Positions 1 through 64,000 of a stretch of 64,000 nt of DNA are shown in pieces. The translations under genes were made by a program, and so were the position numbers. The DNA comes from Euryarchaeota archaeon UBA88. GTDB lineage: Archaea; Thermoplasmatota; Poseidoniia; Poseidoniales; Poseidoniaceae. The stretch lies in NCBI GenBank assembly GCA_002499545.1, contig DAME01000003.1:77089-141088 (forward strand), read 5' to 3'. Position 1 is the stretch's first letter, and the number at the start of each line of letters is the position of its first letter. Under the pieces are notes generated by a model. The model had not been told where the DNA came from and ran no database searches. It was given only the letters and a program-made list of their open reading frames with translations.

Positions 1-2228
1 CGGTCGAGAAGCGTAACTGAATAGCCAAGGGCGCGTGCATGCTCGAGCCTTTCAAGTACTGGCCCGAGTCCTTCGAATGTTGTAGCGTCATCAAGCAATG
101 CTTGTGCCAGCGGCTCCTCTGCCAAGCGCGCACGAAGTCGTTCGGCTTCTTGGATATCTGAAAGTGCATCCTCATGGGCTTGAGAAAGCGCTTCTGCTCG
201 CTCAATCAGCGACATTAATTCTGCCTCAGCATGACCGCGGCGGGCGCCCAAGTCTCCAAGTTCACGCAATATTTGTCGACGTTCTCCCATCAGTTCTCGT
301 ATTTCGGCATGTACCTGAGCTTGTCGAGTCTCATCATTCGCAAGACGGGTGCGGTCTTCTTCCGCACGACGACGAGCCGCTTTGGCTTCAGCGTCAATGG
401 ATTCCAATTCAGATTGATTTGAATGAATTTTTTCATCGAGCAACATGACTTCTGCCTGAGCACGTGTATGGCGTTCACGAGTTGCTTCAACTTGCTCTTG
501 GAGCACTCGTAAACGGCGTTCATCATCATCCGACTGCTGTCGAATGGTTGCCAAACGTTCACTGGCTGCTGAAAGTTCACTGTTCAATTCAGCCTCTTTA
601 AGAGACATTTCTTCAATCGCAGATTGAAGGGCTTCACTGGAAGTAGAGTCACCAAGTGCTTTCGCCAGTTCAGCTGCACGGGTGCTGACTTGGTGTTCCA
701 ATTCGTTGACGCGTTTCACCAGTCGTTCAGCTCTGTTTTCTGCTTGTTCAGCCGTGGCCCGTGCTTCTGCTAAATCCAACTGTAAGGAATTCATATCCGC
801 ATTACTGGACTCTAACGTTGCTGTTTGCGCCATTCGAGATTCAGTTGCTTCACGAACTAGGATATCCGCTGAATTTTTCGCAGCATGCGCTTCTTCAAGG
901 CGGCTGGCAAGTGCCGCTTTTTCTTTGATCAGTTCAGCGACCTCGTTCTGCGAAGTCTCGAGGCGACGGCGCAATCCTGAATCAATCGCTAAACTGTCCG
1001 TTGGTACTGCATCAAGTCCTTCTCCTACTTCATCAACGGTTAGAGAAAATTCTGCCGACGCCCGACCAATTCGCAGAGCTTCCATTCCGACCTCGAAGCC
1101 GAACATTTCTTTCAGTTTGGATTTCAAGTTCGCTCGACGGCTTTCAGATCGAGTGCGCAACGTGACCAACAGGTCTTGGAAATGACTGAGTGTAAATTCA
1201 TCAAAAGAGCCGGATTCACGAGACACGATGGTTCCAGCCGGTAAACGGTGCAGTTTGACGACCCAACTGGAATCGGTGAATCTGAGCATCGCTTCTTCAA
1301 ACGTCTCGCTGCTTGGCGCAGAAAGACCAACAGGTACTCCGCGGGACAACAACAGCGAAACAGCGTTTTCGGACTGGCCTGCCTGTATATGACCGGTCAC
1401 CTGTTCAGTCACTCCAGCGCTCAACATCGACAAAATGGCATCAGGGCCTCCTCGACCTTCACGGAGAACGAAACCAGCCGGAATTTGTCCGCCTTGCGAA
1501 CCGATGGCGCCCAGTTCGCCATCCAGAACTGCAGCCGTAGCTGAAAGAAGACGAGCGTGGTTGGCGTTTGCTTCAGTCCATACGCCGATGCAAATATCAC
1601 CAGATTCTGCAAGCAGCAGTGCACCGTCTTTTGAGTGCAGAGTCCAATGACTCGAACCCGAAATTCCGAATCCTTCATTCAGTTCATCCATTCTTACATC
1701 TGAAAGAATCGTATGAAGTTGAGCAGCTAATTGTTCGGATTGTGCGGGAAGGTCCCCTACTGAATCGATGAGCATACCTTGGTCAACTGCGATTGCTCCT
1801 CGAACAGTGTCTTGTTTGGCAAGCTCATTGAGGACTGCAGAAAGGTCTCGGGACATGAGTCGCTCAAGTGCATCTCCGCGGGCTAAGAGACCTTGCCGCT
1901 CGATGGCGAATTCAAATGCTTCCGGAACTGCTTCGGCAACACTGCCCAATGCGGACAGTGAATAGGATGTAGCGGTATGCCGAATGCTGCCTTTGGATTC
2001 AAGTTCAGTGAGCCGTTCACGAGCCTCTTTCCCACCGAGCAAAAGCTTCCCTTTTCCGGATTCAGCCAACCATCCAACGAAGCGCCCATCTCGGACCAAT
2101 CGATGGCCAGCAGGAGTTTTTCTTCGACCAACCCACGTGGTAATCGCCCCGTTGTCGAAGCTTTGTACGGCTCCTTCTTCGACGCTAATTGTGTCTTCAA
2201 TTGCTGTTCCTTCTGGTAGGCTAAACAT
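1..2228 (-). CDS. Roadblock/LC7-domain plus long coiled-coil protein (C-terminus beyond window edge; >=742 aa)
   Basis: Absent from the ORF track because no stop lies in the window. Manual minus-strand translation from ATG 2228-2226 stays open to position 3 (MFSLPEGTAIEDTISVEEGAV...). aa ~125-235 (LSAVLNELAKQDTVRGAIAVDQGMLIDSVGDLPAQSEQLAAQLHTIL...DGALLLAESGDICIGVWTEANANHARLL) resembles a Roadblock/LC7 fold. aa ~255-345 is possibly PATAN/DUF4388-like. From aa ~420 to the edge the sequence is heptad-like and E/A/R/L-rich (AELIKEKAALASRLEEAHAAK...LRVLQEQVEATRERH). Plus-strand ORFs here are A/S-rich antisense shadows. Confidence 0.8.
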   Translation of the reverse strand, partial: MFSLPEGTAIEDTISVEEGAVQSFDNGAITTWVGRRKTPAGHRLVRDGRFVGWLAESGKGKLLLGGKEARERLTELESKGSIRHTATSYSLSALGSVAEAVPEAFEFAIERQGLLARGDALERLMSRDLSAVLNELAKQDTVRGAIAVDQGMLIDSVGDLPAQSEQLAAQLHTILSDVRMDELNEGFGISGSSHWTLHSKDGALLLAESGDICIGVWTEANANHARLLSATAAVLDGELGAIGSQGGQIPAGFVLREGRGGPDAILSMLSAGVTEQVTGHIQAGQSENAVSLLLSRGVPVGLSAPSSETFEEAMLRFTDSSWVVKLHRLPAGTIVSRESGSFDEFTLSHFQDLLVTLRTRSESRRANLKSKLKEMFGFEVGMEALRIGRASAEFSLTVDEVGEGLDAVPTDSLAIDSGLRRRLETSQNEVAELIKEKAALASRLEEAHAAKNSADILVREATESRMAQTATLESSNADMNSLQLDLAEARATAEQAENRAERLVKRVNELEHQVSTRAAELAKALGDSTSSEALQSAIEEMSLKEAELNSELSAASERLATIRQQSDDDERRLRVLQEQVEATRERHTRAQAEVMLLDEKIHSNQSELESIDAEAKAARRRAEEDRTRLANDETRQAQVHAEIRELMGERRQILRELGDLGARRGHAEAELMSLIERAEALSQAHEDALSDIQEAERLRARLAEEPLAQALLDDATTFEGLGPVLERLEHARALGYSVTLLD

Positions 2229-2237
2229 TGTATCAAC

Positions 2238-2579
2238 TCACATTCTATGGGTGGTGGTGAGAATTCGTCGGTCACGATCAAGCGCATGACGCCATCGGGC
2301 TAAGCGTCCACCCCTACCGCTCAAAACCATGATTCTGTTGGGCAATGCAACATCAATCAACATTCTGTCCTCACTCTCGCACCATACTTCGTGAACGTTA
2401 CCCAAACCAAGTGCATGACCGGTTTCTCGGGCAACTTCTATCATTTCAATGGCGTCTTCAAACGGAGGAATTTCTCCCTCGTTTCCAACGCTGGCCAGCA
2501 ACTGGCCAGAATCATCGATGAGCATTGCTTGGTTTACGCCTTCTAGACGACATAAACCTGCAAGAACTCGTTGTAGCAT
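2238..2579 (-). CDS. Roadblock/LC7 (MglB-like) domain protein
   Basis: 113 aa from ATG 2579 (the track ORF starts at TTG 2615). MLQRVLAGLCRLEGVNQAMLIDDSGQLLASVGNEG...VHEVWCESEDRMLIDVALPNRIMVLSG fits the Roadblock pattern. The stop lies 9 nt upstream of the next ATG (2228), so the two genes are probably co-translated. Confidence 0.7.
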   Translation of the reverse strand: MLQRVLAGLCRLEGVNQAMLIDDSGQLLASVGNEGEIPPFEDAIEMIEVARETGHALGLGNVHEVWCESEDRMLIDVALPNRIMVLSGRGGRLARWRHALDRDRRILTTTHRM

Positions 2580-2631
2580 GGTGCTCAATCTTCCTGTCAG
2601 CGCTGTAGCCTTCAAGTAGTTTTGCGCTTCT

Positions 2632-2649
2632 ATCCCCCTAAAGGGGGAT
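2632..2649. other. GC-stem palindrome/hairpin ATCCCCC-TAAA-GGGGGAT
   Basis: Perfect 7-bp inverted repeat with a 4-nt loop in the divergent intergenic region, 17-53 nt upstream of the Roadblock gene start. Function unknown. Confidence 0.5.
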
Positions 2650-2791
2650 TTGCAGACCTAAATTGATTTTCCAACTGAATTTCTAAAAATCCGTCCACGC
2701 GGACAAAGTGAGTCGCTCTGTTTTCCGCGCCAATACACGGCTAAAAAACGACCAAATACTCCTTCGGCGAACAACATTGCAACACATATAT

Positions 2792-2819
2792 TTCAATTGC
2801 AAAATCAAATATTCAATTG
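2792..2819. promoter_or_regulatory. Two TTCAATTG boxes 20 nt apart in an AT-rich divergent promoter region
   Basis: TTCAATTG occurs at 2792-2799 and 2812-2819, each preceded by ATAT/ATA and each containing the palindrome CAATTG. They lie between divergent genes 2238-2579(-) and 2908-3909(+). Candidate operator/TATA region only. Confidence 0.3.
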
Positions 2820-2907
2820 GAAAAAAAATACCATTGAGCGCTTCGATTAAGAAACGCCTGCCACCTGAAAGCGGTGGACTCAAACCTAAGCGTCACTCCC
2901 GTATGCC

Positions 2908-3909
2908 ATGGCGAACGAGGGAGCGGGTGTATTTTCGATACCCCAATGCGACAGTTGTTCTCGCCCGGCCATACTCGAACAGGCCTATTCAGGGCGTGTT
3001 TTGTGTGGAGAACACATGGCGAAGTCAGTTCGTAAGAAAATCGCCAAAGAACTTCGACAACAGTTGAAACTTCCAAAAAACAGTGAAACTACCATCTTTG
3101 TGGCGATTTCTGGAGGAAAGGATTCAGCGGTTCTTCTCGAGTCACTGGTCGATCTGGTTGGCGATCGCCCCGATGTTACAATCATTGCAGGAACCGTTGA
3201 CGAGGGAATCGAAGGATATCGCCCCCCGTCACTGATTTGTGCTCAAGAATTGTGCGACACCCTGGGTGTTGAATTCATCACCGTCAGTTACCCTGAGCTC
3301 AGTTTCAAAGAAATGGATGAAGTGGTCGAGCGAATACCTGCGCTTGTCAAAGAAGGCAAAAATGCTCCTCGAATGCCGTGTTCATACTGCGGAGTATTCC
3401 GTCGACAAGGGATAAATCACCTTGCTCAAAAGGTCAATGCGGACTTTATCGCCCTTGGACACAACCTCGATGATATGGCACAAACTGTTCTGATGAACAT
3501 GACAAACGGCGACCTCGAACGAACGCTGCGACTTGCACCACACACCACGACTCCTGTAGACGGATTAGCACCTCGCATAGTCCCGCTGCGGTGGATTCCC
3601 GAACAGGAAGTCCATTTGTATGCTCTTCACAAAAACCTTCCAATCCATCATGAAGAATGCCCGCACGCCAAAGGCGCTCTGCGTTGGAGGCATCGCGAGA
3701 TGGTGGCAACTATGGAAGAAGACGTCCCTGGGACGCGACATGGCTTACTCCGCATGGCGGACAACATCAAAGTGCTTCGAGACCAAGTCATCGATCTTGG
3801 TGGATTTGAAGCACGGCCCGATCCGCCAACTCTGTGTCCAAACTGCGGTCAAATCACTTCGGGCAATCAATGCAAGGCTTGTGACCTACGAGCACTCATG
3901 AGTGACTGA
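2908..3909 (+). CDS. PP-loop ATPase, tRNA 2-thiolation protein (TtuA/NcsA/Ncs6 family)
   Basis: SGGKDSAVLL PP-loop, LGHNLDDMAQTVLMN, an N-terminal CDSC...C.EH Zn-finger-like motif and a C-terminal CPNCG...CKAC motif. Confidence 0.8.
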   Translation: MANEGAGVFSIPQCDSCSRPAILEQAYSGRVLCGEHMAKSVRKKIAKELRQQLKLPKNSETTIFVAISGGKDSAVLLESLVDLVGDRPDVTIIAGTVDEGIEGYRPPSLICAQELCDTLGVEFITVSYPELSFKEMDEVVERIPALVKEGKNAPRMPCSYCGVFRRQGINHLAQKVNADFIALGHNLDDMAQTVLMNMTNGDLERTLRLAPHTTTPVDGLAPRIVPLRWIPEQEVHLYALHKNLPIHHEECPHAKGALRWRHREMVATMEEDVPGTRHGLLRMADNIKVLRDQVIDLGGFEARPDPPTLCPNCGQITSGNQCKACDLRALMSD

Positions 3910-4389
3910 TCACAGAACGTTGTTGGCTAGGTCGTTCAAATCTTGAGGGCGGCCACAGTAGTGGCATCGAAGTTGCAGGGGGTCTCGTTGAACAACCTTT
4001 AGTCGGTGGGGTAGAGGTTCACGTGAATTGATTGTGATGCAGTTCGAAAAGGTGCACCGCACCACGTTCACAACTTCATCACCCAAGTTAATGTTCAGTT
4101 TCTCGGCAACTGCATAAGCACGTATGATGGCGACATGGGCTTCGGGGGCAACCAACGCTAACCGGTCAAGCTCAGATTGAGTAAGTTCTCTGTCTTCGAC
4201 TTTGATGATGTCTTTCGAACCCATCTTTTTCGAAGGGACATTCATGACCAGCGAGACTGGGACAGAGGTGTCACCAACTATGCCGAGCATCTCGAGTACT
4301 CGCATTGCTTGACCTGAAGGGATGTGGTCGATGACCGTACCATTACGGATGGCAGTGACTCGTCGCATGCTGTGTTCATTGGACATCAA
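3910..4389 (-). CDS. pyrI: Aspartate carbamoyltransferase regulatory subunit
   Basis: 159 aa with GTVIDHIP and a C-terminal Zn domain (CTFSNCIT...CHYCG). Its ATG overlaps the pyrB stop as ATGA (4386-4389). Confidence 0.9.
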   Translation of the reverse strand: MMSNEHSMRRVTAIRNGTVIDHIPSGQAMRVLEMLGIVGDTSVPVSLVMNVPSKKMGSKDIIKVEDRELTQSELDRLALVAPEAHVAIIRAYAVAEKLNINLGDEVVNVVRCTFSNCITINSREPLPHRLKVVQRDPLQLRCHYCGRPQDLNDLANNVL

Positions 4390-5336
4390 AACTCACCCCC
4401 TGCGCCAGAAACATCTGCAGGCACTTCAACATGCAGCAAACGGCATAACAAGGCCATTCGAGCGACAACGCCGTTGAAGGCTTGCTCAAAATATCGTGCG
4501 TGGCGAGTTGCATCAACGCTCGGGTCGATTTCATCAACACGTGGAAGAGGGTGCATGACGATCATGTCTTGCTTTACATCAGCGAGATGGCGGGCATGGA
4601 GTTTGTACGCTCCTGCGCATCGTGCGTATTCATCTTCGTCAGCGAATCTTTCCTTCTGAATACGTGTCATGTACACCACATCTGCATCATTGATAGAACC
4701 GTACAAGTCTTCGGTTTCGATTACGTTTGCCCCGTGTTCTTGGAGATCTGAGACGATTTCTTCCGGCATCCGCAGCAACTCCGGGCTTGCGAAAATCAGT
4801 TCACAACCGAAGCGTGTAAGAGCATGTGAAAGGGAGTGTACAGTTCGGCCATAGCGAAGATCTCCTGCCAGAACAACCTTCAATCCATCGAGTCGACCGT
4901 GTGCTTGTTGAATGGTAAACAGGTCAAGCATCGTCTGTGTAGGGTGATGTCCAGCACCGTCTCCACCGTTCAGAATGGGCACACGAGCGGCGTCTTGTGC
5001 GTACTGGGCGGCACCTTGGCGAGGATGTCGCATTGCAATAATATCTGTGTAGCCATCGACCATCTGAATGGTATCGAACAGGGTTTCACCTTTGACGACC
5101 GATGAGGTCTTGACGTCACCGAGATTCACTACGTCGCCGCCTAAACGCTTCATGGCAGTCTCAAACGACATTCGAGTCCTCGTACTGGGTTCAAAGAATA
5201 AATTTCCAAGAATTCTACCTCGAAGCAAAGGGAGGTACAGTTCACCTCGAGCGACCGGTAAAAGTCGTTCTGCATCATCCAAAATGCTCAGGATTTCATC
5301 GTTTGTCAGGTCGTCCATTGTAATGAGTCCAGCCAT
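4386..5336 (-). CDS. pyrB: Aspartate carbamoyltransferase catalytic subunit
   Basis: FFEPSTRTR, HPTQ and HPLPRV motifs. GAGGGTGA Shine-Dalgarno just upstream of the ATG. Confidence 0.95.
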   Translation of the reverse strand: MAGLITMDDLTNDEILSILDDAERLLPVARGELYLPLLRGRILGNLFFEPSTRTRMSFETAMKRLGGDVVNLGDVKTSSVVKGETLFDTIQMVDGYTDIIAMRHPRQGAAQYAQDAARVPILNGGDGAGHHPTQTMLDLFTIQQAHGRLDGLKVVLAGDLRYGRTVHSLSHALTRFGCELIFASPELLRMPEEIVSDLQEHGANVIETEDLYGSINDADVVYMTRIQKERFADEDEYARCAGAYKLHARHLADVKQDMIVMHPLPRVDEIDPSVDATRHARYFEQAFNGVVARMALLCRLLHVEVPADVSGAGGEF

Positions 5337-5460
5337 AGTTCACCCTCAGTTCACATGGAGGCAGCGAATGACACCCATGAACATTCCCGTCGGAACTGGT
5401 GGCTGAATGGTGCTACTGAACCGATGAAAAGCAGCACTCAGAAGCAAACGAAACGGCGGA

Positions 5461-7260
5461 GTGATTATCAAGCGAGAGCATTGGTCTTGCGCCATGGCTC
5501 TCGATGCTTGGGCGGACGTTGATGCAGCAATTGCAGCAGCGAAAGAAGCGCAACAGAACCGTATAGACCGACTGACAACCTTCTCTGCTTTGCTTATTCT
5601 CGGTGGAGCAATTTGGTTAATGTGGCCAAATCTTCAATCTGCAATCCGAGGTGAATCAGGCTTACTTGGAGGGCTTGGCTACCCACTGGTTGTCATCGCT
5701 TACGGACTCATCATTCAAGACTTGGTCATCGACAATCCGCAGTCGAGAACGAGAATTGGTTCCTTAGCAAGCATTGCATGGCCCGTCCTTCTGATGGTAG
5801 CAGGACTCAATGTCGATGTTTCGAATGCGTCAATTCTCGCTGCAATGGTCTGCTTAGGAATCGTTGCGTTCGCATCCTACCGCACCTCCAAAAGTATACT
5901 TCGCGGAGGTCTTGACGTCCTTCGATGGAGAGCGATTATGACCGGTTTGGGGACCGTAGGAGCATTCTCGCTTCTGGCAGGAAGCATACCTGAAACGTTG
6001 TCAGTGAAATGGTTGCTTTCCATGACGATATTAGCAACCTCCTCGTTTGCAACCGGCTATATTTGGTTCGTTGGCGACGAGCATCGTGGTGAGCGAAGAA
6101 TCTTCGTCAAGCGATTGGACGCATTGGAATCTCGACTTTTAGAATTGAAAGCAAACGGCTCAGCCGTCGATCAAGCTGCAAGTTTGGTCATGACGGCGAA
6201 GGAAGAGGGGCATGTGGATCCATTGCAAGGGATGAAACTCTTGGATGAAGCCGAAGAGGACATTGAGCGCTCATTGTCCCTCAGCGGCGACGTTGAAGTG
6301 ATTCAAGGAGACGCACTAGAAGCGATACAAGCCGCAGAGTCAATCGCTCCGGTAGTTAAGCGCCCACGGAAGTCTTACGAAATGGGCATACGTGAGGTTA
6401 AACTTGGTTCTCTTCGAGAGGGAGAGATGCTCTTCAGACAATCCAAAAAACTCGCAAATGAAATCATTCAATGGTGGCTAAAAGCCGAGCAAGCCATTGC
6501 AGAAGCAAGCCTTCAACTCAAGGATAATGATGGAGAAAGCGTCCAACATTTGAAAGAAATGTTGCTTGACGCTAAGAAGAAATTGGCCAATGAATCTCCC
6601 GAAAAGGCTTACCAGTTCGCCGTTGTGATTCCCGACCAGTTGCTCGCTGATGAAGGAGCTCAAGACCGCGCATTGGACGCTGTCAACGAAGCAAAGAAGC
6701 AACTCAAACAAACCGACGGCCTTGATACTGCAGACATGGAAAATCGATTGGCTCAAGCAGAACAAGCAATCGAAGCAGGAAGCCCGAGCCAAGCCATCGG
6801 ACTTGCTGACGGTGTTGTTCGATCTCTTGAGTCAGAACGTGAAGCGATGGACACGGTCCGTCGAGCACTGAAACAACGTAACAAACTTGTTTCACAGTAC
6901 CAAAATCGTGACGATAAAACCGAGTGGGACGACCGCCTCACATCTATTGAAACAGCCGCCGATGAGAAGAAGTGGTTGCACGCATCTGAACTACTCAATC
7001 GAATGACAACGGACCTCGACAATGAAGGTCAAGCCAGTGACGAAGCACTGGAACTGTTCGACTTTGTTGTAGATGAATGGAAGATACTTCGCAACCAGTG
7101 CGATTCGGCGAACATCACGCTCGAAGATGACGACCGACGTTCAGCTGAAAAGGCAATCGCACTCGCTGGTGAAACACTTGGCGTAGGACGAATTGAAGCA
7201 TGCTTGAATCATTTATCGCAAGCTGACACTGCAATGGAACGATTGCGACGACGAATCTAA
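5461..7260 (+). CDS. Hypothetical membrane protein with long C-terminal coiled-coil/helical region
   Basis: 599-aa ORF (GTG start; alternative Met at aa 12). About 5-6 hydrophobic segments in the first 200 aa, then E/A/K/L-rich helical sequence. No recognisable catalytic motif. Confidence 0.6.
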   Translation: MIIKREHWSCAMALDAWADVDAAIAAAKEAQQNRIDRLTTFSALLILGGAIWLMWPNLQSAIRGESGLLGGLGYPLVVIAYGLIIQDLVIDNPQSRTRIGSLASIAWPVLLMVAGLNVDVSNASILAAMVCLGIVAFASYRTSKSILRGGLDVLRWRAIMTGLGTVGAFSLLAGSIPETLSVKWLLSMTILATSSFATGYIWFVGDEHRGERRIFVKRLDALESRLLELKANGSAVDQAASLVMTAKEEGHVDPLQGMKLLDEAEEDIERSLSLSGDVEVIQGDALEAIQAAESIAPVVKRPRKSYEMGIREVKLGSLREGEMLFRQSKKLANEIIQWWLKAEQAIAEASLQLKDNDGESVQHLKEMLLDAKKKLANESPEKAYQFAVVIPDQLLADEGAQDRALDAVNEAKKQLKQTDGLDTADMENRLAQAEQAIEAGSPSQAIGLADGVVRSLESEREAMDTVRRALKQRNKLVSQYQNRDDKTEWDDRLTSIETAADEKKWLHASELLNRMTTDLDNEGQASDEALELFDFVVDEWKILRNQCDSANITLEDDDRRSAEKAIALAGETLGVGRIEACLNHLSQADTAMERLRRRI

Positions 7261-9812
7261 TCGAGGTCAAGTAAGCCCTTCTTTTCGATGTTCTTGAAGT
7301 CGAGGTTCCCAGGCAATCCGAGGTCAACAGGCATGCCCCCGACAGTCATGATGATGCCTTTCAAATGCGTATGAAGGCATATAGGCAGTCCGTTAGGCCA
7401 TGCCTTCGTGAGGGTCTTCCAACCGTTCTCTTTCTTCGAAATTGCCTCCTCAAGGTTGCCTTTACCATCGTGCGCAGACCAACCATTGGAAAACCAAGAA
7501 TGCTGTATGAGGAATTTCTTTCCAAAGGAAGGTGAAGGAGACACTGGATGCTTACGACCCCATGCTTCAATCCAATCCAGACCCGAATCGTTCATCCATT
7601 GTATCGGTGATGGTTCGTTTGCCATCATTTGGGTTTGACCTGCAAGCGCCATGATTCCCATCAGATTACGGACGTGGGGATGGCGTGGATACTGCTTTGC
7701 GAGACGCTCAACCAAATCTACACCCGTGTTGAGGCGCCCCGCATCGATATGGAGCAGAGCACGAACGACTTCACCGTGTGTCCAATCAACCACTTCGTGT
7801 GTCTTGATGAAGCCTTCAATCAGGTTGAGTCCATCATCTGGACGACCTTCCAACCGAAGCCGAGCAACGTCGCCGATGAGGAATGCACGACCAGCAGGCG
7901 TGTCGAGATAGGGTAATTCACTGGTTGCTTGACCGGACTGGAACCTGCGGACAAGTTCGATGTTTCGCTTCGTAACAGGATCAATAGCAAGCAGCGCCTT
8001 GTATTCCGGTTGGAGGGTTCGATGTCGAGGGTTGAACAATGCGGCAGCCCACTGCATGCGAGCTCCTTCGATGTCGTGGTTATCGAGCAAGGCGAGGCGT
8101 GGCTTAGCTTCGGCGTAGTCTCGTTGCGCTAAGCTTGCGCCTGTCAAAATCAAACGAGCGACTTGAGCTTCTCTGCCACCACGTAAAGCAAGCAGTGAAA
8201 TCGCTTCTTCTTCCGCCTCATTCCACAGGCCCATCGCCGCATAGAGTTGCATCATACCCTCACCGTTTCGCACCATTGAAAGGCCATGAAGTTGCGACCC
8301 CTGCGCTTCGATTGTCTCATCAAGACGATACAGTGCCTTGGTCCACTGGTCTTCAGAAATTAACAATGTGAAAGACTTCTGCTTGAGATAAATCATATCT
8401 TCTAATCCGGTAAGTCGTTCACGGTTCTCTCCAGCGGCTGCATCGAACGTGATGTCTTCTAACTTGAGACCAATCTTGCGAGACTGGAGCCATATTAGCA
8501 GGAAAGCAACTTGACCACCTGAGGCAAGCATCCAGGTCAATTCTTCAAGGGTATCCTTCTGAAGTGTAGCACAAACGTTGTTTTCCCAAACTCCGCAACT
8601 TGCACCTTGCGGAAGGAAACTCGAGTCCCAAAACGTGATCATTGCTAGAGCGAGCAGAAGCATCGATTGGCCTGCAAAGCCCGTAAAGCAGAAATTGAGC
8701 ACCTTGGCCTGCTGAGAGCGTTCTGCTCGCAACAAACGGCTGTCAGCAAGGGTAATACCGCCCTTACCGGATACAGCTTGAACATCGAGGAAGAGAATGC
8801 GAGCGACCTCATAAACGAACAAAAATCCGATTACTGCTACGTTCAGGAGCAGGAACAAAAGAACGAAGGTTACGATTGGCACGCGAATTCCCGGTTGAGG
8901 GATGAAAGAAAACAACTCAATGAGTCCAAATCCGAGTAAGCCGCCCTCTTCCATGAAGGTGCTTTGTGGTCGGTATTCAGGAAGTTCGAGCACTCTGTCC
9001 GAATGTGTAAACATCGATGGGTCGTACATCAAAACAGCTAACGAGATGAATGTATTGAAGGCGACATAGGGCATTGCTATGAGGTTGAAATTGACGATTT
9101 GAGCCACTGCTTGCTGTTTTGCATTGGGTTTGTGGTTGTGGAAAGGCGAAGGTTCGCCACGAGCGATTTGTTTGGATGATTGGCGCAATGCTTGCCAAGA
9201 TGAACCGAGAATACGGCCGTAGGCGAGAACGGAGGGTGAGAACAGGGTGAAAGCTGTGAGACTGAGTTTTCTGGATTTTGAAATGTCGGTCGAGTCAAGC
9301 CAGAAATAGACCGAGAAGACAACTCCAGCCCACAGCATCATCAAGATGACAAAAGTATAGGTTCGCCATGAATTTGAATCTTGGAGGGTCGCCCGGTCTC
9401 TTCCGATGGGCTTAATCGCTTGGGCGCCCAAAGAGGTCCCAGCTGATATCATGGCTGGAAGGGCGATGAAAACCAAGGCGATGGACAGTGTATAGGTGTG
9501 GTAGCCCTCTGCGAAATTCATCTGGATCATAATGAATTCAAAGAACAGCAGAAGGGCACCAACCAAAGCAAAGATGTAGGTCATGACACCAAACCTCATG
9601 CTCTGAGAGCTCAAAAGGTCGCGAACATCTTGCGATGACGTGGTTACTTGATGGACCTCATACCGTTTTTCTCCAGTCTCAAAAGCGACTTGAAGTCCGC
9701 GTAGTTGGCGTGGAACAACGCGATTCCAAAACAGCCACGCCGTAGCGGCAGCAAGAACGAACGGTACCAAGGCTGCCATACTCCAGCCATCGATGATGTT
9801 CATATCCGCCAT
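7257..9812 (-). CDS. Hypothetical polytopic membrane protein with C-terminal helical-repeat (TPR-like) region
   Basis: 851-aa ORF with many hydrophobic segments in aa 1-450 and a soluble alpha-helical-repeat-like C-terminal half. Converges on 5461-7260 with a 4-nt overlap. Confidence 0.6.
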   Translation of the reverse strand: MADMNIIDGWSMAALVPFVLAAATAWLFWNRVVPRQLRGLQVAFETGEKRYEVHQVTTSSQDVRDLLSSQSMRFGVMTYIFALVGALLLFFEFIMIQMNFAEGYHTYTLSIALVFIALPAMISAGTSLGAQAIKPIGRDRATLQDSNSWRTYTFVILMMLWAGVVFSVYFWLDSTDISKSRKLSLTAFTLFSPSVLAYGRILGSSWQALRQSSKQIARGEPSPFHNHKPNAKQQAVAQIVNFNLIAMPYVAFNTFISLAVLMYDPSMFTHSDRVLELPEYRPQSTFMEEGGLLGFGLIELFSFIPQPGIRVPIVTFVLLFLLLNVAVIGFLFVYEVARILFLDVQAVSGKGGITLADSRLLRAERSQQAKVLNFCFTGFAGQSMLLLALAMITFWDSSFLPQGASCGVWENNVCATLQKDTLEELTWMLASGGQVAFLLIWLQSRKIGLKLEDITFDAAAGENRERLTGLEDMIYLKQKSFTLLISEDQWTKALYRLDETIEAQGSQLHGLSMVRNGEGMMQLYAAMGLWNEAEEEAISLLALRGGREAQVARLILTGASLAQRDYAEAKPRLALLDNHDIEGARMQWAAALFNPRHRTLQPEYKALLAIDPVTKRNIELVRRFQSGQATSELPYLDTPAGRAFLIGDVARLRLEGRPDDGLNLIEGFIKTHEVVDWTHGEVVRALLHIDAGRLNTGVDLVERLAKQYPRHPHVRNLMGIMALAGQTQMMANEPSPIQWMNDSGLDWIEAWGRKHPVSPSPSFGKKFLIQHSWFSNGWSAHDGKGNLEEAISKKENGWKTLTKAWPNGLPICLHTHLKGIIMTVGGMPVDLGLPGNLDFKNIEKKGLLDLD

Positions 9813-9816
9813 GTGC

Positions 9817-11844
9817 TCATTCCTCGGCTTCGGTTACTGCTAGATTTGGTTGTGCGACCTTCTGATCGATTTCAGAGCGAAGGTCCTTGAGGAATTGGTC
9901 AAGTGGAATTCCACTGACTTGATCACCGTTTCGAGCCCGCAGACTCACGGTTCTACCTTCGGCCTCTCCATCACCCAGAATAACCATGTAAGCAGGTTGC
10001 ATTTTTCTGTGAGTGCGAATCTTCTTCCCAATCGTGTCATCTCCGTCATCGATTTCGACGCGGATATTGTTATCTCGAAGGAGGCTTGCCACTTCATGTG
10101 CATAGCCCTTGTGCTTCTCAGAAATAGTGATAATGTGGCACTGCGTTGGGGTGAGCCACGTCGGGAACTTACCAGCGAAGTGTTCGATTAAGACGCCGCA
10201 GAATCGTTCCATCGAGCCGAACGGTGCACGATGAATCATCACGGGTCGGTGAATTTCTCCATCACTGCCCTTGTATTCTAATTCGAACCGCTCAGGAAGG
10301 TTGTAGTCCACTTGGACGGTGCCGAGTTGCCACTCTCGGCCAATGACGTCTTTTACCACGAAGTCAATTTTTGGGCCGTAAAACGCAGCCTCACCTGGTT
10401 CTTCTGACCAATTGACTCCAAGCGATTCTGCTGCTGCACGACAAGCGTCTTCGGCTTTATCCCAGCGGTCTGGACTGCCGACATACTTGTCCGAATCTGC
10501 GTCTCGAAGACCGACACGGACGCGATAGTCAGTCATGCCGAGTTTCTCAAAGATGATTTGCACCAGTTCAATGCATCCAAGAACTTCCGAGGCGATTTGG
10601 TCTTCAGTCACGAACAGGTGTGCATCGTCTTGTGTGAACCCTCTGACGCGCGTCATACCCGAGATTTCACCGGACTGTTCCCAGCGATAGACCGTTCCAA
10701 ATTCTGCCAATCGCAGTGGCAAGTCTCGATACGAGCGCATTTGTGATGCATAGATTTTGACGTGATGCGGGCAGTTCATCGGCTTGAGCATGTACCCGTC
10801 AATCTCGCCGAGTTCCATGAGGTTGGACAGTTCACCACAAGTACATCCCTCATCAGCCAATTTCTTCATCAAATCGCGTTCGACCAGTGGAGGATACTGG
10901 GAATCTTGGTAGTAAGGGAAATGCCCGGATGTGCGGTAGAGGTCAAGTTTTCCAACGTGGGGTGTGAACACTTGCGAATATCCTTGTCGTCGTAAATGGT
11001 GGGAAATGAAATCTTGTAATTCTTGACGAAGAATAGCACCGCGGGGGGTCCACAGAATCAGGCCTTGACCAACTTCTTCATCGATGTGAAAGAGTTGGAG
11101 GTCCTTACCAAGTTTGCGATGATCACGTTTTTTGGCTTCTTCAAGACGAGTGATGGTTGCCCGTAACGCTTCCTTGCTGGGTTCGACAATGCCGTAGATT
11201 CGGACCAGTTGTTCACGGTTTTGATCACCGCGCCAATACGCAGAAGAGATGCTGGTGAGTTTAACGTTCATCAAACGAGAAGTGTTTGGAACGTGCGGCC
11301 CGAGGCACAAGTCTGACCAGTCATCCTGCTTGTAGATGGTCGAACCACTGCCTTCTTCGATGCGCTGCTCAATGATTTCAAGCTTGTATGGATTGGAAGA
11401 AAACAGTTCTTTCAATTCAGGTTCGCTCATTTCAATTCGCTCAACAGTGAAGTTTTTGCGGGCGAGTTCCTGCATTTTCTTTTGAATTGGCTTGAGGTCT
11501 GACTCGCTGATTGACTTCATTGCAAAATCATAGTAGAAGCCTCGGTCGATGGCTGGCCCGATGGTTGGTTTAGCATCTGGATACAAGGACATTACTGCCT
11601 GAGCAAGCAAGTGAGCGGCACTGTGACGTAAAATGTACATTCCTTCATCGGATTGTGTGAGGATTCCTTCAACGGAGCAATCCTGTTCCAGTTCTCGAGA
11701 AAGGTCGCACTCGGCCCCGTCAATTCGGGCTGCTAAGCAGCCATGCTTCCGTCCTAAAGCATCAGTAATTACTTCTGCGCAGGTGATGCCAGGGGCGTAT
11801 TCGTTGATTGTTCCGTCGGGTAACGTGACTTGAATCAATGCCAT
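9817..11844 (-). CDS. thrS: Threonyl-tRNA synthetase (bacterial-type, TGS + editing domain)
   Basis: N-terminal TGS (MALIQVTLPDGT), editing-domain HSAAHLLAQAV and class II core motifs (FRYE-like TVYRWEQSG, GFTQDDAH). AGGAGAGG Shine-Dalgarno upstream. Confidence 0.95.
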   Translation of the reverse strand: MALIQVTLPDGTINEYAPGITCAEVITDALGRKHGCLAARIDGAECDLSRELEQDCSVEGILTQSDEGMYILRHSAAHLLAQAVMSLYPDAKPTIGPAIDRGFYYDFAMKSISESDLKPIQKKMQELARKNFTVERIEMSEPELKELFSSNPYKLEIIEQRIEEGSGSTIYKQDDWSDLCLGPHVPNTSRLMNVKLTSISSAYWRGDQNREQLVRIYGIVEPSKEALRATITRLEEAKKRDHRKLGKDLQLFHIDEEVGQGLILWTPRGAILRQELQDFISHHLRRQGYSQVFTPHVGKLDLYRTSGHFPYYQDSQYPPLVERDLMKKLADEGCTCGELSNLMELGEIDGYMLKPMNCPHHVKIYASQMRSYRDLPLRLAEFGTVYRWEQSGEISGMTRVRGFTQDDAHLFVTEDQIASEVLGCIELVQIIFEKLGMTDYRVRVGLRDADSDKYVGSPDRWDKAEDACRAAAESLGVNWSEEPGEAAFYGPKIDFVVKDVIGREWQLGTVQVDYNLPERFELEYKGSDGEIHRPVMIHRAPFGSMERFCGVLIEHFAGKFPTWLTPTQCHIITISEKHKGYAHEVASLLRDNNIRVEIDDGDDTIGKKIRTHRKMQPAYMVILGDGEAEGRTVSLRARNGDQVSGIPLDQFLKDLRSEIDQKVAQPNLAVTEAEE

Positions 11845-11858
11845 TTGGTCCTCTCCTT

Positions 11859-11875
11859 CAACCCCTACGGGGTTG
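11859..11875. other. GC-stem hairpin CAACCCC-TAC-GGGGTTG next to the thrS ribosome-binding site
   Basis: Perfect 7-bp inverted repeat with a 3-nt loop. On the minus strand it directly precedes AAGGAGAGGACCAA-ATG of thrS. It lies 67 nt downstream of the stop of 11943-12545. Confidence 0.5.
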
Positions 11876-11942
11876 GCCGTACTTCATCAAACCATCACTT
11901 GATTGTAATCAAAGAACGGCGTTCAACACTGCGAAATCTCCG

Positions 11943-12545
11943 TCACCATGGAAACTTGAGATTCCAATAGATTCCGTCAAAAAGAATGCATTGAATTCCG
12001 AGTAGAATCGAGCCAAGCAACATCTTTCCTCCACCGGACATCCCATCGGTGTACGCGGAATAACCGAGCAAAATCATCATGACATTCCCTAAGCATGCCA
12101 GCAATAATATTCCGATAACCAAGAACGGTGTCCAGCTGTATTCGTGTTCAATGTGGTAGATGGTCGCTTCTAACCACAGCGCAGAAGGAATGACCAGTAG
12201 TGCGAATGCCAGTAACAGTCGAGCACCTCCACCACCATCAGATTCGGCCCAAGGCCATCGCAAACTAGCGAGGTCTGAAACATCATTCTGATACAAAATA
12301 GTCCACCAGTACATCAAAAAACCAGCAGCAGCGAGGAACATGAACGGAACGATAAATTTGGCTTGCGACCAGGGAATTCCACCCCACAACGCCTCTGCGC
12401 TGGGGGCATGTGAGACGCCGTACACGTACGATACTAACACCAATGTCCCGAAGATAAGAACGAACAAGCGAAGAAAACCTCGAGTAACTACCATGAAGCG
12501 TGGTACAAGTTCGTACTGATAAGTACCTGTGTCGAGGCCTACCAT
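11943..12545 (-). CDS. Hypothetical membrane protein (about 6 TM)
   Basis: 200-aa hydrophobic ORF overlapping the upstream gene by 7 nt. No recognised family. Confidence 0.6.
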   Translation of the reverse strand: MVGLDTGTYQYELVPRFMVVTRGFLRLFVLIFGTLVLVSYVYGVSHAPSAEALWGGIPWSQAKFIVPFMFLAAAGFLMYWWTILYQNDVSDLASLRWPWAESDGGGGARLLLAFALLVIPSALWLEATIYHIEHEYSWTPFLVIGILLLACLGNVMMILLGYSAYTDGMSGGGKMLLGSILLGIQCILFDGIYWNLKFPW

Positions 12546-12901
12546 TCGACATCGAAATCTTCACCCAATCCACTGGACGGAGCATCCAGAATTGCTGGTG
12601 ACTTCCTCTCACTGGTTGGTTCTTGTTTTACTGGAGAAGGTTTAGTGGGCGTTACGGTGAAGGATTTGCGGTCTTCGACATGGCGAATTTGTTGGCCGTA
12701 ATCGGGGCTTGAAGCGATTTGTTGTTCTGACTGAGGTAGAACTTCTGCAGGTTGAGGTTGTTCAAAGGTCTCTTCACCAGCTTTGAGTTCAGCAAAGCCA
12801 GCGGCGAGTGCATCTTCCAAACTTGGCGTGGTTGAGTCGAGCTTGCTCATACTCCAACCAGAGGACGACCACCACATCAAACCTTGCTCGTAGTGATTCA
12901 T
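12539..12901 (-). CDS. Hypothetical acidic, low-complexity protein
   Basis: 120-aa ORF whose ATG overlaps the upstream stop by 4 nt (12898-12901). Trp-rich N-terminus (YEQGLMWWSSSGWS), then a P/Q/E/S-rich region. Confidence 0.5.
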   Translation of the reverse strand: MNHYEQGLMWWSSSGWSMSKLDSTTPSLEDALAAGFAELKAGEETFEQPQPAEVLPQSEQQIASSPDYGQQIRHVEDRKSFTVTPTKPSPVKQEPTSERKSPAILDAPSSGLGEDFDVEW

Positions 12902-13641
12902 TCTTCTTCATCATCGGTCGAATCGTCAAAAATCACTTCAGGTAGGAAGGACAAGATCGTACCGAGAATTCCAAACACCAACACGTATTCCCACACCGCT
13001 GCAATGTTCAGTAGTGGGTCGCTTGTACTGGTACAAAATGCGAGCATATCAGACGTCATAGCGTTGTATGAATCCCAATCAAAGTTTGGGCCCCAAACCT
13101 GTTGCTGATATGAAATCATTTGAAACAGACCGACGAATGCTGACAAGGCGGCAAAAAATCGAAGACCCAAAACGGTACGAAACTTGTTGTGATTCCACCA
13201 AATTCGCGCCGTTACTGCTGTCACAATAAGGCACCAATACACACCGTTGTTGAATATATCAAACGCATAATGGCCGTGCATCGGACCGTCGGTATCCCAA
13301 GGTACGCTACCGATTCGAATACATGAAAATGCACCGATTAAACCGGGAAATACGGCCAAGTGATTCAAGCCGTGCCAGATATTGTGATGCTGTCCTTCCG
13401 TGATTCGTTTCATGTTCATCGAATGAATTTCCATGATAATCCAAAAAACGAGAAAACCTGAAACGAATGTTCCGACGGTGAAAATGGTGTCGCCAGGCTC
13501 GTACAAGTCAAAATCAGAGATGAACGGCATGTAAGCTTTGCATCCGTTCATTAGCCATGTAGCGTAACCCGCGATAAGCCACACCATCGTGAACACGACC
13601 ATGAGCAAGATGGCTGTACGACGTCGCTGCGTAGTCTCCAT
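12898..13641 (-). CDS. Membrane protein resembling the Frag1/DRAM/Sfk1 (TMEM150-like) family
   Basis: 247 aa, about 6 TM. MPFISDFDLYEPGDTIFTVGTFVSGFL resembles the P(Y/F)ISD...PE..IF signature of DRAM/TMEM150. HGHYAFDIFNNGVYW and AAVWEYVLVFG align by eye to later conserved helices. Family assignment is from memory only. Confidence 0.45.
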   Translation of the reverse strand: METTQRRRTAILLMVVFTMVWLIAGYATWLMNGCKAYMPFISDFDLYEPGDTIFTVGTFVSGFLVFWIIMEIHSMNMKRITEGQHHNIWHGLNHLAVFPGLIGAFSCIRIGSVPWDTDGPMHGHYAFDIFNNGVYWCLIVTAVTARIWWNHNKFRTVLGLRFFAALSAFVGLFQMISYQQQVWGPNFDWDSYNAMTSDMLAFCTSTSDPLLNIAAVWEYVLVFGILGTILSFLPEVIFDDSTDDEEE

Positions 13642-13723
13642 GCTGCGGGCTGTAATCCACTCTTTTTGATGGCATCGATTCTATTCAGCGAATGCAGGTC
13701 TTCTTGAAGGGGAAACTCCTCGC

Positions 13724-14926
13724 ATGGGCATGCGCATCGGCATCGTCGTAAATCCAGATGCAGGTCTCGGAGGCAGACTCGGCTTCAAGGGCAGCGATGG
13801 GCGAGCTGCAGAAGCACGTGCTGCTGGTGCACAGGACCGAGCAGGGCCACGAATGCATCAATCTCTAAACGCACTTCATGAACTCATGAACAGTTCCCTT
13901 AACCGCACTAATGCAACGGCAATTTGCGTCGGATGGAATGGGAGGATGGGCGGTTCATGGTGCCTGCAAGAAACCGAAACATTGCCCTTTGAATCAATAG
14001 GTACGACACCCGAAGAGACCTCACACAAGGACACAGCAGAACTGGTAAAGGATCTGGTCGATGCACAGGTGGAAGCGATTGTGTACGCCGGCGGTGACGG
14101 TACGACTCGTGATATCGTGAAAGCACTGGAAACGATTGGAAAGGAAGCACAAGAAATCCCGCTGATTGGTGTTCCAGGCGGTGTGAAGATGCATTCTGGC
14201 TGCTTTGCAACCACTCCTAAAGCAGCCGCAGAAGTGGTCTTGGCGTTCCTGCTTGGTGACCTTCGGTGCGCCATTACCGAAGTCATGGACTTGGATGAAG
14301 AAATCTATCAGGAAGGCATTTGGAAAGTCCGAATGTATGGTGAAGCTTGGACTCCATCCAGTCCACGATTTATGCAGGGAGCCAAAGAACAAGTGGAACG
14401 AACCAGTGAATCGGATACCATCGAGGGACTTGCCAAGCACGTTGAAACACTGATCGAGGAACAGCCTGATTTGCTGATTATTTGGGGCAGTGGCGGTACA
14501 ATTCGTCGGATTGGAGAACACTGCGACCACCAACTTACGCTTCTCGGAATCGACATTTTGGGCCCCGATAGCGTGGACGGTCGTCAACTGCACGCTGACT
14601 TGAATGAACAACAATTGATCGAAATTCTGTTACAACACGTTGATTCTGAGGGGAACCCTCGACCTCGCCTACTGTTACTCTCACCTATGGGTGGTCAAGG
14701 ATTCTTAATCGGTAGAGGCAATCTCCAACTTTCACCAGACGTCCTTCGAATCATCGGAATTGACAATATATTGGGTGTTGCAACCCCTGCGAAACTCATC
14801 GGACTGAGTGCTGTACGAATTGATACCGGCGACCCGTCATTGGATGATGTGTTCCAAACCAAGCGATTCATGAAGATATTGCAGGGGTTCCGAACAACGC
14901 GACTCATCAGAATTGAGATGGCGTAG
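13724..14926 (+). CDS. ATP-NAD kinase family protein (COG3199-like)
   Basis: 400 aa with the YAGGDGTTRDI (GGDGT) motif and a GVPGGVKMHSG segment typical of the archaeal predicted polyphosphate/ATP-NAD kinase group. Confidence 0.65.
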   Translation: MGMRIGIVVNPDAGLGGRLGFKGSDGRAAEARAAGAQDRAGPRMHQSLNALHELMNSSLNRTNATAICVGWNGRMGGSWCLQETETLPFESIGTTPEETSHKDTAELVKDLVDAQVEAIVYAGGDGTTRDIVKALETIGKEAQEIPLIGVPGGVKMHSGCFATTPKAAAEVVLAFLLGDLRCAITEVMDLDEEIYQEGIWKVRMYGEAWTPSSPRFMQGAKEQVERTSESDTIEGLAKHVETLIEEQPDLLIIWGSGGTIRRIGEHCDHQLTLLGIDILGPDSVDGRQLHADLNEQQLIEILLQHVDSEGNPRPRLLLLSPMGGQGFLIGRGNLQLSPDVLRIIGIDNILGVATPAKLIGLSAVRIDTGDPSLDDVFQTKRFMKILQGFRTTRLIRIEMA

Positions 14927-14932
14927 ACCATT

Positions 14933-16564
14933 TCACAATTGTCCAGTAGCTGCTTTCAACAATCCGAGGAATGGAGGGCTTGGACGCCCTGGACGGCTCT
15001 TGAATTCTGGATGATACTGGACGCCAATGTAATACGGATGGTCGTTGAGTTCGAAGATTTCACACCGCTGTCCAGTTTCGTCTTTTCCAACGAAAACCAA
15101 GCCTGCCGATTCGATGGACTCGATTAGATCAGGATTGACTTCATATCGATGACGATGTCGTTCATGGACTTCCTCACCCCCGCCGTAAAGCGTACGAATC
15201 GTGCATTCATCAACTTGCCAGATTGTTGGACGGCTACCCAAACGCATGGTTCCTCCGAGATGTGTTTTTGAAATCTCAGGCATGAACACGACTGCAGGAT
15301 GCTTACAATTCTCGTCAAACTCTGTTGAGTTTGCGCCTTCCAGACCCAATACATTGCGGCAGAATTCAATTGTAGCAACTTGCAAACCAAGGCAGATCCC
15401 AAGGTAAGGCGTACGGCTGGAACGGGCATACTGGGCTGCGAGGATTTTTCCCTCCACACCACGGTCACCAAATCCACCGGGAACAAGAACGCCAGCCGAT
15501 TCTTTGAGCATGGTCCATGCAGCATCGTATTCGTCAGAGTCGCCCCAGTCGTTTTCTAAGTGACTGGCTTCAATCCAATCGATAACCAATTTATGGTCGA
15601 CCGCCATTGCAGCGTGTTGCAGACTCTTGATCACCGAGAGGTAAGCATCGGAAAGATCGGTGTACTTTCCAACCATAGCGATGTGAACTTCTTTGTCCAA
15701 TGTATCCAAGTGGAAGGCCATGACTCTCCACTGTTCGAGTAAATCCGTTGATTCGCAATCGACATCGAGAATGTTGCACAAGCCTTGCTCATGGAGCATC
15801 AACGGAACATGGTAGATGTTTGGTACGTCGTGCGTAGACATGACTGCCTCGGGAGAGACGTGACAAAATGCAGCTAATTTTTGCCGTGTTTCTACGGTCA
15901 GTGGAGCGGTTGAACGGCAAACAAGAATATCTGGAGTAATCCCCAAGCCACGTAATTCTTTCACCGTGTGCTGTGTTGGCTTCGTCTTCTGTTCACCCAC
16001 GGGGCCCATGACAGGTACCAGTGAAACGTGAACGAAGGTGACGTTCTCCCTTCCAACCCTGAATTGAAACTGACGTAGGGCTTCAATGTAAGGCGCAGAT
16101 TCAATATCACCAACCGTACCACCAAGTTCGATAATGCAGGCGTCAGGAGATTGGTCACTACCGTCTGCAGGAAGGTGGGCGACCTCTTCCAACCAATCTT
16201 GTACCGCATCGGTGATGTGGGGAATGACTTGAACCGTTTTACCAAGGTAGTCACCGCGGCGTTCTGCTTCAAGCACTTTGGAATATATTTTTCCGGTTGT
16301 CAAGTTATTATTCCGCCCGAGATTGATATCGAGGAAGCGTTCATAGTTTCCAAGATCTAAATCGACTTCGCCACCATCGTCGAGAACAAATACTTCACCG
16401 TGTTCAAACGGCGACATTGTACCGGCATCGCTGTTGAGATAGGGATCAATTTTCAAAGAAGTGACTCGCAGCCCTGCGCTTTTCAGGAGTACGCCGATAC
16501 TGCTGGCAGTTACTCCTTTCCCTAATCCAGAAAGGACGCCTCCGCTAACAACAACGTACTTCAT
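14933..16564 (-). CDS. pyrG: CTP synthase
   Basis: [18 protein letters not shown]-terminus, with the glutamine amidotransferase motifs GICLGLQ and HRHRYEVN. The track ORF extends to 16609; Met16 (16564) matches the canonical N-terminus. Confidence 0.93.
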
Positions 16565-16660
16565 GCACATCAACGGGCTTTTAGGCCGTCGCGCCTCCCA
16601 TATCAACATACCTCTGAAAACTCATAATCGAAGTCCATGATGAAATGAGCGAAGAATCAA

Positions 16661-17614
16661 ATGGTGGGTTCGATGTCTATGTTCATGGACCTACCAAGTG
16701 GACGAATTCTAGTCACTGGAGCATTAGGTCAAATTGGGACTGAACTGGTTGAAGCACTGCGGCAAAAACATGGACCTGAGGCAGTTATAGCCACTGATCT
16801 TCGAAAAGCAGAAGGCTGTCAAATTCTTGATGTAATGAATACTGATGAAATCAAGAAAGTGATGGTCGAACAGCACATTACAGAAATCTATCACTTGGCG
16901 GCATTGCTGTCGGCTACTGGAGAAAAAAACCCACACTTGTGCTGGGACATCAACGTTACGGGATTAGAAAATATGATTGCTGCTGCTAAAGAGCACGGAG
17001 CAAGATTGTTTTCCCCATCGTCAATTGCTGTTTTTGGCCCAGATTGTCCGAAGGTTGCACCACAAATCACTCCCCTGAACCCCACCACGATTTATGGAAA
17101 AACCAAGGTGGTTGGCGAACAATTAGCAGTGAGTTCAGGAATTGACATGAGAGGAATTCGATATCCAGGTCTCATCTCATACAAAGCCCCTGCCGGTGGC
17201 GGAACAACGGATTATGCGGTAGAAATTTTTCACAATGCTCTCGAAAATGGACATTACGACTGTTTTGTTCGCGAGGACACAAAATTGCCTATGATGTACA
17301 TGGACGATGCAATACGGGCTACTATCGAATTAATGGATATCCCTTTTGAAAGATTAAGTGATTCAAGGGGTGGATATAATATCGCCGGATGTTCGTTTAC
17401 TGCAGGAGAATTAGTACGAAGTATTCAACGCCATTTACCAGATTTCACCTGCACGTTCAATCCAGATATTCGACAGCAGTATGCAGATTCTTGGCCAGAA
17501 GAAATCGACGATGGAATTGCAATGAACGAATGGAGATGGAGTCCACGATTCAATCTCGATCGAATCGTAGATGAAATGATTACCAATCTCGAGTCCCGAA
17601 AAAATCGTAGTTGA
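16661..17614 (+). CDS. NAD-dependent epimerase/dehydratase family, probably SDR-type L-threonine 3-dehydrogenase
   Basis: ILVTGALGQIGTEL Rossmann motif, HLAALLSATGEKNP and PTTIYGKTKVVGE (Y-x3-K). The overall pattern resembles UDP-glucose-4-epimerase-like TDH enzymes. Confidence 0.6.
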   Translation: MVGSMSMFMDLPSGRILVTGALGQIGTELVEALRQKHGPEAVIATDLRKAEGCQILDVMNTDEIKKVMVEQHITEIYHLAALLSATGEKNPHLCWDINVTGLENMIAAAKEHGARLFSPSSIAVFGPDCPKVAPQITPLNPTTIYGKTKVVGEQLAVSSGIDMRGIRYPGLISYKAPAGGGTTDYAVEIFHNALENGHYDCFVREDTKLPMMYMDDAIRATIELMDIPFERLSDSRGGYNIAGCSFTAGELVRSIQRHLPDFTCTFNPDIRQQYADSWPEEIDDGIAMNEWRWSPRFNLDRIVDEMITNLESRKNRS

Positions 17615-17616
17615 TT

Positions 17617-19194
17617 TCAACCGTTGATGCCGACCCACTTGTAGCGCCGTGCACCTTCATCAACACCTTCATCTCCGATTTCAACCAGCGCAAATTCACC
17701 TTGTGGCGTAACAACGCTGTCGTCTTGAAGGCCCTTGTGGAGGTTCTCATAGGTGACATGGTCAATAGCAATACGTCCAGCTAGACGCTCAAACAAATGC
17801 CAGCGAGAAACGACTTCTCTCCAACGTGGACTCACTTTGCCCTCGAACACCTTGGCTTTTGCTCCAGAACCATATCCGCAAAGTCCAAACAAGGCATTGT
17901 CGAGATTGCAGTTTTCTTCCAAATCAGATTCGAACGTTGACATCAAGGCGAGGAAAATCGAACCGGTGTATTGGTTTCCAATCAAACTGCTCGCACGCTG
18001 TCCTTTTTCGATGCGACTGGCGTGGAAATCAATGTACTCAGGTGTCTTTGAGATAGCTCGTCGATAGCCGTCCATGGCTTTCTCCCAGATCTCGATGATT
18101 TGGGGGTCGTCTGAGTTGTGCTCTTCAGGCATTGGACCGAGTTGCTCTGCGATTGATTGCCAAATTTCGGTATCCTGCCGGTCGTGCCTAAAGATGTCGG
18201 GGAACATACGCTTTGCTTGGAAGGCATAGGGGAGATGCATGATAATTCGAGACCATTGTTCAGTGAACCTCTCATCGTTTTCATGGGAATATCGACCCTG
18301 TTTTTCGGCCTTCTTGGAAAAATTATGGAATGCCTGTCGGACTGCATCTTGGTAGCATCGGTTTGAGAATTGTCCGTCGAAGATTGGGTCGTCACGATGA
18401 ACGCTCACTTTCTCTTCACCATGAGCAAAAATACCGAGTTTGCGAACAGTCGATTCTGGAAGGTGCCGGATCATGCGCTCAATCAAGCCCTTTTTCATCG
18501 TTTGACCGGTTTCTTGGGCAAGCTGTAGCACGTTTGAGATTACAGATCGAATACTGACTTCTCGTCGTGGTTTGAAGAAATCATGGACGGGTGTCGTTGA
18601 AACACCGATACAGTCTGGTATTTCGAGCAAGCGTGGGTTTCGGCGAATCAACAAAGCGCCACCACCGGCTCCTTGCGTGTATTCTCCAGACGATTCAAGT
18701 GCATACTTGGCGTTGTCTGAAAAAATGACAATACCTGTCCGCTCATCGGATTCAGTGGAGCGAGCGACCCAGTCGAGGGTTGTGTGAAGAGCGTCAACCG
18801 CTCCAATACAGGCAAACGTCATGTCAACTACGTCACAATTTCTAAAACAGTCTGCACCAAATCGTTCTGAATAACGTTGAGTGAGCATATCGACAATGTA
18901 GGTCGCAGTCGGCTTCGCGCCGTCAAGGGCTGATTCTGTACCGAGATACATTCGTCCAATCGTGTTTGGGTCAAGGCCGTTGCGATCGATGATTTGCATG
19001 ACGGCCATAGCACCCATTGTGGCGGTGTCTTCGTGCACGTCAGGAATCGCCATCGCTTCAAGGCCCAAGCCCTTGTTCAGCTTACCAAAATCTGCACCTC
19101 GCAGTTCTGCAAAATCCTTCATGTCCATGTAAAGACGAGGGAAATGAATTGCAATATCATCGATACCGACAGTCGCTTCACCGTTGTCACTCAT
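17617..19194 (-). CDS. HMG-CoA synthase, mvaS/eukaryote-like type
   Basis: VGIDDIAIHFPRLYMDMKDFAE, GTESALDGAKP, MTFACIGAVDAL (Cys nucleophile region), EYTQGAGGGALLI and NQYTGSIFLAL align by eye to bacterial MvaS. I take Met21 (19194) as the start; the track ORF starts at 19254. Confidence 0.8.
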   Translation of the reverse strand: MSDNGEATVGIDDIAIHFPRLYMDMKDFAELRGADFGKLNKGLGLEAMAIPDVHEDTATMGAMAVMQIIDRNGLDPNTIGRMYLGTESALDGAKPTATYIVDMLTQRYSERFGADCFRNCDVVDMTFACIGAVDALHTTLDWVARSTESDERTGIVIFSDNAKYALESSGEYTQGAGGGALLIRRNPRLLEIPDCIGVSTTPVHDFFKPRREVSIRSVISNVLQLAQETGQTMKKGLIERMIRHLPESTVRKLGIFAHGEEKVSVHRDDPIFDGQFSNRCYQDAVRQAFHNFSKKAEKQGRYSHENDERFTEQWSRIIMHLPYAFQAKRMFPDIFRHDRQDTEIWQSIAEQLGPMPEEHNSDDPQIIEIWEKAMDGYRRAISKTPEYIDFHASRIEKGQRASSLIGNQYTGSIFLALMSTFESDLEENCNLDNALFGLCGYGSGAKAKVFEGKVSPRWREVVSRWHLFERLAGRIAIDHVTYENLHKGLQDDSVVTPQGEFALVEIGDEGVDEGARRYKWVGING

Positions 19195-19266
19195 CAACAC
19201 TACTCGTATCGGCCCCCTATTTGAAAGAGCATCATGAAAAAAAAAACAATTCATCGTTTCAGAACA

Positions 19267-20856
19267 TTAATCCATTTCTGGGACCTCTGCCATTGCTGGG
19301 TCTTGCCGTGCCCAAAGAACATCATCGATTCTCAGTATTGAAATTGCAGCCTCGGTAGCACCTGCAATTGACTGGAAGGCGATCCCATACGGTTCCAAAA
19401 CGCCGCTTTCGACCATGTTAGATGGATTGCGAGCAAGTACATTCAATCCTATTTGGTCTGCATCTGCTCCGCCGTTTGATTGAGCAGCAACAAGTTTCAG
19501 CAAGGTATCAATCGGGTCAAGTCCGGCGTTTTCGGCAAGAACTCGCGGAATGACTTCTAGTGCGTCGGCAAATGCCTCTGCTCCGAGTTGTTCGCGACCT
19601 GGAATTGATTCAGCAAAACGGCGAAGTCGTCGAGCAAGCGCAACGTGCGTTGCCCCACCGCCAGGTAATAATCGGTCGTCTTCGACCAATCGGCACGCTA
19701 CTCCAAGTGCATCTGCAAAACTTCTCTCGACTTCTCCAACAATTGTTTCAGTGCTTCCACACGCAATGAGTGTCGCACCGCCTTCTTCTGTCTCAACAAT
19801 CCAATGAACGACACCTGCCCAATTCTCGTTTTTACTCGAGATGAATGCGCCCAAATCTTTCGAAGTAGAGCGTTGAACATCGTGAACTAGAGTAGCGCCA
19901 CAGCCACGAGCAAGTAAATCGAGGTCGGAGCGGGCAACGCGACGGAAGGCTTGGATACCGGCTTCGTTCAAGAGTACTCGGGCTTCATCATCGACACCCT
20001 CTTTGCATGCAAGAAGAGACACACCCAGAGATTTGATATGCTCCACCTGTTGCTGGAGAAGTTCGATTTCCTTCTTACGGAACGAATCAAGCACCCCGGT
20101 TGAGGTAACATTGATTTTCATGTCGCTCATTAGTGCCCTTCGTTCGATTCCTCCATCAATCAACAGGATTTTTCCAGACCCGATGCTGCGCGGCATTTCT
20201 TGATGTATTCGATTTTTAGCTAAAACCAAGCCAGTAACAAGACGGGTATCTTGGATACTTCCGCCCGCTTGAGGCAAAACTTTCACTCGTGTCGGGTCGG
20301 CTGAAGTACCCGATGCATCGTCAAAGCGAACAGCTTGTGCAGCATCCAGAGCAAGCGTTGCCAGAAGAGACTGCATCGCTTCATGCCCCTTTCCAGATAA
20401 TGAGGTCTTGGTTGCCTGAAGCAGTTGTTCCCTTGAAGAATTCAATGCCAGGCTACCAAGGAGTTCTCGAACGTGTTCTTCTGCCATACGAAAGCCACGA
20501 GCGATGATAGCTGGATGAACACCTTGGGTGACCAAATGCCACGAATTTTGAAGCATTTCTGCTGACAGTAAAACGGTCGAAGTGGTCCCGTCACGAGCAA
20601 TTTTATCTTGAATCGACGAGGCGTTGATCATCATTCTGGCAACTGGATGTTCGACCTTCGCAGATTCAAGAACTGTTACACCATCGTTTGTGACCAGTGT
20701 ACGGCCGTCATCATCGATGAGAAGTTTATCCAAGCCCGACGGTCCAAGTGTTGAGCGTACAGCACTGGCCAAAGCCATGGCTGCTTGGATGTTATTCTGA
20801 AGGGCAGAGCGACCCGTGGTACGCTCGGTATCCCTGAGAAGTGGAACATCGCTCAT
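19267..20856 (-). CDS. ths: Thermosome (group II chaperonin) subunit
   Basis: TLGPSGLDKLLIDDDGRTLVTNDGVTVL, LPGGGATHVALA and VLEPYGIAFQSI. Start taken at Met7 with GGTGGA upstream (the track ORF starts at GTG 20874). Confidence 0.92.
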   Translation of the reverse strand: MSDVPLLRDTERTTGRSALQNNIQAAMALASAVRSTLGPSGLDKLLIDDDGRTLVTNDGVTVLESAKVEHPVARMMINASSIQDKIARDGTTSTVLLSAEMLQNSWHLVTQGVHPAIIARGFRMAEEHVRELLGSLALNSSREQLLQATKTSLSGKGHEAMQSLLATLALDAAQAVRFDDASGTSADPTRVKVLPQAGGSIQDTRLVTGLVLAKNRIHQEMPRSIGSGKILLIDGGIERRALMSDMKINVTSTGVLDSFRKKEIELLQQQVEHIKSLGVSLLACKEGVDDEARVLLNEAGIQAFRRVARSDLDLLARGCGATLVHDVQRSTSKDLGAFISSKNENWAGVVHWIVETEEGGATLIACGSTETIVGEVERSFADALGVACRLVEDDRLLPGGGATHVALARRLRRFAESIPGREQLGAEAFADALEVIPRVLAENAGLDPIDTLLKLVAAQSNGGADADQIGLNVLARNPSNMVESGVLEPYGIAFQSIAGATEAAISILRIDDVLWARQDPAMAEVPEMD

Positions 20857-20906
20857 AGCATGTCCACCAATCACTTCGCCATAAGTTCAACTATGGCAGA
20901 CAGTGC

Positions 20907-22799
20907 TCAATCTTCGTCATCTTCAACGACTTCAAAGTCAGCGTCGACGACATCGTCGCCTCCAACTTCAATGTCCCCGTCTTCAGATGATCCGTCTTGT
21001 TCTGCCATTTCGGCAGCGGCCGCTTCGTAGAGCTTAGCAGAAACTGCATGCATGGATTCTTCGATTTCCTTGACCTTTGCTTGGATTGCAGCGTCGTCAA
21101 TTTCATCGATGTCAAGAGGCTTACCATCATCGTCTTGAACCATCTTTTCAAGTTCATCGAGGAAGGCCTTCACAGGGTCAACATCAGCATCATCGAGTTT
21201 GTCTGCCGATTCGTCAAGGGTTCGACGAGTTTGGTAGACCACTTGGTCTGCCATGTTTCGCAATTCTACCTTTGCTTTGCGAAGTTGGTCTTCTTCGGCA
21301 AACTTTTCGGCTTCAGCAATCTTTGCTTGGATTTCGTCTTCGGAAAGCGAGGTTTGTGACTCAATCTTGACCGATTGCTCGGTTCCAGTCCCCATGTCCT
21401 TAGCACTCACATTGACGATGCCGTTTGCATCGATGTCGAAGGTGACTTCGATTTGTGGTACGCCCCGTGGTGCTGCAGGAATTCCCATCAAAGTGAATTC
21501 ACCTAGCGTTACGTTGTCCTTGGCGAAATTACGTTCTCCTTGAAGCACGTGGATGGTGACTGCAGGTTGATTGTCGCTCGCAGTTGAATAGATTTCAGAA
21601 CGGCGAGCAGGGATAGTCGTGTTGCGCTCAATCATGGTCGTCATGACACCTCCGAGGGTCTCAATCCCGAGTGTCAACGGTGTGACGTCGAGCAGGAGGA
21701 TGTCTGAAACACCCTCGTCGCCGGCGATGATTCCTGCTTGAAGTGCGGCGCCCATTGCCACTGCTTCGTCAGGATTGATGCCCTTGTAAGGTGCCTTACC
21801 AGCTTCCTTCTCAACGGCTTCTTGCACGGCAGGAACGCGAGTTGAACCACCGACTAAGATAACTTTGTCGACATCGCCTTTCTTGACACCAGCATCTTTC
21901 ATTGCTTGGCGCGTCGGGCCCATGGTCGCTTCGATGAGTTTCGAAATCAGGTCTTCGAACTTTGCACGGCTTAGTGTCATGTCCATGTGCTCCGGTTGAC
22001 CGTCCCGCATTGTAATGAACGGGAGGTTGATTTGGGTTTGTTGCGTTCCAGAAAGTTCGATCTTGGCCTTTTCAGCAGCTTCCTTGAGACGAGACATGGC
22101 TTGTGCGTCCTTGGATAGATCAATGCCCGTATCACGCTTAAACTCCGAGACCATCCAATCAATGACGTGGTCGTCGAAATCATCGCCACCCAGTTTGTTG
22201 TTACCTGCGGTTGCCTTTACTTCGATTTGGGGTTGGCCATCGACCTGGTAGATTTCAAGAACGGATACGTCAAACGTTCCGCCACCTAAATCGTACACGA
22301 GAATTGTTTGGTCTTCGCCCTTATCAACGCCGTATGCGAGTGCAGCAGCAGTCGGTTCGTTGATGATTCGGAGAACTTCCAAACCGGCAATTCGTCCAGC
22401 GTCCTTGGTTGCAGTTCGTTGGGCGTCAGTGAAATAGGCAGGACAGGTGATGACCGCTTGCTTCACTTCATGGCCGAGGTAAGCCTCTGCATCAGCTTTC
22501 AGCTTTTGCAGAATGAATGCCGAAATTTCTTGAGGCGTGTAATTGGTTCCATCAATTTCCGTGTTCCAATCAGTTCCCATGTGGCGCTTGACAGAAAGCA
22601 TTGTTCGGTCGGTATTGGTGACGGCTTGACGTTTTGCCGTGACACCAATCATTCGTTCGCTGCCGTCTTTGGCAAATGCCACAACGGAAGGGGTCGTTCG
22701 TGCGCCTTCTGCATTGGCAATAACAACGGGTTCTCCGTTTTCTATCGTCGCCACACAGCTGTTTGTTGTTCCTAGATCTATTCCGATTACTTTACTCAT
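20907..22799 (-). CDS. dnaK: Hsp70 chaperone DnaK
   Basis: [22 protein letters not shown] and [15 protein letters not shown], with an acidic C-terminus. Start taken at Met6 with GGAAGTGA upstream (the track ORF starts at 22814). Confidence 0.95.
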
Positions 22800-22820
22800 T
22801 TTTTTCACTTCCATATTTTA

Positions 22821-23537
22821 TCAAAAGATGGGGATTCCACCATCGTCTTCATCATCGTCACTTGAATCATCTCCAACTTCAATGTGAACATCTGTTGAGG
22901 GGAGGGGGGTGTCATCGCCTTCGTCTTCGTCGGTTGAAGCTGTTTCTACTGCTGAGCCTTGAGGAGTCAACTTGAGCGTGATGTCAAGAATACCATTGTT
23001 CAGGCTCCAATCGACAACATCGTCACAGGGATGAGGGAGTTCGACTCGAGCCAGAGGAGAAGATTGTGTCTGCTTCATGATTTCAAGTTGATTTCCATCC
23101 TTCACTAGAGAGAGTTCGACTTCGCTTTCTTCAACATCGCCTTTGAGAGTGAAATCGATGGTCACAGCCATGTTCCATCCGTCGAGATAAATGTCATCAG
23201 TTGGAAGTTTCATCACTTCGTCAGAAGAATCGCTAAGTTCTGGTGCATTGACTTCGATTGGATTTGCATCGACCTGGATGTCCATACCAAAATTTTGGAG
23301 AATGTCTTCAATCGACTTTCCTTTTTCAAACATCTTTCCGATTTGTGAGAGGTCGAAGTTGAAGTTTACGTCGCCCTTAGCAATTTTTTCAGCATCGAGG
23401 CCGAGACTTTCAAATTGCGAACGAAACTGTTCCATTAGAGCACGTATTTGCTTCTTATCGAGATTCATACCCATGTTTCGAAACATTTCAGCGAGCTGCT
23501 CAATTAATTTTTCTTCCCAATCGTCTTTATTTGACAT
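22821..23537 (-). CDS. Acidic protein with C-terminal Hsp20/alpha-crystallin-like domain and terminal I-P-I motif
   Basis: 238 aa. aa ~120-195 (WNMAVTIDFTLKGDVEESEVELSLVKDGNQLEI...ARVELPHP...WSLNNGILDITLKL) resembles an sHSP/p23 beta-sandwich. The tail is D/E-rich and ends GGIPIF. No GrpE signature recognised. Confidence 0.45.
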   Translation of the reverse strand: MSNKDDWEEKLIEQLAEMFRNMGMNLDKKQIRALMEQFRSQFESLGLDAEKIAKGDVNFNFDLSQIGKMFEKGKSIEDILQNFGMDIQVDANPIEVNAPELSDSSDEVMKLPTDDIYLDGWNMAVTIDFTLKGDVEESEVELSLVKDGNQLEIMKQTQSSPLARVELPHPCDDVVDWSLNNGILDITLKLTPQGSAVETASTDEDEGDDTPLPSTDVHIEVGDDSSDDDEDDGGIPIF

Positions 23538-23698
23538 TGCAAATCCCCACTACTGAACCATCGGTTACATAATGCCGTGGGAGTCACCCTATATCAATGT
23601 CACGAAAACACGCTTACCAATCCCACACCCTGTAAGAAAATGGCAACGAGCACCAACTTAAGACTCCTTTCAAGTGGTTATGTTGTGGAAAGTCTTTC

Positions 23699-24097
23699 AT
23701 GTCAATGCCAACTCCAAGGCACATGACTGAGTTCGTGGAATCGGCTGAATCTGAGAGCACTACTCGAGTATCAGAAATCGTTGGTGGCCTGTTTGCGGTG
23801 TGCTTTGGATTACCGTTCACACTGGTTCCACTCATGCTTGTCCCAATCGCTTTTATTGACGCTGAAAACGGCCTGTTCATGCAAATATTTCTGATTGCTT
23901 TTTCGTTACCGTTCTTGTTTGCTGGACTTGCTGTTCAGTTTACGGGATTCCAATCTATTCGCAACGGACTGTTCCCTAAAGCGAAGGAACTTGAACACGT
24001 GGTGCAGGATGCGACCAAGGATATCTCCGCTTTTGAGCAAGCCGCACTCCAAGAAGTCGGCGATGTGGAGAAAGAAAATTTCTGGGATACGGTTTGA
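23699..24097 (+). CDS. Hypothetical small membrane protein (2-3 TM)
   Basis: 132-aa ORF with two clear hydrophobic helices. No recognised family. Confidence 0.5.
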   Translation: MSMPTPRHMTEFVESAESESTTRVSEIVGGLFAVCFGLPFTLVPLMLVPIAFIDAENGLFMQIFLIAFSLPFLFAGLAVQFTGFQSIRNGLFPKAKELEHVVQDATKDISAFEQAALQEVGDVEKENFWDTV

Positions 24098-24154
24098 GCA
24101 TAATCGCCGTGGCCCAATGCATGGTTTCAAAAGCCGAAGCACTGGTTTAGGGCT

Positions 24155-24607
24155 ATGGAGGAGGTTGACGAAGTTGTTGAAAGCAACGAAAAACCTCTCA
24201 AAGCATTGTGGAAGTACATCGCTGGCTCCACTCTTATCGCTTCGATGTGTTGCCTCCCCTCGGTAGTAATGGTCATGCTGGGCTTGGCTACTGTTTCGAC
24301 GGGTGCAGCACTGTCCAACACCCTGTATTGGGGTGAAGACGGATACGGCTGGTTTAGAGAAGGCATGTTGCTGGTTGCTCTACTTTGTTCGGTCATCGGA
24401 TTGGTGTTCTTCTTTCGAAATCAGGGAATCTGCACATTGGACCAGGCGAAGCGAAATCGTCGGAAAATCATCAACACGTCATTACTTGTGATCAGTGTCA
24501 GTTATTTGATGTATCTCGTATTCAACTACGTGATTTTAACCGAGCTCGGTATTGCACTCGGATTGCCTTGGGAATCAAGCAGGGACAGTTACATGTTCTG
24601 GAAATAA
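24155..24607 (+). CDS. Hypothetical membrane protein with CC-x-P motif in TM1 (weakly MerT-like)
   Basis: 150 aa. LIASMCCLPSVVMVMLGL recalls the MerT TM1 CCxxP motif. 3-4 TM. Assignment is weak. Confidence 0.45.
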   Translation: MEEVDEVVESNEKPLKALWKYIAGSTLIASMCCLPSVVMVMLGLATVSTGAALSNTLYWGEDGYGWFREGMLLVALLCSVIGLVFFFRNQGICTLDQAKRNRRKIINTSLLVISVSYLMYLVFNYVILTELGIALGLPWESSRDSYMFWK

Positions 24608-25363
24608 TCACACATTCCCTCTGACCGTCTTGCAACCCACGCCCCATTCCTGTTCCTGCATTGCAGAACGTGTCGCATCGAGTAACTCATCTTCTGCCGA
24701 GTATACACGCTCGCTCCCCTTCTTCCAAGCAAGCGCCATTTGAACTCCATCAAAACTCCAACTTTTCAATTGAATTTTTGATTTTTCAATTGATATTTCC
24801 TCATTTCTCTCTTCAATTGGAATTTTAATTAAGCGAGGGTTGAGATGCATCCCTAACTGCATGGCTTTTTGGACAGCTTCTTTCGAAGTCCATAGCTCAA
24901 TAGCCCGGTCAGAATTAGAACGAAGCCACCGCAACTCCTCCCCCTTAGCCATCATGTCAAATGCATTGGCAGCGATACCTCGCTGAGCATCTTCTGCATC
25001 AAAACCGACCGACCAGCCATGTTCTGCCAAAGCCACATACGCCCATCCACTGGAATGGCATACGCTCATTGCAGGCAAAGGTGAATTAAGCCACACACCA
25101 GGTAGATACGAAAGCACTGGAGCCCGCTGTGACGTACGAAGGACTTCAATCGCAGAGACTTCAAGACCCCATTCTCGCAGTGCTTCACCCAATAGCCAAC
25201 GCCCACTGAGATGTTCATTCATACGCTTGGCTGTGGCGAAGGTTGCCACTTCATCAATCTGGGCCAGTCCTACGAGTTCGACCGCGACTGTACGAACACG
25301 GGTCCTAAAAAGTCGCATCTGTATTGGAATAGAAAACGGAGGAAACACTTCCTCGACTGTCAT
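24608..25363 (-). CDS. 4'-phosphopantetheinyl transferase, Sfp type
   Basis: GFDAEDAQ (G-x-D motif) and WTSKEAVQKAMQLG ((F/W)-x-x-KE-A-x-x-K motif). The ATG lies 9 nt after the megasynthase stop, with GGTGG in between. Confidence 0.85.
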   Translation of the reverse strand: MTVEEVFPPFSIPIQMRLFRTRVRTVAVELVGLAQIDEVATFATAKRMNEHLSGRWLLGEALREWGLEVSAIEVLRTSQRAPVLSYLPGVWLNSPLPAMSVCHSSGWAYVALAEHGWSVGFDAEDAQRGIAANAFDMMAKGEELRWLRSNSDRAIELWTSKEAVQKAMQLGMHLNPRLIKIPIEERNEEISIEKSKIQLKSWSFDGVQMALAWKKGSERVYSAEDELLDATRSAMQEQEWGVGCKTVRGNV

Positions 25364-25372
25364 AGTACCACC

Positions 25373-28300
25373 TCAGCGTTCAAGCGTGAACGCTTGTTCA
25401 TCAGGCACTGGAGCCATACTCTTGAGCCGCAGCCCCTTCATTGCGATGACTGGAGCGTCGTCGTCCCCGATAATCACAACATCGTGTACTGTGATACCGG
25501 CATCTTCCACCGATGTGCGTAGACTTCGCATGCGGAGTACTTCATCGCGTTCAGGAACCCGAAGCATCGACGACCACTCAATCCCAACAGGCAGTGACGA
25601 GAAACCTTCAGATTCCATCGCCACCAAGCCAGCGTTCTGGAAACCAGCCTCGATCAACATCGGTAAAGCTTCCAACAACACGACCTCGCCCTGAGTCTCC
25701 AAAGCAAACTGGTCGAGAACTGGGAGTTGGTGCCGCATGAGGGCAATTCCATCTGCTCCGGGCGTCTCCACATCCCCAACACCGCGAAGGACACCTCCGT
25801 GTGATTGGAATCGAGGTCCGTGGAAGTATCGCCTGTAAATGAAGGACGGCAACTCGGAAAGTTCACCCATGGCTGGAGTACCAATGTGAGGCAGCGCATC
25901 AACCTCAGATTGTAGGAAAGGTCCAAGGTCGTCGTGCAGTTCAACGAGACGTACAACAGCGACATGATGTTCCCGTTGTCCGAACACCTCCCCTTTCGAG
26001 TTGGTGAGATCCGAAAGAAGCTGGCATGAAACCCAACTCATGCCACCTTCACTGCGGAGTAAATCACATTGTACGCGTACCGTCATCGCACCCCTTAGCA
26101 ACTTTACTGGCAAACCAAAAGTGACTTCTTCAAATCCAGCCAAGCATGCGGAAGGACGCAGGAGTAAAGCCCCCTCTGCAAACATCTCCAGTGCCATTAC
26201 ACCAGGATGGTAGGGCACGCCATCGATGGCGTGGTCTGACAAGAATGGATGGTCAGCCACAGAGAGAGTAGATTGAGTGGTCAGTGTCGTGCCCTCCGAA
26301 TAATCTAGAACCTTATCGATGAATGGGAACCTGTAAGGGTCTGCCAGTATTGCTGCCATTTCAGCAGGTAATCGAAGTGGTGATTCACGGAACACATCGT
26401 GAACGTCCATGAGACCAAGTCGCCCACATCCCAGAACCCGGCGCTTCCCACCTTTCAGAGCCTCGTCAACGAATATTTCAACGCCTTTTTCTACTGAAAT
26501 AGTATCGATACCTGCTGCATCGAAAACGGCTTGGAACGACCCTCGTGTTGCCATTCCAACATCGCGCCATCCCGTCCATGCAATGGATACTGCTCTGCAC
26601 GTTCCAGTTGCTGTAAGGCGGGCCATCTCTGCATCAAGTACGCTGTTCGCAGCAGCATAATCGGTCTGTCCATTGTTACCAAATCGCCCAGCTACGCTGG
26701 TGAAACATGCAGCAAAGCGTAATCCATCGCTTTGGGATGCTTCTACTGCCGCTATCAAGGCCTGCCATCCATCGACCTTCACTCGAACCACGTTGTCGAA
26801 CACTTGATTGTCCTTGTCAGCGACGAGTTTCGAATCTTCAAGACCTGCGCCGTGCACTATGCCTGTGATTGGGCGACCAAGTTGACTTCCAACCTTCTTC
26901 AACCCGTCAACATCAGTTACATTCACTGAATGATAGGATGCAGTATTACCCGTATCCTCGATGGTCTTGATGGTGAGGTGCACGTCTCGGCTTCGGGTGA
27001 AGTTCTGCCAAGCGTTGTTCCATTCAACCATAGTGACCTTATCACCGTTTTTGGCATCAATCATAGAACTACGAAGAGCGTTTTTGCGGTCTGATAGTTG
27101 TTCATCAGACCAAGCAAGCCATTCGTTGGTTTCTTCGATGAGGTGTGATCGTCCAAGCAATGCAAAGTGTGCTCCGATGTTTGAAGACTGCTGAGCAACG
27201 CCAATTATTGAAGCAGCGGTAACACCAGACCCGCCTCCTGAAACAATCCACGTATCGTCGGACTTGAGAGGCGTTTCGACGTTCGACGAATCCTCGGCGA
27301 AGGCGACAAGCGTCCAACGACGTCCATCTCTATCAAGACCGATTTCGACCTCACCTCCGATATTGAACAAGTCGTGTTCAACTTGTAGCGCCGCCTCGTC
27401 TGCATCAAGAATCAATTCAGGATGAAGGTCCAGTGCGCGTGAACGGACATGCTGCCGTTCAAAGGAATACGATTTGGTCACGCCAGATGCGGCACATTGA
27501 ACGGCATTGAATCGCTCACCAATATTTCCGTGCCGTCCATCAAGGGCCGTAACTGATGCAACCAAGCCATCATTGCGGGTTGAAAGGGCGGCATCGAAGC
27601 CTTTCAACAGCCCGAAGTAACCGTGTGCTGCTAAAGCGATTTGAGAGGAAGGAATGGTATCTTCAACCCACGATGCACCGGCCAGCTTGAGAGGGGCCAT
27701 GTGGACAATTCCAGCCACATTGTGAGAGGAAAGTTCACTGCATACTTTCGCAATGTGTTCGGGGTTGGCAGGATCTGCACGGAAGACCGTTCGTTGACCC
27801 TCCATTTGTGTTGACATGTCACGGATATCGCTTTCAAACCCAACTCGAACAGCTGCAAGTCCGCGGGCTTCTATTTTCTGACATAGTGCCTCTGCGATGC
27901 CCCAGCCATCGTCGGTCACCACGATGGTGCCTTCCAGCGAGAGTGGCGAACTGGTACCTTGGCACTCCTCGACCTCAACTTGCCAGCGTCGGCACGGATC
28001 GGGTGAATCATCCAGCAGCAGCGTTTCAGCAACCGCGAAGTCGCTTGGTTGAGCATGTTCAACGGGTGCGATAGAAATTTCAGTCGCTGAACCTCCCCTC
28101 ATAAGAACGATGTAAGCGATGAAATGATTCAATGTTGGATGGTCAGACAGAATAAATTCTTCATCGATAGGAAGTTCGAATGCATCGCGTACATCGCCCA
28201 TGATTTCGGCTTGCTTGACCGTATCAATTCCCAATTCACCCTCAAGGTCTTGGTCCAACTCGATGAAATCGCTTGGGTAACCGGTGTGCTTGACAACGAT

Positions 28301-31300
28301 TGAAACCAATTGTTCCACAATCGCTTCATCGGTATGAACGCCTACCGGAGCAGGTACTGGTTCGGGAGGTGAATCGGTCTTGACGGGTTGTGGTTCTGCT
28401 GCTGGTTCGACGACTGCTTGGACTGTTGATTTGCCCCCCGTCATGGTTTGAATGTACGCAATCATGTGGTTCAGCGTCGGATAGTCTGAGAGAACAAATG
28501 CTTCATCGACGGGAAGAGAAAACCGTTCCCTGATCTCTGCCATGATTTCTGCTTGTTTGACCGTATCAATACCTAATTCGCCTTCGAGATCTTGGTCTAA
28601 TTCAATGAAGTCACTCGGATAGCCCGTATGATTGACAACGACTTCTACAACTGTAGCGATGAGTTGAGAATCATCGACTGAGGGCCTGGGCCCGGTTTGA
28701 GGAATGGTTTCCGTCGTTGGTACTTCTTTGACTGGTGATTCGGGTACTACAGGGATTTCAGCGGATTGTGAAGGTGCAGCAACTGGCGAACCAGATGTCA
28801 TTCGTTCGATGTACGCAATCATGTGATTAAGGGTCGGATAGTCTGAAAGAATGAACTCTTCATCGACTGGAAGTGAGAACTTTTCTCGGATTTCAGCCAT
28901 GATTTCCGCTTGCTTAACGGTGTCAATACCTAATTCACCTTCCAAGTCTTGTTCTAATTCGACAAAGTCTGCAGGATACCCCGTATGATTGACGACTACT
29001 TCTACAACCGTGGCAACCAAATCGTCAGGTGCTGAAGTCGGTAGCGTTGAGTGGACAACTGGAACTGGTTCTGGCATCGGAACTGGTTCTGGGGCAGGTG
29101 ACGGTTCTGTAACTTCAGCACTCATGCTTGGCATTCCTTCCCAAGCAGCCGTGACGTCCCAAGGCAGACCCTGTACGCCGCCATGTAGGTTCTCATCCCC
29201 TTTCACATATGCAACCAATTTGTTTTCAAGAATTCGTAAGACAACGTCTTCCGTGCCTGCGAGACCTCTTGACCATGCCAAGAATTGCGCACCGTTGATT
29301 CGTTCGCCGACAACCGGCCACTTGCGAACCAAAGACAGTGCTACTTGAGACCCAAAACCTGCAGCAAAGCGTAACCCGTACTCCAAGTGCGGATATTCGC
29401 CACCCTTGGAGAGGTTCAAATTTCCGAGCTCCGGATCGGTTTCTTTATGATTCGCAATCGGAGGGATGCGCCCGGTTTCCAGTCCGTACAACATGCTTGC
29501 ATCCTCGATACCTACACCCATTGGATGGCCAGTGAATCCTTTGGTGTTAGCAATGACAAGCGAGTCAGTGCTTTGGCCAAACGTATCGCGCAGAGCGCGG
29601 ACTTCTGATTGGGCTGAACCCCCACGAGCAGGTGTGAATGTTTCATGCGAGAAGAACACCGTTTTTGGCGCCATTTCATGTCGGTCAAGGTCCCATTTCT
29701 GTTCCATAGAACCGATGAATTGGTCAACAATTTCAGCAACGTGATCCACGTCTAATCGGGTCCCATGGAATGCTGAATTTGCAGTCGTGGCACCAAGTAA
29801 TTCTGCGATAGGTTGTACACCCCTTTCGGCTGCGACTGAATGCCGTTCAACGACGAATGCTGCAGCACCCATACCTAAGATCAACCCGTTTCGACGGCGG
29901 TCAAACGGCAAAGCAGTTTCTTCAACCACATTACCCGTGGCAGCGGCACCTGAAGCTGCAAAGCCGCTTCCAATCCATTCCCACAGATCATCGCCAGTGA
30001 CATCATCTGCTGAGATGATGACAACACGGTCGACTCGATCGCTGTTCAACCAGTCTTCAGCGACACCAAATGCAGCAGTTGAGGATGCGCATGCGAGATT
30101 AATGGTCGTGTTCGGTCCGCGAATCCCAGAATATTGGGCAAATTGTGAATGACCCATGTTGAGAGTCTGGAACAAGTATCGACGGTCAAACCGTCCCTCT
30201 CCATCATCTCCGTTGGTTTTCGCATGCTGCATCGCTTTTTGCAACCCAGGGAAGCAGGATGCGAACACGACACCCGTTCGTTCACGTCGATGTTGAGGTA
30301 CTTCCCAATTCCGAATTAAACGAAGGCCGCCCTTGCCAATTTGCTCGTTTGGAGTGAGCGGTATTCCGGCATCTCTCAGGGCCAAAAGCCCCGCTGCAAC
30401 ACCCAATTGTGTCGTGATGTCCCATGCCAATATGGATTTAGGGTCGATTCCGAATTCATCTGCTAAATCAAACGCTGCCTTCACCCCAGCAAGTTGAGGT
30501 ATGTCTCCAAACTCAGTTGCTTGTTCCATGTTCACAGAACCGTCTCGGCCTTTGATGAGGCGGACGATGTTCTTGTCGAGGAGGCGTTGTTTGTATTCGT
30601 CACTGACTTCAGAGATACAGGTCTCACCTCGAATGAGACGCTCAAAGGTGTCTTCTTCAAAGACGCGTTCTCCTCCGGGTAGACCCAACGACACCCCTGT
30701 GATGACATACGGGTCTGCTTTGCGTTGTTCGTGCAGCGACGGTGAAGATGAGTGCTGAACCGATGCACTTGGGACTGCGTGTACCATTGAGGTGCGAGGC
30801 GTCCATGCTGGTGGCGGGCCCTCGACCCAAGCCATCAAGTCGGACGCGAGAACCAAACTGGAACGGTCGATGTCTGGCTTCGTAGAAGTCTCGGTAGAGA
30901 TGGTATGGAGTAAGGAGGTCACCTTTTGCTCAGACAGGCCAAGGCCTGCTCGAAGGTTGACATTACCGTTACAGAATCGAGAGGGGTATCCGCTCAGTGC
31001 CGCTAATCGGTCCCCGATGTAGGCCTCTTTGGCTTCACGGGCTGCAACTTCAGGGTCGATGATTTTTGATTGTTGAACCGTGACGGTTCGAGGTAGTGCA
31101 GCAGGAGAAGAGCTTTCAACGGTGGGCAAAGGACGTGAACGGGTCCGCAAATCCTCCACGTGCGAGGACAATTTTGGTGATGGATTAGCTACGTGATAGG
31201 CTTCTAATGGCCCGGCACGGAATCCTTCAGAGAGGACGGTCGAGGTTCCAGCTGGCCAGATGGGTTGACGGCCGGCTAGAGCTAGCGTACCCAATGCGGA

Positions 31301-34192
31301 GAGGAAAGAAGCAATACCGCCCTGCTTGGGGTGGTTTGTCATGATTGGAAGATGGGGTTGGTCTTCTAGAATTTGAACAGCAAACATTGTCAATGCCCGC
31401 TTTGGACCTACTTCAAGGAACACTCGGGCACCTGCCTCATACATGGTTTCAATTTGTGTCGTCCATTCGACCGCTGATGCCATTTGTGGTGCTAACTTTT
31501 CAAGAATACCTGCCTTCGAATCTTTTCCTTCAGTGGGATAAAATTGTCCGTCGACGTTCGCAGTGATTGGGATACTAGGCCAGCGAATCTCGAGCCCTTC
31601 GAGGAAACGGCGAAGTGGTTCGTTCGCAGGGGCGACGATGCGTGAATGGAATGCGTGAGATGTAGCGAGGGGGACGCACTGGAAACCTTTGGCATCAAAC
31701 GTAGCCACGGCATTCTTGACAGCGTCGGTTTCCCCAGCAATTACGGTCATCTTCGGAGAGTTCTTGTTGGCAGCAATAACGTAGCCATCCGCTTCACTCA
31801 GCACAGCCGCAACCTCATCGTAAGGCGCCATAATACTCGCCATCAGCCCTTTATCATCGATTACGACCGAGCCCATTTCAGTACCTCGTGCCGCAGAAGC
31901 ACGCAGGGCGCCGTCCATGTCAAGAATTCCTGCAGACATCAAGGCAGCGTATTCACCAAGTGAGTGCCCAGCGACCATATCGGGCTTTTGCCCATGGTCA
32001 TTCAGTGCTCGTTCAATGGCTAAGTCGGCTGTAAGCATGGCAGGTTGAGTGTATTCAGTTTGCTTCAGTTTGAATTCTGCTTCTTTGAGTTGCTCTTTAT
32101 CCAGATTCGCACGGAGGACGAAACTGGAAAGCGTTTCTCCGTCAAGAACCTCGACCATCGTTCTGTCAGCTTGCGCCCACACCTCTTGGACTGATGAAAA
32201 ACGTTGATACAAGTCATAGGTCATACCGACATACTGACTACCCTGGCCCGGATACATGTGGGCTATCTTTGCCTGAGAAGGAAGTGGAGGATCGTTGGTA
32301 ATGAGAACGCCTTGGGCCTGTAAGAACCCCCATTTCTCTGAATCGTCCATCGCTTTCAGGGCCAGAGCGGTTCGCTTGTGGAACTCGGACCATGATGTTG
32401 CAACAATGCACATTCGGAATGACGCCTTGGCATCAAATTCAGACGACATATGGTTCAATACGATCGATAATCGTTGACCGTGGGGGTCGCTGTCGAAATG
32501 TTCGCCGTCCAGTTCCAATGATTCAATCTGCGACTTCAACCCGGATAGTTCGTCTGCCGAGAGCAGGAGAATTCCCCCCTCAATCGCCTTCAACTCGTCG
32601 TGAGTCATGCTTGGTGTGGCGGTGGAATCGAGTATAGATGGTGATTCAGGCACCGTATTCGTACCAATTGTGGAAGTGTTTTTGGCATAAGCATCCCATC
32701 GATTCTGCCATTGTGAAGCAAGTTCTGCGTGATAGTCTGGCTCATATCCTTCTAGAGCGACGTGAAAATTCGTGCCCCCAAATCCGAAGGCAGAGACTCC
32801 GGCTCGGCGAGGATGACCTTCTGGACGTGGCCAGTCACGGGCCTCAGTTGGTACGAAGAACGGGATATTCCCCCAGTCGACGGTGGGATTTGGAGTCTTG
32901 AAACCGGCAGAAGGGGGGATTGTTCGATGGTGAAGGGCCATGGCTGATTTGATCAGGCCAGCGATTCCCGCAGCAGCCTTCAAGTGGCCGATTTGTGACT
33001 TTATTGAACCGACTGCGACATGGTCACCCGGTGGTGAACCATCCCATATAAGCGAAAGAGAGCCCAATTCAGTTGCGTCTCCAACCTTGGTTGAAGTCCC
33101 GTGCGCTTCGATGAGTTCCACTGTCGTAGCATTGTATCCCGCTTGCTCGTACGCACGGGCAATCGCTTGGAGTTGGCCGCGCTGACTTGGAGCAGTGATT
33201 CCCTTGCCCCTACCATCAGATGAACCACCGACGCCCCGAATGACAGCATACACTTCGTCGCCATCATGAATCGCATCGTTCAAGCGCTTGAGGACAAATG
33301 CGCCTGCACCCTCGCCCATCACGAAACCGTTTGCTCCAGCGTCAAAAGGCGTCGAATGTGTTGGTGAAAGGGCGCCAATCGCGCTGAACTTCGCGTACGT
33401 AGGGGCGTCTAAGCTTCGGTCCGTAGCGCCAGCAACCATGGTGTCGACTTGTCGCATCTGTAAGGCGCGACAAGCGTCGAGAACTGCTGCCAAGGACGAG
33501 GCACATGCCGCGTCCATTGCGTAATTGGGACCTTGGAGGTCGAGAAGATTCGCTACCCTTCCAGCAACAACGTTCGCTAATTCACCTGGCATGGTGTCTT
33601 CATTGATGCGAGGGGTGTTTTGAATCATAGAATCGACGAAAGCTTTCGCATTCGAATCCGGAAGCCCCTGTGCTTTGGCAAGTTCTGAGACGTGATTCGA
33701 ATAAATCCGGATGTTGGAAAGGTTTCGGTTCTCGCCACCTAATGCATTCGCAAATGCAACTCCAGTACGCTTTCGGTCGATGTCTTTCTCAACGCCATCA
33801 TACCCTGCTTGTTCAATTGCAGCGGCAGCGACGCTGACCGCCCATTGCTGGCTCAAATCGATTTGAGATAATGTTCCTGGTGGCTGCTTCCAGCGCCGCC
33901 AATCGAATTCATACCCCTCGACCATTGCACCAATTTTCGAATAAGTGAATCCTTCCTCGATATTACCCGGTCCGCCTTCGCGATAGAAATGCTTCATCGG
34001 CCCGGTCCAGCGGTCATCCCGCAGCGTCCGAATACTGACTTTGGCATCGAGAATGTTTTGCCAAAACGCATCGATATCTGGGGCATCGGGCATCAGTGCT
34101 GAAATCCCAACCACTGCAATGGGTTCAAACGGACCTTGGTCAAGGCCCTCGATTTCGTTTCCTTTCGAATCTTTAACCATAGAATCCCTCAT
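25373..34192 (-). CDS. Iterative type I PKS / PUFA-synthase-like megasynthase, KS-AT-KS-ACPx3-KR-DH
   Basis: The track ORF starts at 34291 and overlaps fabI. ATG 34192 overlaps the fabI stop as ATGA (alternative ATG 34180 with GAGGGA upstream). Domain motifs are listed in the sub-features below. Confidence 0.95.
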   Translation of the reverse strand: MRDSMVKDSKGNEIEGLDQGPFEPIAVVGISALMPDAPDIDAFWQNILDAKVSIRTLRDDRWTGPMKHFYREGGPGNIEEGFTYSKIGAMVEGYEFDWRRWKQPPGTLSQIDLSQQWAVSVAAAAIEQAGYDGVEKDIDRKRTGVAFANALGGENRNLSNIRIYSNHVSELAKAQGLPDSNAKAFVDSMIQNTPRINEDTMPGELANVVAGRVANLLDLQGPNYAMDAACASSLAAVLDACRALQMRQVDTMVAGATDRSLDAPTYAKFSAIGALSPTHSTPFDAGANGFVMGEGAGAFVLKRLNDAIHDGDEVYAVIRGVGGSSDGRGKGITAPSQRGQLQAIARAYEQAGYNATTVELIEAHGTSTKVGDATELGSLSLIWDGSPPGDHVAVGSIKSQIGHLKAAAGIAGLIKSAMALHHRTIPPSAGFKTPNPTVDWGNIPFFVPTEARDWPRPEGHPRRAGVSAFGFGGTNFHVALEGYEPDYHAELASQWQNRWDAYAKNTSTIGTNTVPESPSILDSTATPSMTHDELKAIEGGILLLSADELSGLKSQIESLELDGEHFDSDPHGQRLSIVLNHMSSEFDAKASFRMCIVATSWSEFHKRTALALKAMDDSEKWGFLQAQGVLITNDPPLPSQAKIAHMYPGQGSQYVGMTYDLYQRFSSVQEVWAQADRTMVEVLDGETLSSFVLRANLDKEQLKEAEFKLKQTEYTQPAMLTADLAIERALNDHGQKPDMVAGHSLGEYAALMSAGILDMDGALRASAARGTEMGSVVIDDKGLMASIMAPYDEVAAVLSEADGYVIAANKNSPKMTVIAGETDAVKNAVATFDAKGFQCVPLATSHAFHSRIVAPANEPLRRFLEGLEIRWPSIPITANVDGQFYPTEGKDSKAGILEKLAPQMASAVEWTTQIETMYEAGARVFLEVGPKRALTMFAVQILEDQPHLPIMTNHPKQGGIASFLSALGTLALAGRQPIWPAGTSTVLSEGFRAGPLEAYHVANPSPKLSSHVEDLRTRSRPLPTVESSSPAALPRTVTVQQSKIIDPEVAAREAKEAYIGDRLAALSGYPSRFCNGNVNLRAGLGLSEQKVTSLLHTISTETSTKPDIDRSSLVLASDLMAWVEGPPPAWTPRTSMVHAVPSASVQHSSSPSLHEQRKADPYVITGVSLGLPGGERVFEEDTFERLIRGETCISEVSDEYKQRLLDKNIVRLIKGRDGSVNMEQATEFGDIPQLAGVKAAFDLADEFGIDPKSILAWDITTQLGVAAGLLALRDAGIPLTPNEQIGKGGLRLIRNWEVPQHRRERTGVVFASCFPGLQKAMQHAKTNGDDGEGRFDRRYLFQTLNMGHSQFAQYSGIRGPNTTINLACASSTAAFGVAEDWLNSDRVDRVVIISADDVTGDDLWEWIGSGFAASGAAATGNVVEETALPFDRRRNGLILGMGAAAFVVERHSVAAERGVQPIAELLGATTANSAFHGTRLDVDHVAEIVDQFIGSMEQKWDLDRHEMAPKTVFFSHETFTPARGGSAQSEVRALRDTFGQSTDSLVIANTKGFTGHPMGVGIEDASMLYGLETGRIPPIANHKETDPELGNLNLSKGGEYPHLEYGLRFAAGFGSQVALSLVRKWPVVGERINGAQFLAWSRGLAGTEDVVLRILENKLVAYVKGDENLHGGVQGLPWDVTAAWEGMPSMSAEVTEPSPAPEPVPMPEPVPVVHSTLPTSAPDDLVATVVEVVVNHTGYPADFVELEQDLEGELGIDTVKQAEIMAEIREKFSLPVDEEFILSDYPTLNHMIAYIERMTSGSPVAAPSQSAEIPVVPESPVKEVPTTETIPQTGPRPSVDDSQLIATVVEVVVNHTGYPSDFIELDQDLEGELGIDTVKQAEIMAEIRERFSLPVDEAFVLSDYPTLNHMIAYIQTMTGGKSTVQAVVEPAAEPQPVKTDSPPEPVPAPVGVHTDEAIVEQLVSIVVKHTGYPSDFIELDQDLEGELGIDTVKQAEIMGDVRDAFELPIDEEFILSDHPTLNHFIAYIVLMRGGSATEISIAPVEHAQPSDFAVAETLLLDDSPDPCRRWQVEVEECQGTSSPLSLEGTIVVTDDGWGIAEALCQKIEARGLAAVRVGFESDIRDMSTQMEGQRTVFRADPANPEHIAKVCSELSSHNVAGIVHMAPLKLAGASWVEDTIPSSQIALAAHGYFGLLKGFDAALSTRNDGLVASVTALDGRHGNIGERFNAVQCAASGVTKSYSFERQHVRSRALDLHPELILDADEAALQVEHDLFNIGGEVEIGLDRDGRRWTLVAFAEDSSNVETPLKSDDTWIVSGGGSGVTAASIIGVAQQSSNIGAHFALLGRSHLIEETNEWLAWSDEQLSDRKNALRSSMIDAKNGDKVTMVEWNNAWQNFTRSRDVHLTIKTIEDTGNTASYHSVNVTDVDGLKKVGSQLGRPITGIVHGAGLEDSKLVADKDNQVFDNVVRVKVDGWQALIAAVEASQSDGLRFAACFTSVAGRFGNNGQTDYAAANSVLDAEMARLTATGTCRAVSIAWTGWRDVGMATRGSFQAVFDAAGIDTISVEKGVEIFVDEALKGGKRRVLGCGRLGLMDVHDVFRESPLRLPAEMAAILADPYRFPFIDKVLDYSEGTTLTTQSTLSVADHPFLSDHAIDGVPYHPGVMALEMFAEGALLLRPSACLAGFEEVTFGLPVKLLRGAMTVRVQCDLLRSEGGMSWVSCQLLSDLTNSKGEVFGQREHHVAVVRLVELHDDLGPFLQSEVDALPHIGTPAMGELSELPSFIYRRYFHGPRFQSHGGVLRGVGDVETPGADGIALMRHQLPVLDQFALETQGEVVLLEALPMLIEAGFQNAGLVAMESEGFSSLPVGIEWSSMLRVPERDEVLRMRSLRTSVEDAGITVHDVVIIGDDDAPVIAMKGLRLKSMAPVPDEQAFTLER
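25412..26329 (-). other. Megasynthase domain DH (PKS-type double hot-dog dehydratase)
   Basis: LSDHAIDGVPYHPG matches H-x3-G-x4-P (His2687). The C-terminal hot-dog half contains GPRFQ... Confidence 0.75.
26432..27994 (-). other. Megasynthase domain KR (ketoreductase with structural subdomain)
   Basis: TWIVSGGGSGVTAASIIG Rossmann motif, GIVHGAGLED and catalytic GQTDYAAANSVLDA. Confidence 0.85.
28094..29023 (-). repeat. Three tandem acyl-carrier-protein domains (coding repeat, period 357 and 342 nt)
   Basis: Three copies of ...VVNHTGYPSDFIELDQDLEGELGIDTVKQAEIMAEIRE.F.LPVDE.F.LSDYPTLNHMIAYI... separated by P/E/V-rich linkers. The copies differ at many synonymous sites. Confidence 0.9.
29318..30715 (-). 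other. Megasynthase domain KS2 (second, apparently catalytically intact ketosynthase)
   Basis: INLACASSTAAF (Cys1401, codon 30089-30091), PFDRRRNGLILGMGAAAFVVE, SAFHGTRLD (His1509) and NTKGFTGHPMG (His1589). Confidence 0.85.
31352..32266 (-). other. Megasynthase domain AT (malonyl-type acyltransferase)
   Basis: YPGQGSQYVGM, GHSLGEYAA (Ser777, codon 31961-31963) and the SHAFHS (HAFH) motif associated with malonyl specificity. Confidence 0.9.
32747..34129 (-). other. Megasynthase domain KS1 (ketosynthase)
   Basis: EPIAVVGISALMPDA, DAACASS (Cys263 in ORF-track numbering, codon 33503-33505), EAHGTSTKVGD and GSIKSQIGH. Confidence 0.9.
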
Positions 34193-34983
34193 TGGTCCAT
34201 AATGCTCGGAGGCACCATCGTGATTGAGTATCCACCATCGACGTAAATGCATTGGCCGGTCACGCCACTTGCAAGAGGACTTGCAAGCCACAGCGTGGCA
34301 CCTGCAACGTCTTCTTGGTTGACATTTCTCCTCAAAGGAGCGTTTTCCTCGACGTGAGCAAGGATGTTATCGAAACCAGGGACTCCGCTTGCGGCAATGG
34401 TGCGAATCGGCCCGGAAGATATGGCGTTAACTCGGTGACCTTCGGGGCCTAAATGGCATGCAAGTTCGCGAGTCCAACATTCAAGGGCTGCTTTGGCCAT
34501 CGACATAATACCATAATTTGGAACGAATCTATTGGAAGCAGCGTAGGTCAGAGTGATCGTTGAAGAACCGGGGTTAAGGTACGGAAGTGCATGCTTCAAA
34601 CAGCGTTGAAGTGAGTTGGCAGAAATGGTCATTGCCGTGTTAATATCGGTGTCTTCAACGAAAAGAATTGGGCGGTCGAAGCAGGCTCGAGGTGCAAAGC
34701 CGATGGCGTGAATGAGGATATCTGCCTTCTTACCAGGGTGTTCTTTCTCAAAGGCTTCGAAGAATTCACGAGTCGTTGCGTCTTCTGCAACATCCAGAGG
34801 ATAAAATCCCCCTATCTGTGGAAGTTTGTCCTTCAGTTGGAAAATACGACTCATGAATCTTTTCTGATAACCGAGATACAGCGTCACACCTGCGGCAGCG
34901 AGATGTTGACAAATCGCCCAAGCAATGGAATCTTCACTGGCGACTCCGAAAACGAAGGCTGTCTTTCCTTGTAATTTGAGCAT
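34189..34983 (-). CDS. fabI: Enoyl-[ACP] reductase, FabI type
   Basis: GKTAFVFGVASEDSIAWAI, NYGIMSMAKAALE (Y-x6-K) and SSGPIRTIAASG. Start taken at Met14 with GGTTGGTG upstream (the track ORF starts at 35022). Confidence 0.9.
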   Translation of the reverse strand: MLKLQGKTAFVFGVASEDSIAWAICQHLAAAGVTLYLGYQKRFMSRIFQLKDKLPQIGGFYPLDVAEDATTREFFEAFEKEHPGKKADILIHAIGFAPRACFDRPILFVEDTDINTAMTISANSLQRCLKHALPYLNPGSSTITLTYAASNRFVPNYGIMSMAKAALECWTRELACHLGPEGHRVNAISSGPIRTIAASGVPGFDNILAHVEENAPLRRNVNQEDVAGATLWLASPLASGVTGQCIYVDGGYSITMVPPSIMDQ

Positions 34984-35097
34984 AAATGCACCAACCCAAT
35001 GGGTAGATGTTGGCTGACACACCAGTCCTATGACTGTTCCCTCTCATGGAATAAAGAAAACAGTGGTTCTGCAACCCTTTTTTGACGGCCGAAACGG

Positions 35098-36234
35098 TCA
35101 CAAATCATCGAATAAATCGTCGAATTCATCTGATTCCTCAGAATCCATGTCCAAGTCAGAGAACATATCATCGAAATCATCGTCCTCTGCCCCACTTTCT
35201 TCGGGTTCTTCTGGAAGAATGATCGGTTGTTTGAGGGTTGGTTTTTGCTGCTTTTTCGGCTTTTTGCGTACGACTCGCACAAGAACGAGCAGGAACAACA
35301 CCAGGAGAAGAGAACCGCCGCCAATAGCAGCATACATTATCGTGTCATCGTCGCTGATTGAAGTCAAACCTTCCAAACCACTGGATTGACTCTGGCCTTT
35401 GACGTCAAGCTGGATCGTGACTTCGCTGAATTGGGCTGAATCATCGTTGCCACTCTGAGCGCGAATGATGAGTGGATTTCGAAGGTCTTCACTCAACTGT
35501 GAAGGAGAACGGATGCTCAATGTCTTGACAGAAGAGGTTCCTTGCGAAGGCACGTTTTCGCTGATAAATGTGCCTGCTGGGAATGAGAAACCTGCAGCTT
35601 CGAGTTCGGCAGCATTCGCTATGACAACCTCGAGTTTGTCGTCATCGTTTCCTTTATTGGTCATTTGGAAGGTGAATTCTACTTCTTCACTTGTCTCCAT
35701 ATACCGTGTGGTGATGTCTGAAAGTGAGAGTTCAATCATTCCGTAGGATTCGATACTAAAGTCGCCAATGTAGGTCGTGTTTGCAACCCAAGGACCTTCC
35801 GGCAACTGCCCGTACGGAAGACTGTTCCACGATTCTACCTTGGCTTCAATCACGAATTCATGCATGATTGAAGCCGAAAGCTTGGTTTGTCCAGAAAAGA
35901 GAAGCTCAAATGTATCGTCTTCACCTGCAGCGAGCGTGAACGAATCTTCTGAGAGTGAGAGTTCGACTAAAATTCCATCCCATTCGATGACCTCAATGCT
36001 GATGTCTTCACTCGCAGAAGTTGGGTTGGTTACAGTGCACACCACGGATACCTCGGCATCCGAGGTTGGCCGGACGTCCATGACAGGGTCTGAACCACAG
36101 TCCAATTCAACTGCTGGAAGCGGCGAGCCTTGTGCTGATGCGGTGGAAAGAAAGCATGGAGCAATGAACAGTGCCATCACAAGGCCGATTATCAAGGACT
36201 TATGAACGGATGACACGGTTATGGGTGAGGGCAT
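35098..36234 (-). CDS. Type I membrane/surface protein with acidic cytoplasmic tail
   Basis: N-terminal signal-like segment (LIIGLVMALFIAPCFLSTASAQG), a beta-rich ectodomain of about 280 aa, a C-terminal TM (GGGSLLLVLFLLVLV) followed by RVVRKKPKK, then an acidic tail with two (D/E)FDD(M/L)F repeats. Confidence 0.65.
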   Translation of the reverse strand: MPSPITVSSVHKSLIIGLVMALFIAPCFLSTASAQGSPLPAVELDCGSDPVMDVRPTSDAEVSVVCTVTNPTSASEDISIEVIEWDGILVELSLSEDSFTLAAGEDDTFELLFSGQTKLSASIMHEFVIEAKVESWNSLPYGQLPEGPWVANTTYIGDFSIESYGMIELSLSDITTRYMETSEEVEFTFQMTNKGNDDDKLEVVIANAAELEAAGFSFPAGTFISENVPSQGTSSVKTLSIRSPSQLSEDLRNPLIIRAQSGNDDSAQFSEVTIQLDVKGQSQSSGLEGLTSISDDDTIMYAAIGGGSLLLVLFLLVLVRVVRKKPKKQQKPTLKQPIILPEEPEESGAEDDDFDDMFSDLDMDSEESDEFDDLFDDL

Positions 36235-36256
36235 TCACTCATGAATGTGATGGCTT

Positions 36257-37174
36257 TCAAGTGTCAGAATGGGCCGACTCGGTAGAATAAACGCTCGGAC
36301 CGTACAATTCTTCGGCGAGATCCTGGTGAGCCAGCCAGAGGTATTCTTCATCCAATCCCGCATCAAGCAACTGCTTGGTTCGCTTTGGGACGGTCTTCGG
36401 TCCGAGGACTGCTCCTGGACGGCGGGGATCGTCCATGTAGTCTGTTTCAAGCATGAAGCCGTGGCCGCATTTTTCTACTGTCCCCATCAATTCTTCAATG
36501 GCCCCTTTGCCAATAAGAACACTTGGCGTGACGCCCTGCGTGATGGCTAAATCGACGTTTGGAGGTGAATAATGACGCACTAACCGGCGAGCCGGAAGGC
36601 CAGCTTTTGAGGCCATTTGGGAAAGGTCCCGATAGGTAGATTCGAGTTCACCTTCAACATGAAGCTGAAGTACAATACCCTCTTGATGCGCAAGGTGCAT
36701 CGTTTCACTCAACAACGTATTGGAAAGTTCCCAAACTCGTGCACTCACCGGCCAGTGCGGTCGTCCAACTTCCCCTAGGGCGTGTGCTTTACCTTCATCG
36801 ATATATTCGACAGCCGCATCAATGCTGTTACGGTAATTTTCCATTGCCAACTGTGCACCTTGCTCACCGTCTGAATCCAACCATGCGATGAATTGATGAG
36901 CAAACGCCGCTGGGTGAGGTCCAAGTACGACTCGAACACCAAGTCCAACATTCCTGCGAACCTGCTCTGCCATAGCCACAGTATCTGCATAGGCCTCACT
37001 GTGCCCTTGTTTTGTGGTTGGAGGGGATGAAAAATCCGGACAGTGGACCAAAACAATGTCAGTACCACCAGCGTTTTTGAAATCCTTTGCAGCATCGAGG
37101 TAGCGACCGTTCCGATTCAAATGAAAGTGGTTGTCGAGGATTGGGCCATCCCAACCTGTACCTCCCGTCATCAT
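36257..37174 (-). CDS. TatD-related metal-dependent hydrolase (COG1099-like)
   Basis: ILDNHFHLN metal-binding HxH motif near the N-terminus. TIM-barrel-like pattern with later His/Glu/Asp residues (HVEGE, LETDYMDD). Confidence 0.65.
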   Translation of the reverse strand: MMTGGTGWDGPILDNHFHLNRNGRYLDAAKDFKNAGGTDIVLVHCPDFSSPPTTKQGHSEAYADTVAMAEQVRRNVGLGVRVVLGPHPAAFAHQFIAWLDSDGEQGAQLAMENYRNSIDAAVEYIDEGKAHALGEVGRPHWPVSARVWELSNTLLSETMHLAHQEGIVLQLHVEGELESTYRDLSQMASKAGLPARRLVRHYSPPNVDLAITQGVTPSVLIGKGAIEELMGTVEKCGHGFMLETDYMDDPRRPGAVLGPKTVPKRTKQLLDAGLDEEYLWLAHQDLAEELYGPSVYSTESAHSDT

Positions 37175-37237
37175 CGAGCCTCATCAAGCGCTACAGTTCC
37201 TGCGATTTCAACGCATGGGTAATTGCTGGGTGAAGGA

Positions 37238-37786
37238 TTAGATTCGCTGAACAAACATTCCTTTTTCTTGAAGAATTCCGCGCCAGTAAACAGCAGCCAT
37301 CGCAACCATGTTTCGATGCCGTGCATCGGTTGCCACGCAGCGACCGTTTGGCCACATGTGCAACGTGAGGTTGTGCCGGGTATCCGATACAACGCTGCAA
37401 CCCAGTCGCTGGTCGTAGACAGAAGTACCGGCGTTAAAGTCGCCCACCAACTGGTTAACGTCCAAATCACTGCCAAATTCAAAAGATGCGACAACTGGTC
37501 CTAGTTCCGTTTCAAGCCCTGAATCACTGAGCCCTAAACGCAGCATCAATTCTTTGGCTGCCGCACGTGCAGATTCAACTCGATGTGTACCGTGCACGAC
37601 TATTCGACCTTCTGCATCGATGACAATGGTTGCTCTTGGGTGGTCCAGCACCTTGATGACAACGCCACCAGTTTGTTGACCACCTAATTGGGCAACAACG
37701 GCTGATTGGTCAATAGGCGAGGGTGCAACAAAGCGAACAAGCTGATTTTCGATTCGTACGTCAATGGTTCCAGCTGCCATATTCAC
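37238..37786 (-). CDS. Divergent TBP-fold (TATA-box-binding-protein-like) two-repeat protein
   Basis: 182 aa. Repeat 1 is VRIENQLVRFVAPSPIDQSAV...PRATIVIDAEGRIVVHGTHRVESARAAAKELMLRLGL. Repeat 2 is PVVASFEFGSDLDVNQLV...HNLTLHMWPNGRCVATDARHRNMVAMAA. This matches TBP topology, but the canonical FPG and SGK-TGAKS motifs are absent. Its ATG overlaps the upstream stop by 4 nt. Confidence 0.4.
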   Translation of the reverse strand: MNMAAGTIDVRIENQLVRFVAPSPIDQSAVVAQLGGQQTGGVVIKVLDHPRATIVIDAEGRIVVHGTHRVESARAAAKELMLRLGLSDSGLETELGPVVASFEFGSDLDVNQLVGDFNAGTSVYDQRLGCSVVSDTRHNLTLHMWPNGRCVATDARHRNMVAMAAVYWRGILQEKGMFVQRI

Positions 37787-38598
37787 TCCTCCTCAGTATC
37801 ATCGGACGGGCCCGCGTATGAAGTTATTTCCTCTGTATCTGGAAGTGATTCCAGAACCGAAAGCATAGCATTTCGATGAGGCAAGTAAAGCGGAACAAGC
37901 AAGACTGCATCGTCCCCGAACTGTTTGCGAAGCGTAGAGAGAGCCCCCCGAAGTCGGCAGCCGTACCGTTGATTGCGGGCGTGCGCAACATCCGGGCCGA
38001 TAATCCATTCCGAAAGATCCCACCATGTCGCTGATAACACTGAGGCTGAACCGAAGTTAGCAGAAACCCCTTTCGGAGGTTTTTGAGCTTCGAAGATGTT
38101 TTTCTTGACCCTTTTTCTCCACTTCCCACCCAGTGAAATGAGTCCTAACAATTTCCTCCAATGCGATGCAGCCTTCGCTTCGTTGGTCAGATGCTCACCC
38201 CATAACTCGTCATCAGCAGTGGGCTCAATGAAAAACACCGGTCGCTCGTGTCGCACGGCGTTACGATGGATTCGGCGAGGTTCTGGGTCTGGGAATCGTC
38301 CACCGTTGACGTCTTCGATAAGCGTTAATTCATCGAGAAAAATTGCGAATGCACCACCAGAAATCAAGCTGTGTGAGAGGTTCACCCCAGGTGATTCAGC
38401 CTCGTCTTTTTCCTCTTGAACCCAAAGGTCAACGACATCAGGCGATTCGAGCAACCCAAGTCCGTGCCACCCAGTCCGGGGACGCATCAATCGAGGGTAT
38501 ACGACCGTTGGAAGGACCGGATGAAGGAGGATTCGACCACCTTCGGGGTCATCCCAATACGTGTCACCCCATTCAAGTCGAGCAGGCAAAACCTTCAC
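37783..38598 (-). CDS. Hypothetical protein
   Basis: 271-aa ORF starting 1 nt after the stop of the giant surface protein gene. No motif recognised. Acidic C-terminus. Confidence 0.55.
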   Translation of the reverse strand: MKVLPARLEWGDTYWDDPEGGRILLHPVLPTVVYPRLMRPRTGWHGLGLLESPDVVDLWVQEEKDEAESPGVNLSHSLISGGAFAIFLDELTLIEDVNGGRFPDPEPRRIHRNAVRHERPVFFIEPTADDELWGEHLTNEAKAASHWRKLLGLISLGGKWRKRVKKNIFEAQKPPKGVSANFGSASVLSATWWDLSEWIIGPDVAHARNQRYGCRLRGALSTLRKQFGDDAVLLVPLYLPHRNAMLSVLESLPDTEEITSYAGPSDDTEEE

Positions 38599-38599
38599 C

Positions 38600-41500
38600 T
38601 TACTGGCTCTCTACCCACTCGAGTAACGCTTGAACGCTCCATCCTTGGTCGAAGTATCCTTGGATTTCTTCCTGAGTCCACTGAGGGAACTTCTGCATGG
38701 CATCACGCATCTCTGGTGAGAGGCTCGAGGCTGCTGGAGGCGGCCCTGAGAGAGTCGAAGATTGCTGAGGAATATCGACATAGGTTTTCGAATCTGATTC
38801 ATCGTCTTCATCGAACAAGTCAGATTCTCCACTGCGACGGATCAGAACGAATACCAGTGTTCCGAGTACTGCTACGGCAATTCCGAGTATCGATGCTAAC
38901 ACCACGAATCCAGTCGAGTCAGACGACTGACTTTCGACCTTGACGTTGAATGATTCTCCTACAGAGGAACCGTTGAACAACAGTTCATTTGTCGTGTTGT
39001 CTGAAATCATGTAGTACATTCCAGTAGTCGCCAAATTAAACTGTTGAAGTTCAACTGAAATCCACGACTTTTGTCCAACTGCAATTTCTCCGGTAGATAC
39101 GCTGCTCTCAAAGATGGGGGTACTTCCACCAATCACCGAGCGGATATTGAGGTCTGTGGATCCGTCCATAGTCCCATCGTTTCGAACTTCGATTTCAAGT
39201 GTAACCTTGTCGCCAACCTCTGGAGATGAAGGCGACATGATCACGTTATCGATGAGGAAACTGGCTTCTTCATGAATCAACTCATACATGGACTTGTGAA
39301 CTGGGTCCCCTGAATTGATGAATCCAATACTTCCGTCTTCATTTGGGCCGCCGCCAAGAATTGCACGGGTACCTGCTGAATCGGTTGCATCAATCCAAAA
39401 CACGATATCGACGTTGGATATTTGCTCACGTTCAGGATCATCTTGTCCTTCTGAGAGTGGCCACAAGTCGATGCAGTCACCAACTGCAGAATACGAACCA
39501 CCGCTCTCACTGATGATGAGTTCATGCGACATTGGTTCATCGCCGAAAGTACTGCGGTAAATCGGCCAAGTAATGTTGTTGGACGAATCGGTGTAGAAAC
39601 TCCACGAAACAAAGACGTCGCCTTGGAACATTGCTTCTCGTTCTTCGAGAGCAACTTGTACATCGACACAATGGAAGGTCGAAGTCGGCAACACATTTGC
39701 CATTGGCTCATTGGTCAATCCTTTCATTGCAGACCATGAGTTGGATGAAACCCGAGGTGCGGTTCCGTCAACTTTGATCTTGAAGTTTTGGCACCCATAT
39801 GAAGCGGAGCCGGCACAGAATGCAGAGGTACTGTCAACTGCTCCCAGAGGGAGGCCAGCAATACCGTTTCCACACTCACCGTTGACTCCACCAGAACCAC
39901 CGGTCGCGTCATAGGGGCACAATCTGAAGACGTAGGTGTATTCGTTGGTCACTGGAGGTGCCGTGATGTTAATGTCGAATACGCCACCAGTGAACGAGTG
40001 ATATGTCACTTCACCAGGGAATGCAATGTAACCCTTGGCGCCGTCCATAGATGCAGCTTGCCGGGTAATCTCGAGCGTCAATTCGGTTTCAGGAGTGATG
40101 TAGACTTCGTTGTTAATTCCTTCAACGTAAGCGTATTGACCCTCAAATCCAATGATGTCACCGGGATAGACGAAGCCCTTGCGAACATCGTTTGTTTTCG
40201 GCTCCATGAGATCCATGAATGTAGGTGTGACCATCAAATCGTTGGCCGTATCTGCACGGAAATCAAGTTGAATTCCATCACTGTAGTACCAGTCTTGAAT
40301 GTGTCGACCGGGAGCCGGCAACATGCGGTATCGTGGGTTATCCAAGTCCTGCATGTACAGCACAGGGTTGTTCAACGAACTGGAAGCACCCGGCAGCCCC
40401 CACGTCATTCGAATCGGCAGGTCGAGGTAGAAATCAGATTCAAACGGATCGATTAAGACGCCGCCATCCATTCGCAGAACTTGGGGTCCTTGTGATGTCG
40501 CCGATTCTCCGAGAATTTCGATGAATGGGCTTGAAGTCCATGCAGTTTGGTTTCGTGGGAAGAACCAGACGGTCATGTCGTCTCGGTCATCAGCCAGGTC
40601 GACTCGGAAGTAGTCAACATCACGCCATCCGTTGTCGTCGTTTGCTTCTACAATCAGGTGATATTCGTTTCCAGCGTACATGGTTTGGTTCCACTTTCCG
40701 TTGTATTGCTGTTGATTGGACTTAAGGAAGCGACTTTCCTGTGAATCTTCAACGAAGAAATTTCGGATCACTGGCGACTTAGAACTCATTGAAACATAGG
40801 TGAACTTATCGTTTTCAAATCCTGGTGCTCCACCGTTTATGGCGTTACCAGCGAGGTCAAATCCTTCAATCCAAATGCTGACTTTACCTACTGGGTCTTT
40901 ACCAACGTTCGCGTAATCGTTGAACGTTGCGGTGTAGTTTGCAAATGGAGCGGCTCCATCGCTGTTTGCTGTCACCGTGATGTATTCATCAGCATCGGCT
41001 TGTCCATCACCATTCGTGTCGTGGTCGTGTTCGACCCATACCATGATGTTCAGCGACGAAGGCGGATTTGGAAGGTCGCTAGCATTCAAACGGATTTTCT
41101 GAGTTGTTGATGGAACAACCCACGTATCATCAACCATCACACGCCAGTTACTTTCCACCGATGGATCGACTTCTCCGTTAAGAATTCGCACATCGACAAG
41201 ATTCGGGTCCAGTGTGTCGATTGAAAGGTTGAACGGAATAGCACAGGAACTGTCAGGTCGGTACTCTGCAGCAGGGCAAAGTGTGTCTCCACCCTCGTAA
41301 CCGTCTATGCGGAAACGATAGGTGTCTTGACCAGCAGCCATGCCGAGGTCAATTTGCCAGTTGAAGTCACCGCCAATTACACCTGATTGGTTTGCAACTG
41401 TATGCCATTCAACGCTGATGTTTCCATTCGAGTTGTTGATGAACTTCTGTTCAAGCACCATAAAGTAGCCACTTGGGTCAGGTGATATCGACAGGTCTTG

Positions 41501-44500
41501 CAATCGGATTGAACCAGAAACAGTAACCAATTGACCGGATTTTCCGTCATCGAGGTCTTGGGCGATTCCGATGTTGTTCTCCACTTGGAAGGACGTAATT
41601 TGAGCGTCATTCTCAACAGCATTTCCGCCGTTAGGAGCCATCAAGAGCGCATCCGGCAATCCATTGATTCCGTTTGCAGTAACTAAACCAGAATAGATTC
41701 GAACTTCCTCAGTATCTTCCCAATTTGAGTTAACAGTGAATCGCCAAGTCACTTCAAGACCTTCGGAGATCGGCATGACACTGGAAGACTCTAATGTAAT
41801 CAAATCGAGTTCATCATCTGCTTCAGTAAATCCAAATGAATTACTGTATGAGAGAAGAACCGAGCCCGTTTGAGATTCAAATGCGAGGATGGCTTCAGCC
41901 AAGCTCGTTCCGGTCAGTGAACTTACTGTATGGGTTGTGGAAATTTCATAAATTTCGCCGTTAGGGTACAAACCAACAGGATTTCCTGCCGCAGAAATCG
42001 TGTTCGTGTATCCTGCTGAAGTTTCGATTAGAAGGTCGGAAAATTCCAGTGTGCCGCCAGTAGAACTGGTGACCATGAGCTCAACTTCTGCAGTAGAACC
42101 ACCTTGCCAAAGAGCAATTCCCTTGTTCAACTCAATATCCAATCCATCAGAAGTCCCGAGAACCACTGAATAATTGTACACAATATCAAGGCCTCGAACG
42201 GTCATCTGGGCGCCAGTTGAGGCGTTTGGAGAATTAGCCTTGAGGCGGAAAGTTTGCCACTCGTTGCCGTATTCATCATAGTAACTGGTGGGAACAAGTG
42301 GGTTGGAGAGCAGTGAATTGAGGGCTGTTTTCATGTTGATGTCTTCCGGCAAGTATTCCGGGAAAATCAGAGAAATGTTCGCAACTGAACCCATCACAAC
42401 TTCTTGGGTACCTGACAGTAACGAAAGCTCGAAGCCCTCGCTCAAGTCGTTGGATGAAAAGATACCCATTTGGTCAAATGCAAAGTCAACTGAAGTGACT
42501 TCTGCACCCTTTGGAAGCATGAACATTGCACCTTCAGCAACACCAGATTGATCGATAGTGAGGTTAGAAGAACTCTGTCCGTAATTCACACCATCAATGG
42601 TTGCTTTGAGGAATTCCGTTTGACGCCCGAACGAGCCGAAAGCAGGTTCGTCAAAGCCCCAGTCTACCGTTCCGTCGTTACCAACATCGAGTTGGACGTG
42701 CGTTGCATGATGGCCGAATTCTAAGTCAAACCAGAGTCCGCCAACGTTGCATGCATTTTGGTACATCAGCTGCGCATCAAATCCAAACCATGGCTCTGCA
42801 AGTGTGTAAGTCGTACCACTCTCGGCACCGTTGATTCCGATTCCACCGAATCCCATGAGGTCCAAACTTGGAACCTCTGCACAGTCATCTTGAATCATCG
42901 GTGTGACGCTCGTAATTGGACGATCAAAGTTGCTTCGATGCAGAACAGGAGAGTAGGTATCATCCATCAGCAGAGGCGAGTACATGATTGGCATTCCTTG
43001 ACCAGGCGTCTCCCAAACTCCGTTGACGACATTGTCTGTCATGTCGTCGGTTTGGTTGAAACCGGTACCGACACGTGTACCGATGCTGAATCCGTGGAGG
43101 ACGGGGGATGACAAGCGGCTCGGTCCAGAATTGAACTCTATAGTGAAGTCAATGGATGGATGAGCGCTTGAATCGATGTCCCATAATTCGATGATTTTCC
43201 CCTGTAGGCCAGTCATGAGTTTTCCGTTACGGTCGGTAATCGTCTGACCAGTTGAAGAGTCGTGAACCTCGACATTCAAGGTCGCTGATGTCGTGGTTTC
43301 CGATTCGATTGTCAAAATACCGTAGCCATTTGGTTGGTTGTCGCCGGTTTGAACATAGGGTAAAAATCCGTTGATATCCATCGAGGAAGATTGAGGTAAT
43401 CGGTCTCCGACCCGGAAGTTATCGATGTACCAACCGGCCTTTCCGCCGTCTGCATTGTTGACGTTGTTATCTTCGACAACGAAGCGCATTTCGATGTACT
43501 TTCCGATATAAGGAGCCAGATCAACTGCTAAACTAGCCCATCCGTTCGGGTTAGCAACCGAGGTAGATGACCCTGCAATAGCATAATCTCCGGAAGCAAC
43601 GCCGCCGCAACGGTAGTCGATTTGTCCAGCGTTCGAAGCGCCGCTACTCCGTACATAGTATCCGTTGCCGTAACCGAGACCTGATGAATTTCCAAGGTCG
43701 ATATCCACGTGTTCAAACCCAGTTGGGTCGGAGGTCACGAAGTCATCGTTGAACGAGGAACGTATTTCGACATACGCACAGTCTCGGTAGTTGACCGGTG
43801 GGTTTGTTTGGCCACCAGACCCAGTTTCAACATCAAGGTCGTGCCATGAATCAAAGTATGCCATGTGGTTCTTTAAGTTGGAATCAACGTATATTGAAGC
43901 GGTTGTTAACAGATAGACTCGACCATTGTTTCCGTTGACATATTCATCGGTGTAGTCTTCATCCATCAATCCAGTTCCCCAGCAGTATTCACCACTAGCG
44001 CATGGAGGGATGTTCGTATTTGGTGGAAGAGCATTTGTGTCAATCTGACCGTGGTCCCAGCCAACCCAGTCTTGGGCAAGGGCTCTGTGGTCGATGAAGC
44101 CAGAGGTCGTTTCTTCAAAATCTGTGAGGAAGCCTTCTGATTTGAGGCGGACGGGAACTGAATTCGAACCTTCCTCGTACACGAAATGGGTTTCGTTTGA
44201 AAACTTCGTGAGTTGGTTGTTGTACATGGGGTTCCACACACGGGGCATGGTCTCGATATCGACACGTGAGTGTGCTGCGTGCTCGAGCATGTCGGTGGAA
44301 ACGGTCATCGAAGCATCGACAACGGTCTCATCTGCGGGGAGATTAATTATACCATCATTGGTGTTAATGAAGGGCGTTCCATCTCGGAATTCAATGTCTG
44401 CTGTAGGGTTACCATTTCCGAAATCAGTCACGGTTGCAGCACCTGCAAAGGGGGCCAATACCATTAGGAGTACGAGAAATAATGGGGTTTCTAATCGTCG

Positions 44501-44515
44501 ATTTTCACTGTGCAT
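38600..44515 (-). CDS. Giant (1,971 aa) type I cell-surface protein
   Basis: Signal-like N-terminus (PLFLVLLMVLAPFAGAATV), a beta-rich ectodomain of about 1,850 aa rich in N/T/S/G, a single C-terminal TM (FVVLASILGIAVAVLGTLVFVLI) and a cytoplasmic tail of about 90 aa ending FPQWTQEEIQGYFDQGWSVQALLEWVESQ. Confidence 0.8.
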   Translation of the reverse strand: MHSENRRLETPLFLVLLMVLAPFAGAATVTDFGNGNPTADIEFRDGTPFINTNDGIINLPADETVVDASMTVSTDMLEHAAHSRVDIETMPRVWNPMYNNQLTKFSNETHFVYEEGSNSVPVRLKSEGFLTDFEETTSGFIDHRALAQDWVGWDHGQIDTNALPPNTNIPPCASGEYCWGTGLMDEDYTDEYVNGNNGRVYLLTTASIYVDSNLKNHMAYFDSWHDLDVETGSGGQTNPPVNYRDCAYVEIRSSFNDDFVTSDPTGFEHVDIDLGNSSGLGYGNGYYVRSSGASNAGQIDYRCGGVASGDYAIAGSSTSVANPNGWASLAVDLAPYIGKYIEMRFVVEDNNVNNADGGKAGWYIDNFRVGDRLPQSSSMDINGFLPYVQTGDNQPNGYGILTIESETTTSATLNVEVHDSSTGQTITDRNGKLMTGLQGKIIELWDIDSSAHPSIDFTIEFNSGPSRLSSPVLHGFSIGTRVGTGFNQTDDMTDNVVNGVWETPGQGMPIMYSPLLMDDTYSPVLHRSNFDRPITSVTPMIQDDCAEVPSLDLMGFGGIGINGAESGTTYTLAEPWFGFDAQLMYQNACNVGGLWFDLEFGHHATHVQLDVGNDGTVDWGFDEPAFGSFGRQTEFLKATIDGVNYGQSSSNLTIDQSGVAEGAMFMLPKGAEVTSVDFAFDQMGIFSSNDLSEGFELSLLSGTQEVVMGSVANISLIFPEYLPEDINMKTALNSLLSNPLVPTSYYDEYGNEWQTFRLKANSPNASTGAQMTVRGLDIVYNYSVVLGTSDGLDIELNKGIALWQGGSTAEVELMVTSSTGGTLEFSDLLIETSAGYTNTISAAGNPVGLYPNGEIYEISTTHTVSSLTGTSLAEAILAFESQTGSVLLSYSNSFGFTEADDELDLITLESSSVMPISEGLEVTWRFTVNSNWEDTEEVRIYSGLVTANGINGLPDALLMAPNGGNAVENDAQITSFQVENNIGIAQDLDDGKSGQLVTVSGSIRLQDLSISPDPSGYFMVLEQKFINNSNGNISVEWHTVANQSGVIGGDFNWQIDLGMAAGQDTYRFRIDGYEGGDTLCPAAEYRPDSSCAIPFNLSIDTLDPNLVDVRILNGEVDPSVESNWRVMVDDTWVVPSTTQKIRLNASDLPNPPSSLNIMVWVEHDHDTNGDGQADADEYITVTANSDGAAPFANYTATFNDYANVGKDPVGKVSIWIEGFDLAGNAINGGAPGFENDKFTYVSMSSKSPVIRNFFVEDSQESRFLKSNQQQYNGKWNQTMYAGNEYHLIVEANDDNGWRDVDYFRVDLADDRDDMTVWFFPRNQTAWTSSPFIEILGESATSQGPQVLRMDGGVLIDPFESDFYLDLPIRMTWGLPGASSSLNNPVLYMQDLDNPRYRMLPAPGRHIQDWYYSDGIQLDFRADTANDLMVTPTFMDLMEPKTNDVRKGFVYPGDIIGFEGQYAYVEGINNEVYITPETELTLEITRQAASMDGAKGYIAFPGEVTYHSFTGGVFDINITAPPVTNEYTYVFRLCPYDATGGSGGVNGECGNGIAGLPLGAVDSTSAFCAGSASYGCQNFKIKVDGTAPRVSSNSWSAMKGLTNEPMANVLPTSTFHCVDVQVALEEREAMFQGDVFVSWSFYTDSSNNITWPIYRSTFGDEPMSHELIISESGGSYSAVGDCIDLWPLSEGQDDPEREQISNVDIVFWIDATDSAGTRAILGGGPNEDGSIGFINSGDPVHKSMYELIHEEASFLIDNVIMSPSSPEVGDKVTLEIEVRNDGTMDGSTDLNIRSVIGGSTPIFESSVSTGEIAVGQKSWISVELQQFNLATTGMYYMISDNTTNELLFNGSSVGESFNVKVESQSSDSTGFVVLASILGIAVAVLGTLVFVLIRRSGESDLFDEDDESDSKTYVDIPQQSSTLSGPPPAASSLSPEMRDAMQKFPQWTQEEIQGYFDQGWSVQALLEWVESQ

Positions 44516-44581
44516 AGTTTCACCGGCCCTTCATCCCAAGATTGCTTCACCTAAAACCGCATCGGGCTTTTGCCCACCATT

Positions 44582-44598
44582 ACCCTCCTACGGAGGGT
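44582..44598. other. GC-stem hairpin ACCCTCC-TAC-GGAGGGT
   Basis: Perfect 7-bp inverted repeat with a TAC loop, 67 nt upstream of the giant surface protein ATG (44515), in the divergent intergenic region. Confidence 0.5.
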
Positions 44599-44708
44599 GC
44601 CAAGACCGGACGAATTCAGCAGCACGCTTGTTCAAAATAGAGCGCAAAATACGGTTTATCGCCCTTTCACCCAAATGACTTCTTGAGGGAGAACCTTCTC
44701 GTAGTGCC

Positions 44709-45173
44709 ATGGAACCCTATTCTAAAGAACCGGCAACCTTGATTGAGGAAGTTTTCCCTGGCGACACAAACACCTACGACACGCTGTTTGGTGGAAGGCT
44801 TCTCTCCGTGATGGATAAGGCAGGCGGCATCGCTTGTTCTAAGTTCGCGCACCGCGAATTTGTCACCATTTCGATTGATACGCTTACCTTCATCGCCCCC
44901 GCACGAAAAGGAGACCTTCTCGAGGTATCTGGGAAAGTTGTGTTCACAAGCAGCCATACTGCGTGTGCCAAAGTTACTGCTTTGGCGGTTAGCAAGTCGA
45001 CATGGGAAAAGAAAAAGATTTGTGAAGGGTACTTTTTCTTTGTCGCCATCGATTCAATGATGCGTCCAATCCCCATTCCCCAATTTGTTGTTGAAGAGGA
45101 AGAGGAACGTGAAGACTGGGAACGCGCCAAAGAGATTCGTGAGCACATGCTTTCGATGAAAAAGAAGAACTGA
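44709..45173 (+). CDS. Acyl-CoA thioesterase (hot-dog fold, YciA/BFIT-like)
   Basis: 154 aa. NTYDTLFGGRLLSVMDKAGGIA...REFVTISIDTLTFIAPARKGDLL is typical of acyl-CoA hydrolases. Confidence 0.75.
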   Translation: MEPYSKEPATLIEEVFPGDTNTYDTLFGGRLLSVMDKAGGIACSKFAHREFVTISIDTLTFIAPARKGDLLEVSGKVVFTSSHTACAKVTALAVSKSTWEKKKICEGYFFFVAIDSMMRPIPIPQFVVEEEEEREDWERAKEIREHMLSMKKKN

Positions 45174-45216
45174 TTCCAACCCCTACATTGATGTGGAACA
45201 TTCGGTTGGGGGAGAC

Positions 45217-46239
45217 ATGTCTGTCCTCAACATTGCAATGATTGGTACCGATGATTTGGCACGAGAAATTGCGAAACCAACCGATCAACGGGACGTTCAC
45301 ACCTATGTCCACAAGGAATCAGGCCCCGACGGTCCGCGTATTCTTTCGATTATTCGGCCAGCAAAATACCCTGAGCGGTTGAGGCCCTTTCTCAATGCAC
45401 TTTCTGCAGCCCGAGTCGGTATTATCGAAGTTGAGGCTGTAGATGCAACACTCGGGGAATCATTGGTCGCATTCGCCAGCGCAGGTATCACCAAGGGAAT
45501 CGCAATTATCAATCCGCCAGCTGGCCAGTGGATTGACGAAGACCAGGTCAAAATGCTGTTTTCTCAAGCAGGGCTCAGCGACTGGACTTTCGGTTCAAAG
45601 GACGGTATTGAATTACGCAATCTTTTGTACTCCTTCATGGATGATATTTCAGAAATTCTAGCCTCCAACGCTGAAGCTCCTCTGGTCATCCCTGTCGACC
45701 AATATTTCAACGTCAAAGGCATTGGTTTGGTCGCCATAGGCTACGTTCAATCTGGAACCGTCAACGTTCACGATGAACTCGTACTTTTACCGGCTAACGG
45801 TACTGGAAACGCAAAATCCCTCCAAGTCATGGACGATGACGTGCCCTCTGCCGTGGCTGGAGACAGGGTTGGTCTCGCACTTCGAAATGCCAAAGAAGAC
45901 CATCTGGGAAGCGGGACGCTGTTGGTGCGACCTGCAGTGGAAGACAAGAAAACAAACACCAGCATACCCCTTGCCGTTGTAGCCCACAATCGTTCGACCA
46001 TGAAACTCACCCGCTCACCCTTCCAAAAGCGGGAACTGGCAGTGGGTGATGTGGTCCATGCCAGCGTCGATCTGCAATTCGTTGTAGGGAGAGTCACATC
46101 GACAGATTCTGAAACAATGGAGGTGGCTTGGGAAGTGCCGCTTTTTATCCGGAGAGAAGACCCCCAACCGACGCTGATTGCACAATTGGATTCAAAACCA
46201 AGAATCATGGGTAGTGCAACGCTTGTATTCATTGAATAA
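45217..46239 (+). CDS. EF-Tu/SelB-like protein with degenerate G domain
   Basis: IPVDQYFNVKGIGLVAIGYVQSGTVNVHDELVLLP...AGDRVGLALRN is an EF-Tu domain 2 beta-barrel. The N-terminal IAMIGTDDLAREIAK replaces the GxxxxGKS P-loop. Start taken at Met9 with GGGGGAG upstream (the track ORF starts at GTG 45193). Confidence 0.55.
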   Translation: MSVLNIAMIGTDDLAREIAKPTDQRDVHTYVHKESGPDGPRILSIIRPAKYPERLRPFLNALSAARVGIIEVEAVDATLGESLVAFASAGITKGIAIINPPAGQWIDEDQVKMLFSQAGLSDWTFGSKDGIELRNLLYSFMDDISEILASNAEAPLVIPVDQYFNVKGIGLVAIGYVQSGTVNVHDELVLLPANGTGNAKSLQVMDDDVPSAVAGDRVGLALRNAKEDHLGSGTLLVRPAVEDKKTNTSIPLAVVAHNRSTMKLTRSPFQKRELAVGDVVHASVDLQFVVGRVTSTDSETMEVAWEVPLFIRREDPQPTLIAQLDSKPRIMGSATLVFIE

Positions 46240-46339
46240 TCGAGCCCACGGCGTTTCGAAAAGAGGCGCGATACCGCCCTTGAATGTCGATGAAGAATCG
46301 GTGGATTGATAACCCAGTAGACACGCTTCACCTGCTGGG

Positions 46340-48013
46340 ATGCGCATTCATGGACAGGAGGATGGTCCAGCTGATGCAGAAGACCGTGAGGTCTTCAAAG
46401 CGCTGCATTTAGCTGGCTCTGGTAAAGTTCGAGCCACGGTCGAAGAGCGTATGCTTTGGCTCGAAAACAAGCGAGGTCACGGCCTTGATATCCAGTTATC
46501 CAACATCTCAAGAGTGCATCATCACCACACGAGATTGATTCCTTTTTCATTCGCCCTTATCGGCGCAGGCCTGATTTGGATGGCCCAACGAATCTTGATT
46601 CCTCCTAGCCTACGGATGACATCAGCTGCCATCGGTGCATGCCTCATCCTTGGATGGATTGGAACTCGAAAACCGACACTCACACTCGACACAATTTCGG
46701 GAGGATGCCACACCCTTACTGGCCATGACTCATCGTTGATGCGACTCTCAACACTATTGAAGCGGCTGCAAGACGGTATGTCGATTGAAGATGCACGTAT
46801 AGGGCTGGACATTTTTGACCGAGAGACACCCTATCCACGAAATGCTTTGAGCGCACTCACAGAGGTTCCAGTAGAACCCATTCACATGAATGCCCCCGTA
46901 TCAATCGGGACATTCCTCAACGAGCACTTGGATGCAGATGATGTCCCAAGTTCCGTTGCATCGTTCGATATGTTTTCTCCCGAAGGAATTGACCTCGACT
47001 TCCAGGAACCAAACCTCGATGATTCGATGCCCGGATGGATGACAGGGGAGCAGGATGTAGGTGCGGTGACCAACGTTGGACACGGCCTACTTGAACGAGG
47101 TATTGCGAATGCGCATGACCGGAGGAACAACCATTTGCAATCCGCTACCCAAGTTCAGCATCAAAACCAGTTCATAGCACACCCAAATGCACCTGTTCAA
47201 GCCTATCCTGTTCAGCAACCGATGCCGTCATATCAGCAACTGCTTCAGGCATCGCAAACACCACTGCCTACTCACAACACGCCGCAACATTCCAATCAGA
47301 CACCTTCCGGATACCTACCTAGTTTTGTTGGACGAGAGGGAGCACACATACCTGGGATGCACCAGTCCATACCGCTCCAAAACGAAGCCAACGCCTTCCG
47401 CTCGCCTGATTCACTTCTGCCCTCTCCGGACATCGAAGATTCAACATCACTCATCGAAGCAGCACGAAGAGCTGAACCAATTGAAACTCCGATTGTTCAA
47501 ACTGCACCTTCCCAAAAACCTGTCAAAACTAACAGCAGACTGCGTCCTAAGAGCGTTAATCGGAGTGATTCAAGGTTAAGGCCCAAAGTACGTTCTGACC
47601 GCAATCGACGTCTACGAGTTCGAGACTTGGTCATTCCATCTGCCAGCCAATTGTTGGATGATGCCTCTGAGTATGCAAGTCGAATATTCAGCGGTAAAAA
47701 CAGTGGTGAGCACAAACAAACGACATCCACAACCGACCAGCTTCGTCAGCGTTCATCAGAAACTCATCAGGATGAAGCGATTGAATCAATCAAAAATTTA
47801 GCCCAAAGCAGAGGTGGAAATCTGCCAGATGAAGAAATAGGGCCAATGCTTGACCACCTGACTCGACGGCACTCACTGCTTGAGCAGCAGGAACAAGCGG
47901 AGGAAGAAACCGCTCCGGAGCTCGAAGACATCACGTTTGGTGATCTCAAAGAGAGTGAACAGCATTATGCTGATCATGCTGGAAAGGCCGGTCTTCCCCG
48001 AATCGACTTCTGA
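46340..48013 (+). CDS. Hypothetical membrane-associated protein with long disordered Q/P/S-rich C-terminal region
   Basis: 557-aa ORF. Two hydrophobic helices around aa 75-115, then low-complexity sequence. No family recognised. Confidence 0.5.
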   Translation: MRIHGQEDGPADAEDREVFKALHLAGSGKVRATVEERMLWLENKRGHGLDIQLSNISRVHHHHTRLIPFSFALIGAGLIWMAQRILIPPSLRMTSAAIGACLILGWIGTRKPTLTLDTISGGCHTLTGHDSSLMRLSTLLKRLQDGMSIEDARIGLDIFDRETPYPRNALSALTEVPVEPIHMNAPVSIGTFLNEHLDADDVPSSVASFDMFSPEGIDLDFQEPNLDDSMPGWMTGEQDVGAVTNVGHGLLERGIANAHDRRNNHLQSATQVQHQNQFIAHPNAPVQAYPVQQPMPSYQQLLQASQTPLPTHNTPQHSNQTPSGYLPSFVGREGAHIPGMHQSIPLQNEANAFRSPDSLLPSPDIEDSTSLIEAARRAEPIETPIVQTAPSQKPVKTNSRLRPKSVNRSDSRLRPKVRSDRNRRLRVRDLVIPSASQLLDDASEYASRIFSGKNSGEHKQTTSTTDQLRQRSSETHQDEAIESIKNLAQSRGGNLPDEEIGPMLDHLTRRHSLLEQQEQAEEETAPELEDITFGDLKESEQHYADHAGKAGLPRIDF

Positions 48014-48988
48014 TCAGCGAAGCATTGCTTCAAACGCTTCCATTCGCCGATCAAATTGTTCATCCGACATCGAATACAATGCGTCGGTGCCGAACGACTC
48101 GAGAGTGAAACTCGCTGATACGGTAGCAGCGATAAGGCCGTGACGCAGTTCATCTCTTGAAATTGGCCCGTGCCCCGATGCGAGGTGGGCTGCGAGCGAT
48201 CCGGCAAATGTATCGCCACATCCAGTAGGATCAACAACCAATGAGGCGGGATAGGCGGGCAAGGCGATGGTTTGGTCACCGTGAAAAGCGATGACGCCGT
48301 GTTCTCCGCGCTTGATAATCAGCGTCGTAACACCAATCATATCGATGACCTTCTTTGAAGCCGATATCAGATTCGATTCGTCCGCCAGCATTCTCACCTC
48401 ACCGTCATTGATGATTACAATGTCAACTTGATTCATCACCGCCAACAGAGGTTCACGGGCAATTTCAATCCAGAGGTTCATGCTGTCGAGCATTGAGCAT
48501 CGCCGTGGAGGGGCTTGAGACAGAACACTGGCTTGTACCATGGGGTGGAGGTTTGCACAAAATGTCACGTTCGGATGCTGATGCGTCGAAGGGACCTTTG
48601 GCTCAAAATGCTCGAAGACATTGAGGTGCGTTTCGAGTGTTGTGGCTTCTGCCATCGAACCTTGATAGGAACCTTTCCAGCAGAAAGTTTCTCCCTTTGC
48701 GGTTTCAATCCCACTGAGGTCAAGACTACGAGATGCAAGGAGTTCGAGGTCCGACTGGGCAAAATCTTCACCAACCACTCCAACCAAACCAACATGAGCC
48801 AACGAAGAGCGCTGTGCGTGGAAGCCGCAAGCAAGACCACCGTAGGTTGCAGAACCGCCAAGAGCACGCTCAACACTTCCATGAGGCGAAGTCACGCTGT
48901 CGTATGCGATACTGCCAACGACCAGTACATCCATGCCACAACCAACAGGACCAACCTCATGTCCCTTTCGTTGCGAATGGATGGTCAT
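48014..48988 (-). CDS. PfkB-family carbohydrate/nucleoside kinase
   Basis: VVGSIAYD...GGSATYG N-terminal motif and the DPTGCGDTFAG ATP-binding motif. Its ATG overlaps the accC stop as ATGA (48985-48988). Confidence 0.8.
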   Translation of the reverse strand: MTIHSQRKGHEVGPVGCGMDVLVVGSIAYDSVTSPHGSVERALGGSATYGGLACGFHAQRSSLAHVGLVGVVGEDFAQSDLELLASRSLDLSGIETAKGETFCWKGSYQGSMAEATTLETHLNVFEHFEPKVPSTHQHPNVTFCANLHPMVQASVLSQAPPRRCSMLDSMNLWIEIAREPLLAVMNQVDIVIINDGEVRMLADESNLISASKKVIDMIGVTTLIIKRGEHGVIAFHGDQTIALPAYPASLVVDPTGCGDTFAGSLAAHLASGHGPISRDELRHGLIAATVSASFTLESFGTDALYSMSDEQFDRRMEAFEAMLR

Positions 48989-50325
48989 CCGAGCAAGTCT
49001 TGGTGCATGTCGATGTATTGAATAGTGACATCACGATTCAGGAAGTCTTCCTCATCCATAATTCGTCGATGAAGTGGTATCAGATGTTCCACGCCGGTGA
49101 TGATGGTCTCATCCAATGCAGTACGCATCCGCTTGATTGCGTCATCCCGGTCTCGCCCCCAGACCAACAACTTCGCTAGCAGGGAATCAAAACATCCGGG
49201 CATCTCGTAACCGGGGTGCGCATGAGTATCAACGCGAACACCGTACCCTGACGGGAAATGACACTCCCATAATCGACCCGGACTAGGGATGAATTTACGT
49301 GGGTCTTCGGCGTTGAGACGGCATTGGATTGCATGCCCTCTCCACACGATGTCGTCCTGTGAAAGTGGCAACTGTTCACCTTGCGCGACACGGATGCCGA
49401 GTTCAACCAAGTTGTGTCCGGTGATGAGTTCAGTCACGGTGTGTTCAACTTGGACACGTGGATTCACTTCGAGGAAGTAGAAGTCGCCGTTTGCATCGCG
49501 AAGAAATTCAAATGTTGCTAGGCCTTTGTAACCAACGGATTCAGCCCCTCTACAAACCAATTCACCAATTTCTGCCCGCTTTTCATCAGTCAGCCAAGGA
49601 CCTTCCTCGACCAACTTCTGATGACGGCGTTGAATCGAACAGAAACGTTCGCCAAAATGAATTGCTTTTGTGCCATCTCCGAGAACTTGAAATTCGACGT
49701 GTTGAGCACCTTGAATGTATTTCTCAACGAAGACTCGCTCGTCGCCAAAGGCAGAGCGAGCTCGAGATTGGCACAGCTTTAGCGCACCTTCGAACTCGTT
49801 CGATTGTTCGACAATCTGCATACCAATTCCACCACCGCCAGCAGCGGCTTTAATGATCACGGGATAACCGATTTCTTCAGCGAGAGTAGAAGCAACAGAT
49901 GCATCAGAAATGGGTTCAGAGGAACCTTTTGCAGTCGGCAGTCCGGCAGCTTCCATTGCAGCTCTCGCCTCTATTTTATCTCCGAGAAGCGTGATGACGT
50001 CTGATGAAGGCCCGATAAAGGTGATTCCTTCCTCTGCTAATCGACGCACGAAGGTAGCATTTTCAGCGAGAAAACCATATCCTGGATGTACCGCATCACA
50101 ACCCATCTCCTTGGCAGCTTTAATGACAGATTCGATGTCAAGATAGGTGTCAAGTGGATTGGAGTGGTTGTTCGCATAGGCAACATCAGCAAACCGAACC
50201 GGAAGGGAAAGTCTGTCTTCTCGACCGTGAATAATGGCTGCTTCGATCCCCATGTCGCGAAGCGTTCGGAGAATCCTAAGAGCAATTTCTCCACGGTTCG
50301 CAATCAGCACTCGCTTGAAGCCCAT
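48985..50325 (-). CDS. accC: Biotin carboxylase subunit (acetyl-CoA / pyruvate carboxylase type)
   Basis: MGFKRVLIANRGEIALRI, ATP-grasp GGGGIGMQIV and EVNPRVQVEHTVTE. No BCCP or carboxyltransferase gene is adjacent, so the partner carboxylase is unresolved. Confidence 0.85.
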   Translation of the reverse strand: MGFKRVLIANRGEIALRILRTLRDMGIEAAIIHGREDRLSLPVRFADVAYANNHSNPLDTYLDIESVIKAAKEMGCDAVHPGYGFLAENATFVRRLAEEGITFIGPSSDVITLLGDKIEARAAMEAAGLPTAKGSSEPISDASVASTLAEEIGYPVIIKAAAGGGGIGMQIVEQSNEFEGALKLCQSRARSAFGDERVFVEKYIQGAQHVEFQVLGDGTKAIHFGERFCSIQRRHQKLVEEGPWLTDEKRAEIGELVCRGAESVGYKGLATFEFLRDANGDFYFLEVNPRVQVEHTVTELITGHNLVELGIRVAQGEQLPLSQDDIVWRGHAIQCRLNAEDPRKFIPSPGRLWECHFPSGYGVRVDTHAHPGYEMPGCFDSLLAKLLVWGRDRDDAIKRMRTALDETIITGVEHLIPLHRRIMDEEDFLNRDVTIQYIDMHQDLLG

Positions 50326-50526
50326 GAGTACGTCGAAGGGGAATTACTCTATGATGCCAACGGTGCTTTCAACCGAAAAGAACCGTTTTATCTCGTCACA
50401 TTTTTCTTCAATAAATCGATTGATTCCGTCATAATTTAACATCACCGGGACGGAAAATGTAGAAAAAGGCGCCTAAATTTTCTTTTTTGGGGAAACTTTG
50501 ATACTTGACTACTTCGATGGCGATAC

Positions 50527-51000
50527 ATGACGCAGAGACACCAAACAGGGGCAGAGGCCCTCGACCAACTCGCTGGAATCGATTTAAACAAAGACGGCCG
50601 CATCGTGAATTTAGTGATTTGCGGTAATTCGAAATTTTACGATTATTCTTGGCTTGAAGAACAATTAGAAGAATGGGTCAAGGCTAACGGCTATCCTGAT
50701 CTCGTGATTCTAGGGGGCGCCAGTGGCGTAGACTATCTGGCTGAACGATGGACGGACAACAACAACATCCGATTAGCCGTGTTCTCCGAAGCATGGTCTG
50801 CTCCGCGTCCAGACACCATGCAAGATACCGGTAGGCCACAAGCCCAAACTGATTTGGCCGACAAAATGCTCGAGCGAGCAACCCACATGTTGGCGTTTCC
50901 AGGCCCTGATTCAGTATGGACAAAGCGCATGGAAAGCCATGCAATGGAATTCGGCATACCTGTCAAGAGTGTGCCCCTGCCCGTCGAAGGCTTGGAATAA
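50527..51000 (+). CDS. SLOG-superfamily protein (DUF2493/YspA-like)
   Basis: LVILGGASGVDYLAERWTDNNNI...AWSAPR...DKMLERATHMLAFPG follows the GGAxGaD...W...Rn..Ml...vaF pattern of DUF2493 as I recall it. Confidence 0.5.
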   Translation: MTQRHQTGAEALDQLAGIDLNKDGRIVNLVICGNSKFYDYSWLEEQLEEWVKANGYPDLVILGGASGVDYLAERWTDNNNIRLAVFSEAWSAPRPDTMQDTGRPQAQTDLADKMLERATHMLAFPGPDSVWTKRMESHAMEFGIPVKSVPLPVEGLE

Positions 51001-51004
51001 CTCG

Positions 51005-52810
51005 TCAGTAAACGTCTCGTAAGTATCGCTTTTCTTCACGCATCATGGTCGTACCAATGAAGTGCGTCGCATCTTCTTCAGACATCCCGCCATGCTCCAT
51101 AGCGATGTCAATCAGTGCGCGATGAACGTCCTTTGCCATGTAGGTTTTATCGCCACAAATGTAGAAATACGCACCGTTTTCAAACCACTGCCAAATTTCA
51201 GCACCGTGCTCGATAAGACGGTGTTGCACGTAGATTTTCTCTTTCTGGTCACGAGACCATGCTGTTGTGAAACGATACAATGAGCCATTGTCTAACCAAT
51301 CTTCGATGGTTTCCTTGTAGTAGAATTCAGTTTTCGCTGATTGGTCGCCAAAGAACAACCAATTACGACCCTTTCCGCCATCGAACACACGTTGTTCCAT
51401 GAATGCTCGGAACGGCGCAATTCCCGTGCCGGGCCCAACCATGATGATGTCGGTGTCTTTGTCTTCGGGAAGTATGAACGACTTCGTGGGTGACATGAAC
51501 ACGCCGATATCCTTGCCCGTCATGTCGATTTCATCAGCCATGTATTGTGTGCACAGCCCACCACGAGGGCGGTCATTGTACTCGAAACGGACAATACCAA
51601 CAGTGAGTTCAACATAGCCGGGGTGTGCATCGTGCGATGAAGCGATTGAGTACAGACGAGGTTTCAACCGGTCAGCGAGTTCCAGAAACTCTTCAGGGGA
51701 ATACTTGACGGAAAATTCTCGCATGATGTCAACGTAATCGCGGGTCCACAGATAGTCCTCAATCGCCTTCGCATCGCCAACAAGCGCTTCGACTCGCTCA
51801 ACAGGGTCATTCTTGCCTTGAGCGCCGGGAAGACCGGGGGGGTTGGGCGATGATTCTGATGCAGTCCATTCGGAATCTGAGCGGTTTCGAGCGATAATTT
51901 TCACAGAAATTTTGAGACCCTTTGAGACCACCTTTCCGGCCAATGATTGAACGAACTTCTTGTTTGCTAGGTGGACTTCGAAATCCTTCTTGAGGGCAGT
52001 GTAGAGATCACGTTCTCCGTTGTGTGTGGTCACTGCATGGTTACGGTCCCATCCTTGTACCTCGATGAGTTCTTCGACAATGTGAGGTGGATTTTCTGCA
52101 ATCACTCCAAGAGCATCGCCGACTTTGTAGTCAAGTCCAGAGTCACCCAGAGCGAACACGATATGACGGGTTTCTTTCCGAGACCCCTCGCCGTTGAGAA
52201 TGTAATTCTCGGTGATTTGGGTTTGATATGGATTTTTATTGGTCCAAATAGACTTCGTTGAAGACGATACAGGAGCAGTTTCGACAGCGACTTCAGGCAC
52301 GTCAGATGTTTCATTCACTGATTCTTCAACGACCGTTTCGGGAACTGAAAGCTCGAGTTGTGACATCACGGGCAAGACCGATTCGACCCATGTTTTCCAC
52401 TCTGGTTCGAAATCGACATCGCACAATTGTATCGGATGGACACGAGTTCCACCAAGGGATTCGAACTTTTCATCCCAATCAAGACCTGCTTTACAGTATT
52501 CATCATACGAGGTATCACCGATGGCGCACACGGAGTAGTTTACGCCAGACAATGATGGGTTTTGCTCGCACACTGCAGTCCAGACGTCTTCGGAATTGTC
52601 TGGCATCTCACCGTCACCCCAAGTCGAGGTAATAATGAGGATGCGTTGATGCTTTGAAAAGTCCGCAGCGTTGAATCCTTCCATGTCATGTACGGTCGCT
52701 TCAAGATTGTGTTTAGCAGCAAGTTTACTCGTATCTTGAGCCAGTTCCTCTGCGTTACCGGTCTGTGAACCGAAAAAAATGGCTATGTTTCTATTCTGTT
52801 CGCCGGACAT
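51005..52810 (-). CDS. Diflavin (FMN+FAD) NADPH reductase, CysJ / cytochrome-P450-reductase-like
   Basis: Flavodoxin domain (IAIFFGSQTGNAEELA, ITSTWGDGEMPDN), FAD domain (KETRHIVFAL, RLYSIASS) and NADPH domain (GPGTGIAPFRAF), with a C-terminal RYLRDVY. Confidence 0.85.
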   Translation of the reverse strand: MSGEQNRNIAIFFGSQTGNAEELAQDTSKLAAKHNLEATVHDMEGFNAADFSKHQRILIITSTWGDGEMPDNSEDVWTAVCEQNPSLSGVNYSVCAIGDTSYDEYCKAGLDWDEKFESLGGTRVHPIQLCDVDFEPEWKTWVESVLPVMSQLELSVPETVVEESVNETSDVPEVAVETAPVSSSTKSIWTNKNPYQTQITENYILNGEGSRKETRHIVFALGDSGLDYKVGDALGVIAENPPHIVEELIEVQGWDRNHAVTTHNGERDLYTALKKDFEVHLANKKFVQSLAGKVVSKGLKISVKIIARNRSDSEWTASESSPNPPGLPGAQGKNDPVERVEALVGDAKAIEDYLWTRDYVDIMREFSVKYSPEEFLELADRLKPRLYSIASSHDAHPGYVELTVGIVRFEYNDRPRGGLCTQYMADEIDMTGKDIGVFMSPTKSFILPEDKDTDIIMVGPGTGIAPFRAFMEQRVFDGGKGRNWLFFGDQSAKTEFYYKETIEDWLDNGSLYRFTTAWSRDQKEKIYVQHRLIEHGAEIWQWFENGAYFYICGDKTYMAKDVHRALIDIAMEHGGMSEEDATHFIGTTMMREEKRYLRDVY

Positions 52811-52988
52811 TGAATCACCCTGTTCACACTGAACAATCCTTTCGAATTCGTGGTACTAATTGAAGGTTCGGAAATCACCACAAACAGAGAACAGAGGTTC
52901 TCGAGCATAGTTATAATTTTGCCAACGTAATCTAACATTTAGGGATTGCCAAATTGAGCATCAATCAAGGAAAAAAACGGTTCTTTAT

Positions 52989-54623
52989 ATGGCATACCTC
53001 GTAGCCGGCTTCATGCCAACATCTCGTAAGCCTACTGCCATCATCGTTGGGTCTGGACCCGGGGGTCTTGCCAGCGCACTTTTGCTCGCACATTCAGGGG
53101 TTGACGTCACCGTCCTCGAAAAGGAAGACAAGGTAGGCGGCCGAACCAAGTTAATCCACAAAGACGGCTTTACATTCGACCGTGGTCCAACATTCTTCCA
53201 CTATCCCGAGGTAATTGAAGAGATTTTCCAAGCCATCGGCCGAGATGCTCACAAAGAACTCGGATTGATGCCACTCGACCCAATGTACCGGTTGGTATTC
53301 GGCGCTGGAGGTCACATCGATGCAACCAGCAACCTCACGGAAATGACCGAAAGAATTCGAGAACTTGCAGGTGACAAGAACGCAGATGGATTCAAGAAGT
53401 ACGTTACGCAGAACCGAAAGAAACTCGATCTCTCAAAACAGTGCCTCCAAACCCCATGGACAAGCCCGCTTGATGTTCTCTCCAGGCGAGCCATCCGCGT
53501 GGCAACTGTGCTCAAACCCTGGGCCAGTGTTGCGGGCGACCTGAGCAAGCACTTCGATGACGAGCGTGTTCGTCTAGCAATGTCGTTTCAAACCAAGTAT
53601 CTTGGAATGAGCCCGTTCCACGCCCCGTCGTTATTCACAATCCTCGCTTTCCTCGAATATGAGCACGGAATTTTCCACGCCAAAGGCGGACTGGGAAGCA
53701 TCACCGCACGAATGGGTGAAATCGCTGAAGAAATGGGTGTTACCATTCGCTTGAACACCCCTGTCAAGCAGCTGATTTATGAGGGTAAAACCGTTGTTGG
53801 AGCGCGATTAGAAGGCGAAGAGATTCACGCTGACAAAGTCGTTGTCAATGCCGACTTCGCTCACGCCATGACGACACTTGTACCCAACGAAAAGCGTAAG
53901 AAGTGGTCGAACAAGAAACTCGAGAAAAAGGGATATTCTTGTTCAACCTTTATGCTGTACCTCGGTGTCGACAAGCAATACGATTTACCTCACCACCAAA
54001 TTTACGCATCATCGTCCTACGAAAACAACTTGCGCGATATTACCAATCACAAACTTACGTTCGATGACCCCTCCGTTTATGTCCAAAATGCCAGTATCAC
54101 TGACGACAGCCTAGCCCCCAAAGGGCAATCAACTGTTTACGTTCTCGTGCCAGTCCCTAACCAGCATGACTCGATTGTATGGGACGACATCAAAGACGAA
54201 TACAGAGATATCATCGTCAAGCAACTCGCCAAACTCGGGTACGACGACATCGCTGACCACATCGTTTCTGAAACAGTTGTGACACCTGACGACTGGGGTG
54301 CTTCTGACATCTATCGCGGCGCTGTATTCAACCTCACCCACGACCTCAAGCAAATGCTCTGGAGACGCCCACACAACCGATTTGAAGAAGCCGACAACCT
54401 CTACATCGTCGGTGGAGGAACCCACCCCGGAAGTGGACTTCCAACAATCTTTGAAAGCGCTCGAATCAGCAGTAAACTCGTTCTTGCAGACCTCGGCATC
54501 AAGGCCGATTGGAACGGCGTTGACTCATGGTTCCAAGACGTCCGTCGGCCGCGCGTCAAAGCCCCATCATCCCAACCTATCGAGGCTGGGAAAGCGGCCG
54601 CAGGTGACGGAAATGTTGCGTGA
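52989..54623 (+). CDS. Phytoene desaturase family oxidoreductase (CrtI/CrtD-like)
   Basis: IIVGSGPGGLASALLLAHSGVDVTVLEKEDKVGGR dinucleotide-binding motif and a C-terminal VGGGTHPGSGLP motif. Confidence 0.85.
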   Translation: MAYLVAGFMPTSRKPTAIIVGSGPGGLASALLLAHSGVDVTVLEKEDKVGGRTKLIHKDGFTFDRGPTFFHYPEVIEEIFQAIGRDAHKELGLMPLDPMYRLVFGAGGHIDATSNLTEMTERIRELAGDKNADGFKKYVTQNRKKLDLSKQCLQTPWTSPLDVLSRRAIRVATVLKPWASVAGDLSKHFDDERVRLAMSFQTKYLGMSPFHAPSLFTILAFLEYEHGIFHAKGGLGSITARMGEIAEEMGVTIRLNTPVKQLIYEGKTVVGARLEGEEIHADKVVVNADFAHAMTTLVPNEKRKKWSNKKLEKKGYSCSTFMLYLGVDKQYDLPHHQIYASSSYENNLRDITNHKLTFDDPSVYVQNASITDDSLAPKGQSTVYVLVPVPNQHDSIVWDDIKDEYRDIIVKQLAKLGYDDIADHIVSETVVTPDDWGASDIYRGAVFNLTHDLKQMLWRRPHNRFEEADNLYIVGGGTHPGSGLPTIFESARISSKLVLADLGIKADWNGVDSWFQDVRRPRVKAPSSQPIEAGKAAAGDGNVA

Positions 54624-55248
54624 ATTGTTCGCATCTGTCGTCATGATGGTCTTGCTCATGCCAGGTTGCATGGAAAGCAGTATGATGAACGAATCCTCGG
54701 AATCTACCGAATCCAGTATCCCGTTCGAAATTACTTTCAACGCATCGACGCTCGACCGAGTCGAAGATCAGGGAGCTGATTTCAGCCTCAAAGATGACCT
54801 CTCGGACGGACCGGTCATGCTGTTGTGGATCGGAGCTGGATGCTCAGGCTGCCAAGATTGGACTGACATGATTCGAGAACAAATTGACAACGGTGAACTT
54901 GACCAAACAAACATTTCCTTCGTAAGCGTTCACCGATGGTCGGACTTTGAGACCCGTGAGAACGTAGAAGAAGCATTCGGCTCCAACTCGACTTCCTCGC
55001 ACTACACCCCTTGGAAGGTCGTACTTCCAACAAGTTCTACTCTCGCACTGGATTTCTCAACTGAGCAAAATACGGACCACTCACTGTATGCTGCGTACGG
55101 AAATCCCGGGACTCCAACGTTGCAACTGGTTGCACAAAACGGCGTTGTTGCGTGGGAATCTAAGACTTACTGGGCGGATGAAAGCGTTCTTGAAGACGGC
55201 TTGACCTTCTTCAGTTCACAAGTCAACACACAGGCGGTCGAAGAGTGA
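54613..55248 (+). CDS. Secreted/lipid-anchored thioredoxin-fold protein (TlpA/redoxin-like, CxxC)
   Basis: 211 aa from ATG 54613. The track ORF 54298-55248 has a 105-aa extension overlapping crtI in another frame. Signal-like MLRELFASVVMMVLLMPGC, then LLWIGAGCSGCQDW (CxxC). Confidence 0.6.
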   Translation: MLRELFASVVMMVLLMPGCMESSMMNESSESTESSIPFEITFNASTLDRVEDQGADFSLKDDLSDGPVMLLWIGAGCSGCQDWTDMIREQIDNGELDQTNISFVSVHRWSDFETRENVEEAFGSNSTSSHYTPWKVVLPTSSTLALDFSTEQNTDHSLYAAYGNPGTPTLQLVAQNGVVAWESKTYWADESVLEDGLTFFSSQVNTQAVEE

Positions 55249-55300
55249 ACCTCAAAGACCCCAATGCGTTCCCCGTACACAGCAGCCTCACAGGCAGCCG

Positions 55301-56116
55301 GTGAATACCATGGGTGAAGGTATCAAACTTCCAGTCCTCAACGGTTTGGGTCGCACCAACCGAATCGACAATTGGTTGTCGAAACCTTTGGCCATGGGGA
55401 TTGGTCTAACCGCAGCACTCATCTACACTGCGTGGCGGTTGTTTTTGTTTCCCGAAACGATTCATTATTCGGTTGACGGTAGCAGTGTCACATCGCCAAT
55501 CTTCTCACCCAATATTTTGGAATGGGAACTCTTTGGTCTCAATGAATGGAAGCACCCCTCTTGGGTGAATGCTGCCATTTTAGTACTATGGATTCCGTTC
55601 GGATTTCGAGGGACGTGCTATTACATGCGTAGAGTGTATTACCGGACCTTTTTTGCGAGCCCGACAGCATGCTGGGTTGACGAACCCGAAATCAACAAAG
55701 TAATTGGTTACCAAGGTGAGAAACGGGTATTCATCATTAACAATCTTCACAGATACTTCCTCTATGCAGCGATGATCATCATCGTCATCAAGTGGTGGGA
55801 CGTCACGCACACCATGCATTTCCATGGAGGATTCGGTATGTCAATCGGTACTTTCGTCATGGGCTTTGAAGCATTTCTGCTTACCATGTACGTCACCTCA
55901 TGCCACGCACTTCGCCACCTCGCTGGAGGGAATCTCGACCGATGGACTTCTGGAATCAGTCGAATTCGGGGCATGGTATTTGGAAAACTCAGTCTCGCCA
56001 ACCGTTCTCACGGGTTTTGGTTTTGGACATCGTTATCGTTCGTCTTCATTGGCGACTTGTGGGTCATCGCTGTTGGCGAAGGCCACATCAGTGACTTCGC
56101 ACTGTTCATAATTTGA
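55301..56116 (+). CDS. Putative succinate dehydrogenase membrane anchor / cytochrome b subunit
   Basis: 271-aa polytopic membrane protein with several intramembrane His residues, immediately upstream of sdhA (sdhCAB-like order). Assigned by position only; the sequence family was not recognised directly. Confidence 0.5.
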
Positions 56117-56126
56117 GGTGAAACGT

Positions 56127-57980
56127 ATGACTGAAGACTACACCAAGCATGAATACGATGTCATCGTCATCGGAGCCGGTGGTGCCGGTCTCCGTGCTGC
56201 AATTGAGGCAGCCCGTAGCGGAGCAAAAACCGCCATTATCACCAAATCTTTGCTTGGAAAAGCGCACACGGTCATGGCTGAAGGTGGATGCGCAGCAGCA
56301 CTCCGAAACGCCGACCCGCGTGATGGATGGAAGGTTCATTTTCACGACACCATGAAAGGCAGCAAGTGGCTTGCTGACTGGAGAATGGCTGAATTCCACG
56401 CGAAAGAAGCTCCTGACCGTGTCCGTGAACTGGAAACCTGGGGTGCCGTGTTTGACCGAACGGACAAGAACCTCATCAACCAACGAAACTTTGGCGGTCA
56501 CACGTTCCCACGCCTTGCTCACGTCGGTGACGCGACTGGCTTGGAACTCATTCGAACACTGCAAGAGCGAGGTATCCACGAAGGTATTGACATTTTCATG
56601 GAATACACCGTTCGCCATCTCCTGAAAGAAGGCGACAGGGTCACCGGCTGTGTCGCCTACACTCGAGTGGACGGAGACTTCCACGCCTTTTCAGCAAAAT
56701 CTGTTGTTCTTGCAACCGGTGGAATCACCCGATGTTGGTCGGTCTGCTCTGGATCATGGGAATATACCGGTGATGGACACGCCCTCGCACTGTGGGCTGG
56801 AGCTGAATTACGAGACATGGAGTTTGTACAATTCCACCCGACTGGAATGGTATGGCCACCCTCTGTCCGAGGGATTTTAGTTACTGAGGGGGTTCGTGGT
56901 GAAGGCGGTCGATTAACCAATTCGGAAGGCGAACGGTTCATGTTCAACTACGTCCCTGAGATGTTTGCTGGAGACCACGCTGAAACAATCGCAGAGAGTG
57001 ACCAATGGGTCGAAGAAGTCGTCTCAGGTAAACTCGCTACGGTCCGACGACCACCCGAGTTACTCACCAGAGACGTCGTGGCAAAGGCGATCAATTCAGA
57101 AGTGAAAGCTGGCCGAGGGTCTCCACACGGCGGCGCATTTTTGGACATTTCTCACCGAGGCGAAGAGGCTATTTTGAAGAAATTGCCCTCAATGCACCAC
57201 CAATTCAAAGAATTGGCTGGTGTTGATATTTCCAAGGAACCGATGGAAGTCGGTCCAACTGCTCACTATGTGATGGGCGGCGTTCGAGTAAACGCCGAAA
57301 CTCAAGAGAGCAATGTCCCCGGATTGTACGCTTGCGGCGAAGTTGCCTCAGGACTTCATGGGGCCAACCGACTTGGCGGCAACTCATTGTCCGACCTCAT
57401 CACGTTCGGTAAGCGAGCAGGAGAATTCTCTGCAAAGCGAGCCAAAGATCTAGCCCAGCCCAGCATTGATGATACGCAAGTTCAGCAAGCAATCGAAACG
57501 ATGTTAGCTCCTCTTAAGCGCGAAGGTGGAGAGAACCCTGGTAAAATCTATGACGAAATGCGAGACATGATGCAGGCCAAAGTTGGCATCATCCGGGTGA
57601 AGGAAGAAATGGAAGAAGCTCTTGAAGATTTGAAAAACTTCAACCTCCGACAGATGGAGTGCTTCCCCGGAACTTCTCGCAAATACAATTCCGGTTGGCA
57701 CCAGGCACTTGATCTCAAGAACATGGTCGATGTCTCACTGGCTGCAACGTTAGCAGCACTCATGCGTGAAGAAAGTCGAGGAGGTCATACACGTGATGAT
57801 TTCCCCGGCGAAGTAGAGCACTGGGGTAAAATCCTCAACATCGTCTACATGGAAGATGGAGAAGTAAAAATCCGTCAAGAAGCAGTTGAAGAAATGCGAG
57901 AGGACCTGCAAGGCGCAATCAAGGAAGTTAAATCGATGATTGCAGAGCGTGCTGCAGAGCAAGCCGGAGGTGTAGAGTAA
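56127..57980 (+). CDS. sdhA: Succinate dehydrogenase / fumarate reductase flavoprotein subunit
   Basis: [25 protein letters not shown] (covalent-FAD His region) and HYVMGGV. GAGGTGA Shine-Dalgarno 5 nt upstream of ATG 56127 (the track ORF starts at GTG 56118). Confidence 0.93.
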
Positions 57981-58747
57981 TGTCACTCAAAGGTAAAATG
58001 CAAAGTTTCACCGTTTTACGCGGTGAAGACGAGGCTGCAGAACTTGAAGAATTCGCTATAGAACTCGATGAGGGCATGGTTGTTTTGGATTGTGTGCATA
58101 GAATACAACACGAACAACAACCCGACTTGGCTGTTCGCTGGAACTGTAAAGCGGGAAAGTGTGGGTCATGCTCTGCCGAAATTAACGGTAGGCCGCGATT
58201 GATGTGCATGACGCGTATGAGTGACGTCGTCGCCGAGACTCCAGAGGGACAATCCATTGAAATTCGGCCAATGAAGGCATTCCCTCACGTCAAAGACCTG
58301 GTCACCGACGTCTCATGGAATTATGAAGTAGCGCAGCGAATCAAACCAATCAACGGTCCTGAAGAGATGGATTGGGAATTCAACCAGCGCGAAGCCGACA
58401 GAGTCCAACAATTCCGAGAGTGTATCGAATGCTTCCTCTGTGTCAACACTTGCCACGTTTTACGGGACCACGCTCTCTTCGATGAATTCGGAGGGCCACG
58501 AAACCTTGTTCGTCTAGCCCAGTACGAAATGCACCCAATGGATACCGAAGACCGTATTCCTGAAATTAAGAATGAGTTTGGAGTCGAATACTGTAACATC
58601 ACTCGCTGTTGTACTGAAGTATGTCCAGCTGGAATTCAAATCACCGATGACGCAATTATTCAGCTCAAGGAACGGGTTGTTGACCGGTACTATGATCCTC
58701 TGCAACGCATCTGGCGAACCCTCACACGGCAAAAAGTTCGTTATTGA
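57980..58747 (+). CDS. sdhB: Succinate dehydrogenase / fumarate reductase iron-sulfur subunit
   Basis: CKAGKCGSCSAEINGRP (2Fe-2S), CIECFLCVNTC and CTEVCP clusters. The ATG overlaps the sdhA TAA (TAATG), with GGAGGTG upstream. Confidence 0.93.
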   Translation: MSLKGKMQSFTVLRGEDEAAELEEFAIELDEGMVVLDCVHRIQHEQQPDLAVRWNCKAGKCGSCSAEINGRPRLMCMTRMSDVVAETPEGQSIEIRPMKAFPHVKDLVTDVSWNYEVAQRIKPINGPEEMDWEFNQREADRVQQFRECIECFLCVNTCHVLRDHALFDEFGGPRNLVRLAQYEMHPMDTEDRIPEIKNEFGVEYCNITRCCTEVCPAGIQITDDAIIQLKERVVDRYYDPLQRIWRTLTRQKVRY

Positions 58748-58756
58748 GGTGAGGCT

Positions 58757-59155
58757 TTGGCTCACACCGTAGAACGGATTCGTGAAATTTCTGCTCTCAT
58801 TTTTGGCTTAGCATTCATTTGGATTGGACTTCAGCACTTTACCAACGTCGAATTTTTCCTACCGATTGTACCAGAAATCATCGGAAACCCAACATTTTGG
58901 GTCTATCTGAGTGGTATCGTTGAAATCGGACTGGGCGTGGGTTTGATACTTCGTTTCTCTCGAAAAGCAACTGGAATTGCAACAGCGATATTTTTGGTAA
59001 TCGTATACTGGGCGAATTTCAACATGTGGATCAATGATATCGCCATTGACGGGAATCGATTTTCAAACCAAGCTCACGTGGCACGAGCATTGGCTCAGGT
59101 GGCCATGATAGGCTTCGCACTGTGGATTGCAGACGTTAAAAAGAAGAGTGTTTGA
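58757..59155 (+). CDS. Small membrane protein, DoxX-like
   Basis: 132 aa, 4 TM (TTG start). The hydrophobic pattern resembles the DoxX-like family. Follows sdhB by 9 nt. Confidence 0.45.
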   Translation: MAHTVERIREISALIFGLAFIWIGLQHFTNVEFFLPIVPEIIGNPTFWVYLSGIVEIGLGVGLILRFSRKATGIATAIFLVIVYWANFNMWINDIAIDGNRFSNQAHVARALAQVAMIGFALWIADVKKKSV

Positions 59156-59252
59156 GCTTCAATTCCCACCGAAGTAGGAAAAGAAGCGGCGACCCTTGCG
59201 GGAACGAATTCGATGTTTCAAACTCGGATAGCAATCAAGCAGTTCGTCGAAC

Positions 59253-59516
59253 TCAAAGGTGTTCGATTCCGGACTTCTTGACGTTTGCCTTCTTGATCTT
59301 GTCAGGAAGCCAAGCTGGTCCATTCGCTGGCTTTGCAACCATTGCGATGCTGCCGGTGAAGACGTGGACACGCTTGGTGCCACGCTCTCGTAGGCGGATG
59401 TTCGTGTGTCCGCGGGTTGCGGCCTTTAGGGCTGCTCCACGGGGTTGTTTGCTTGCAAAAACCTGGCTCGTATCTTTTCCGTTCTCCATGAGAACAAAGT
59501 ATTTTTTATCAGACAT
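59253..59516 (-). CDS. Archaeal chromatin protein MC1
   Basis: 87 aa. FVLMENGKDTSQVFASKQPRGAALKAATRG..NIRLRERGTKRVHVFTG...PANGPAWLPDKIKKANVKK closely parallels Methanosarcina MC1 as I recall it (GKQPRQAALKAANRG...IRLRERGTKKVHVF). Confidence 0.85.
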   Translation of the reverse strand: MSDKKYFVLMENGKDTSQVFASKQPRGAALKAATRGHTNIRLRERGTKRVHVFTGSIAMVAKPANGPAWLPDKIKKANVKKSGIEHL

Positions 59517-59549
59517 TTTGGATTTCCTCCGATAGGTGACTAAATCGTA

Positions 59550-59562
59550 GAGTATATAATCA
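59550..59562 (-). promoter_or_regulatory. Candidate TATA box for the MC1 gene
   Basis: On the minus strand ATTATATAC lies about 35-45 nt upstream of ATG 59516, followed by a GGAGG Shine-Dalgarno 9 nt before the ATG. Confidence 0.45.
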
Positions 59563-59681
59563 TTTCTCGGAAAAAAGGCATTACTGCGCCCTATAGGTCG
59601 TGCAGTGTCCCTTTCCGAGCGACAATTTAGGAAAATATCGAGCAGTGCAGCGAATGCGAAAATGCTAGCAGAAGTACGTGT

Positions 59682-59915
59682 TTAAAGTTCTGCACCTGCA
59701 AGAGTTTTGGTGTCGATAATACCGGGGATTTGACGGATCGATTCAACCACAGCTCGCGCTATCATTGCCAAACTGTCTGCGTTCAATTTTACGATGAGAT
59801 CGTGGTCTCCGAAGAGAAGTGTAGCATCAGATACATGCTCCATGTCTTTTACTGCAAGATACACTTCGTGTTCTTTACCCGGTTCTACGTTGATGAGTAC
59901 ATATCCAACAGCCAT
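59682..59915 (-). CDS. Stand-alone Lrp/AsnC-type ligand-binding (RAM) domain protein
   Basis: 77 aa from Met89 of track ORF 59682-60179: MAVGYVLINVEPGKEHEVYLAVKDMEHVSDATLLFGDHDLIVKLNA.... GAGGTGA lies 5 nt upstream of ATG 59915. The longer ORF would overlap the upstream gene. Confidence 0.75.
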   Translation of the reverse strand: MAVGYVLINVEPGKEHEVYLAVKDMEHVSDATLLFGDHDLIVKLNADSLAMIARAVVESIRQIPGIIDTKTLAGAEL

Positions 59916-59937
59916 GGTTCTCACCTCGACCAGCGGC

Positions 59938-62900
59938 TCAAGGCACATCAAGTCTTCTCTCCTCGGAGGGATGCTCGTGCAACAATTCCAGTTGCTCATC
60001 AGAGAACTCCACCCACTGCAGGAGGGTCCAGCCTTCAGGCATCTCGCCTTCAAGCCATGCTTGGTACTGTTCAGCAGTCCATCCTTGAGGGATTTGAAGT
60101 GTCTGGCCGCTGGAAATTTCGGGTTGCTCCATGGGTGATGCGAGGTCCATACTCCAGTCAATCGATGTATCTGGTACATTACGACGGCGTATCAAAACAC
60201 CTCCGGTGAGAAGGGAAAGAAGAATGAACAGGACGGTGCCGTACAGCATTGAGTTGTTTGAAGACGATGGAGTAATGCGTGATGTATCATCAATCTGGCA
60301 GTCAATGCATTCCGCTGCCGGTAGAAGTGTGACGTTAATGGACGCTGAATCCGATTGCAACCATTGGTCGCTACAGGTCATCTCAACGTTGAGTACGTGA
60401 AGACTCTGCGCTCCACTCGTGGGGAATTGAAGCGAAAGCATACCTGCAGTGGAATTGATTGATTCGATTGGTAGCGACAATTCAGCTAACAAGGTTCCAT
60501 TGTAGGATATAATCGATTTGCAGGTAAGGTCGTTCAGACCATCGGCGTCACGTACAGAACCATTGATCAGAAGGAATTCTCCGGCAGTAGCATTCGTCGG
60601 TTGAGTGAGATTCACGTTAGGTATTGCGTGGAAGAATGCAGTTTCAAGCGTCAGTGACTTGGATAATCCATCAATGTCCCGGACATTGAATCGAATTTGC
60701 CCCTCTCCATCGATAAAAGTCCCATCCAATCGTAATCGGAACCAGTGAATATCCGACTCATCCGCATGAGGGGCCAGGTCAATACCACATGACTGAACTG
60801 AAGGTAAATCTGTATCGTCTTGTAATAGCGGAGCGCTCACCGACCAACCCAACTGATTCATGGAGGCCTGAAGGGTCTGCACGGGGCGGTCGCTGTTGAC
60901 AAAGACCAACAGATACGCTGTGCTTCCAAACCTCAACGAATCAACGGGGCCGTCTTGGCCACACATGGCAGAACCGTGAATCTCGGGAGTCGTCAGCAAA
61001 AACGGCAGCGCGTAGGTGGTCGAGAGCTGGGCACCGTTTTGTCCCGTGATATCCAAATCAATAACTAAATTGCCCGCTTCAAGAGGGCTCTCAACCCCCT
61101 CAAGTTCGATGACTATCGGTTGACTCGTATCGACTGCGTCAACCGGCAGGGTCAGAACTTCTGATCCTGGCCATTGAATGCGAACATCTCCACTCACTCC
61201 TGACAAAGGGTCGTCGGCATCGGTGATGGCGATACTGATGAACTCCCCCCCACCTCCTCGAACACTGTCCAACACCGTTCCATTGGAATTCTCAATATGA
61301 ATCGATGCTTGAGGTGGAAGGTCTGTGACGAGGATACTCCGAGATGAAAGGAGAAGTCCATCAGAATCCCGAACTTCAAACCCAATCGCATCAAGACGTT
61401 CACCCACATCGAGCAGGTAGGTTCCTGTGAAGCAGTGATGACTGATGTCCGACTGAGTTTGATAGGTTGAATTCGAAACTGACCCTTTCGTTGCGGAAAG
61501 AAGCGGTTGTTGCGATACGATGTTAAAATCTGCGTCCAGAGCACAGATGGTCCAATTCAACAACTGCCCACGTACAACACCTCCCAGCGGAGAGTACTGC
61601 AGTTGACTCACGCCCGACCATGAAGGGGAATCAACGCCAGATATGTGCGGTCCAAACCATTGGGCTAAAGCATCGACAACCGTGGCGACATTGGGATTCA
61701 CCAGCACTCCGACCTGCTGACTCTGGTCGTAGGCTGAAGCTCGAATCACCAGTGTTCCGAGGCTCAAGTTAGCGGGAAGAGTCAGCGAGGCTTGCCACCT
61801 TGAAGCATCGACTTGACCCGTCATTTCTGCATTCCAATTTACGTCACTGAGATTTGAAGCATCCTCAACGACTGCCCATTCTATTCCAACTGCAGTAACG
61901 TTGATGTCATCACTTGCTAAAACCGTGCAGATGAAATTATCACCTCGTGAATAAAGGCTTGAATCACAGTAAACTTCGTTCACAACCGGTGGTGAATTGA
62001 CCCATACCCGCATGGTCAAGAGATTATTACTCAGTTCACGTTCAAAGGAATCATCGGTTGCATTCGTGTATCGTATTCGCAAATCCATCCAGCCAGTTCT
62101 TTGTGGAACGATGGTGAGGTTGAACAGTGTGCGGGAGCCGTTCACATCCCCGCTAGGGAGTGTCAGGTTACCGCTGTACATCTCAATGTTGCCTTGGACG
62201 TCCTGTATCAGAATACTTCCATTTGAAGCAGCCATGCCTCTGTTCTCGATAGCAATTTGCAGATGCGATGGTTGAAGATAGGAGGCATTGTTCAACTGTC
62301 GAATATCAAGGAGCGATATGTCGTGGAAACGGTTAGCGTACGGCGCCATTTTTGGGTCGCCGATAGTGACACCCATCCAGCCAGATTGAAGGTTCGCTGC
62401 AGCATGCGATTCAGCCAGGTTGAACCCGGTAGCATACATGCTCATCAGCGTACTTGGTGAGCCAACTGCTTGGAGGTATGGCTCGTACACATACCCCTTC
62501 ACACCCGAAACTCCGTCTTCGAGAAGATCTGCAACCAACGATTGCCCGTACGAAGTTCCAAATTCAAACGAACGAGCTCCGGTAGAAACCGCTGTTTCGG
62601 CTATTGAACCGTTCAACCACTGGTTGTGTGGGCGCAGAGGATACAATCGCAGAGAATCGATAAAGACCGAACCATCGGTTGAAGTGGCGACTACATCCAG
62701 TGGGATTTGAATCCGAAGATGGGTTGCTGATTCATGTGGACGGAATCGTAGCGTTGTTGATTCCCACGAAGTTTCAAACATTTGGCTGCTTGAAATGTTG
62801 CGGGAAAGAACTACTCCGCTGGCATCGAGTGATTCGACTTCAAGCGTAAAGTCTCCATAAACGTCGCCAGTCCGCATACCAAATGCGTCAATCAGCCATG

Positions 62901-64000
62901 CATGGCCGTCATAGTGGCTTGGTAGAGGGTATATTTGCGTCAAAGATGCAACGGATTGGCCGTTGCCTGAATACGCCGAGCAATCACGGTAGATATCTCG
63001 ATGGAGTGACGTGATTTCATGGTCGAGTAAGGCCTTACTCCACACTTGGACTTTGTCAATCATGCCTTCGAAATACGTACTTCCTGCACGGTTCACGCCC
63101 AGTTTATACAATTCGAAATTATTCAGTGAGCCTGTGGGAATGGTGCTGGTACGAACCAAGACGCCATCCAAATATTGCCGGGCTGTGCCGTTTTCAAATA
63201 CCGTCACAAGGTGCGTCCAACGCTGTGCTTCGATATCACCGAACACGCGAGTTTGGTTGGTATGCATTCGCCACTGTCCGTCATAAACCGTATGTTGGAA
63301 CGAACCGTTCGACCCAGCGCTGTTATCCACTGCAAAGGTCGAAGCATAATTTGGCAGTGTTGTTGAATTGGCCCACACCCACTGACTGAGAGTAAAATCT
63401 CCTACCCAGTCATCAACATCGACTTCTACAAAATCATTCACGCCATCAAACCACAAGCATGAACCGTCAGCGCAGTCTCTCCAATTTGTGGAGTTCATGT
63501 TGTTCAACGTAAGATTCGTTGTAGCGTTCACCGAATCGTTGGCGACCAGCCCTGAGCCCTCTTCAAAGTCCCACTGATGAAGCAGCGAGGAAGCGGAAGG
63601 AACGTATGCCCCTGCGAGGGTGAAAGCAGATGCGGGAATGAATGATTTCGATTGATTTGGACCTTCCCACGAGAGTTGAAGACCGTGAGGTCCGCCCCCT
63701 TGAAAAAACTCAATTTTGAAATCGTGCAATCCAACATCCATCGTTTTGTAATTTGAAATCTCCCTCATTCCATGAGAGCCGTAGTTTTGAATCAAACTTT
63801 GACCATCCATCCACAATTCAGAACCATCATCTGTAGTGAGATAAAATGTCCAGTTACCCGTTTCAGGTATGGTGAGAAGGCCACTGAAGCGAGCACCCCA
63901 GTCGTTCTTGAAGCGATTATCTAGACCTGGATAGGCTTGCGATGAGGAACCGTATTGCAGGTTGCTTTCAACGCGGACGTGGTCGGGGACTCGGTCGATG
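59938..64000 (-). CDS. Giant type I cell-surface protein with PA14 and LamG domains (N-terminus beyond window edge; >=1,353 aa)
   Basis: The frame stays open upstream of the track start (TTG 63816) to position 64000. Many N-x-S/T sequons. C-terminal TM (MLYGTVLFILLSLLTGGVLI) plus a cytoplasmic tail containing IPQGWTAEQYQAWLEGEMPEGWTLLQWVE. Confidence 0.85.
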   Translation of the reverse strand, partial: IDRVPDHVRVESNLQYGSSSQAYPGLDNRFKNDWGARFSGLLTIPETGNWTFYLTTDDGSELWMDGQSLIQNYGSHGMREISNYKTMDVGLHDFKIEFFQGGGPHGLQLSWEGPNQSKSFIPASAFTLAGAYVPSASSLLHQWDFEEGSGLVANDSVNATTNLTLNNMNSTNWRDCADGSCLWFDGVNDFVEVDVDDWVGDFTLSQWVWANSTTLPNYASTFAVDNSAGSNGSFQHTVYDGQWRMHTNQTRVFGDIEAQRWTHLVTVFENGTARQYLDGVLVRTSTIPTGSLNNFELYKLGVNRAGSTYFEGMIDKVQVWSKALLDHEITSLHRDIYRDCSAYSGNGQSVASLTQIYPLPSHYDGHAWLIDAFGMRTGDVYGDFTLEVESLDASGVVLSRNISSSQMFETSWESTTLRFRPHESATHLRIQIPLDVVATSTDGSVFIDSLRLYPLRPHNQWLNGSIAETAVSTGARSFEFGTSYGQSLVADLLEDGVSGVKGYVYEPYLQAVGSPSTLMSMYATGFNLAESHAAANLQSGWMGVTIGDPKMAPYANRFHDISLLDIRQLNNASYLQPSHLQIAIENRGMAASNGSILIQDVQGNIEMYSGNLTLPSGDVNGSRTLFNLTIVPQRTGWMDLRIRYTNATDDSFERELSNNLLTMRVWVNSPPVVNEVYCDSSLYSRGDNFICTVLASDDINVTAVGIEWAVVEDASNLSDVNWNAEMTGQVDASRWQASLTLPANLSLGTLVIRASAYDQSQQVGVLVNPNVATVVDALAQWFGPHISGVDSPSWSGVSQLQYSPLGGVVRGQLLNWTICALDADFNIVSQQPLLSATKGSVSNSTYQTQSDISHHCFTGTYLLDVGERLDAIGFEVRDSDGLLLSSRSILVTDLPPQASIHIENSNGTVLDSVRGGGGEFISIAITDADDPLSGVSGDVRIQWPGSEVLTLPVDAVDTSQPIVIELEGVESPLEAGNLVIDLDITGQNGAQLSTTYALPFLLTTPEIHGSAMCGQDGPVDSLRFGSTAYLLVFVNSDRPVQTLQASMNQLGWSVSAPLLQDDTDLPSVQSCGIDLAPHADESDIHWFRLRLDGTFIDGEGQIRFNVRDIDGLSKSLTLETAFFHAIPNVNLTQPTNATAGEFLLINGSVRDADGLNDLTCKSIISYNGTLLAELSLPIESINSTAGMLSLQFPTSGAQSLHVLNVEMTCSDQWLQSDSASINVTLLPAAECIDCQIDDTSRITPSSSNNSMLYGTVLFILLSLLTGGVLIRRRNVPDTSIDWSMDLASPMEQPEISSGQTLQIPQGWTAEQYQAWLEGEMPEGWTLLQWVEFSDEQLELLHEHPSEERRLDVP
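63013..63585 (-). other. LamG / concanavalin-A-like (Laminin_G_3) domain
   Basis: LWFDGVNDFVEVDV...FTLSQWVWAN...RWTHLVTVFENGTARQYLDGVLV...YFEGMIDKVQVWSKALLDHEI follows the Laminin_G_3 pattern. Confidence 0.75.
63619..64000 (-). other. PA14-like domain of the partial surface protein
   Basis: ...WGARFSGLLTIPETGNWTFYLTTDDGSELWMDGQSLIQNYG...GLHDFKIEFFQGGGPHGLQLSWEGP follows the PA14 pattern. Confidence 0.7.

What the first reader, a model, noticed from the sequence alone, without database searches (positions are those of the whole stretch)
24608..34983. fabI, a KS-AT-KS-ACP3-KR-DH megasynthase and an Sfp-type PPTase form one operon inside an otherwise archaeal neighbourhood
Seen in the sequence: three co-directional, translationally coupled genes.
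- A FabI-type enoyl reductase (GKTAFVFGVAS, Y-x6-K, SSGPIRTIAASG).
- A ~2,940-aa multidomain synthase (DAACASS / EAHGTST / GSIKSQIGH; GQGSQ / GHSLGEY / HAFH; three carrier repeats; GGGSGVTAA plus YAAAN; H-x3-G-x4-P).
- An Sfp-type PPTase (GFDAED, WTSKEAVQKA).
The fabI stop and the synthase ATG overlap as ATGA (34189-34192). The synthase stop and the PPTase ATG are 9 nt apart with GGTGG between them.
Established knowledge: KS+AT+ACP+KR+DH+ER+PPTase is a complete iterative, malonyl-CoA-dependent acyl-chain elongation cycle, as in bacterial Pfa / secondary-lipid synthases. Archaeal membranes are isoprenoid-based, and archaea are generally considered to lack ACP-dependent FAS/PKS.
The neighbours are archaeal hallmarks (thermosome 19267-20856, MC1 59253-59516, a TBP-fold gene, pyrBI). 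There is no integrase, IS element, tRNA or repeat boundary. The operon uses the same GGTG-type ribosome-binding sites as the flanking genes and sits in a 20-kb co-directional block (24608-44515). It therefore does not look like a fresh insertion or an obvious chimera.
Inference: this archaeon makes a fatty-acyl or polyene-type secondary lipid. No thioesterase or acyltransferase release domain is present in the operon, so the product and its acceptor are unknown. A hot-dog thioesterase (44709-45173) and a biotin carboxylase (48985-50325) lie nearby and could be linked.
Bacterial-type fatty-acid genes have been remarked on in uncultured marine Euryarchaeota. I cannot verify whether this architecture has been described.
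Basis: partly seen in the sequence, partly recalled or inferred. Interest (0 to 1): 0.9.

Follow-up and report, generated by a model that had tools for sequence, protein, structure and literature searches.

The report
Fatty-acid-type megasynthase operon in archaea
A three-gene operon in a Marine Group II archaeon encodes a complete bacterial-style, carrier-protein-dependent factory for building fatty chains; it is conserved across dozens of related species, which matters because archaea are thought not to make lipids this way.

Summary
On the minus strand lie fabI (34189-34983), a 2,935/2,939-aa synthase (25373-34192: KS1-AT-KS2-ACPx3-KR-DH) and a divergent Sfp-type PPTase (24608-25363), all tightly coupled. 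The window belongs to Marine Group II (Poseidoniales, mostly MGIIa). The block surface protein-o271-TBP-like-TatD-o378-fabI-synthase-PPTase recurs in about 55 GTDB species, including single-cell genomes. Every catalytic residue is invariant in 47 full-length orthologues. Composition matches the flanks. It is neither a chimera nor a recent insertion.

The architecture is not new in kind. It matches the uncharacterised "Type R" pfa-like secondary-lipid synthase of Shulse & Allen 2011 (KS-MAT-"CLF"-ACP3-6-KR plus PPTase; Chloroflexi, Elusimicrobia, Acidobacteria). The three bacterial relatives examined carry an acyl-CoA-dehydrogenase-like gene (one also ETF) and acetyl-CoA carboxylase genes, and no fabI. 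The MGII version uses FabI instead.

The pantetheine-attachment residue of all three ACPs is threonine (GIDTVKQAE), not serine. Threonine is invariant in MGIIa and typical of the whole KS2-containing family.

The most likely function is iterative, malonyl-CoA-dependent synthesis of a saturated fatty acyl chain. Release and product are unknown.

The parts
34189..34983 (-). fabI: SDR-type enoyl-ACP reductase (264 aa), proposed trans-acting ER of the synthase
   Evidence: Pfam adh_short_C2 4e-70. The top 12 NCBIfam hits are FabI but fall below the equivalog cut-offs. Thermus FabI 1ULU scores 3.5e-55 with the Y-x6-K motif. Identity is 78-95% in 61 orthologous loci, the best conserved gene of the block.
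34181..34188 (-). fabI-synthase junction (gggattct) between the fabI stop and the conserved synthase start ATG at 34180
   Evidence: Orthologues read stop-GGTG-N5-6-ATG in about 30 of 35 loci. The N-terminus MVKD... is conserved.
25373..34192 (-). Megasynthase ORF: 2,939 aa from ATG 34192, probably 2,935 aa from ATG 34180. Domain order KS1-AT-(ACP remnant)-KS2-ACP1-3-KR-DH
   Evidence: Best NCBIfam hit is TIGR02813 PfaA at 892.7 bits (cut-off 1010). It is a single uninterrupted ORF in 47 orthologues.
32723..34135 (-). KS1 (type I PKS-type ketosynthase; Cys230, His364, His403)
   Evidence: Pfam ketoacyl-synt plus Ketoacyl-synt_C. PDB hits are type I PKS KS-AT proteins. The triad is invariant in 47/47 orthologues.
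31268..32272 (-). AT (malonyl-type acyltransferase; GQGSQ, GHSLG Ser744, HAFH)
   Evidence: Pfam Acyl_transf_1 4e-35; TIGR00128 fabD 6e-63. Ser744, His846 and Phe848 are invariant.
30818..31048 (-). Degenerate ACP-like remnant between AT and KS2 (attachment position is Glu)
   Evidence: Local alignment to ACP1 and to the genuine mid-protein ACP of P0098 gives z=4.4 and 6.9 against shuffles. This is the least conserved region of the protein (38% identity).
29303..30712 (-). KS2 (FabF-like second ketosynthase, the 'CLF' of Type R clusters, but with an intact Cys1368/His1516/His1556/Lys1551)
   Evidence: TIGR03150 fabF 2e-37. FabF structures score up to 2e-26. Only 26% identity to KS1. It is the most conserved domain (82% mean identity, 232/470 invariant columns) and the triad is invariant.
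28094..29035 (-). Three tandem ACP domains (28793-29035, 28436-28678, 28094-28336), each with LGIDTVKQAEIM. Thr1758, Thr1877 and Thr1991 occupy the pantetheine site.
   Evidence: Pfam PP-binding x3; motif positions. The Thr aligns with the modified Ser of PigH and AcpM structures. The repeats are 64-74% identical at nucleotide level and TRF reports no array.
26453..28012 (-). KR with its structural subdomain. Catalytic part is 26453-27262: GGGSGVTAA, an LED (B-type) motif, Tyr2512 and Asn2516.
   Evidence: Pfam KR 1e-23. Tyr and Asn are invariant. Sequence read.
25376..26335 (-). PKS-type double-hotdog DH (His2654 in HxxxGxxxxP; YFHGPRFQ; Glu2848 in LIEAGFQ)
   Evidence: Pfam PKS_DH_N 5e-9 and PS-DH 2e-4. 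The motifs are invariant in orthologues.
25364..25372 (-). Synthase-PPTase junction ggtggtact (GGTG ribosome-binding motif)
   Evidence: Similar junctions occur in orthologues.
24608..25363 (-). Divergent Sfp-type 4'-phosphopantetheinyl transferase (251 aa; CHSSGW, GFDAED, WTSKEAVQKA)
   Evidence: Pfam ACPS 9e-8. No NCBIfam hit. No phmmer hit in the PDB. A profile hits AASDHPPT at 4e-7 and Sfp at 7e-6. Present in 68 loci at 45-62% identity.
44709..45173 (+). YciA/ACOT-type hot-dog acyl-CoA thioesterase; syntenic neighbour, link speculative
   Evidence: Pfam 4HBT. PDB acyl-CoA hydrolases score up to 4e-26. It lies about 2.5 kb from the cluster in L001.
48985..50325 (-). Biotin carboxylase (AccC-like); possible malonyl-CoA supply, link speculative
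   Evidence: NF006367 at 554.6 bits, just under its cut-off of 597. Bacterial relatives carry ACC genes inside the cluster.

Best explanation
This is a vertically inherited Marine Group II (Poseidoniales) operon. It encodes an iterative, ACP-dependent, type I fatty-acid/polyketide-type synthase of the 'Type R' pfa-like family, completed by a trans-acting FabI and a dedicated PPTase.

Proposed mechanism:
1. The Sfp-type PPTase converts the three tandem carrier domains to their holo form. Because the attachment position is Thr, this implies O-phosphopantetheinyl-threonine (inferred).
2. The AT (HAFH, malonyl-type) loads malonyl units from malonyl-CoA.
3. KS1 and KS2 both have intact Cys-His-His triads and both carry out decarboxylative condensations. 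They probably divide the work by chain length or by starter versus elongation (inferred by analogy with the two KS of PUFA synthases).
4. The B-type KR makes the 3R-hydroxyacyl intermediate.
5. The DH makes the trans-2-enoyl intermediate.
6. FabI, whose translation is coupled to that of the synthase, reduces it.

Repeating this cycle gives a saturated straight-chain fatty acyl-ACP. There is no FabA-type dehydratase/isomerase, so the Pfa route to cis double bonds is absent.

The operon has no thioesterase or acyltransferase. Release must be by a protein encoded elsewhere, for example the PlsC-like acyltransferases reported in MGII, or a discrete thioesterase.

Shown here: the gene content, the integrity and conservation of every active site, the archaeal and vertical context, and the bacterial ancestry.
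Inferred: activity, product, chain length, the role of each KS, modification on Thr, and the fate of the product.
For: Domains and motifs.

Active sites: every catalytic residue of KS1, AT, KS2, KR and DH is invariant in 47 full-length orthologues that are only 59-79% identical overall. KS2 is the best conserved domain.

FabI: 78-95% identical across species, and separated from the synthase start by -8 to +21 nt (mostly 9-10 nt) with a conserved GGTG.

Distribution: 76 loci from Poseidoniales species genomes, including the single-cell genomes AG-461-G23, AH-273-F07, AG-404-K16 and AH-287-P07. The nine-gene synteny is conserved. Long contigs of 1.2 Mb and 137 kb carry the same block next to TBP-like, TatD, DnaK and thermosome genes.

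Composition is indistinguishable from the flanks.

Family assignment:
- The KS-MAT-CLF-ACP3-6-KR plus PPTase layout is the 'Type R' cluster (PMC3098273).
- The nearest non-MGII homologues come from Chloroflexi, Elusimicrobia, Acidobacteria and Actinobacteria at 42-45% identity.
- The bacterial loci carry ACC genes, which points to malonyl-CoA-fed lipid synthesis.
- An NJ tree places a monophyletic MGII clade inside bacterial diversity.

The MGII literature notes a putative fatty-acid pathway and PlsC homologues (PMC6962369).
Against: - Nothing here has been tested biochemically.
- The Type R family has no known product.
- The ACPs lack the canonical Ser. E. coli ACP S36T cannot be pantetheinylated (PMC3340395), so activity depends on an unproven Thr-tolerant PPTase.
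- No release enzyme is present in the operon.
- The nearby thioesterase is an acyl-CoA type, not an acyl-ACP type.
- The bacterial relatives examined use an ACAD-like partner (one also has ETF) rather than FabI. The FabI-synthase partnership therefore rests on gene order alone.
- MGII genomes are usually read as degrading fatty acids, not making them (PMC6461757, PMC6336850).
- PfaA (TIGR02813) and FabI equivalog scores are below the curated cut-offs.
Confidence: 0.6

Rival explanations
1. The same machine makes a specialised, partly reduced 'secondary lipid' rather than an ordinary saturated fatty acid. Candidates are a long-chain hydroxy- or keto-acyl chain, an alkyl diol precursor, or a polyene-like chain. 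In this reading FabI, the KR or the DH act only in some cycles, and the two KS domains programme different stages.
For: - The family was defined as a secondary-lipid synthase with an unknown, possibly modified product (PMC3098273).
- Its relatives PfaA and HglE make PUFAs and hydroxylated glycolipid chains.
- Two non-equivalent KS domains (26% identity) and tandem ACPs are typical of programmed Pfa-type synthases.
- There is no integrated ER.
Against: - A full KR-DH set is coupled to a highly conserved FabI.
- There is no FabA-like DH/isomerase, methyltransferase, reductase or other tailoring gene in the window.
- The bacterial clusters carry only ACC genes and an ACAD-like gene (one also ETF), which looks like bulk acyl-chain synthesis.
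Confidence: 0.25
2. The synthase supplies a short acyl chain for a cofactor or for protein modification (for example octanoyl-ACP for lipoate, as mitochondrial FAS does), not for lipids.
For: MGII are aerobic heterotrophs, and ACP-dependent synthesis is otherwise missing in archaea (bioRxiv 10.1101/2024.07.05.601840). A conserved, strongly purified small pathway would fit a housekeeping role.
Against: - A 2,900-aa synthase with two KS domains and three or four tandem ACPs is built for flux and long chains.
- The ACPs are integral to the synthase, not free.
- No lipoate-synthesis genes were found among the window ORFs scanned against Pfam or in the called genes of related loci.
Confidence: 0.05
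3. The operon is an inactive relic. The Ser-to-Thr change at every carrier site has killed the ACPs.
For: E. coli ACP S36T is not modified and is non-functional (PMC3340395). PROSITE-type definitions of the attachment site require Ser (own knowledge).
Against: - The ORFs are intact and every catalytic residue is invariant in 47 species.
- FabI is up to 95% identical between species.
- The Thr itself is invariant in MGIIa, and 96 of the 146 closest representative clusters are Thr-type.
- Ser and Thr alternate between sublineages while the rest of the motif stays fixed, as expected for a residue whose hydroxyl is used.
- A PPTase gene is always retained.
Confidence: 0.03
4. Assembly or binning artefact: a bacterial PKS contig joined to archaeal DNA.
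For: The closest non-MGII homologues are bacterial. One orthologous contig is deposited under a Verrucomicrobiales MAG (L006).
Against: - The same junctions on both sides occur in about 55 independent assemblies, single-cell genomes and long-read contigs up to 1.2 Mb.
- Tetranucleotide r=0.93 against the rest of the window, within the range of every other 5-kb segment.
- GC3 matches that of the neighbouring genes.
- The L006 contig itself carries MGII fabI (91%), the PPTase and o150, so it is the mis-binned one.
Confidence: 0.01

Closest known systems
'Type R' pfa-like secondary-lipid synthase cluster (Shulse & Allen 2011, PMC3098273): pfaA homologue KS-MAT-CLF-ACP(3-6)-KR followed by a PPTase; found in Roseiflexus, Elusimicrobium, Koribacter and Solibacter
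   Same: - Same domain order, including a second KS-like domain between AT and the tandem ACPs.
- Same downstream PPTase.
- Nearest non-MGII homologues come from the same phyla.
- Same Thr-type ACP motif G[IV]DTVKQAE.
- Product unknown in both.
   Different: - The host is an archaeon.
- The 'CLF' has a full Cys-His-His triad, here and in the bacterial homologues read.
- A C-terminal DH is present. It is also detectable in the bacterial homologues.
- The ER partner is a translationally coupled FabI. The three bacterial loci examined carry an ACAD-like gene next to the synthase (L084 also ETF) and no fabI within 10 kb.
- ACC genes are not in the operon.
Canonical PUFA synthase PfaABCDE (Shewanella, Moritella, Schizochytrium)
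   Same: - The best curated model hit is PfaA (TIGR02813).
- KS-MAT-tandem ACP-KR-DH backbone.
- Sfp-type PfaE-like PPTase.
- Trans-acting ER.
- ACPs of the GIDS/T-[IV]-K-x-x-E type.
   Different: - There is no PfaB, and no PfaC (KS-CLF plus two FabA-type DH).
- There is no FMN-dependent PfaD; the ER is an SDR FabI.
- A second KS lies inside the PfaA-like protein.
- The ACP site is Thr, not Ser.
- The score is below the TIGR02813 cut-off (892.7 against 1010).
Bacterial type II FAS enoyl-ACP reductase FabI
   Same: SDR fold with Y-x6-K. It scores 3.5e-55 and aligns over residues 3-254 of 264 with Thermus FabI 1ULU.
   Different: It serves, by gene order, a type I megasynthase in an archaeon. 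No other FAS II gene was found among the window ORFs scanned. It is below the NCBIfam equivalog cut-offs.
ACP-independent archaeal fatty-acid synthesis (Sulfolobus acidocaldarius complex; bioRxiv 10.1101/2024.07.05.601840)
   Same: Both would give archaea de novo fatty acids.
   Different: That system is ACP-independent and built from thiolase/SDR/MaoC-type proteins. This one is ACP- and PPTase-dependent, of bacterial Pfa/PKS ancestry.

Membership tests
Type R pfa-like secondary-lipid synthase cluster | Single pfaA homologue with the order KS-MAT-CLF(second KS-like)-ACP(3-6)-KR | tested here: met
   KS1 20-490, AT 641-975, KS2 1161-1630, ACP x3 1720-2033, KR 2061-2580, then DH.
Type R pfa-like secondary-lipid synthase cluster | PPTase gene directly downstream | tested here: met
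   PPTase ATG lies 9 nt after the synthase stop. It is conserved in 68 loci.
Type R pfa-like secondary-lipid synthase cluster | KS phylogeny groups with the named Type R genomes (Roseiflexus, Elusimicrobium, Koribacter, Solibacter) | tested here: inconclusive
   Nearest non-MGII homologues are Chloroflexi, Elusimicrobia, Acidobacteria and Actinobacteria MAG proteins with the same architecture. The reference genomes themselves could not be fetched. The NJ tree has no support values.
Canonical Pfa (PUFA) synthase | PfaA-type subunit reaching the curated TIGR02813 score | tested here: not met
   892.7 bits against a cut-off of 1010.1.
Canonical Pfa (PUFA) synthase | PfaC (KS-CLF plus FabA-type DH/isomerase domains) and PfaB | tested here: not met
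   No such ORF was found among the window ORFs scanned against Pfam or among the called genes of the related loci L001, L002, L082 and L083.
Canonical Pfa (PUFA) synthase | PfaD-type FMN-dependent enoyl reductase | tested here: not met
   The adjacent reductase is an SDR FabI.
FabI enoyl-ACP reductase | SDR fold with a Tyr-x6-Lys catalytic pair and full-length similarity to solved FabI | tested here: met
   YGIMSMAK is present. 1ULU scores 3.5e-55 over residues 3-254. The NCBIfam equivalog cut-offs are not reached (226 against 391).
FabI enoyl-ACP reductase | Reduces enoyl thioesters on an ACP | not testable with these tools
   Only gene order supports this: the stop-GGTG-ATG coupling to the synthase in about 30 of 35 loci.
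Sfp-type (group II) PPTase | Two-lobed protein of about 230-250 aa with the motifs (S/C)HS, GxDxE and WxxKE(A/S)xxK | tested here: met
   The motifs CHSSGW, GFDAED and WTSKEAVQKA are conserved in the alignments. The profile hits AASDHPPT at 4e-7 and Sfp at 7e-6 across both lobes. The single sequence finds nothing in the PDB. The AlphaFold model is unusable (pLDDT 34).
Acyl carrier protein (PP-binding) | Conserved Ser in the (D/E)xGxDS(L/I) motif as the phosphopantetheine site | tested here: not met
   All three repeats read GIDTV. The Thr aligns with the modified Ser (or modified-residue X) of PigH and AcpM structures. No other conserved Ser was seen in the domain on inspection of the repeats and of the bacterial homologues read. 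The fold-level match to PP-binding is met.
Marine Group II / Poseidoniales genome | Flanking genes and orthologous loci come from Poseidoniales genomes | tested here: met
   76 loci come from records titled Poseidoniales, Poseidoniaceae, Poseidonia, euryarchaeote, Methanobacteriota or Thermoplasmatota, plus one mis-binned Verrucomicrobiales MAG. They include single-cell genomes and share the flanking genes.

The most novel reading that the evidence does not exclude
Two linked readings remain open.

1. The tandem carrier domains of this whole KS2-containing family, bacterial and archaeal, carry their phosphopantetheine arm on a threonine. The arm would be installed by the co-located, highly divergent Sfp-type PPTases. 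That would be a natural O-phosphopantetheinyl-threonine, a chemistry that textbook definitions and PROSITE-type rules exclude and that E. coli AcpS cannot perform.

2. MGIIa archaea, among the most abundant archaea of the surface ocean, make fatty acyl chains de novo with this ACP-dependent machine as a core, vertically inherited trait. Those chains would feed ester-linked or mixed membrane lipids.
Probability: 0.35. Interest if true: 0.85.

Novelty: new variant of a known kind. Interest (0 to 1): 0.7.

Why it matters
Archaea are defined in part by isoprenoid ether lipids. A recent preprint (10.1101/2024.07.05.601840) states that ACP and ACP synthase are absent from nearly all of them.

MGII archaea lack G1P dehydrogenase and have G3P dehydrogenase (PMC6461757). 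They are reported to carry PlsC-like genes, and IPL-derived GDGTs were absent in MGII-dominated waters (PMC6962369). Their real membrane is an open question.

A complete, strongly conserved, ACP-dependent fatty-chain synthase that is part of the MGIIa core neighbourhood turns the 'mixed membrane / lipid divide' question into a three-gene expression experiment.

Separately, the threonine carrier site is shared by most of the closest representative clusters. If it is confirmed, it would change how carrier proteins are recognised and annotated. It would also define a PPTase specificity useful for orthogonal labelling.

Tried and rejected
- Full-length synthase as a homology query failed internally. 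The N-terminal 1000 aa and the C-terminal 1239 aa were used instead.
- Ten literature searches were run: Poseidoniales/MGII with polyketide, fatty acid, ACP or pfaA; hglE-KS in archaea; Type R follow-ups; Thr-for-Ser carrier sites. None found a description of this archaeal cluster or of Thr-type ACPs.
- Villanueva 2017, Dibrova 2014 and the Beld 2014 PPTase review are not held. One PMC id guessed from memory was an unrelated paper.
The single-sequence model is useless (pLDDT 34), so no fold search was run.
- TRF found no DNA tandem array in the ACP region. The repeats are too diverged.
- A PPTase determinant for Thr versus Ser was sought by aligning PPTases from Thr-type and Ser-type clusters. 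No convincing difference emerged and the sample is too small. The Ser-type L001 PPTase is only 26-28% identical, but the Thr-type L083 one is also only 32%.
- Rejected: that the 4HBT gene is a Pfa Orf6-type thioesterase. It matches the YciA/ACOT acyl-CoA hydrolases.
- Rejected: that KS2 is a Cys-less chain-length factor.
- Rejected: that KS2 is a recent duplicate of KS1 (26% identity).
- Rejected: that the split synthase genes in L001 and L002 are real. Members of the same 90% cluster are 2,778 aa long.


Full report
**What is there**

On the minus strand of the window lie three co-directional genes.

- **fabI, 34189-34983 (264 aa).** Pfam adh_short_C2 scores 4e-70 and the top twelve NCBIfam hits are all FabI. 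Thermus FabI 1ULU scores 3.5e-55 and the Tyr-x6-Lys pair is present.
- **One uninterrupted ORF, 25373-34192 (2,939 aa).**
- **A 251-aa gene, 24608-25363.** It has weak ACPS and 4PPT_N Pfam hits.

The big protein reads KS1 (aa 20-490), AT (641-975), a second KS (1161-1630), three ACPs (1720-2033), KR (2061-2580) and a PKS-type DH (2620-2939).

The synthase stop and the PPTase ATG are separated by ggtggtact.

The ATGA overlap of fabI and the synthase exists. However, orthologues show that the conserved N-terminus is MVKD..., which corresponds to the ATG at 34180, 8 nt after the fabI stop. About 30 of 35 orthologous junctions read stop-GGTG-N5-6-ATG. The genes are tightly coupled, but the overlap itself is probably incidental.

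**Whose genome it is, and whether the cluster belongs to it**

The N-terminal 1000 aa finds its best matches (60-80% identity) only in Poseidoniales / Marine Group II proteins. The next tier, at 42-48%, is bacterial.

A scan of one genome per GTDB species returned 76 loci. All come from Poseidoniales, Poseidoniaceae or Poseidonia (or from records titled 'euryarchaeote', 'Methanobacteriota' or 'Thermoplasmatota'). Four are single-cell genomes. Most cover residues ~6-2939 in one ORF.

tblastn with the window's genes shows the order below in about 55 species. DnaK, the thermosome and HMG-CoA synthase follow in the closest ones.

- giant surface protein, o271, TBP-like, TatD, o378, fabI, synthase, PPTase, o150

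The same block sits on a 1.2-Mb contig and on a 137-kb contig.

Tetranucleotide correlation of the operon with the rest of the window is 0.93, inside the 0.86-0.94 range of all other 5-kb segments. GC3 matches the neighbouring genes. There is no tRNA, Rfam hit or integrase nearby.

The chimera and recent-insertion rivals can be set aside. One orthologous contig deposited under a Verrucomicrobiales MAG carries MGII fabI at 91% identity, so that contig is the mis-binned one.

**Is it under selection?**

In 47 full-length orthologues (59-79% identical overall) the following residues are all invariant:

| Domain | Invariant residues |
|---|---|
| KS1 | Cys230, His364, His403 |
| AT | Ser744 and the HAFH motif |
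| KS2 | Cys1368, His1516, His1556, Lys1551 |
| KR | Tyr2512, Asn2516 |
| DH | His2654, Pro2663, YFHGPRFQ, Glu2848 |

KS2 is the most conserved domain (82% mean identity). The linkers are the least conserved (38-54%). FabI is the most conserved gene of the whole neighbourhood (78-95%) and the PPTase the least (45-62%). This pattern indicates a working enzyme system.

**What kind of system it is**

The best curated model is PfaA (TIGR02813), but below its cut-off.

There is no PfaB, no PfaC, no FabA-type dehydratase and no PfaD among the window ORFs scanned. It is therefore not a PUFA synthase.

The architecture matches the 'Type R' secondary-lipid cluster of Shulse & Allen (PMC3098273). That cluster is a pfaA homologue KS-MAT-CLF-ACP(3-6)-KR followed by a PPTase. 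It occurs in Chloroflexi, Elusimicrobia and Acidobacteria, is often associated with ACC genes, and has no known product. That paper mentions no archaea.

Contexts of bacterial homologues fetched here:

- An Anaerolineae locus (L080) and a Chloroflexota locus (L081) both carry an ACAD-like gene directly upstream of KS-AT-KS2 and then ACP-KR-DH.
- Downstream, L081 has the PPTase, a carboxyltransferase, a biotin carboxylase and BCCP. L080 has the PPTase and, further on, a biotin carboxylase.
- A third locus of unknown taxon (L084) adds an Fe-S oxidoreductase and ETF alpha/beta upstream. It splits the synthase into KS-AT and KS2-ACPn-KR-DH.
- None has a fabI within 10 kb.

The MGII version is thus a variant in which a FabI has taken the enoyl-reductase place and the ACC genes are not in the operon. 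An AccC-like biotin carboxylase lies 14 kb away.

An NJ tree of KS1-AT puts all MGII sequences in one clade nested among bacteria. Other archaeal hits (a Thermoplasmatota MAG, a Heimdallarchaeota MAG) fall elsewhere (no support values). A more divergent tier (43-51% identity in the C-terminal half) includes a Thalassarchaeaceae (MGIIb) protein and other Poseidoniales. The acquisition is therefore old.

**The second KS**

Shulse & Allen called it a CLF. Here, and in the bacterial homologues I read, it has the full Cys-His-His-Lys set. It is FabF-like and only 26% identical to KS1.

Between AT and KS2 there is a degenerate ACP-like remnant (z=4.4-6.9 against shuffles; Glu at the attachment position). 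It sits where an Anaerolineae homologue (P0098) has a genuine ACP.

Together with the split bacterial version, this suggests an ancestral two-part machine: KS1-AT(-ACP) plus KS2-ACPn-KR-DH.

**The unexpected feature: threonine carrier sites**

All three ACPs read LGIDTVKQAEIM. In alignments to solved carrier proteins, the Thr falls exactly on the pantetheinylated Ser of PigH and AcpM. This includes an AcpM entry where that residue is the modified 'X'.

Every ACP repeat in about 70 MGIIa orthologues has Thr. A more distant MGII contig (L001) has GVDSVKQAE. Several archaeal sublineages, including Thalassarchaeaceae, have GIDSIKQAE.

An exhaustive HMMER search with one ACP against 1.84 billion representatives gave 4,532 hits.

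- Of the best 146 proteins, 96 are all-Thr and 42 all-Ser. The Ser forms are GIDSIKRVE, which from my own knowledge is the PfaA-type motif, and GIDSIKKAQ. No protein mixes Thr-type and Ser-type repeats.
- Among representatives of at least 2,400 aa, 29 of 30 Thr-type proteins carry the KS2 signature HET[FY]T. Only 1 of 19 Ser-type proteins does.

Thr-ACP is therefore a hallmark of the KS2-containing family, not an MGII oddity.

The simplest reading is that these carriers are pantetheinylated on Thr by their own PPTases. The arguments are the invariant Thr, the Ser/Thr alternation in an otherwise fixed motif, the absence of any other conserved Ser, and the PPTase gene that is always retained.

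The MGII PPTase is very divergent. It has no NCBIfam hit and no phmmer hit in the PDB. A profile reaches AASDHPPT at 4e-7 and Sfp at 7e-6. I could not find a sequence determinant that separates PPTases of Thr-type from Ser-type clusters. I found no paper describing Thr-type carriers, but the search tools are limited.

**Most likely mechanism**

1. The holo-ACPs are loaded with malonyl by the HAFH-type AT.
2. KS1 and KS2 condense.
3. The KR has the HGAGLED (B-type, 'LDD'-like) motif, so it should give 3R-hydroxyacyl (own knowledge of KR typing).
4. The DH (His/Glu dyad) gives trans-2-enoyl.
5. FabI reduces it.

Iteration gives a saturated acyl-ACP. No release domain or gene is in the operon.

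The syntenic hot-dog protein is a YciA/ACOT-type acyl-CoA thioesterase. o378 and the 1,971-aa ORF are surface proteins with a signal peptide and a C-terminal anchor.

Transfer by PlsC-like acyltransferases, reported for MGII (PMC6962369), is a reasonable but untested route.

**Novelty and interest**

The kind (Type R pfa-like synthase) is known but uncharacterised. MGII 'bacterial-like fatty-acid genes' have been noted in general terms (PMC6962369; PMC4122925). The two large MGII comparative papers discuss only fatty-acid degradation.

I found no description of this operon, of its FabI coupling, or of its status as a conserved MGIIa block. I rate it a new variant of a known kind, with interest 0.7.

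The most novel readings not excluded are Thr-pantetheinylation and core de novo fatty-acid synthesis in MGIIa. Both are directly testable with three genes.

Noticed in passing
window 28094-29035 (-), aa 1758/1877/1991; also L002-L076, L080, L081, P0271-P0416: The phosphopantetheine-site residue of every tandem ACP is Thr (G[IV]DTVKQAE). 96 of the 146 closest representative proteins are all-Thr and 42 are all-Ser; Thr-type and Ser-type repeats never occur in the same protein. The Thr type goes with the KS2 signature (29/30 Thr-type proteins against 1/19 Ser-type).
   Followed up: yes
window 34180-34192 (-): The synthase start is probably ATG 34180 (MVKDSKG), not the ATG of the ATGA overlap. Orthologues have stop-GGTG-N5-6-ATG and the same N-terminus.
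   Followed up: yes
window 30818-31048 (-), aa ~1049-1125: A degenerate ACP-like remnant lies between AT and KS2, with Glu at the attachment position. An Anaerolineae homologue (P0098) has a real ACP there. A bacterial locus (L084) splits the protein downstream of the AT domain, into KS-AT and KS2-ACPn-KR-DH.
   Followed up: partly
L080, L081, L084 (bacterial relatives): The bacterial Type R-like clusters are flanked by a ~550-aa acyl-CoA-dehydrogenase-like gene (L084 also has ETF alpha/beta and an Fe-S oxidoreductase) and by acetyl-CoA carboxylase genes. This suggests an ACAD/ETF-type enoyl reduction step in place of FabI.
   Followed up: partly
L006 (NZEQ01000014.1, 'Verrucomicrobiales bacterium ARS100'): This contig carries MGII fabI (91% identity), the synthase (69%), the PPTase and o150. 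It is an MGII contig mis-binned into a bacterial MAG.
   Followed up: partly
L001 10001-18338; L002 10001-19173: In two long contigs (L001's record name shows Pilon polishing) the synthase is called as two ORFs (1632+1162 aa and 1712+1330 aa). Other members of the same 90% cluster as the L001 protein are 2,778 aa, so that split looks like a frameshift artefact. Many database entries for this protein are truncated at about 1,700 aa, near the ACP repeats.
   Followed up: partly
window 38600-44515 (-) and 35098-36234 (-): A 1,971-aa ORF and a 378-aa ORF have no Pfam domain. Both have an N-terminal signal peptide, a C-terminal membrane anchor and an acidic tail. They look like fast-evolving surface proteins (26-74% identity) that are nevertheless fixed in synteny with the operon.
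   Followed up: partly
window 37238-37786 (-): The 'TBP' neighbour matches only one TBP repeat (Pfam 4.6e-10) and scores 26 bits against a cut-off of 181 for the NCBIfam TBP model. It is a divergent TBP-fold protein, conserved in synteny, and probably not the canonical TBP.
   Followed up: no
window 17617-19254 (-): The HMG-CoA synthase is 545 aa. That is longer than the NCBIfam HMG-CoA synthase models it matches (345-457 positions), and it matches them in two stretches. It is conserved at 89-92% in the closest relatives.
   Followed up: no
window 51005-54623: A CysJ-like flavodoxin-FAD-NAD reductase (601 aa, minus strand) lies divergent from a CrtI-family phytoene desaturase (544 aa, above its NCBIfam cut-off). 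Possible carotenoid/retinal chemistry near the lipid genes.
   Followed up: no
L082 5122-8638: An archaeal contig with a Ser-type KS2-ACP-KR-DH gene has the PPTase followed by ETF alpha, ETF beta and an ACAD on the opposite strand. An HMG-CoA synthase 62% identical to the window's lies nearby. Some archaeal lineages may keep the ACAD/ETF partner.
   Followed up: no

Follow-up and report, generated by a model that had tools for sequence, protein, structure and literature searches.

The closest described counterparts of the locus analyzed here are the secondary lipid synthases classified as Type R by Shulse & Allen (2011, PLoS One 6:e20146, PMC3098273), in which the order KS-MAT-CLF-ACP(3-6)-KR is followed by a phosphopantetheinyl transferase (PPTase), with Koribacter, Solibacter, Elusimicrobium and Roseiflexus as hosts. 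Their product is uncharacterized (PMC3098273; PMC13291983), and a full-text literature search likewise found no characterized Type R product. CLFs are defined as KS folds that have lost the Cys-His-His triad (PMC3098273; bioRxiv 10.64898/2026.05.19.726425). In the PfaABCDE systems of Shewanella, Moritella and Photobacterium, the functions are split between several proteins: PfaA provides the backbone KS-MAT-ACPn-KR-DH, while PfaC carries KS, CLF and a FabA-type DH2, a contrast that a preliminary description of this DNA had drawn and that is accurate according to Shulse & Allen (PMC3098273).

The window, i. e. the whole stretch of 64,000 nt that was analyzed, stems from a Marine Group II (MGII, Poseidoniales) archaeon. 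It harbors a megasynthase in a single open reading frame of 2972 codons (25373..34291, (−) strand), from whose start at 34291 all amino acid numbers are counted. The likely translation start is M34 (ATG at 34192-34190), which yields a coding sequence of 2939 aa (25373..34192, (−)) with the order KS1-AT-psiACP-KS2-ACP3-KR-DH. A FabI-type enoyl-ACP reductase (34189..35022, (−)) is encoded directly upstream and shares an ATGA overlap of its stop codon with the megasynthase ATG; the two genes are translationally coupled. Merely 9 nt separate the megasynthase stop from the start of a downstream gene for an Sfp-type 4'-phosphopantetheinyl transferase (24608..25363, (−)), so that the three genes form a compact operon of about 10.4 kb. 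Bacterial contamination or mis-binning was considered and rejected: on the same contig, genes for a thermosome, a TBP-like protein and an HMG-CoA synthase lie on both sides of it, and the synteny is common to about 70 independent archaeal assemblies. An Rfam scan of the whole window gave no matches.

Pfam profiles, run on the whole protein and separately on its pieces, bear out the order KS-AT-KS-ACPx3-KR-DH of the preliminary description. The resulting KS1-AT-KS2-ACP3-KR(-DH) organization is that of Type R, with a single PfaA-like polypeptide that carries a second KS-like domain ahead of the ACPs and a PPTase encoded downstream. The catalytic residues of KS1, KS2, AT, KR and DH do not vary among the homologues compared (48-70 archaeal and 2-10 bacterial ones), and 42 of the 46 complete homologue reading frames are full length (2700-3100 aa). 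Each individual domain is presumably active. The first ketosynthase, KS1 (32738..34126, (−)), is of the PfaA/PKS type. Pfam places it at aa 56-518, in good agreement with the initial assignment (aa 55-515, Cys263), and C263 could be read directly, along with H397, K431 and H436; these catalytic residues are invariant among 67 homologues. In the whole protein, KS1 matches PF00109 (E 2e-68), PF02801 (6.5e-40) and PF16197 (5.4e-08), and on its own it reaches 372 bits against the NCBIfam PfaA model TIGR02813. Its PDB matches are PKS KS domains as well as the PfaC KS-CLF entry 6riw (3e-68). The acyltransferase (AT; 31280..32257, (−); aa 679-1004) matches PF00698 (E 4e-35) and TIGR00128 (fabD, 213 bits). 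Its previously noted Ser777 lies in a GHSLG motif and its HAFH motif (aa 879-882) is of the malonyl type; both motifs were read directly and are invariant in 76 homologues.

The second ketosynthase, KS2 (29318..30715, (−); aa 1193-1658, with Pfam boundaries at about 1196-1650), matches PF00109 with 62.7 bits and, with its C-terminal half, PF02801 with 17.9 bits (cut-off 20.8 for either). Alignment with FabF shows an intact triad at C1401, H1549 and H1589. H1549 within 'FFSHETFTP' aligns with the catalytic first His of FabF ('AHGTSTP'), and K1584 and H1589 align with 'TKSMTGH'. In the preliminary description, the triad had been given as Cys1401/His1509/His1589, of which C1401, H1589 and the completeness of the triad stand, while H1509 ('SAFHGT') corresponds to the non-catalytic His in 'AYHMT' of FabF. 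None of the four residues C1401, H1549, K1584 and H1589 varies among 80 KS2 homologues, and the family reads HETFT or HETYT where FabF has HGTST. Among the sequence models, KS2 alone best matches TIGR03150 (FabF). With 131 bits against a cut-off of 493.75 it is not a FabF equivalog, and it shares about 20-26% identity with FabF and possesses extra N-terminal elements. KS2 alone gave no match to the PfaA model TIGR02813 at E<=1e-5. In a Foldseek search with an AF2 model of KS2 (pLDDT 75.7), nearly all of the top 50 matches were FabF/KAS II or mitochondrial KAS entries (TM 0.74-0.85), the best of them FabF (TM 0.76-0.85). By sequence, KS2 likewise has FabF entries as its best PDB matches. KS2 is therefore FabF-like in sequence and predicted fold. 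In contrast to the stand-alone enzymes of type II FAS, it is a domain within a 2939-aa protein.

Since KS2 keeps the full triad, it is not a CLF, as had been proposed at the outset and as the residue-level alignments and the conservation in 80 homologues confirm; a degenerate domain was rejected on the same grounds. A kinship with the PfaC KS is unsupported as well, because 6riw is absent from the best 60 PDB matches of KS2. KS2 might nevertheless act as the functional equivalent of a CLF or as a priming decarboxylase that sets the chain length, together with KS1 or alone, while KS1 condenses throughout. This alternative is unlikely, but it has precedents: Shulse & Allen labeled the domain a CLF, and PfaC as well as type II PKS generally employ KS/CLF-type pairs. 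Moreover, a heterodimer of FabF homologues from anammox bacteria (amxFabF2/amxFabFmut) primes by decarboxylation (bioRxiv 10.64898/2026.05.19.726425). The divergence of KS2, with its HETFT motif and weak PF02801 match, would also fit. Like these heterodimers, the MGII protein brings two KS-fold units into one pathway, the second of which could serve in decarboxylative priming or chain-length control. However, the second unit of the heterodimers lost the catalytic triad, whereas KS1 and KS2 both retain it, invariably so in KS2 and its homologues. The two domains are also not arranged in tandem but separated by the AT and an ACP remnant, and 6riw matches KS1 but is missing from the 60 best PDB matches of KS2. 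The homologues from Roseiflexaceae and Acidobacteriota likewise keep Cys-His-His-Lys in a FabF-like domain. In Type R synthases, the KS-like domain in second place is a FabF-like ketosynthase with its triad and not a CLF, which changes how the iterative mechanism is to be modeled for a family present in hundreds of genomes. A pair of ketosynthases with different chain-length windows, or a priming-plus-elongating pair, is plausible.

The stretch between AT and KS2, initially taken for a linker of 200 aa, is indeed present and holds a degenerate ACP-like remnant (psiACP; 30815..31027, (−); aa ~1089-1159). Pairwise comparison of linker and ACP with phmmer gave an insignificant match only, and alignment of the MGII linker profile with the ACP profile (hhalign) reached a probability of 94.9% (E 4.2e-8). 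In three bacterial loci (L074, L077 and L083) an intact ACP occupies this position. This could point toward a two-module, partly non-iterative PKS, in which KS1-AT-ACP provides a starter and KS2-ACPn-KR-DH iterates to give a specialized lipid or polyketide instead of a bulk membrane fatty acid. Such a reading would suit the 'secondary' lipid synthases of Shulse & Allen, and two aromatic ammonia-lyase genes directly upstream of the synthase in L083 suggest an aromatic starter for that variant. For MGII, a two-module synthase is improbable. Glu replaces the attachment residue in the middle ACP, so that the first module would lack a carrier of its own, and the protein has a single AT. In addition, the operon belongs to the conserved core of both MGII families and lacks the patchy distribution of an accessory cluster, and the bacterial context of ACC, ACAD and WS/DGAT genes is one of fatty-acid metabolism.

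KS2 is followed by the three tandem ACPs of the preliminary description (28094..29023, (−); aa 1757-2066), which PF00550 matches in three stretches. Each contains the motif LGIDTVK, and thus Thr1791, Thr1910 and Thr2024 are found at the phosphopantetheine position. They align with the attachment Ser in the DS(L/I) motif of the PigH and AcpM ACPs, i. e. the conserved Ser of (D/E)S(L/I) is replaced in all three GIDTVK motifs. In a tally across related loci, 70 of 74 motif variants had Thr, and 74/76 motifs from database fragments agree. PfaA ACPs carry Ser in LGIDS, and by the textbook rule the phosphopantetheine attachment residue is always Ser, a rule that the conserved Thr challenges. No PPTase is known to accept Thr at this site, and AcpS is not known to modify the S36T variant of E. 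coli ACP, so that a carrier function of the MGII ACPs is assumed. In a full-text literature search, no paper on Thr phosphopantetheinylation was found. The C-terminal part consists of a ketoreductase region (KR; 26432..27994, (−); aa ~2100-2620) and a PKS-type dehydratase (DH; 25409..26326, (−)), both as assigned before. Pfam locates the catalytic KR part at aa 2434-2577 (PF08659, 93 bits), with Tyr2545 in YAAAN invariant in 53 homologues, and the DH at aa 2656-2961, with H2687 in HAIDGVPYHP and E2881xxxQ2885. The DH matches PF21089 with 37.6 bits and PF14765 with 23.2 bits, slightly below the cut-off of 23.7, and its motifs are conserved in 50 homologues. Unlike the Thr-bearing ACPs and the FabI partner, the domain order itself has been known as the common bacterial Type R layout since 2011; neither a C-terminal DH nor Thr in the ACPs was noted then.

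The FabI-type enoyl reductase matches PF13561 with 236 bits (cut-off 27) and resembles the FabI of type II FAS in its Y-x6-K catalytic motif ('NYGIMSMAK'). NCBIfam FabI models reach 226 bits, under the equivalog cut-off of 391, so that, like KS2, it is far from the scores of its type II relatives. Its gene precedes the megasynthase directly in every archaeal locus with flanking sequence, while bacterial homologues have an acyl-CoA dehydrogenase (ACAD) in this slot. The earlier proposal that enoyl reduction is delegated to a FabI instead of a PfaD thus holds for the archaeal version only. The PPTase matches PF01648 with 32.6 bits and PF17837 with 22.5 bits, below the cut-off of 27 of the latter. 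Its motifs are WTSKEAVQK and MSVCH, of which MSVCH fits the hShxH signature of the P1b' class, and the hRxhLS (P0) motif was not seen on reading the sequence, which agrees with the PPTases of Type R (class definitions from Shulse & Allen, PMC3098273). A PPTase gene lies downstream in the archaeal loci with sufficient flank and in the bacterial L074, L078 and L082, and farther downstream in L067 and L081. That the locus encodes a genuine PUFA synthase, with polyunsaturated fatty acids as its product, is very improbable and was rejected. Of the NCBIfam models, PfaA (TIGR02813) scores best against the whole protein, and PUFA synthases typically have tandem ACPs, but the score of 892.9 bits stays below the cut-off of 1010.1, the sole DH belongs to the PKS type, the synthase is coupled to a FabI, and neither a Pfam scan of the larger reading frames of the window (PfaB, PfaC, PfaD or a FabA-like DH/isomerase) nor the conserved synteny of related loci (PfaB, PfaC and PfaD) revealed the missing partners. 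What the locus shares with PfaABCDE is the PfaA backbone with its ACP array, a trans-acting ER, an Sfp-type PPTase and the involvement of more than one KS. It differs in the Thr of its ACPs and in that the second KS is FabF-like, keeps its Cys and is part of the same polypeptide, where it lies between AT and ACPs. In addition, PfaB, PfaC and the FabK/NMO-type ER PfaD were found neither among the scanned reading frames of the window nor in the conserved synteny.

Taken together, the megasynthase is probably an archaeal Type R member, i. e. an iterative type-I FAS/PKS that cooperates with FabI and the PPTase to make a long acyl chain, saturated or largely so, from malonyl-CoA. The PPTase would prime the three ACPs, apparently on Thr, and the AT would load malonyl units. 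Condensation could then be catalyzed by both the PfaA/PKS-type KS1 and the FabF-type KS2. As each retains Cys-His-His and Lys, the two probably serve different chain lengths or stages, conceivably with one responsible for initiation and early rounds and the other for later elongation. Such a division would have precedents in FabB and FabF of E. coli as well as in the PfaA and PfaC KS of PUFA synthases. KR, the PKS-type DH and the trans-acting FabI would complete each round to give the presumably saturated product, with FabI having taken over the place of the bacterial ACAD partner. The megasynthase contains no TE; an acyltransferase or a stand-alone thioesterase may release the chain.

The archaeal host distinguishes this locus from the Type R clusters described so far. 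Archaea are said to have neither FAS I nor FAS II, and nearly all of them lack ACP as well as ACP synthase (bioRxiv 10.1101/2024.07.05.601840). The same study describes an ACP-independent complex as a proposed archaeal fatty-acid route in Sulfolobus acidocaldarius, which is CoA-based and comprises thiolase, DUF35, SDR and MaoC enzymes without ACP or PPTase. In contrast, the MGII locus is, judged from its genes, a bacterial-type system that depends on ACP and PPTase, and its complete set of ACP, PPTase, KS, AT, KR, DH and FabI is a conserved core operon, against the current view of Archaea. A full-text literature search revealed no paper that ties MGII or Poseidoniales to a Pfa/PKS megasynthase or ACP, although an earlier mention is still possible; the archaeal host with its syntenic operon, the FabI in place of the bacterial ACAD and the Thr-bearing ACPs appear to be new. 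MGII are among the most abundant planktonic archaea, and their lipid composition bears on the lipid divide as well as on lipid proxies like TEX86. They have no G1P dehydrogenase but possess G3P dehydrogenase and PlsC-like acyltransferases (Rinke 2018; Besseling 2020). Tentatively, MGII may make their own fatty acids by means of a bacterial-type, ACP-dependent megasynthase whose carriers are phosphopantetheinylated on Thr. If so, the synthase would feed acyl chains to G3P-based ester or mixed membranes, by which the 'lipid divide' would be crossed in nature, and its ACPs would be the first carrier-protein family with Thr as prosthetic-group site. What stands out is that a known layout is conserved across genomes of archaea that abound in the sea and are not supposed to make fatty acids in this way.

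Synteny of the fabI-synthase-PPTase operon extends over about 70 Poseidoniales loci, one of them from a single-cell genome (L043). At least 592 species-representative genomes contain relatives of KS2, with the same domain order in every related locus that has enough flank. The order, which the preliminary description had considered unusual and potentially novel, is not unusual and was published as Type R in 2011. It had been added that this novelty would fail for an arrangement both common and already characterized; common it is, but since no product is known, it is not characterized. The archaeal KS2 sequences are monophyletic in a midpoint-rooted NJ tree, and homologues with about 45-50% identity and the same order come from Roseiflexaceae (P0033) and Acidobacteriota (L070/L071), the same phyla as the Type R hosts. 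This suggests that an ancestor of the Poseidoniales acquired the operon once from bacteria, a direction that is inferred, as a midpoint-rooted tree cannot provide it. The bacterial clusters provide a fatty-acid context, with ACC genes, an ACAD, ETF/Fe-S partners and WS/DGAT. The window encodes a biotin carboxylase, beside which no ACC partner genes were found. Among the bacteria, an ACC gene adjoins the synthase in some genomes, i. e. in Koribacter according to Shulse & Allen and in L081 and L082 here.

The megasynthase gene, an open reading frame of 2972 codons at 25373–34291 on the minus strand, opens with GTG, but its likely start is Met34 (ATG, 34192–34190; residues are numbered from the first codon of the frame), which overlaps the TGA of the upstream FabI gene as ATGA and would give a 2939-aa protein equal in size to its homologues. 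Pfam searches with the full-length protein and with cut-out pieces place a first ketosynthase (KS1; PF00109, PF02801, PF16197) at aa 56–518, an acyltransferase (AT) at aa 679–1004 and a second ketosynthase (KS2) at aa ~1196–1650, where PF00109 reaches 62.7 bits (cut-off 20.8) and PF02801 matches the C-terminal half weakly (17.9 bits). Three PP-binding domains, a KR (aa 2434–2577) and a PKS-type DH (aa 2656–2961) complete the protein, which confirms the preliminary description of two ketosynthases with one AT ahead of the carrier domains and a KR-DH end. Motif residues can be read directly in the translation: C263/H397/K431/H436 in KS1, GHSLG (S777) and HAFH in the AT, C1401 and K1584/H1589 in KS2, YAAAN (Y2545) in the KR, and HAIDGVPYHP (H2687) with ExxxQ in the DH. 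Including a degenerate ACP-like remnant (psiACP), the complete order predicted from the sequence is KS1-AT-psiACP-KS2-ACP3-KR-DH.

KS2 was aligned to solved FabF structures twice, as a single sequence and as a family profile. C1401 coincides with the active-site Cys of FabF, H1549 (FFSHETFTP) with the His of AHGTSTP, and K1584 and H1589 (NTKGFTGH) with TKSMTGH. The Cys-His-His triad proposed earlier is hence kept, but its middle residue had been mis-assigned, as H1509 (SAFHGT) aligns with the His of AYHMT outside the triad. The two ketosynthases have different relatives. Searched by itself, KS1 reaches 372 bits on the PfaA model, and among solved structures it is closest to PKS ketosynthases and to the PfaC KS-CLF didomain 6riw (3e-68). 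KS2 alone does not match the PfaA model; among NCBIfam models, fabF fits it best (131 bits, far short of the equivalog cut-off), and FabF/FabB predominate in its 60 best PDB matches, which further include a few related KS enzymes of the stand-alone type but neither a modular type I PKS ketosynthase nor 6riw. An AlphaFold2 model of KS2 (pLDDT 75.7, pTM 0.82) likewise retrieves mainly FabF and related KAS II enzymes among its top 50 Foldseek matches (target-normalised TM 0.74–0.85). By these sequence and predicted-structure matches, KS2 is a condensing domain of FabF-like type within a chain that resembles PfaA. Its assignment as a chain-length factor (CLF) is ruled out by the retained Cys-His-His and the FabF-like matches, and that as a PfaC-type KS is not supported, 6riw being absent from the 60 best PDB matches.

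In alignments of homologues, the C/H/K/H residues are invariant in KS1 (67 sequences) and KS2 (80); nor does any sequence deviate at Ser and HAFH of the AT (76), Tyr of the KR (53), or His, Glu and Gln of the DH (50). Complete homologous frames are of full size (2700–3100 aa) in 42 of 46 cases; the other four are short, broken frames, of which at least some stem from long-read assemblies. This invariance and the preserved frame size argue that both KS1 and KS2 are catalytic. A FabF-like, presumably active KS2, mislabelled as a CLF by Shulse and Allen (2011), is a family-wide trait that seems so far unremarked.

The remnant between AT and KS2 (aa ~1089–1159, window 30815–31027, minus strand) emerged from comparison of a linker profile of archaeal homologues with the family ACP profile (hhalign probability 94.9%, E 4e-8), while a pairwise search of the linker against ACP was insignificant. 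Its attachment position is occupied by Glu in the megasynthase. In some bacterial homologues, the middle ACP is intact (loci L074, 9431–9649; L077, 2161–2379; and L083). An ACP remnant in mid-chain within this domain order suggests that the megasynthase originated when a KS-AT-ACP unit became fused to a KS-ACPn-KR-DH unit.

By textbook rule, Ser occupies the phosphopantetheine attachment position of ACPs. All three megasynthase ACPs carry the motif LGIDTVK, whose Thr (Thr1791, Thr1910 and Thr2024; window 28919–28921, 28562–28564 and 28220–28222, minus strand) aligns with the phosphopantetheine Ser of the PigH ACPs and AcpM. Across related loci (L002–L080), bacterial ones included, 70 of the 74 motif variants tallied have Thr, with Ser only in L058, L061, L073 and L076; among database fragments the count is 74 of 76, with Ser in P0031. 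Since Ser does turn up occasionally in the family, the two residues may be interchangeable to the cognate PPTase. E. coli ACP S36T is not known to be a substrate of AcpS. No account of phosphopantetheinylation on Thr came up in phrase searches of the literature, and Thr-ACPs are a second family-wide trait that seems to have passed without comment.

The translationally coupled upstream gene encodes FabI (PF13561, 236 bits; Y-x6-K), and an Sfp-type PPTase (PF01648; WTSKEAVQK and MSVCH) follows 9 nt downstream. Pfam scans of the larger frames of the window found no PfaB, PfaC, PfaD, FabA-like DH or TE domain, in line with the earlier reading of a FabI-type enzyme in place of PfaD. Whereas archaeal loci have FabI directly upstream, bacterial homologues have an acyl-CoA dehydrogenase (ACAD)-like gene of ~555 aa in this slot, in seven of nine loci with flank and on two further contigs (L067, L070, L071, L075, L078, L079, L080, L081 and L082), often beside ETF alpha/beta subunits or an Fe-S/CCG oxidoreductase. 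FabI and ACAD are non-homologous, and both act on the α,β bond of acyl thioesters. As they fill the same position, we infer that the synthase probably relies on an enoyl-reduction step in trans. ACC genes occur in L081 and L082, in L081 as a multidomain ACC between synthase and PPTase and together with a WS/DGAT. In L083, two aromatic ammonia-lyase genes (3220–6341) lie directly upstream of the synthase, which hints at a possible aromatic starter unit in that lineage. Within the window, a 4HBT-fold thioesterase (44709–45173, plus strand) and a stand-alone biotin carboxylase (48985–50325, minus strand), both 10–15 kb from the operon, are candidate enzymes for releasing the chain and supplying malonyl-CoA, respectively; the frames scanned yielded neither a BCCP nor a carboxyltransferase.

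The locus is surrounded on its contig by genes for a group II chaperonin (thermosome), a TBP-like protein and HMG-CoA synthase, and the sequences closest to the AT-KS2 region (65–86% identity) for the most part bear the labels Euryarchaeota, Thermoplasmatota or Candidatus Poseidoniales. A KS2 profile scan over one genome per GTDB species yielded at least 592 stretches encoding a relative, of which 80 were kept for comparison. The best 66 and four more belong to Poseidoniales (Marine Group II, MGII) or other Euryarchaeota/Thermoplasmatota MAGs, covering Poseidoniaceae and Thalassarchaeaceae and including one single-cell genome; bacterial MAGs make up the remainder of the 80 (Acidimicrobiia, Acidobacteriota, Myxococcales, 'delta proteobacteria', Verrucomicrobiia and one unclassified). 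Where their flank is long enough, archaeal loci largely share the order o1971 (a 1971-aa frame), o271, TBP-like, TatD, choice-of-anchor-T, FabI, megasynthase and PPTase, a choice-of-anchor-T or o1971 match being missing in a few. In a midpoint-rooted neighbour-joining tree of 157 KS2 domains, the 70 archaeal ones form one clade separate from the 87 bacterial ones; any direction of transfer is based on distribution alone. The megasynthase is a genuine, old and conserved archaeal gene, a binning artefact being ruled out by the archaeal genes on the contig and the synteny. Two entries bear Bacteroidota labels, L038 (CAXRAI010000082.1, Salinimicrobium sp. MAG), with full MGII synteny from o1971 through PPTase, and P0004 (Flavobacteriales); both probably represent archaeal contigs that ended up in bacterial MAGs by mis-binning.

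Among the twenty types of Pfa-like 'secondary lipid' clusters defined by Shulse and Allen (2011, PMC3098273), Type R (one PfaA-like KS-MAT-CLF-ACP(3–6)-KR protein and a downstream PPTase) is known from Koribacter, Solibacter, Elusimicrobium and Roseiflexus. The window locus fits this description, and phyla in which Type R is known also supply homologues (Roseiflexaceae P0033; Acidobacteriota L070/L071). KS1-AT-KS2-ACP(3–5) is present in all bacterial loci that have sufficient flank, followed by KR and DH wherever the sequence extends far enough. The domain order, initially regarded as unusual, is thus common and already described, though not characterised; the earlier interpretation is supported in part, its two ketosynthases with Cys-His-His standing, one His excepted. 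New here are the archaeal host, FabI replacing ACAD and the decayed middle ACP. Known secondary lipids still number only a handful according to a 2026 survey (PMC13291983).

Together with FabI and the PPTase, the megasynthase domains would complete an iterative fatty-acid cycle. The reading we favour, with some reservation, is a saturated long-chain acyl synthase whose PfaA-type and FabF-type ketosynthases may share the work by chain length or stage. That KS2 instead serves KS1 as a CLF-like or priming partner appears unlikely, given its intact triad and the non-tandem placement of the two domains. Slightly more doubtful still is a starter module feeding an iterating module toward a specialised lipid, since in MGII the middle ACP is dead and only one AT is present. 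The cycle would lack means for cis double bonds, and a true PUFA synthase is highly improbable. A saturated acyl synthase would be of high significance if it proves to supply MGII membrane fatty acids, as would Thr priming if true. MGII have been reported without G1P dehydrogenase and with G3P dehydrogenase (Rinke 2018); the literature searched, incomplete in coverage, contained no mention of the megasynthase in MGII.

Some further genes of the window deserve mention. The 1971-aa frame upstream of the lipid operon (38600–44515, minus strand) has no Pfam or NCBIfam match and recurs in the same position in nearly all MGII loci (32–71% identity). The 182-aa TBP-like protein (37238–37786, minus strand), syntenic across MGII, passes Pfam TBP with one repeat (39.6 bits) but reaches only 26 bits on NCBIfam TBP models with cut-offs of 181 or more, and may be a divergent TBP paralogue. 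Finally, a flavodoxin-FAD-NAD(P) reductase of the P450-reductase or sulfite-reductase-alpha type (51005–52810, minus strand) has as its divergent neighbour an amine-oxidase/phytoene-desaturase-like flavoprotein (52989–54623, plus strand).

What the first reader, a model, noticed from the sequence alone, without database searches (positions are those of the whole stretch)
28094..29023. All three tandem carrier domains have Thr at the position of the phosphopantetheine-accepting Ser
The three ACP repeats all read ...DLEGELGIDTVKQAEIM.... In the canonical carrier motif (L/I)G(I/L/M)DS(I/L), for example LGIDSIKRVEI in PUFA-synthase ACPs, the residue after Asp is the Ser that receives 4'-phosphopantetheine. 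Here it is Thr in every copy: ACC at 28919-28921, ACG at 28562-28564 and ACG at 28220-28222. The copies differ at many synonymous sites, including the Thr codon itself. The Thr is therefore conserved under selection, not a sequencing error and not the result of recent gene conversion. A dedicated Sfp-type PPTase is encoded 9 nt downstream. Two explanations are possible. Either this PPTase/carrier pair uses Thr as the acceptor, which would be biochemically unusual, or the domains are not classical holo-ACPs.
Basis: partly seen in the sequence, partly recalled or inferred. Interest (0 to 1): 0.75.

Follow-up and report, generated by a model that had tools for sequence, protein, structure and literature searches.

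The report
Carrier domains with threonine acceptor site
A marine archaeon's large fatty-acid/polyketide-type synthase has threonine where every textbook acyl carrier domain has the cofactor-bearing serine, and this is the rule for a large, biochemically untested synthase family found in many bacterial phyla and some archaea.

Summary
All three tandem ACP domains of the 2,972-aa synthase (25373-34291, minus strand) read LGIDTVKQAEIM. Sequence, profile and structure comparisons all put the Thr on the phosphopantetheine-accepting Ser, as the first residue of helix II.

It is not peculiar to this locus. The gene is a Poseidoniales (Marine Group II archaeon) orthologue of the "Type R" pfaA-like secondary lipid synthase of Shulse & Allen 2011, whose product is unknown.

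- In 918 related ACP domains the site is Thr 666, Ser 246 and anything else 3.
- A genome scan that allowed Ser or Thr in G[IV]D-x-VKQAE found 311 Thr and 3 Ser, in several bacterial phyla and in archaea.
- Ser and Thr swap between close orthologues.
- One Heimdallarchaeal polypeptide carries Ser, Thr and Ser ACPs plus a fused PPTase.
- The co-encoded Sfp-type PPTase and every catalytic domain keep their active-site motifs.

Best explanation, inferred and not shown: the Thr is phosphopantetheinylated by the cluster's own PPTase. This is notable because E. coli ACP S36T cannot be modified. My literature searches found no description of a Thr acceptor. Mass spectrometry is the decisive test.

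The parts
25373..34192 (-). Synthase CDS with domain order KS-AT-(degenerate ACP-like domain)-KS2-ACP x3-KR-DH. The mechanical ORF runs to a GTG at 34291. The likely start is the ATG at 34192-34190, which overlaps the fabI stop TGA at 34191-34189 (ATGA).
   Evidence: ORF list, translation, Pfam. NCBIfam TIGR02813 PfaA scores 892.9 bits against a cutoff of 1010.1. The ATGA overlap was read.
32738..34126 (-). KS1. Motifs: Cys in DAACASS (33494-33514), His in EAHGTST, His in KSQIGHLK.
   Evidence: Pfam PF00109/PF02801/PF16197 over aa 56-518; motif coordinates.
31280..32257 (-). Acyltransferase domain with GHSLGE (31952-31969) and HAFH (31646-31657). From my own knowledge, HAFH is the malonyl-CoA-type motif.
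   Evidence: Pfam PF00698 over aa 679-1004; TIGR00128 FabD; motifs.
30799..31066 (-). Degenerate ACP-like domain between AT and KS2 (approximately aa 1076-1165, ...LSGYPSRF...GLGLSEQKV...). The acceptor position is Glu. There is no conserved Ser.
   Evidence: phmmer with this stretch hits genuine ACP domains. In the alignment the acceptor position is E in the window, L002 and P0125, and P in P0195. The -1 position is S or N.
29192..30715 (-). KS2 with a full Cys-His-His set (NLACASS, SHETFTP, KGFTGHPMG). It is called 'CLF' in the Type R description, but here it looks like an active ketosynthase.
   Evidence: phmmer alignment to FabF 4DDO places Cys, His and His on the catalytic residues; coordinates.
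28787..29023 (-). ACP1. The acceptor-position residue is Thr1791, codon ACC at 28919-28921.
28430..28666 (-). ACP2. The acceptor-position residue is Thr1910, codon ACG at 28562-28564.
   Evidence: The AF2 model has pLDDT 94.2 with the Thr as first residue of helix II. Foldseek matches solved ACPs.
28088..28324 (-). ACP3. The acceptor-position residue is Thr2024, codon ACG at 28220-28222.
26492..27274 (-). Ketoreductase domain (approximate bounds). Motifs: GGGSGVTAA for NADP(H) binding and YAAAN.
   Evidence: Pfam PF08659 over aa 2434-2577; motifs.
25409..26344 (-). PKS-type dehydratase domain with an HxxxGxxxxP motif (HAIDGVPYHP, 26204-26233).
   Evidence: Pfam PF21089/PF14765; motif.
24608..25363 (-). 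Dedicated Sfp-type 4'-phosphopantetheinyl transferase, 251 aa, starting 9 nt after the synthase stop codon.
   Evidence: Pfam PF01648 scores 32.6 bits against a cutoff of 25. A family profile hits Sfp 1QR0/4MRT at E=3e-9, with H103, D122, E124, E162 and K166 aligned on the Sfp residues I know as H90, D107, E109, E151 and K155. The AF2 model has pLDDT 88. The top Foldseek hits are AASDHPPT, Sfp, PcpS and PptT.
34189..35022 (-). FabI-type enoyl-ACP reductase, translationally coupled upstream of the synthase. It is the likely trans-acting ER.
   Evidence: Pfam PF13561 at 236 bits. NCBIfam FabI models are the best hits, up to 226 bits, all below their equivalog cutoffs. The same gene order occurs in Poseidoniales locus L002.

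Best explanation
The three domains are working acyl carrier domains of an iterative type-I FAS/PKS-like synthase. The synthase has the order KS-AT-KS-ACP3-KR-DH and uses a trans FabI. It belongs to the 'Type R' pfaA-like family.

In this family the 4'-phosphopantetheine arm is attached to a Thr hydroxyl instead of a Ser hydroxyl. The attachment is made by the Sfp-type PPTase that travels with the synthase, encoded next to it or fused to it. That PPTase accepts Thr and probably Ser as well. The neighbouring residue co-varies with the acceptor (DT-V versus DS-I), which suggests steric compensation for the extra methyl group of Thr.

Shown here:
- positional and structural equivalence of the Thr to the acceptor Ser;
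- restriction of the site to Thr or Ser across the family;
- intact catalytic motifs;
- linkage of the PPTase to the synthase.

Inferred: that the Thr is actually modified, and that the synthase makes fatty-acyl chains in this archaeon.
For: 1. Equivalence of the site.
- phmmer alignments to PigH, AcpM and other ACPs put the Thr on the acceptor Ser.
- Pfam PF00550 matches three times.
- In the AF2 model the Thr is the first residue of helix II.
- Foldseek TM to solved ACPs is 0.8-0.9.

2. A hydroxyl is required at the site.
- hmmalign of 918 ACP domains from 255 proteins gives T 666, S 246 and A/P/D 1 each, plus 3 gaps at the site.
- No other column of the Thr family exceeds 20% Ser.
- The only other conserved hydroxyl residues, T17 and T67, are equally conserved in the Ser-type relatives.

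3. Natural Ser/Thr interchange.
- An orthologue 46-49% identical to the window synthase reads GELGVDSVKQAEIM and has its own downstream PPTase.
- In an NJ tree, 3 Ser-type domains nest among 41 Thr-type domains of the archaeal clade.
- P0145 has the pattern T,T,T,T,S.
- One uninterrupted ORF of Ca. Heimdallarchaeum aukensis has ACPs reading DSIK, DTVK and DSIK, followed by KR-DH and a fused PPTase domain.

4. The machinery is intact.
- Catalytic motifs of KS1, KS2, AT, KR and DH are present.
- The PPTase keeps the Mg/catalytic residues aligned to Sfp.
- The PPTase model has an Sfp-type fold.

5. The PPTase is linked to the synthase.
- A PPTase lies downstream in all five loci that extend far enough downstream: four with Thr-type ACPs (L001, L002, L123, L124) and the Ser-type L126.
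- A PPTase-like ORF is present in 45 of 126 loci, even though most loci are only 8 kb.
- In about nine loci, including both Heimdallarchaeota loci and several labelled Myxococcales, the PPTase match lies inside a 3-7.5 kb ORF and looks fused to the synthase. Fusion was verified only for L017.

6. Selection. dN/dS between the repeats is far below 1 with dS saturated. All four Thr codons are used across the family.
Against: No biochemical data exist for any member that I could find.

In the best-studied system, E. coli ACP S36T cannot be phosphopantetheinylated and is non-functional (PMC3340395). Thr acceptance therefore needs a PPTase with different tolerance.

I found no clear specificity determinant in the PPTase. 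The only hint is a weak bias, KEA in 80% of Thr-linked PPTases against KES in Sfp, AASDHPPT and the Ser-linked L126. The canonical motif, as I recall it, allows both.

The Ser/Thr restriction could in principle reflect helix N-capping rather than catalysis.
Confidence: 0.7

Rival explanations
1. The domains stay unmodified. They are apo pseudo-ACPs that act as scaffolds or spacers. The synthase would then be inactive or would use another carrier such as CoA thioesters, and the PPTase would serve some other target.
For: Thr is a standard null substitution in E. coli ACP (PMC3340395). The synthase does contain one clearly degenerate ACP-like domain, so degeneration of ACPs occurs in this protein.
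Against: - The site is Thr or Ser in 912 of 918 domains. Decaying sites would be expected to drift to Ala, Gly or Asn.
- The LGxD-T-VKQAE context is almost invariant.
- Tandem multiplicity of 3-6 is kept, as in PUFA synthases.
- No alternative carrier was found in the window or in the related loci examined.
- The PPTase is adjacent or fused in distant lineages.
- All partner domains keep their active sites.
Confidence: 0.12
2. The arm, or another prosthetic group, is attached at a different residue: another Ser or Thr of the domain, or the degenerate ACP-like domain between AT and KS2. The helix-II Thr would then be only structural.
For: Two other Thr residues are highly conserved: T17 in TGY at 93% and T67 in PTL at 94%. 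The degenerate ACP-like domain reads GLGLSEQKV, with a Ser one position before the canonical site.
Against: - T17 and T67 are just as conserved in the Ser-type relatives that have a normal acceptor Ser, so they are structural.
- The Ser of the degenerate domain is Asn in a close orthologue (P0125), and its acceptor position is Glu or Pro.
- No other column in the Thr family exceeds 20% Ser.
- As far as I know, no carrier protein bears its Ppant arm anywhere but the N-terminus of helix II.
Confidence: 0.05
3. The Thr is modified, but poorly. It would act as a built-in throttle or a specificity filter. In that case only the cognate PPTase can activate the synthase, which keeps it orthogonal to host AcpS or Sfp enzymes and makes the cassette self-sufficient on transfer. 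Alternatively the Thr phosphodiester resists hydrolysis or beta-elimination.
For: The PPTase is tightly linked or fused to the synthase in phylogenetically scattered hosts. Shulse & Allen argue for horizontal spread (PMC3098273). E. coli AcpS cannot use S36T.
Against: This is a refinement of the best explanation, not a true alternative. Nothing computed here speaks to rates, orthogonality or stability. In Poseidoniales the locus looks native (GC about 0.50 throughout). Archaea generally lack competing ACP systems, from my own knowledge.
Confidence: 0.1

Closest known systems
'Type R' secondary lipid synthase gene cluster (Shulse & Allen 2011, PLoS One, PMC3098273). It is described in Koribacter versatilis, Solibacter usitatus, Elusimicrobium minutum and Roseiflexus.
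   Same: - One pfaA-like gene with the order KS-MAT-'CLF'-ACP(3-6)-KR, followed by a PPTase gene.
- The window protein is colinear with the synthase of an E. minutum genome at 36% identity over KS2-ACP and 26% over KR-DH.
- That E. minutum synthase has four LGIDTVKQAELF repeats.
- The PPTase has the hShxH (P1b') motif reported for Type R, here MSVCH.
   Different: - The host here is an archaeon (Poseidoniales).
- The ER partner is FabI. The bacterial loci I looked at instead carry an acyl-CoA-dehydrogenase-like gene and often ACC genes.
- The 'CLF' has a full Cys-His-His set.
- The P1a motif reads RAP in the archaeal PPTases, not (G/D)xP.
- The paper never mentions threonine (0 occurrences), and the product is unknown.
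PfaA of bacterial and thraustochytrid PUFA synthases (TIGR02813)
   Same: It is the best NCBIfam hit, at 892.9 bits. Both have tandem ACPs joined by Pro/Ala-rich linkers, a KS-AT N-terminus, KR-DH after the ACPs and a dedicated Sfp-type PPTase. In an unbiased HMMER search, PfaA ACPs (LGIDSIKRVEIL) are among the closest Ser-type relatives.
   Different: The score is below the family cutoff of 1010.1. A second KS lies between AT and the ACPs. No pfaB, pfaC or pfaD genes are in the window. The acceptor is Thr followed by Val, not Ser followed by Ile.
Sfp / PfaE / AASDHPPT group II phosphopantetheinyl transferases
   Same: Both have the two-domain fold. The residues H103, D122, E124, W158, K161, E162 and K166 are conserved and align to the catalytic residues of Sfp.
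   Different: The window PPTase is very divergent. phmmer with the single sequence finds no PDB chain. All its presumed substrates in this genome region carry Thr, whereas every substrate of the characterised enzymes carries Ser.
E. coli AcpP S36T, a laboratory mutant
   Same: It has the same substitution at the same position of the same fold.
   Different: In E. coli the substitution abolishes modification and function (PMC3340395). Here it is the conserved wild-type state of hundreds of natural domains.

Membership tests
Phosphopantetheine-binding carrier domain (Pfam PF00550) | Profile match above the gathering score | tested here: met
   84.1 bits against a cutoff of 20.8, in three stretches. 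The best stretch covers profile positions 3-67 of 67.
Phosphopantetheine-binding carrier domain (Pfam PF00550) | Helical ACP fold with the acceptor residue at the N-terminus of helix II | tested here: met
   The AF2 model has pLDDT 94.2. Helix II spans residues 38-52 and begins at the Thr. Foldseek TM to solved ACPs is 0.8-0.9.
Phosphopantetheine-binding carrier domain (Pfam PF00550) | Ser as the acceptor in the GxDS motif | tested here: not met
   Thr in all three copies. It aligns on the Ser of PigH, AcpM and other ACPs.
Phosphopantetheine-binding carrier domain (Pfam PF00550) | Covalent 4'-phosphopantetheine on the acceptor residue | not testable with these tools
   This needs mass spectrometry of the expressed domains.
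Type R secondary lipid synthase (Shulse & Allen 2011) | A single pfaA homologue with the order KS-MAT-CLF-ACP(3-6)-KR | tested here: met
   Pfam gives KS, AT, a second KS, three ACPs, KR and also DH. The 'CLF' position is occupied by a KS with Cys-His-His.
Type R secondary lipid synthase (Shulse & Allen 2011) | A PPTase gene directly downstream | tested here: met
   24608-25363, 9 nt after the synthase stop codon.
Type R secondary lipid synthase (Shulse & Allen 2011) | PPTase motifs P1b' (hShxH) and P1a (x(G/D)xP) | tested here: inconclusive
   P1b' is present (M-S-V-C-H, ending at H103). P1a reads Q-R-A-P in the Poseidoniales sequences, but DGAP or HGWP in the bacterial Type R-like PPTases.
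Type R secondary lipid synthase (Shulse & Allen 2011) | Homology to the synthase of a named Type R species | tested here: met
   tblastn against an Elusimicrobium minutum genome (L116) is colinear from AT to DH at 26-43% identity. That synthase has four DT repeats.
Type R secondary lipid synthase (Shulse & Allen 2011) | Placement of the first KS inside the Type R clade of the KS tree | not tested
   No KS phylogeny with the paper's reference set was built.
PUFA synthase subunit PfaA (TIGR02813) | Score above the curated cutoff | tested here: not met
   892.9 bits against a cutoff of 1010.1.
PUFA synthase subunit PfaA (TIGR02813) | Partner genes pfaB, pfaC (KS-CLF-DH2) and pfaD (ER) in the cluster | tested here: not met
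   None of the 28 neighbouring ORFs scanned is one of these. The only partners are FabI and the PPTase.
Sfp-type (group II) PPTase | ACPS superfamily domain and conserved catalytic Asp/Glu/Glu/Lys residues | tested here: met
   PF01648 scores 32.6 bits against a cutoff of 25. D122, E124, E162, K166 and H103 are invariant across 26 family members and align to Sfp.
Sfp-type (group II) PPTase | Two-domain pseudo-dimeric fold of about 230 aa | tested here: met
   The AF2 model has pLDDT 88. The best Foldseek hits are AASDHPPT 2CG5, Sfp 4MRT, PcpS and PptT, with TM 0.55-0.66.
Sfp-type (group II) PPTase | Transfer of Ppant from CoA to a carrier-domain hydroxyl | not testable with these tools
   This needs an enzyme assay.

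The most novel reading that the evidence does not exclude
There exists a large natural class of carrier domains whose 4'-phosphopantetheine is esterified to threonine. It comprises several hundred sequence clusters, spread over several bacterial phyla, Poseidoniales and Heimdallarchaeota. The domains are serviced by a co-inherited, sometimes fused, Sfp-type PPTase that tolerates or prefers Thr. In Marine Group II archaea, which lack the archaeal glycerol-1-phosphate backbone enzyme according to Rinke et al. (PMC6461757), this Thr-ACP synthase would be the cell's route to bacterial-type fatty acids.
Probability: 0.6. Interest if true: 0.78.

Novelty: new variant of a known kind. Interest (0 to 1): 0.66.

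Why it matters
The conserved serine is treated as a defining feature of carrier proteins in FAS, PKS and NRPS biochemistry. Ser-to-Thr is used as a null mutation.

A widespread natural Thr-acceptor family would matter in four ways.
- It would extend the known chemistry of PPTases.
- It would offer a possibly orthogonal PPTase/carrier pair for engineering and labelling.
- It would flag a blind spot in motif-based annotation. From my own knowledge of the pattern, PROSITE-style GxDS rules would call these domains inactive.
- It would make two open questions testable: what the uncharacterised Type R synthases produce, and whether abundant marine archaea (Poseidoniales) and Asgard archaea make fatty acids with an ACP-dependent machine.

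Tried and rejected
- **Sequencing error or gene conversion.** Rejected. dS between the repeats is saturated, different Thr codons are used, and the trait is family-wide.
- **Misalignment, with a real Ser nearby.** Rejected by the phmmer-to-PDB alignments, the Pfam match, the AF2 model and per-column Ser frequencies.
- **The degenerate ACP-like domain between AT and KS2 as the true Ser carrier.** Rejected. Its acceptor position is Glu or Pro, and the neighbouring Ser is Asn in a close orthologue.
- **Word-index bias in the first homologue search.** That search could have inflated the Thr count. I controlled for this with a DNA pattern that allowed Ser or Thr and with an index-free HMMER search.
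- **Literature.** Ten full-text searches were run. They included phrases for threonine phosphopantetheinylation and the motif string, both with 0 hits, Poseidoniales plus ACP/fatty acid (0 hits), and follow-ups on Type R (only the 2011 paper). No description of a Thr acceptor was found. The library omits most subscription journals, so absence there is not proof.
- **phmmer of the PPTase alone against PDB.** It found nothing meaningful. A family profile was needed.
- **A Thr-specificity determinant in the PPTase.** Only a weak KEA-versus-KES bias and family-specific residues turned up. This is not conclusive.
- **Names of the long homologues**. The look-up gave no cultured organism or informative annotation.
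- **PPTase-ACP complex modelling.** It could not be done with the tools at hand.

Full report
**1. The observation**

The minus-strand ORF 25373..34291 encodes a 2,972-aa multidomain protein. Pfam finds the following domains:
- KS (aa 56-518);
- acyltransferase (aa 679-1004);
- a second ketoacyl-synthase stretch;
- three PP-binding domains;
- KR;
- a PKS-type DH.

Each carrier domain reads ...DLEGELGIDTVKQAEIM....

Three lines of evidence show that the Thr is the acceptor-position residue.
- phmmer against all PDB chains aligns it on the phosphopantetheine Ser of the PigH ACPs, AcpM and other ACPs.
- An AlphaFold2 model of ACP2 (mean pLDDT 94.2) has helices at 2-17, 38-52 and 68-78, so the Thr (residue 38 of the domain) is the first residue of helix II.
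- Foldseek superposes the model on solved ACPs with TM 0.8-0.9.

The three repeats are 66-76% identical in DNA. The proportion of synonymous differences is 0.71-0.84, which is saturated, and dN is 0.12-0.25. They are therefore old duplicates under purifying selection. Sequencing error and recent gene conversion are excluded.

**2. The host and the locus**

The neighbouring genes include a TATA-binding protein, a thermosome subunit, HMG-CoA synthase, DnaK, ThrRS, CTP synthase and other housekeeping genes. The host is therefore an archaeon. Homologues of the ACP region and of the PPTase are labelled Candidatus Poseidoniales, or Marine Group II. A Poseidoniales contig (L002) has the same gene order: TBP, TatD, an unknown gene, FabI, synthase, PPTase. 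GC content is flat at about 0.50 across the window, so the cluster looks native.

Directly upstream of the synthase lies a FabI-type enoyl-ACP reductase (34189-35022). Its TGA stop overlaps an ATG of the synthase (ATGA at 34192-34189). That ATG is a more plausible start than the GTG at 34291.

Nine nucleotides downstream lies a 251-aa PPTase (24608-25363).
- It is too divergent for single-sequence matching to PDB.
- A profile of the family hits Sfp (1QR0/4MRT, E=3e-9), AASDHPPT, AcpS, EntD and PptT.
- H103, D122, E124, W158, K161, E162 and K166 are invariant. They align on the Sfp motifs isHs, GiDiE and WsmKEsfiK, which hold the residues I know as H90, D107, E109, W147, K150, E151 and K155.
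- Its AF2 model (pLDDT 88) matches Sfp-type PPTases best.

The other domains keep their catalytic signatures:
- KS1 has Cys, His and His;
- AT has GHSLGE and HAFH;
- KR has the Gly-rich NADP(H) motif and YAAAN;
- DH has HxxxGxxxxP.

The second KS aligns its Cys, His and His on the catalytic residues of FabF. It looks like an active ketosynthase and not a chain-length factor.

**3. How general the Thr is**

*Word-indexed search.* A search with the tri-ACP region returned 741 hits. In the best 120 proteins almost every repeat reads LG[IV]DTVKQAE. That search favours shared words, so I ran two controls.

*Control 1: DNA pattern.* I scanned one genome per GTDB species with a DNA pattern for G-[IV]-D-x-V-K-Q-A-E in which x could be Ser, Thr, Cys, Trp or Arg.
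- All four Thr codons are used.
- The hosts include Poseidoniales, Heimdallarchaeota, Acidobacteriota, Chloroflexota, Actinomycetota, Myxococcota, Elusimicrobiota (including Elusimicrobium minutum), Gemmatimonadota, Rhodothermales and a spirochaete.

*Control 2: index-free HMMER search.* I searched one ACP domain against 1.84 billion cluster representatives.
- 2,579 hits had E<=1e-10.
- The best 150 split into the DTVKQ family, which is the majority, and several Ser-type families. These are canonical PfaA (LGIDSIKRVEIL), LGIDSIKKAQLF and a few others.

*The acceptor column.* I aligned all 918 ACP domains of the 255 retrieved proteins to one model.
- The acceptor column is T 666, S 246 and A, P, D one each, with 3 gaps at the site.
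- 196 proteins are all-Thr, 52 are all-Ser and one is mixed.
- No other column of the Thr family exceeds 20% Ser.
- The two other conserved Thr residues (in TGY and PTL) are equally conserved in the Ser-type families.

**4. Ser and Thr behave as equivalents**

- An orthologue 46-49% identical to the window synthase (P0195, locus L126) has GELGVDSVKQAEIM in an otherwise almost identical motif context, and is followed by its own PPTase.
- In a neighbour-joining tree built with the acceptor column masked, canonical PfaA ACPs fall outside the rest. Three Ser-type domains nest among 41 Thr-type domains of the archaeal clade. The tree rests on about 78 columns and is only indicative.
- In the complete genome of Ca. 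Heimdallarchaeum aukensis, one uninterrupted ORF of at least 2,511 aa carries three ACPs that read DSIK, DTVK and DSIK. They are followed by KR-DH and a C-terminal fused PPTase domain with the motifs SISHS, GIDIE and WTAKESLTK. One PPTase domain is thus covalently tied to both kinds of site.
- The residue after the acceptor co-varies with it: T-V 659, S-I 234, S-V 11 and T-I 7. The rule holds even inside the Heimdallarchaeal protein. The pattern looks like a methyl-group swap that keeps the packing at the helix N-terminus constant. That reading is my inference, and the counts are not phylogenetically independent.

**5. What the system is**

The bacterial loci with Thr-type ACPs show the same enzyme set, split over several genes:
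- an acyl-CoA-dehydrogenase-like gene;
- KS-AT-KS;
- the tandem ACP protein;
- KR-DH;
- a PPTase;
- often acetyl-CoA carboxylase genes.

tblastn shows that the window protein is colinear with these loci and with loci from E. minutum, Actinomycetota and Heimdallarchaeota.

This matches the 'Type R' secondary lipid synthase of Shulse & Allen (2011, PMC3098273). They describe one pfaA homologue with the order KS-MAT-CLF-ACP(3-6)-KR plus a downstream PPTase, in Koribacter, Solibacter, Elusimicrobium minutum and Roseiflexus. The product is unknown, and an ACC gene sits in the Koribacter cluster. An E. minutum genome in my set has four LGIDTVKQAELF repeats. The paper does not contain the word threonine.

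The window protein scores 892.9 bits on the PfaA model TIGR02813, below the cutoff of 1010.1. No pfaB, pfaC or pfaD gene is present in the window. It is a relative of PUFA synthases but not a member of that family.

**6. Mechanism**

Several facts point the same way.
- The acceptor position tolerates only hydroxyl residues.
- Ser and Thr interchange between orthologues and within polypeptides.
- No alternative Ser exists.
- Every partner activity is intact.
- A catalytically complete Sfp-type PPTase is adjacent or fused.

The most economical reading is that the Thr hydroxyl receives the phosphopantetheine arm, and that the domains then work as ordinary carriers in an iterative KS/KR/DH/ER cycle fed by malonyl units. 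I put this at about 0.7.

It is inferred. Nothing here shows the modification. In E. coli the same substitution (ACP S36T) blocks modification and function (PMC3340395), so the family's PPTase must differ in tolerance. I could not identify how. The only hint is that 80% of Thr-linked PPTases have Ala after the catalytic Glu (KEA), whereas Sfp, AASDHPPT and the Ser-linked L126 enzyme have Ser. This is weak, because the canonical motif, as I recall it, allows both.

Why Thr is preferred is open. Possibilities are orthogonality to host PPTases, stability of the phosphodiester, or neutral drift fixed by co-adaptation.

The rivals are less likely, for the reasons given in the rival entries:
- apo or scaffold domains (about 0.12);
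- attachment at another residue (about 0.05).

The chain-release step and the product are unknown. No thioesterase domain was seen.

**7. Novelty and verdict**

The trait is not a curiosity of this window. It is the hallmark of a very large synthase family that has been catalogued but not studied biochemically, and the window holds an archaeal member of it.

Within the literature I could search, nobody has pointed out the Thr or tested it. That library lacks most subscription journals, so prior description cannot be excluded.

I rate it a new variant of a known kind, namely carrier domains with a Thr acceptor. Interest is about 0.66. A specialist would be surprised, and the experiment that settles it is simple.

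Noticed in passing
L017:3-7535 (Ca. Heimdallarchaeum aukensis CP084166.1, 488001-496000): One uninterrupted ORF of at least 2,511 aa carries three ACPs with Ser, Thr and Ser at the acceptor site (DSIK, DTVK, DSIK), followed by KR-DH and a C-terminal fused PPTase domain. An Asgard archaeon therefore encodes an ACP-dependent, self-activating type-I synthase.
   Followed up: partly
window 28199-28930 and 918 related domains: The residue after the acceptor co-varies with it: T-V 659, S-I 234, S-V 11, T-I 7. This looks like a methyl-group swap, possibly steric compensation. The counts are not corrected for phylogeny.
   Followed up: partly
window 29192-30715 (-): The second condensing domain is described as a chain-length factor in the Type R literature. 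Here it has the full Cys-His-His catalytic set aligned to FabF, so the synthase may contain two active ketosynthases.
   Followed up: partly
window about 30799-31066 (-): A degenerate ACP-like domain (GYP...GLGLSEQKV) lies between AT and KS2. It has Glu at the acceptor position. The orthologues I compared also have it.
   Followed up: partly
window 34189-34192: There is an ATGA overlap between the fabI stop codon and an ATG of the synthase. The real synthase start is probably at 34192, not the GTG at 34291, and the two genes look translationally coupled.
   Followed up: yes
L001, L123, L124, L125: Bacterial versions of the system use an acyl-CoA-dehydrogenase-like gene of about 545 aa where the archaeon has FabI. 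They often include biotin carboxylase/BCCP and carboxyltransferase genes. The dehydrogenase-like protein may be an unusual enoyl reductase.
   Followed up: no
window 24608-25363 and 45 PPTases from Thr-type loci: PPTases next to Thr-type ACPs mostly read KEA after the catalytic Glu (80%). Sfp, human AASDHPPT and the PPTase of the Ser-type orthologue L126 read KES. In L126 the otherwise invariant His103 equivalent is Thr.
   Followed up: partly
window 38600-44515 (-): A 1,971-aa ORF has no Pfam match at E<=0.001. It lies four genes upstream of fabI in the same orientation. The syntenic Poseidoniales locus L002 also begins with a large gene that has no recorded Pfam hit.
   Followed up: no
window 51005-52810 (-): A flavodoxin-FAD-NAD(P) reductase fusion, with the architecture of cytochrome P450 reductase or the sulfite reductase flavoprotein, is encoded in an archaeal genome.
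   Followed up: no
window 48985-50325 (-): A biotin carboxylase (AccC-type) lies 15 kb from the synthase. It could supply malonyl-CoA. No carboxyltransferase or BCCP gene was identified among the ORFs scanned.
   Followed up: no
window 35098-36234 (-) and 59938-63816 (-): A 'choice-of-anchor T' family protein lies next to fabI. A 1,292-aa protein elsewhere in the window has only a Laminin_G_3 domain. Both are probably surface proteins.
   Followed up: no
P0150 and relatives (ACP motif LGIDSIKKAQLF): A sizeable Ser-type sister family of tandem-ACP synthases has a different domain order, with AT about 600 aa after the first KS and two KS stretches. Its ACPs group next to the archaeal Thr clade in the tree.
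   Followed up: no
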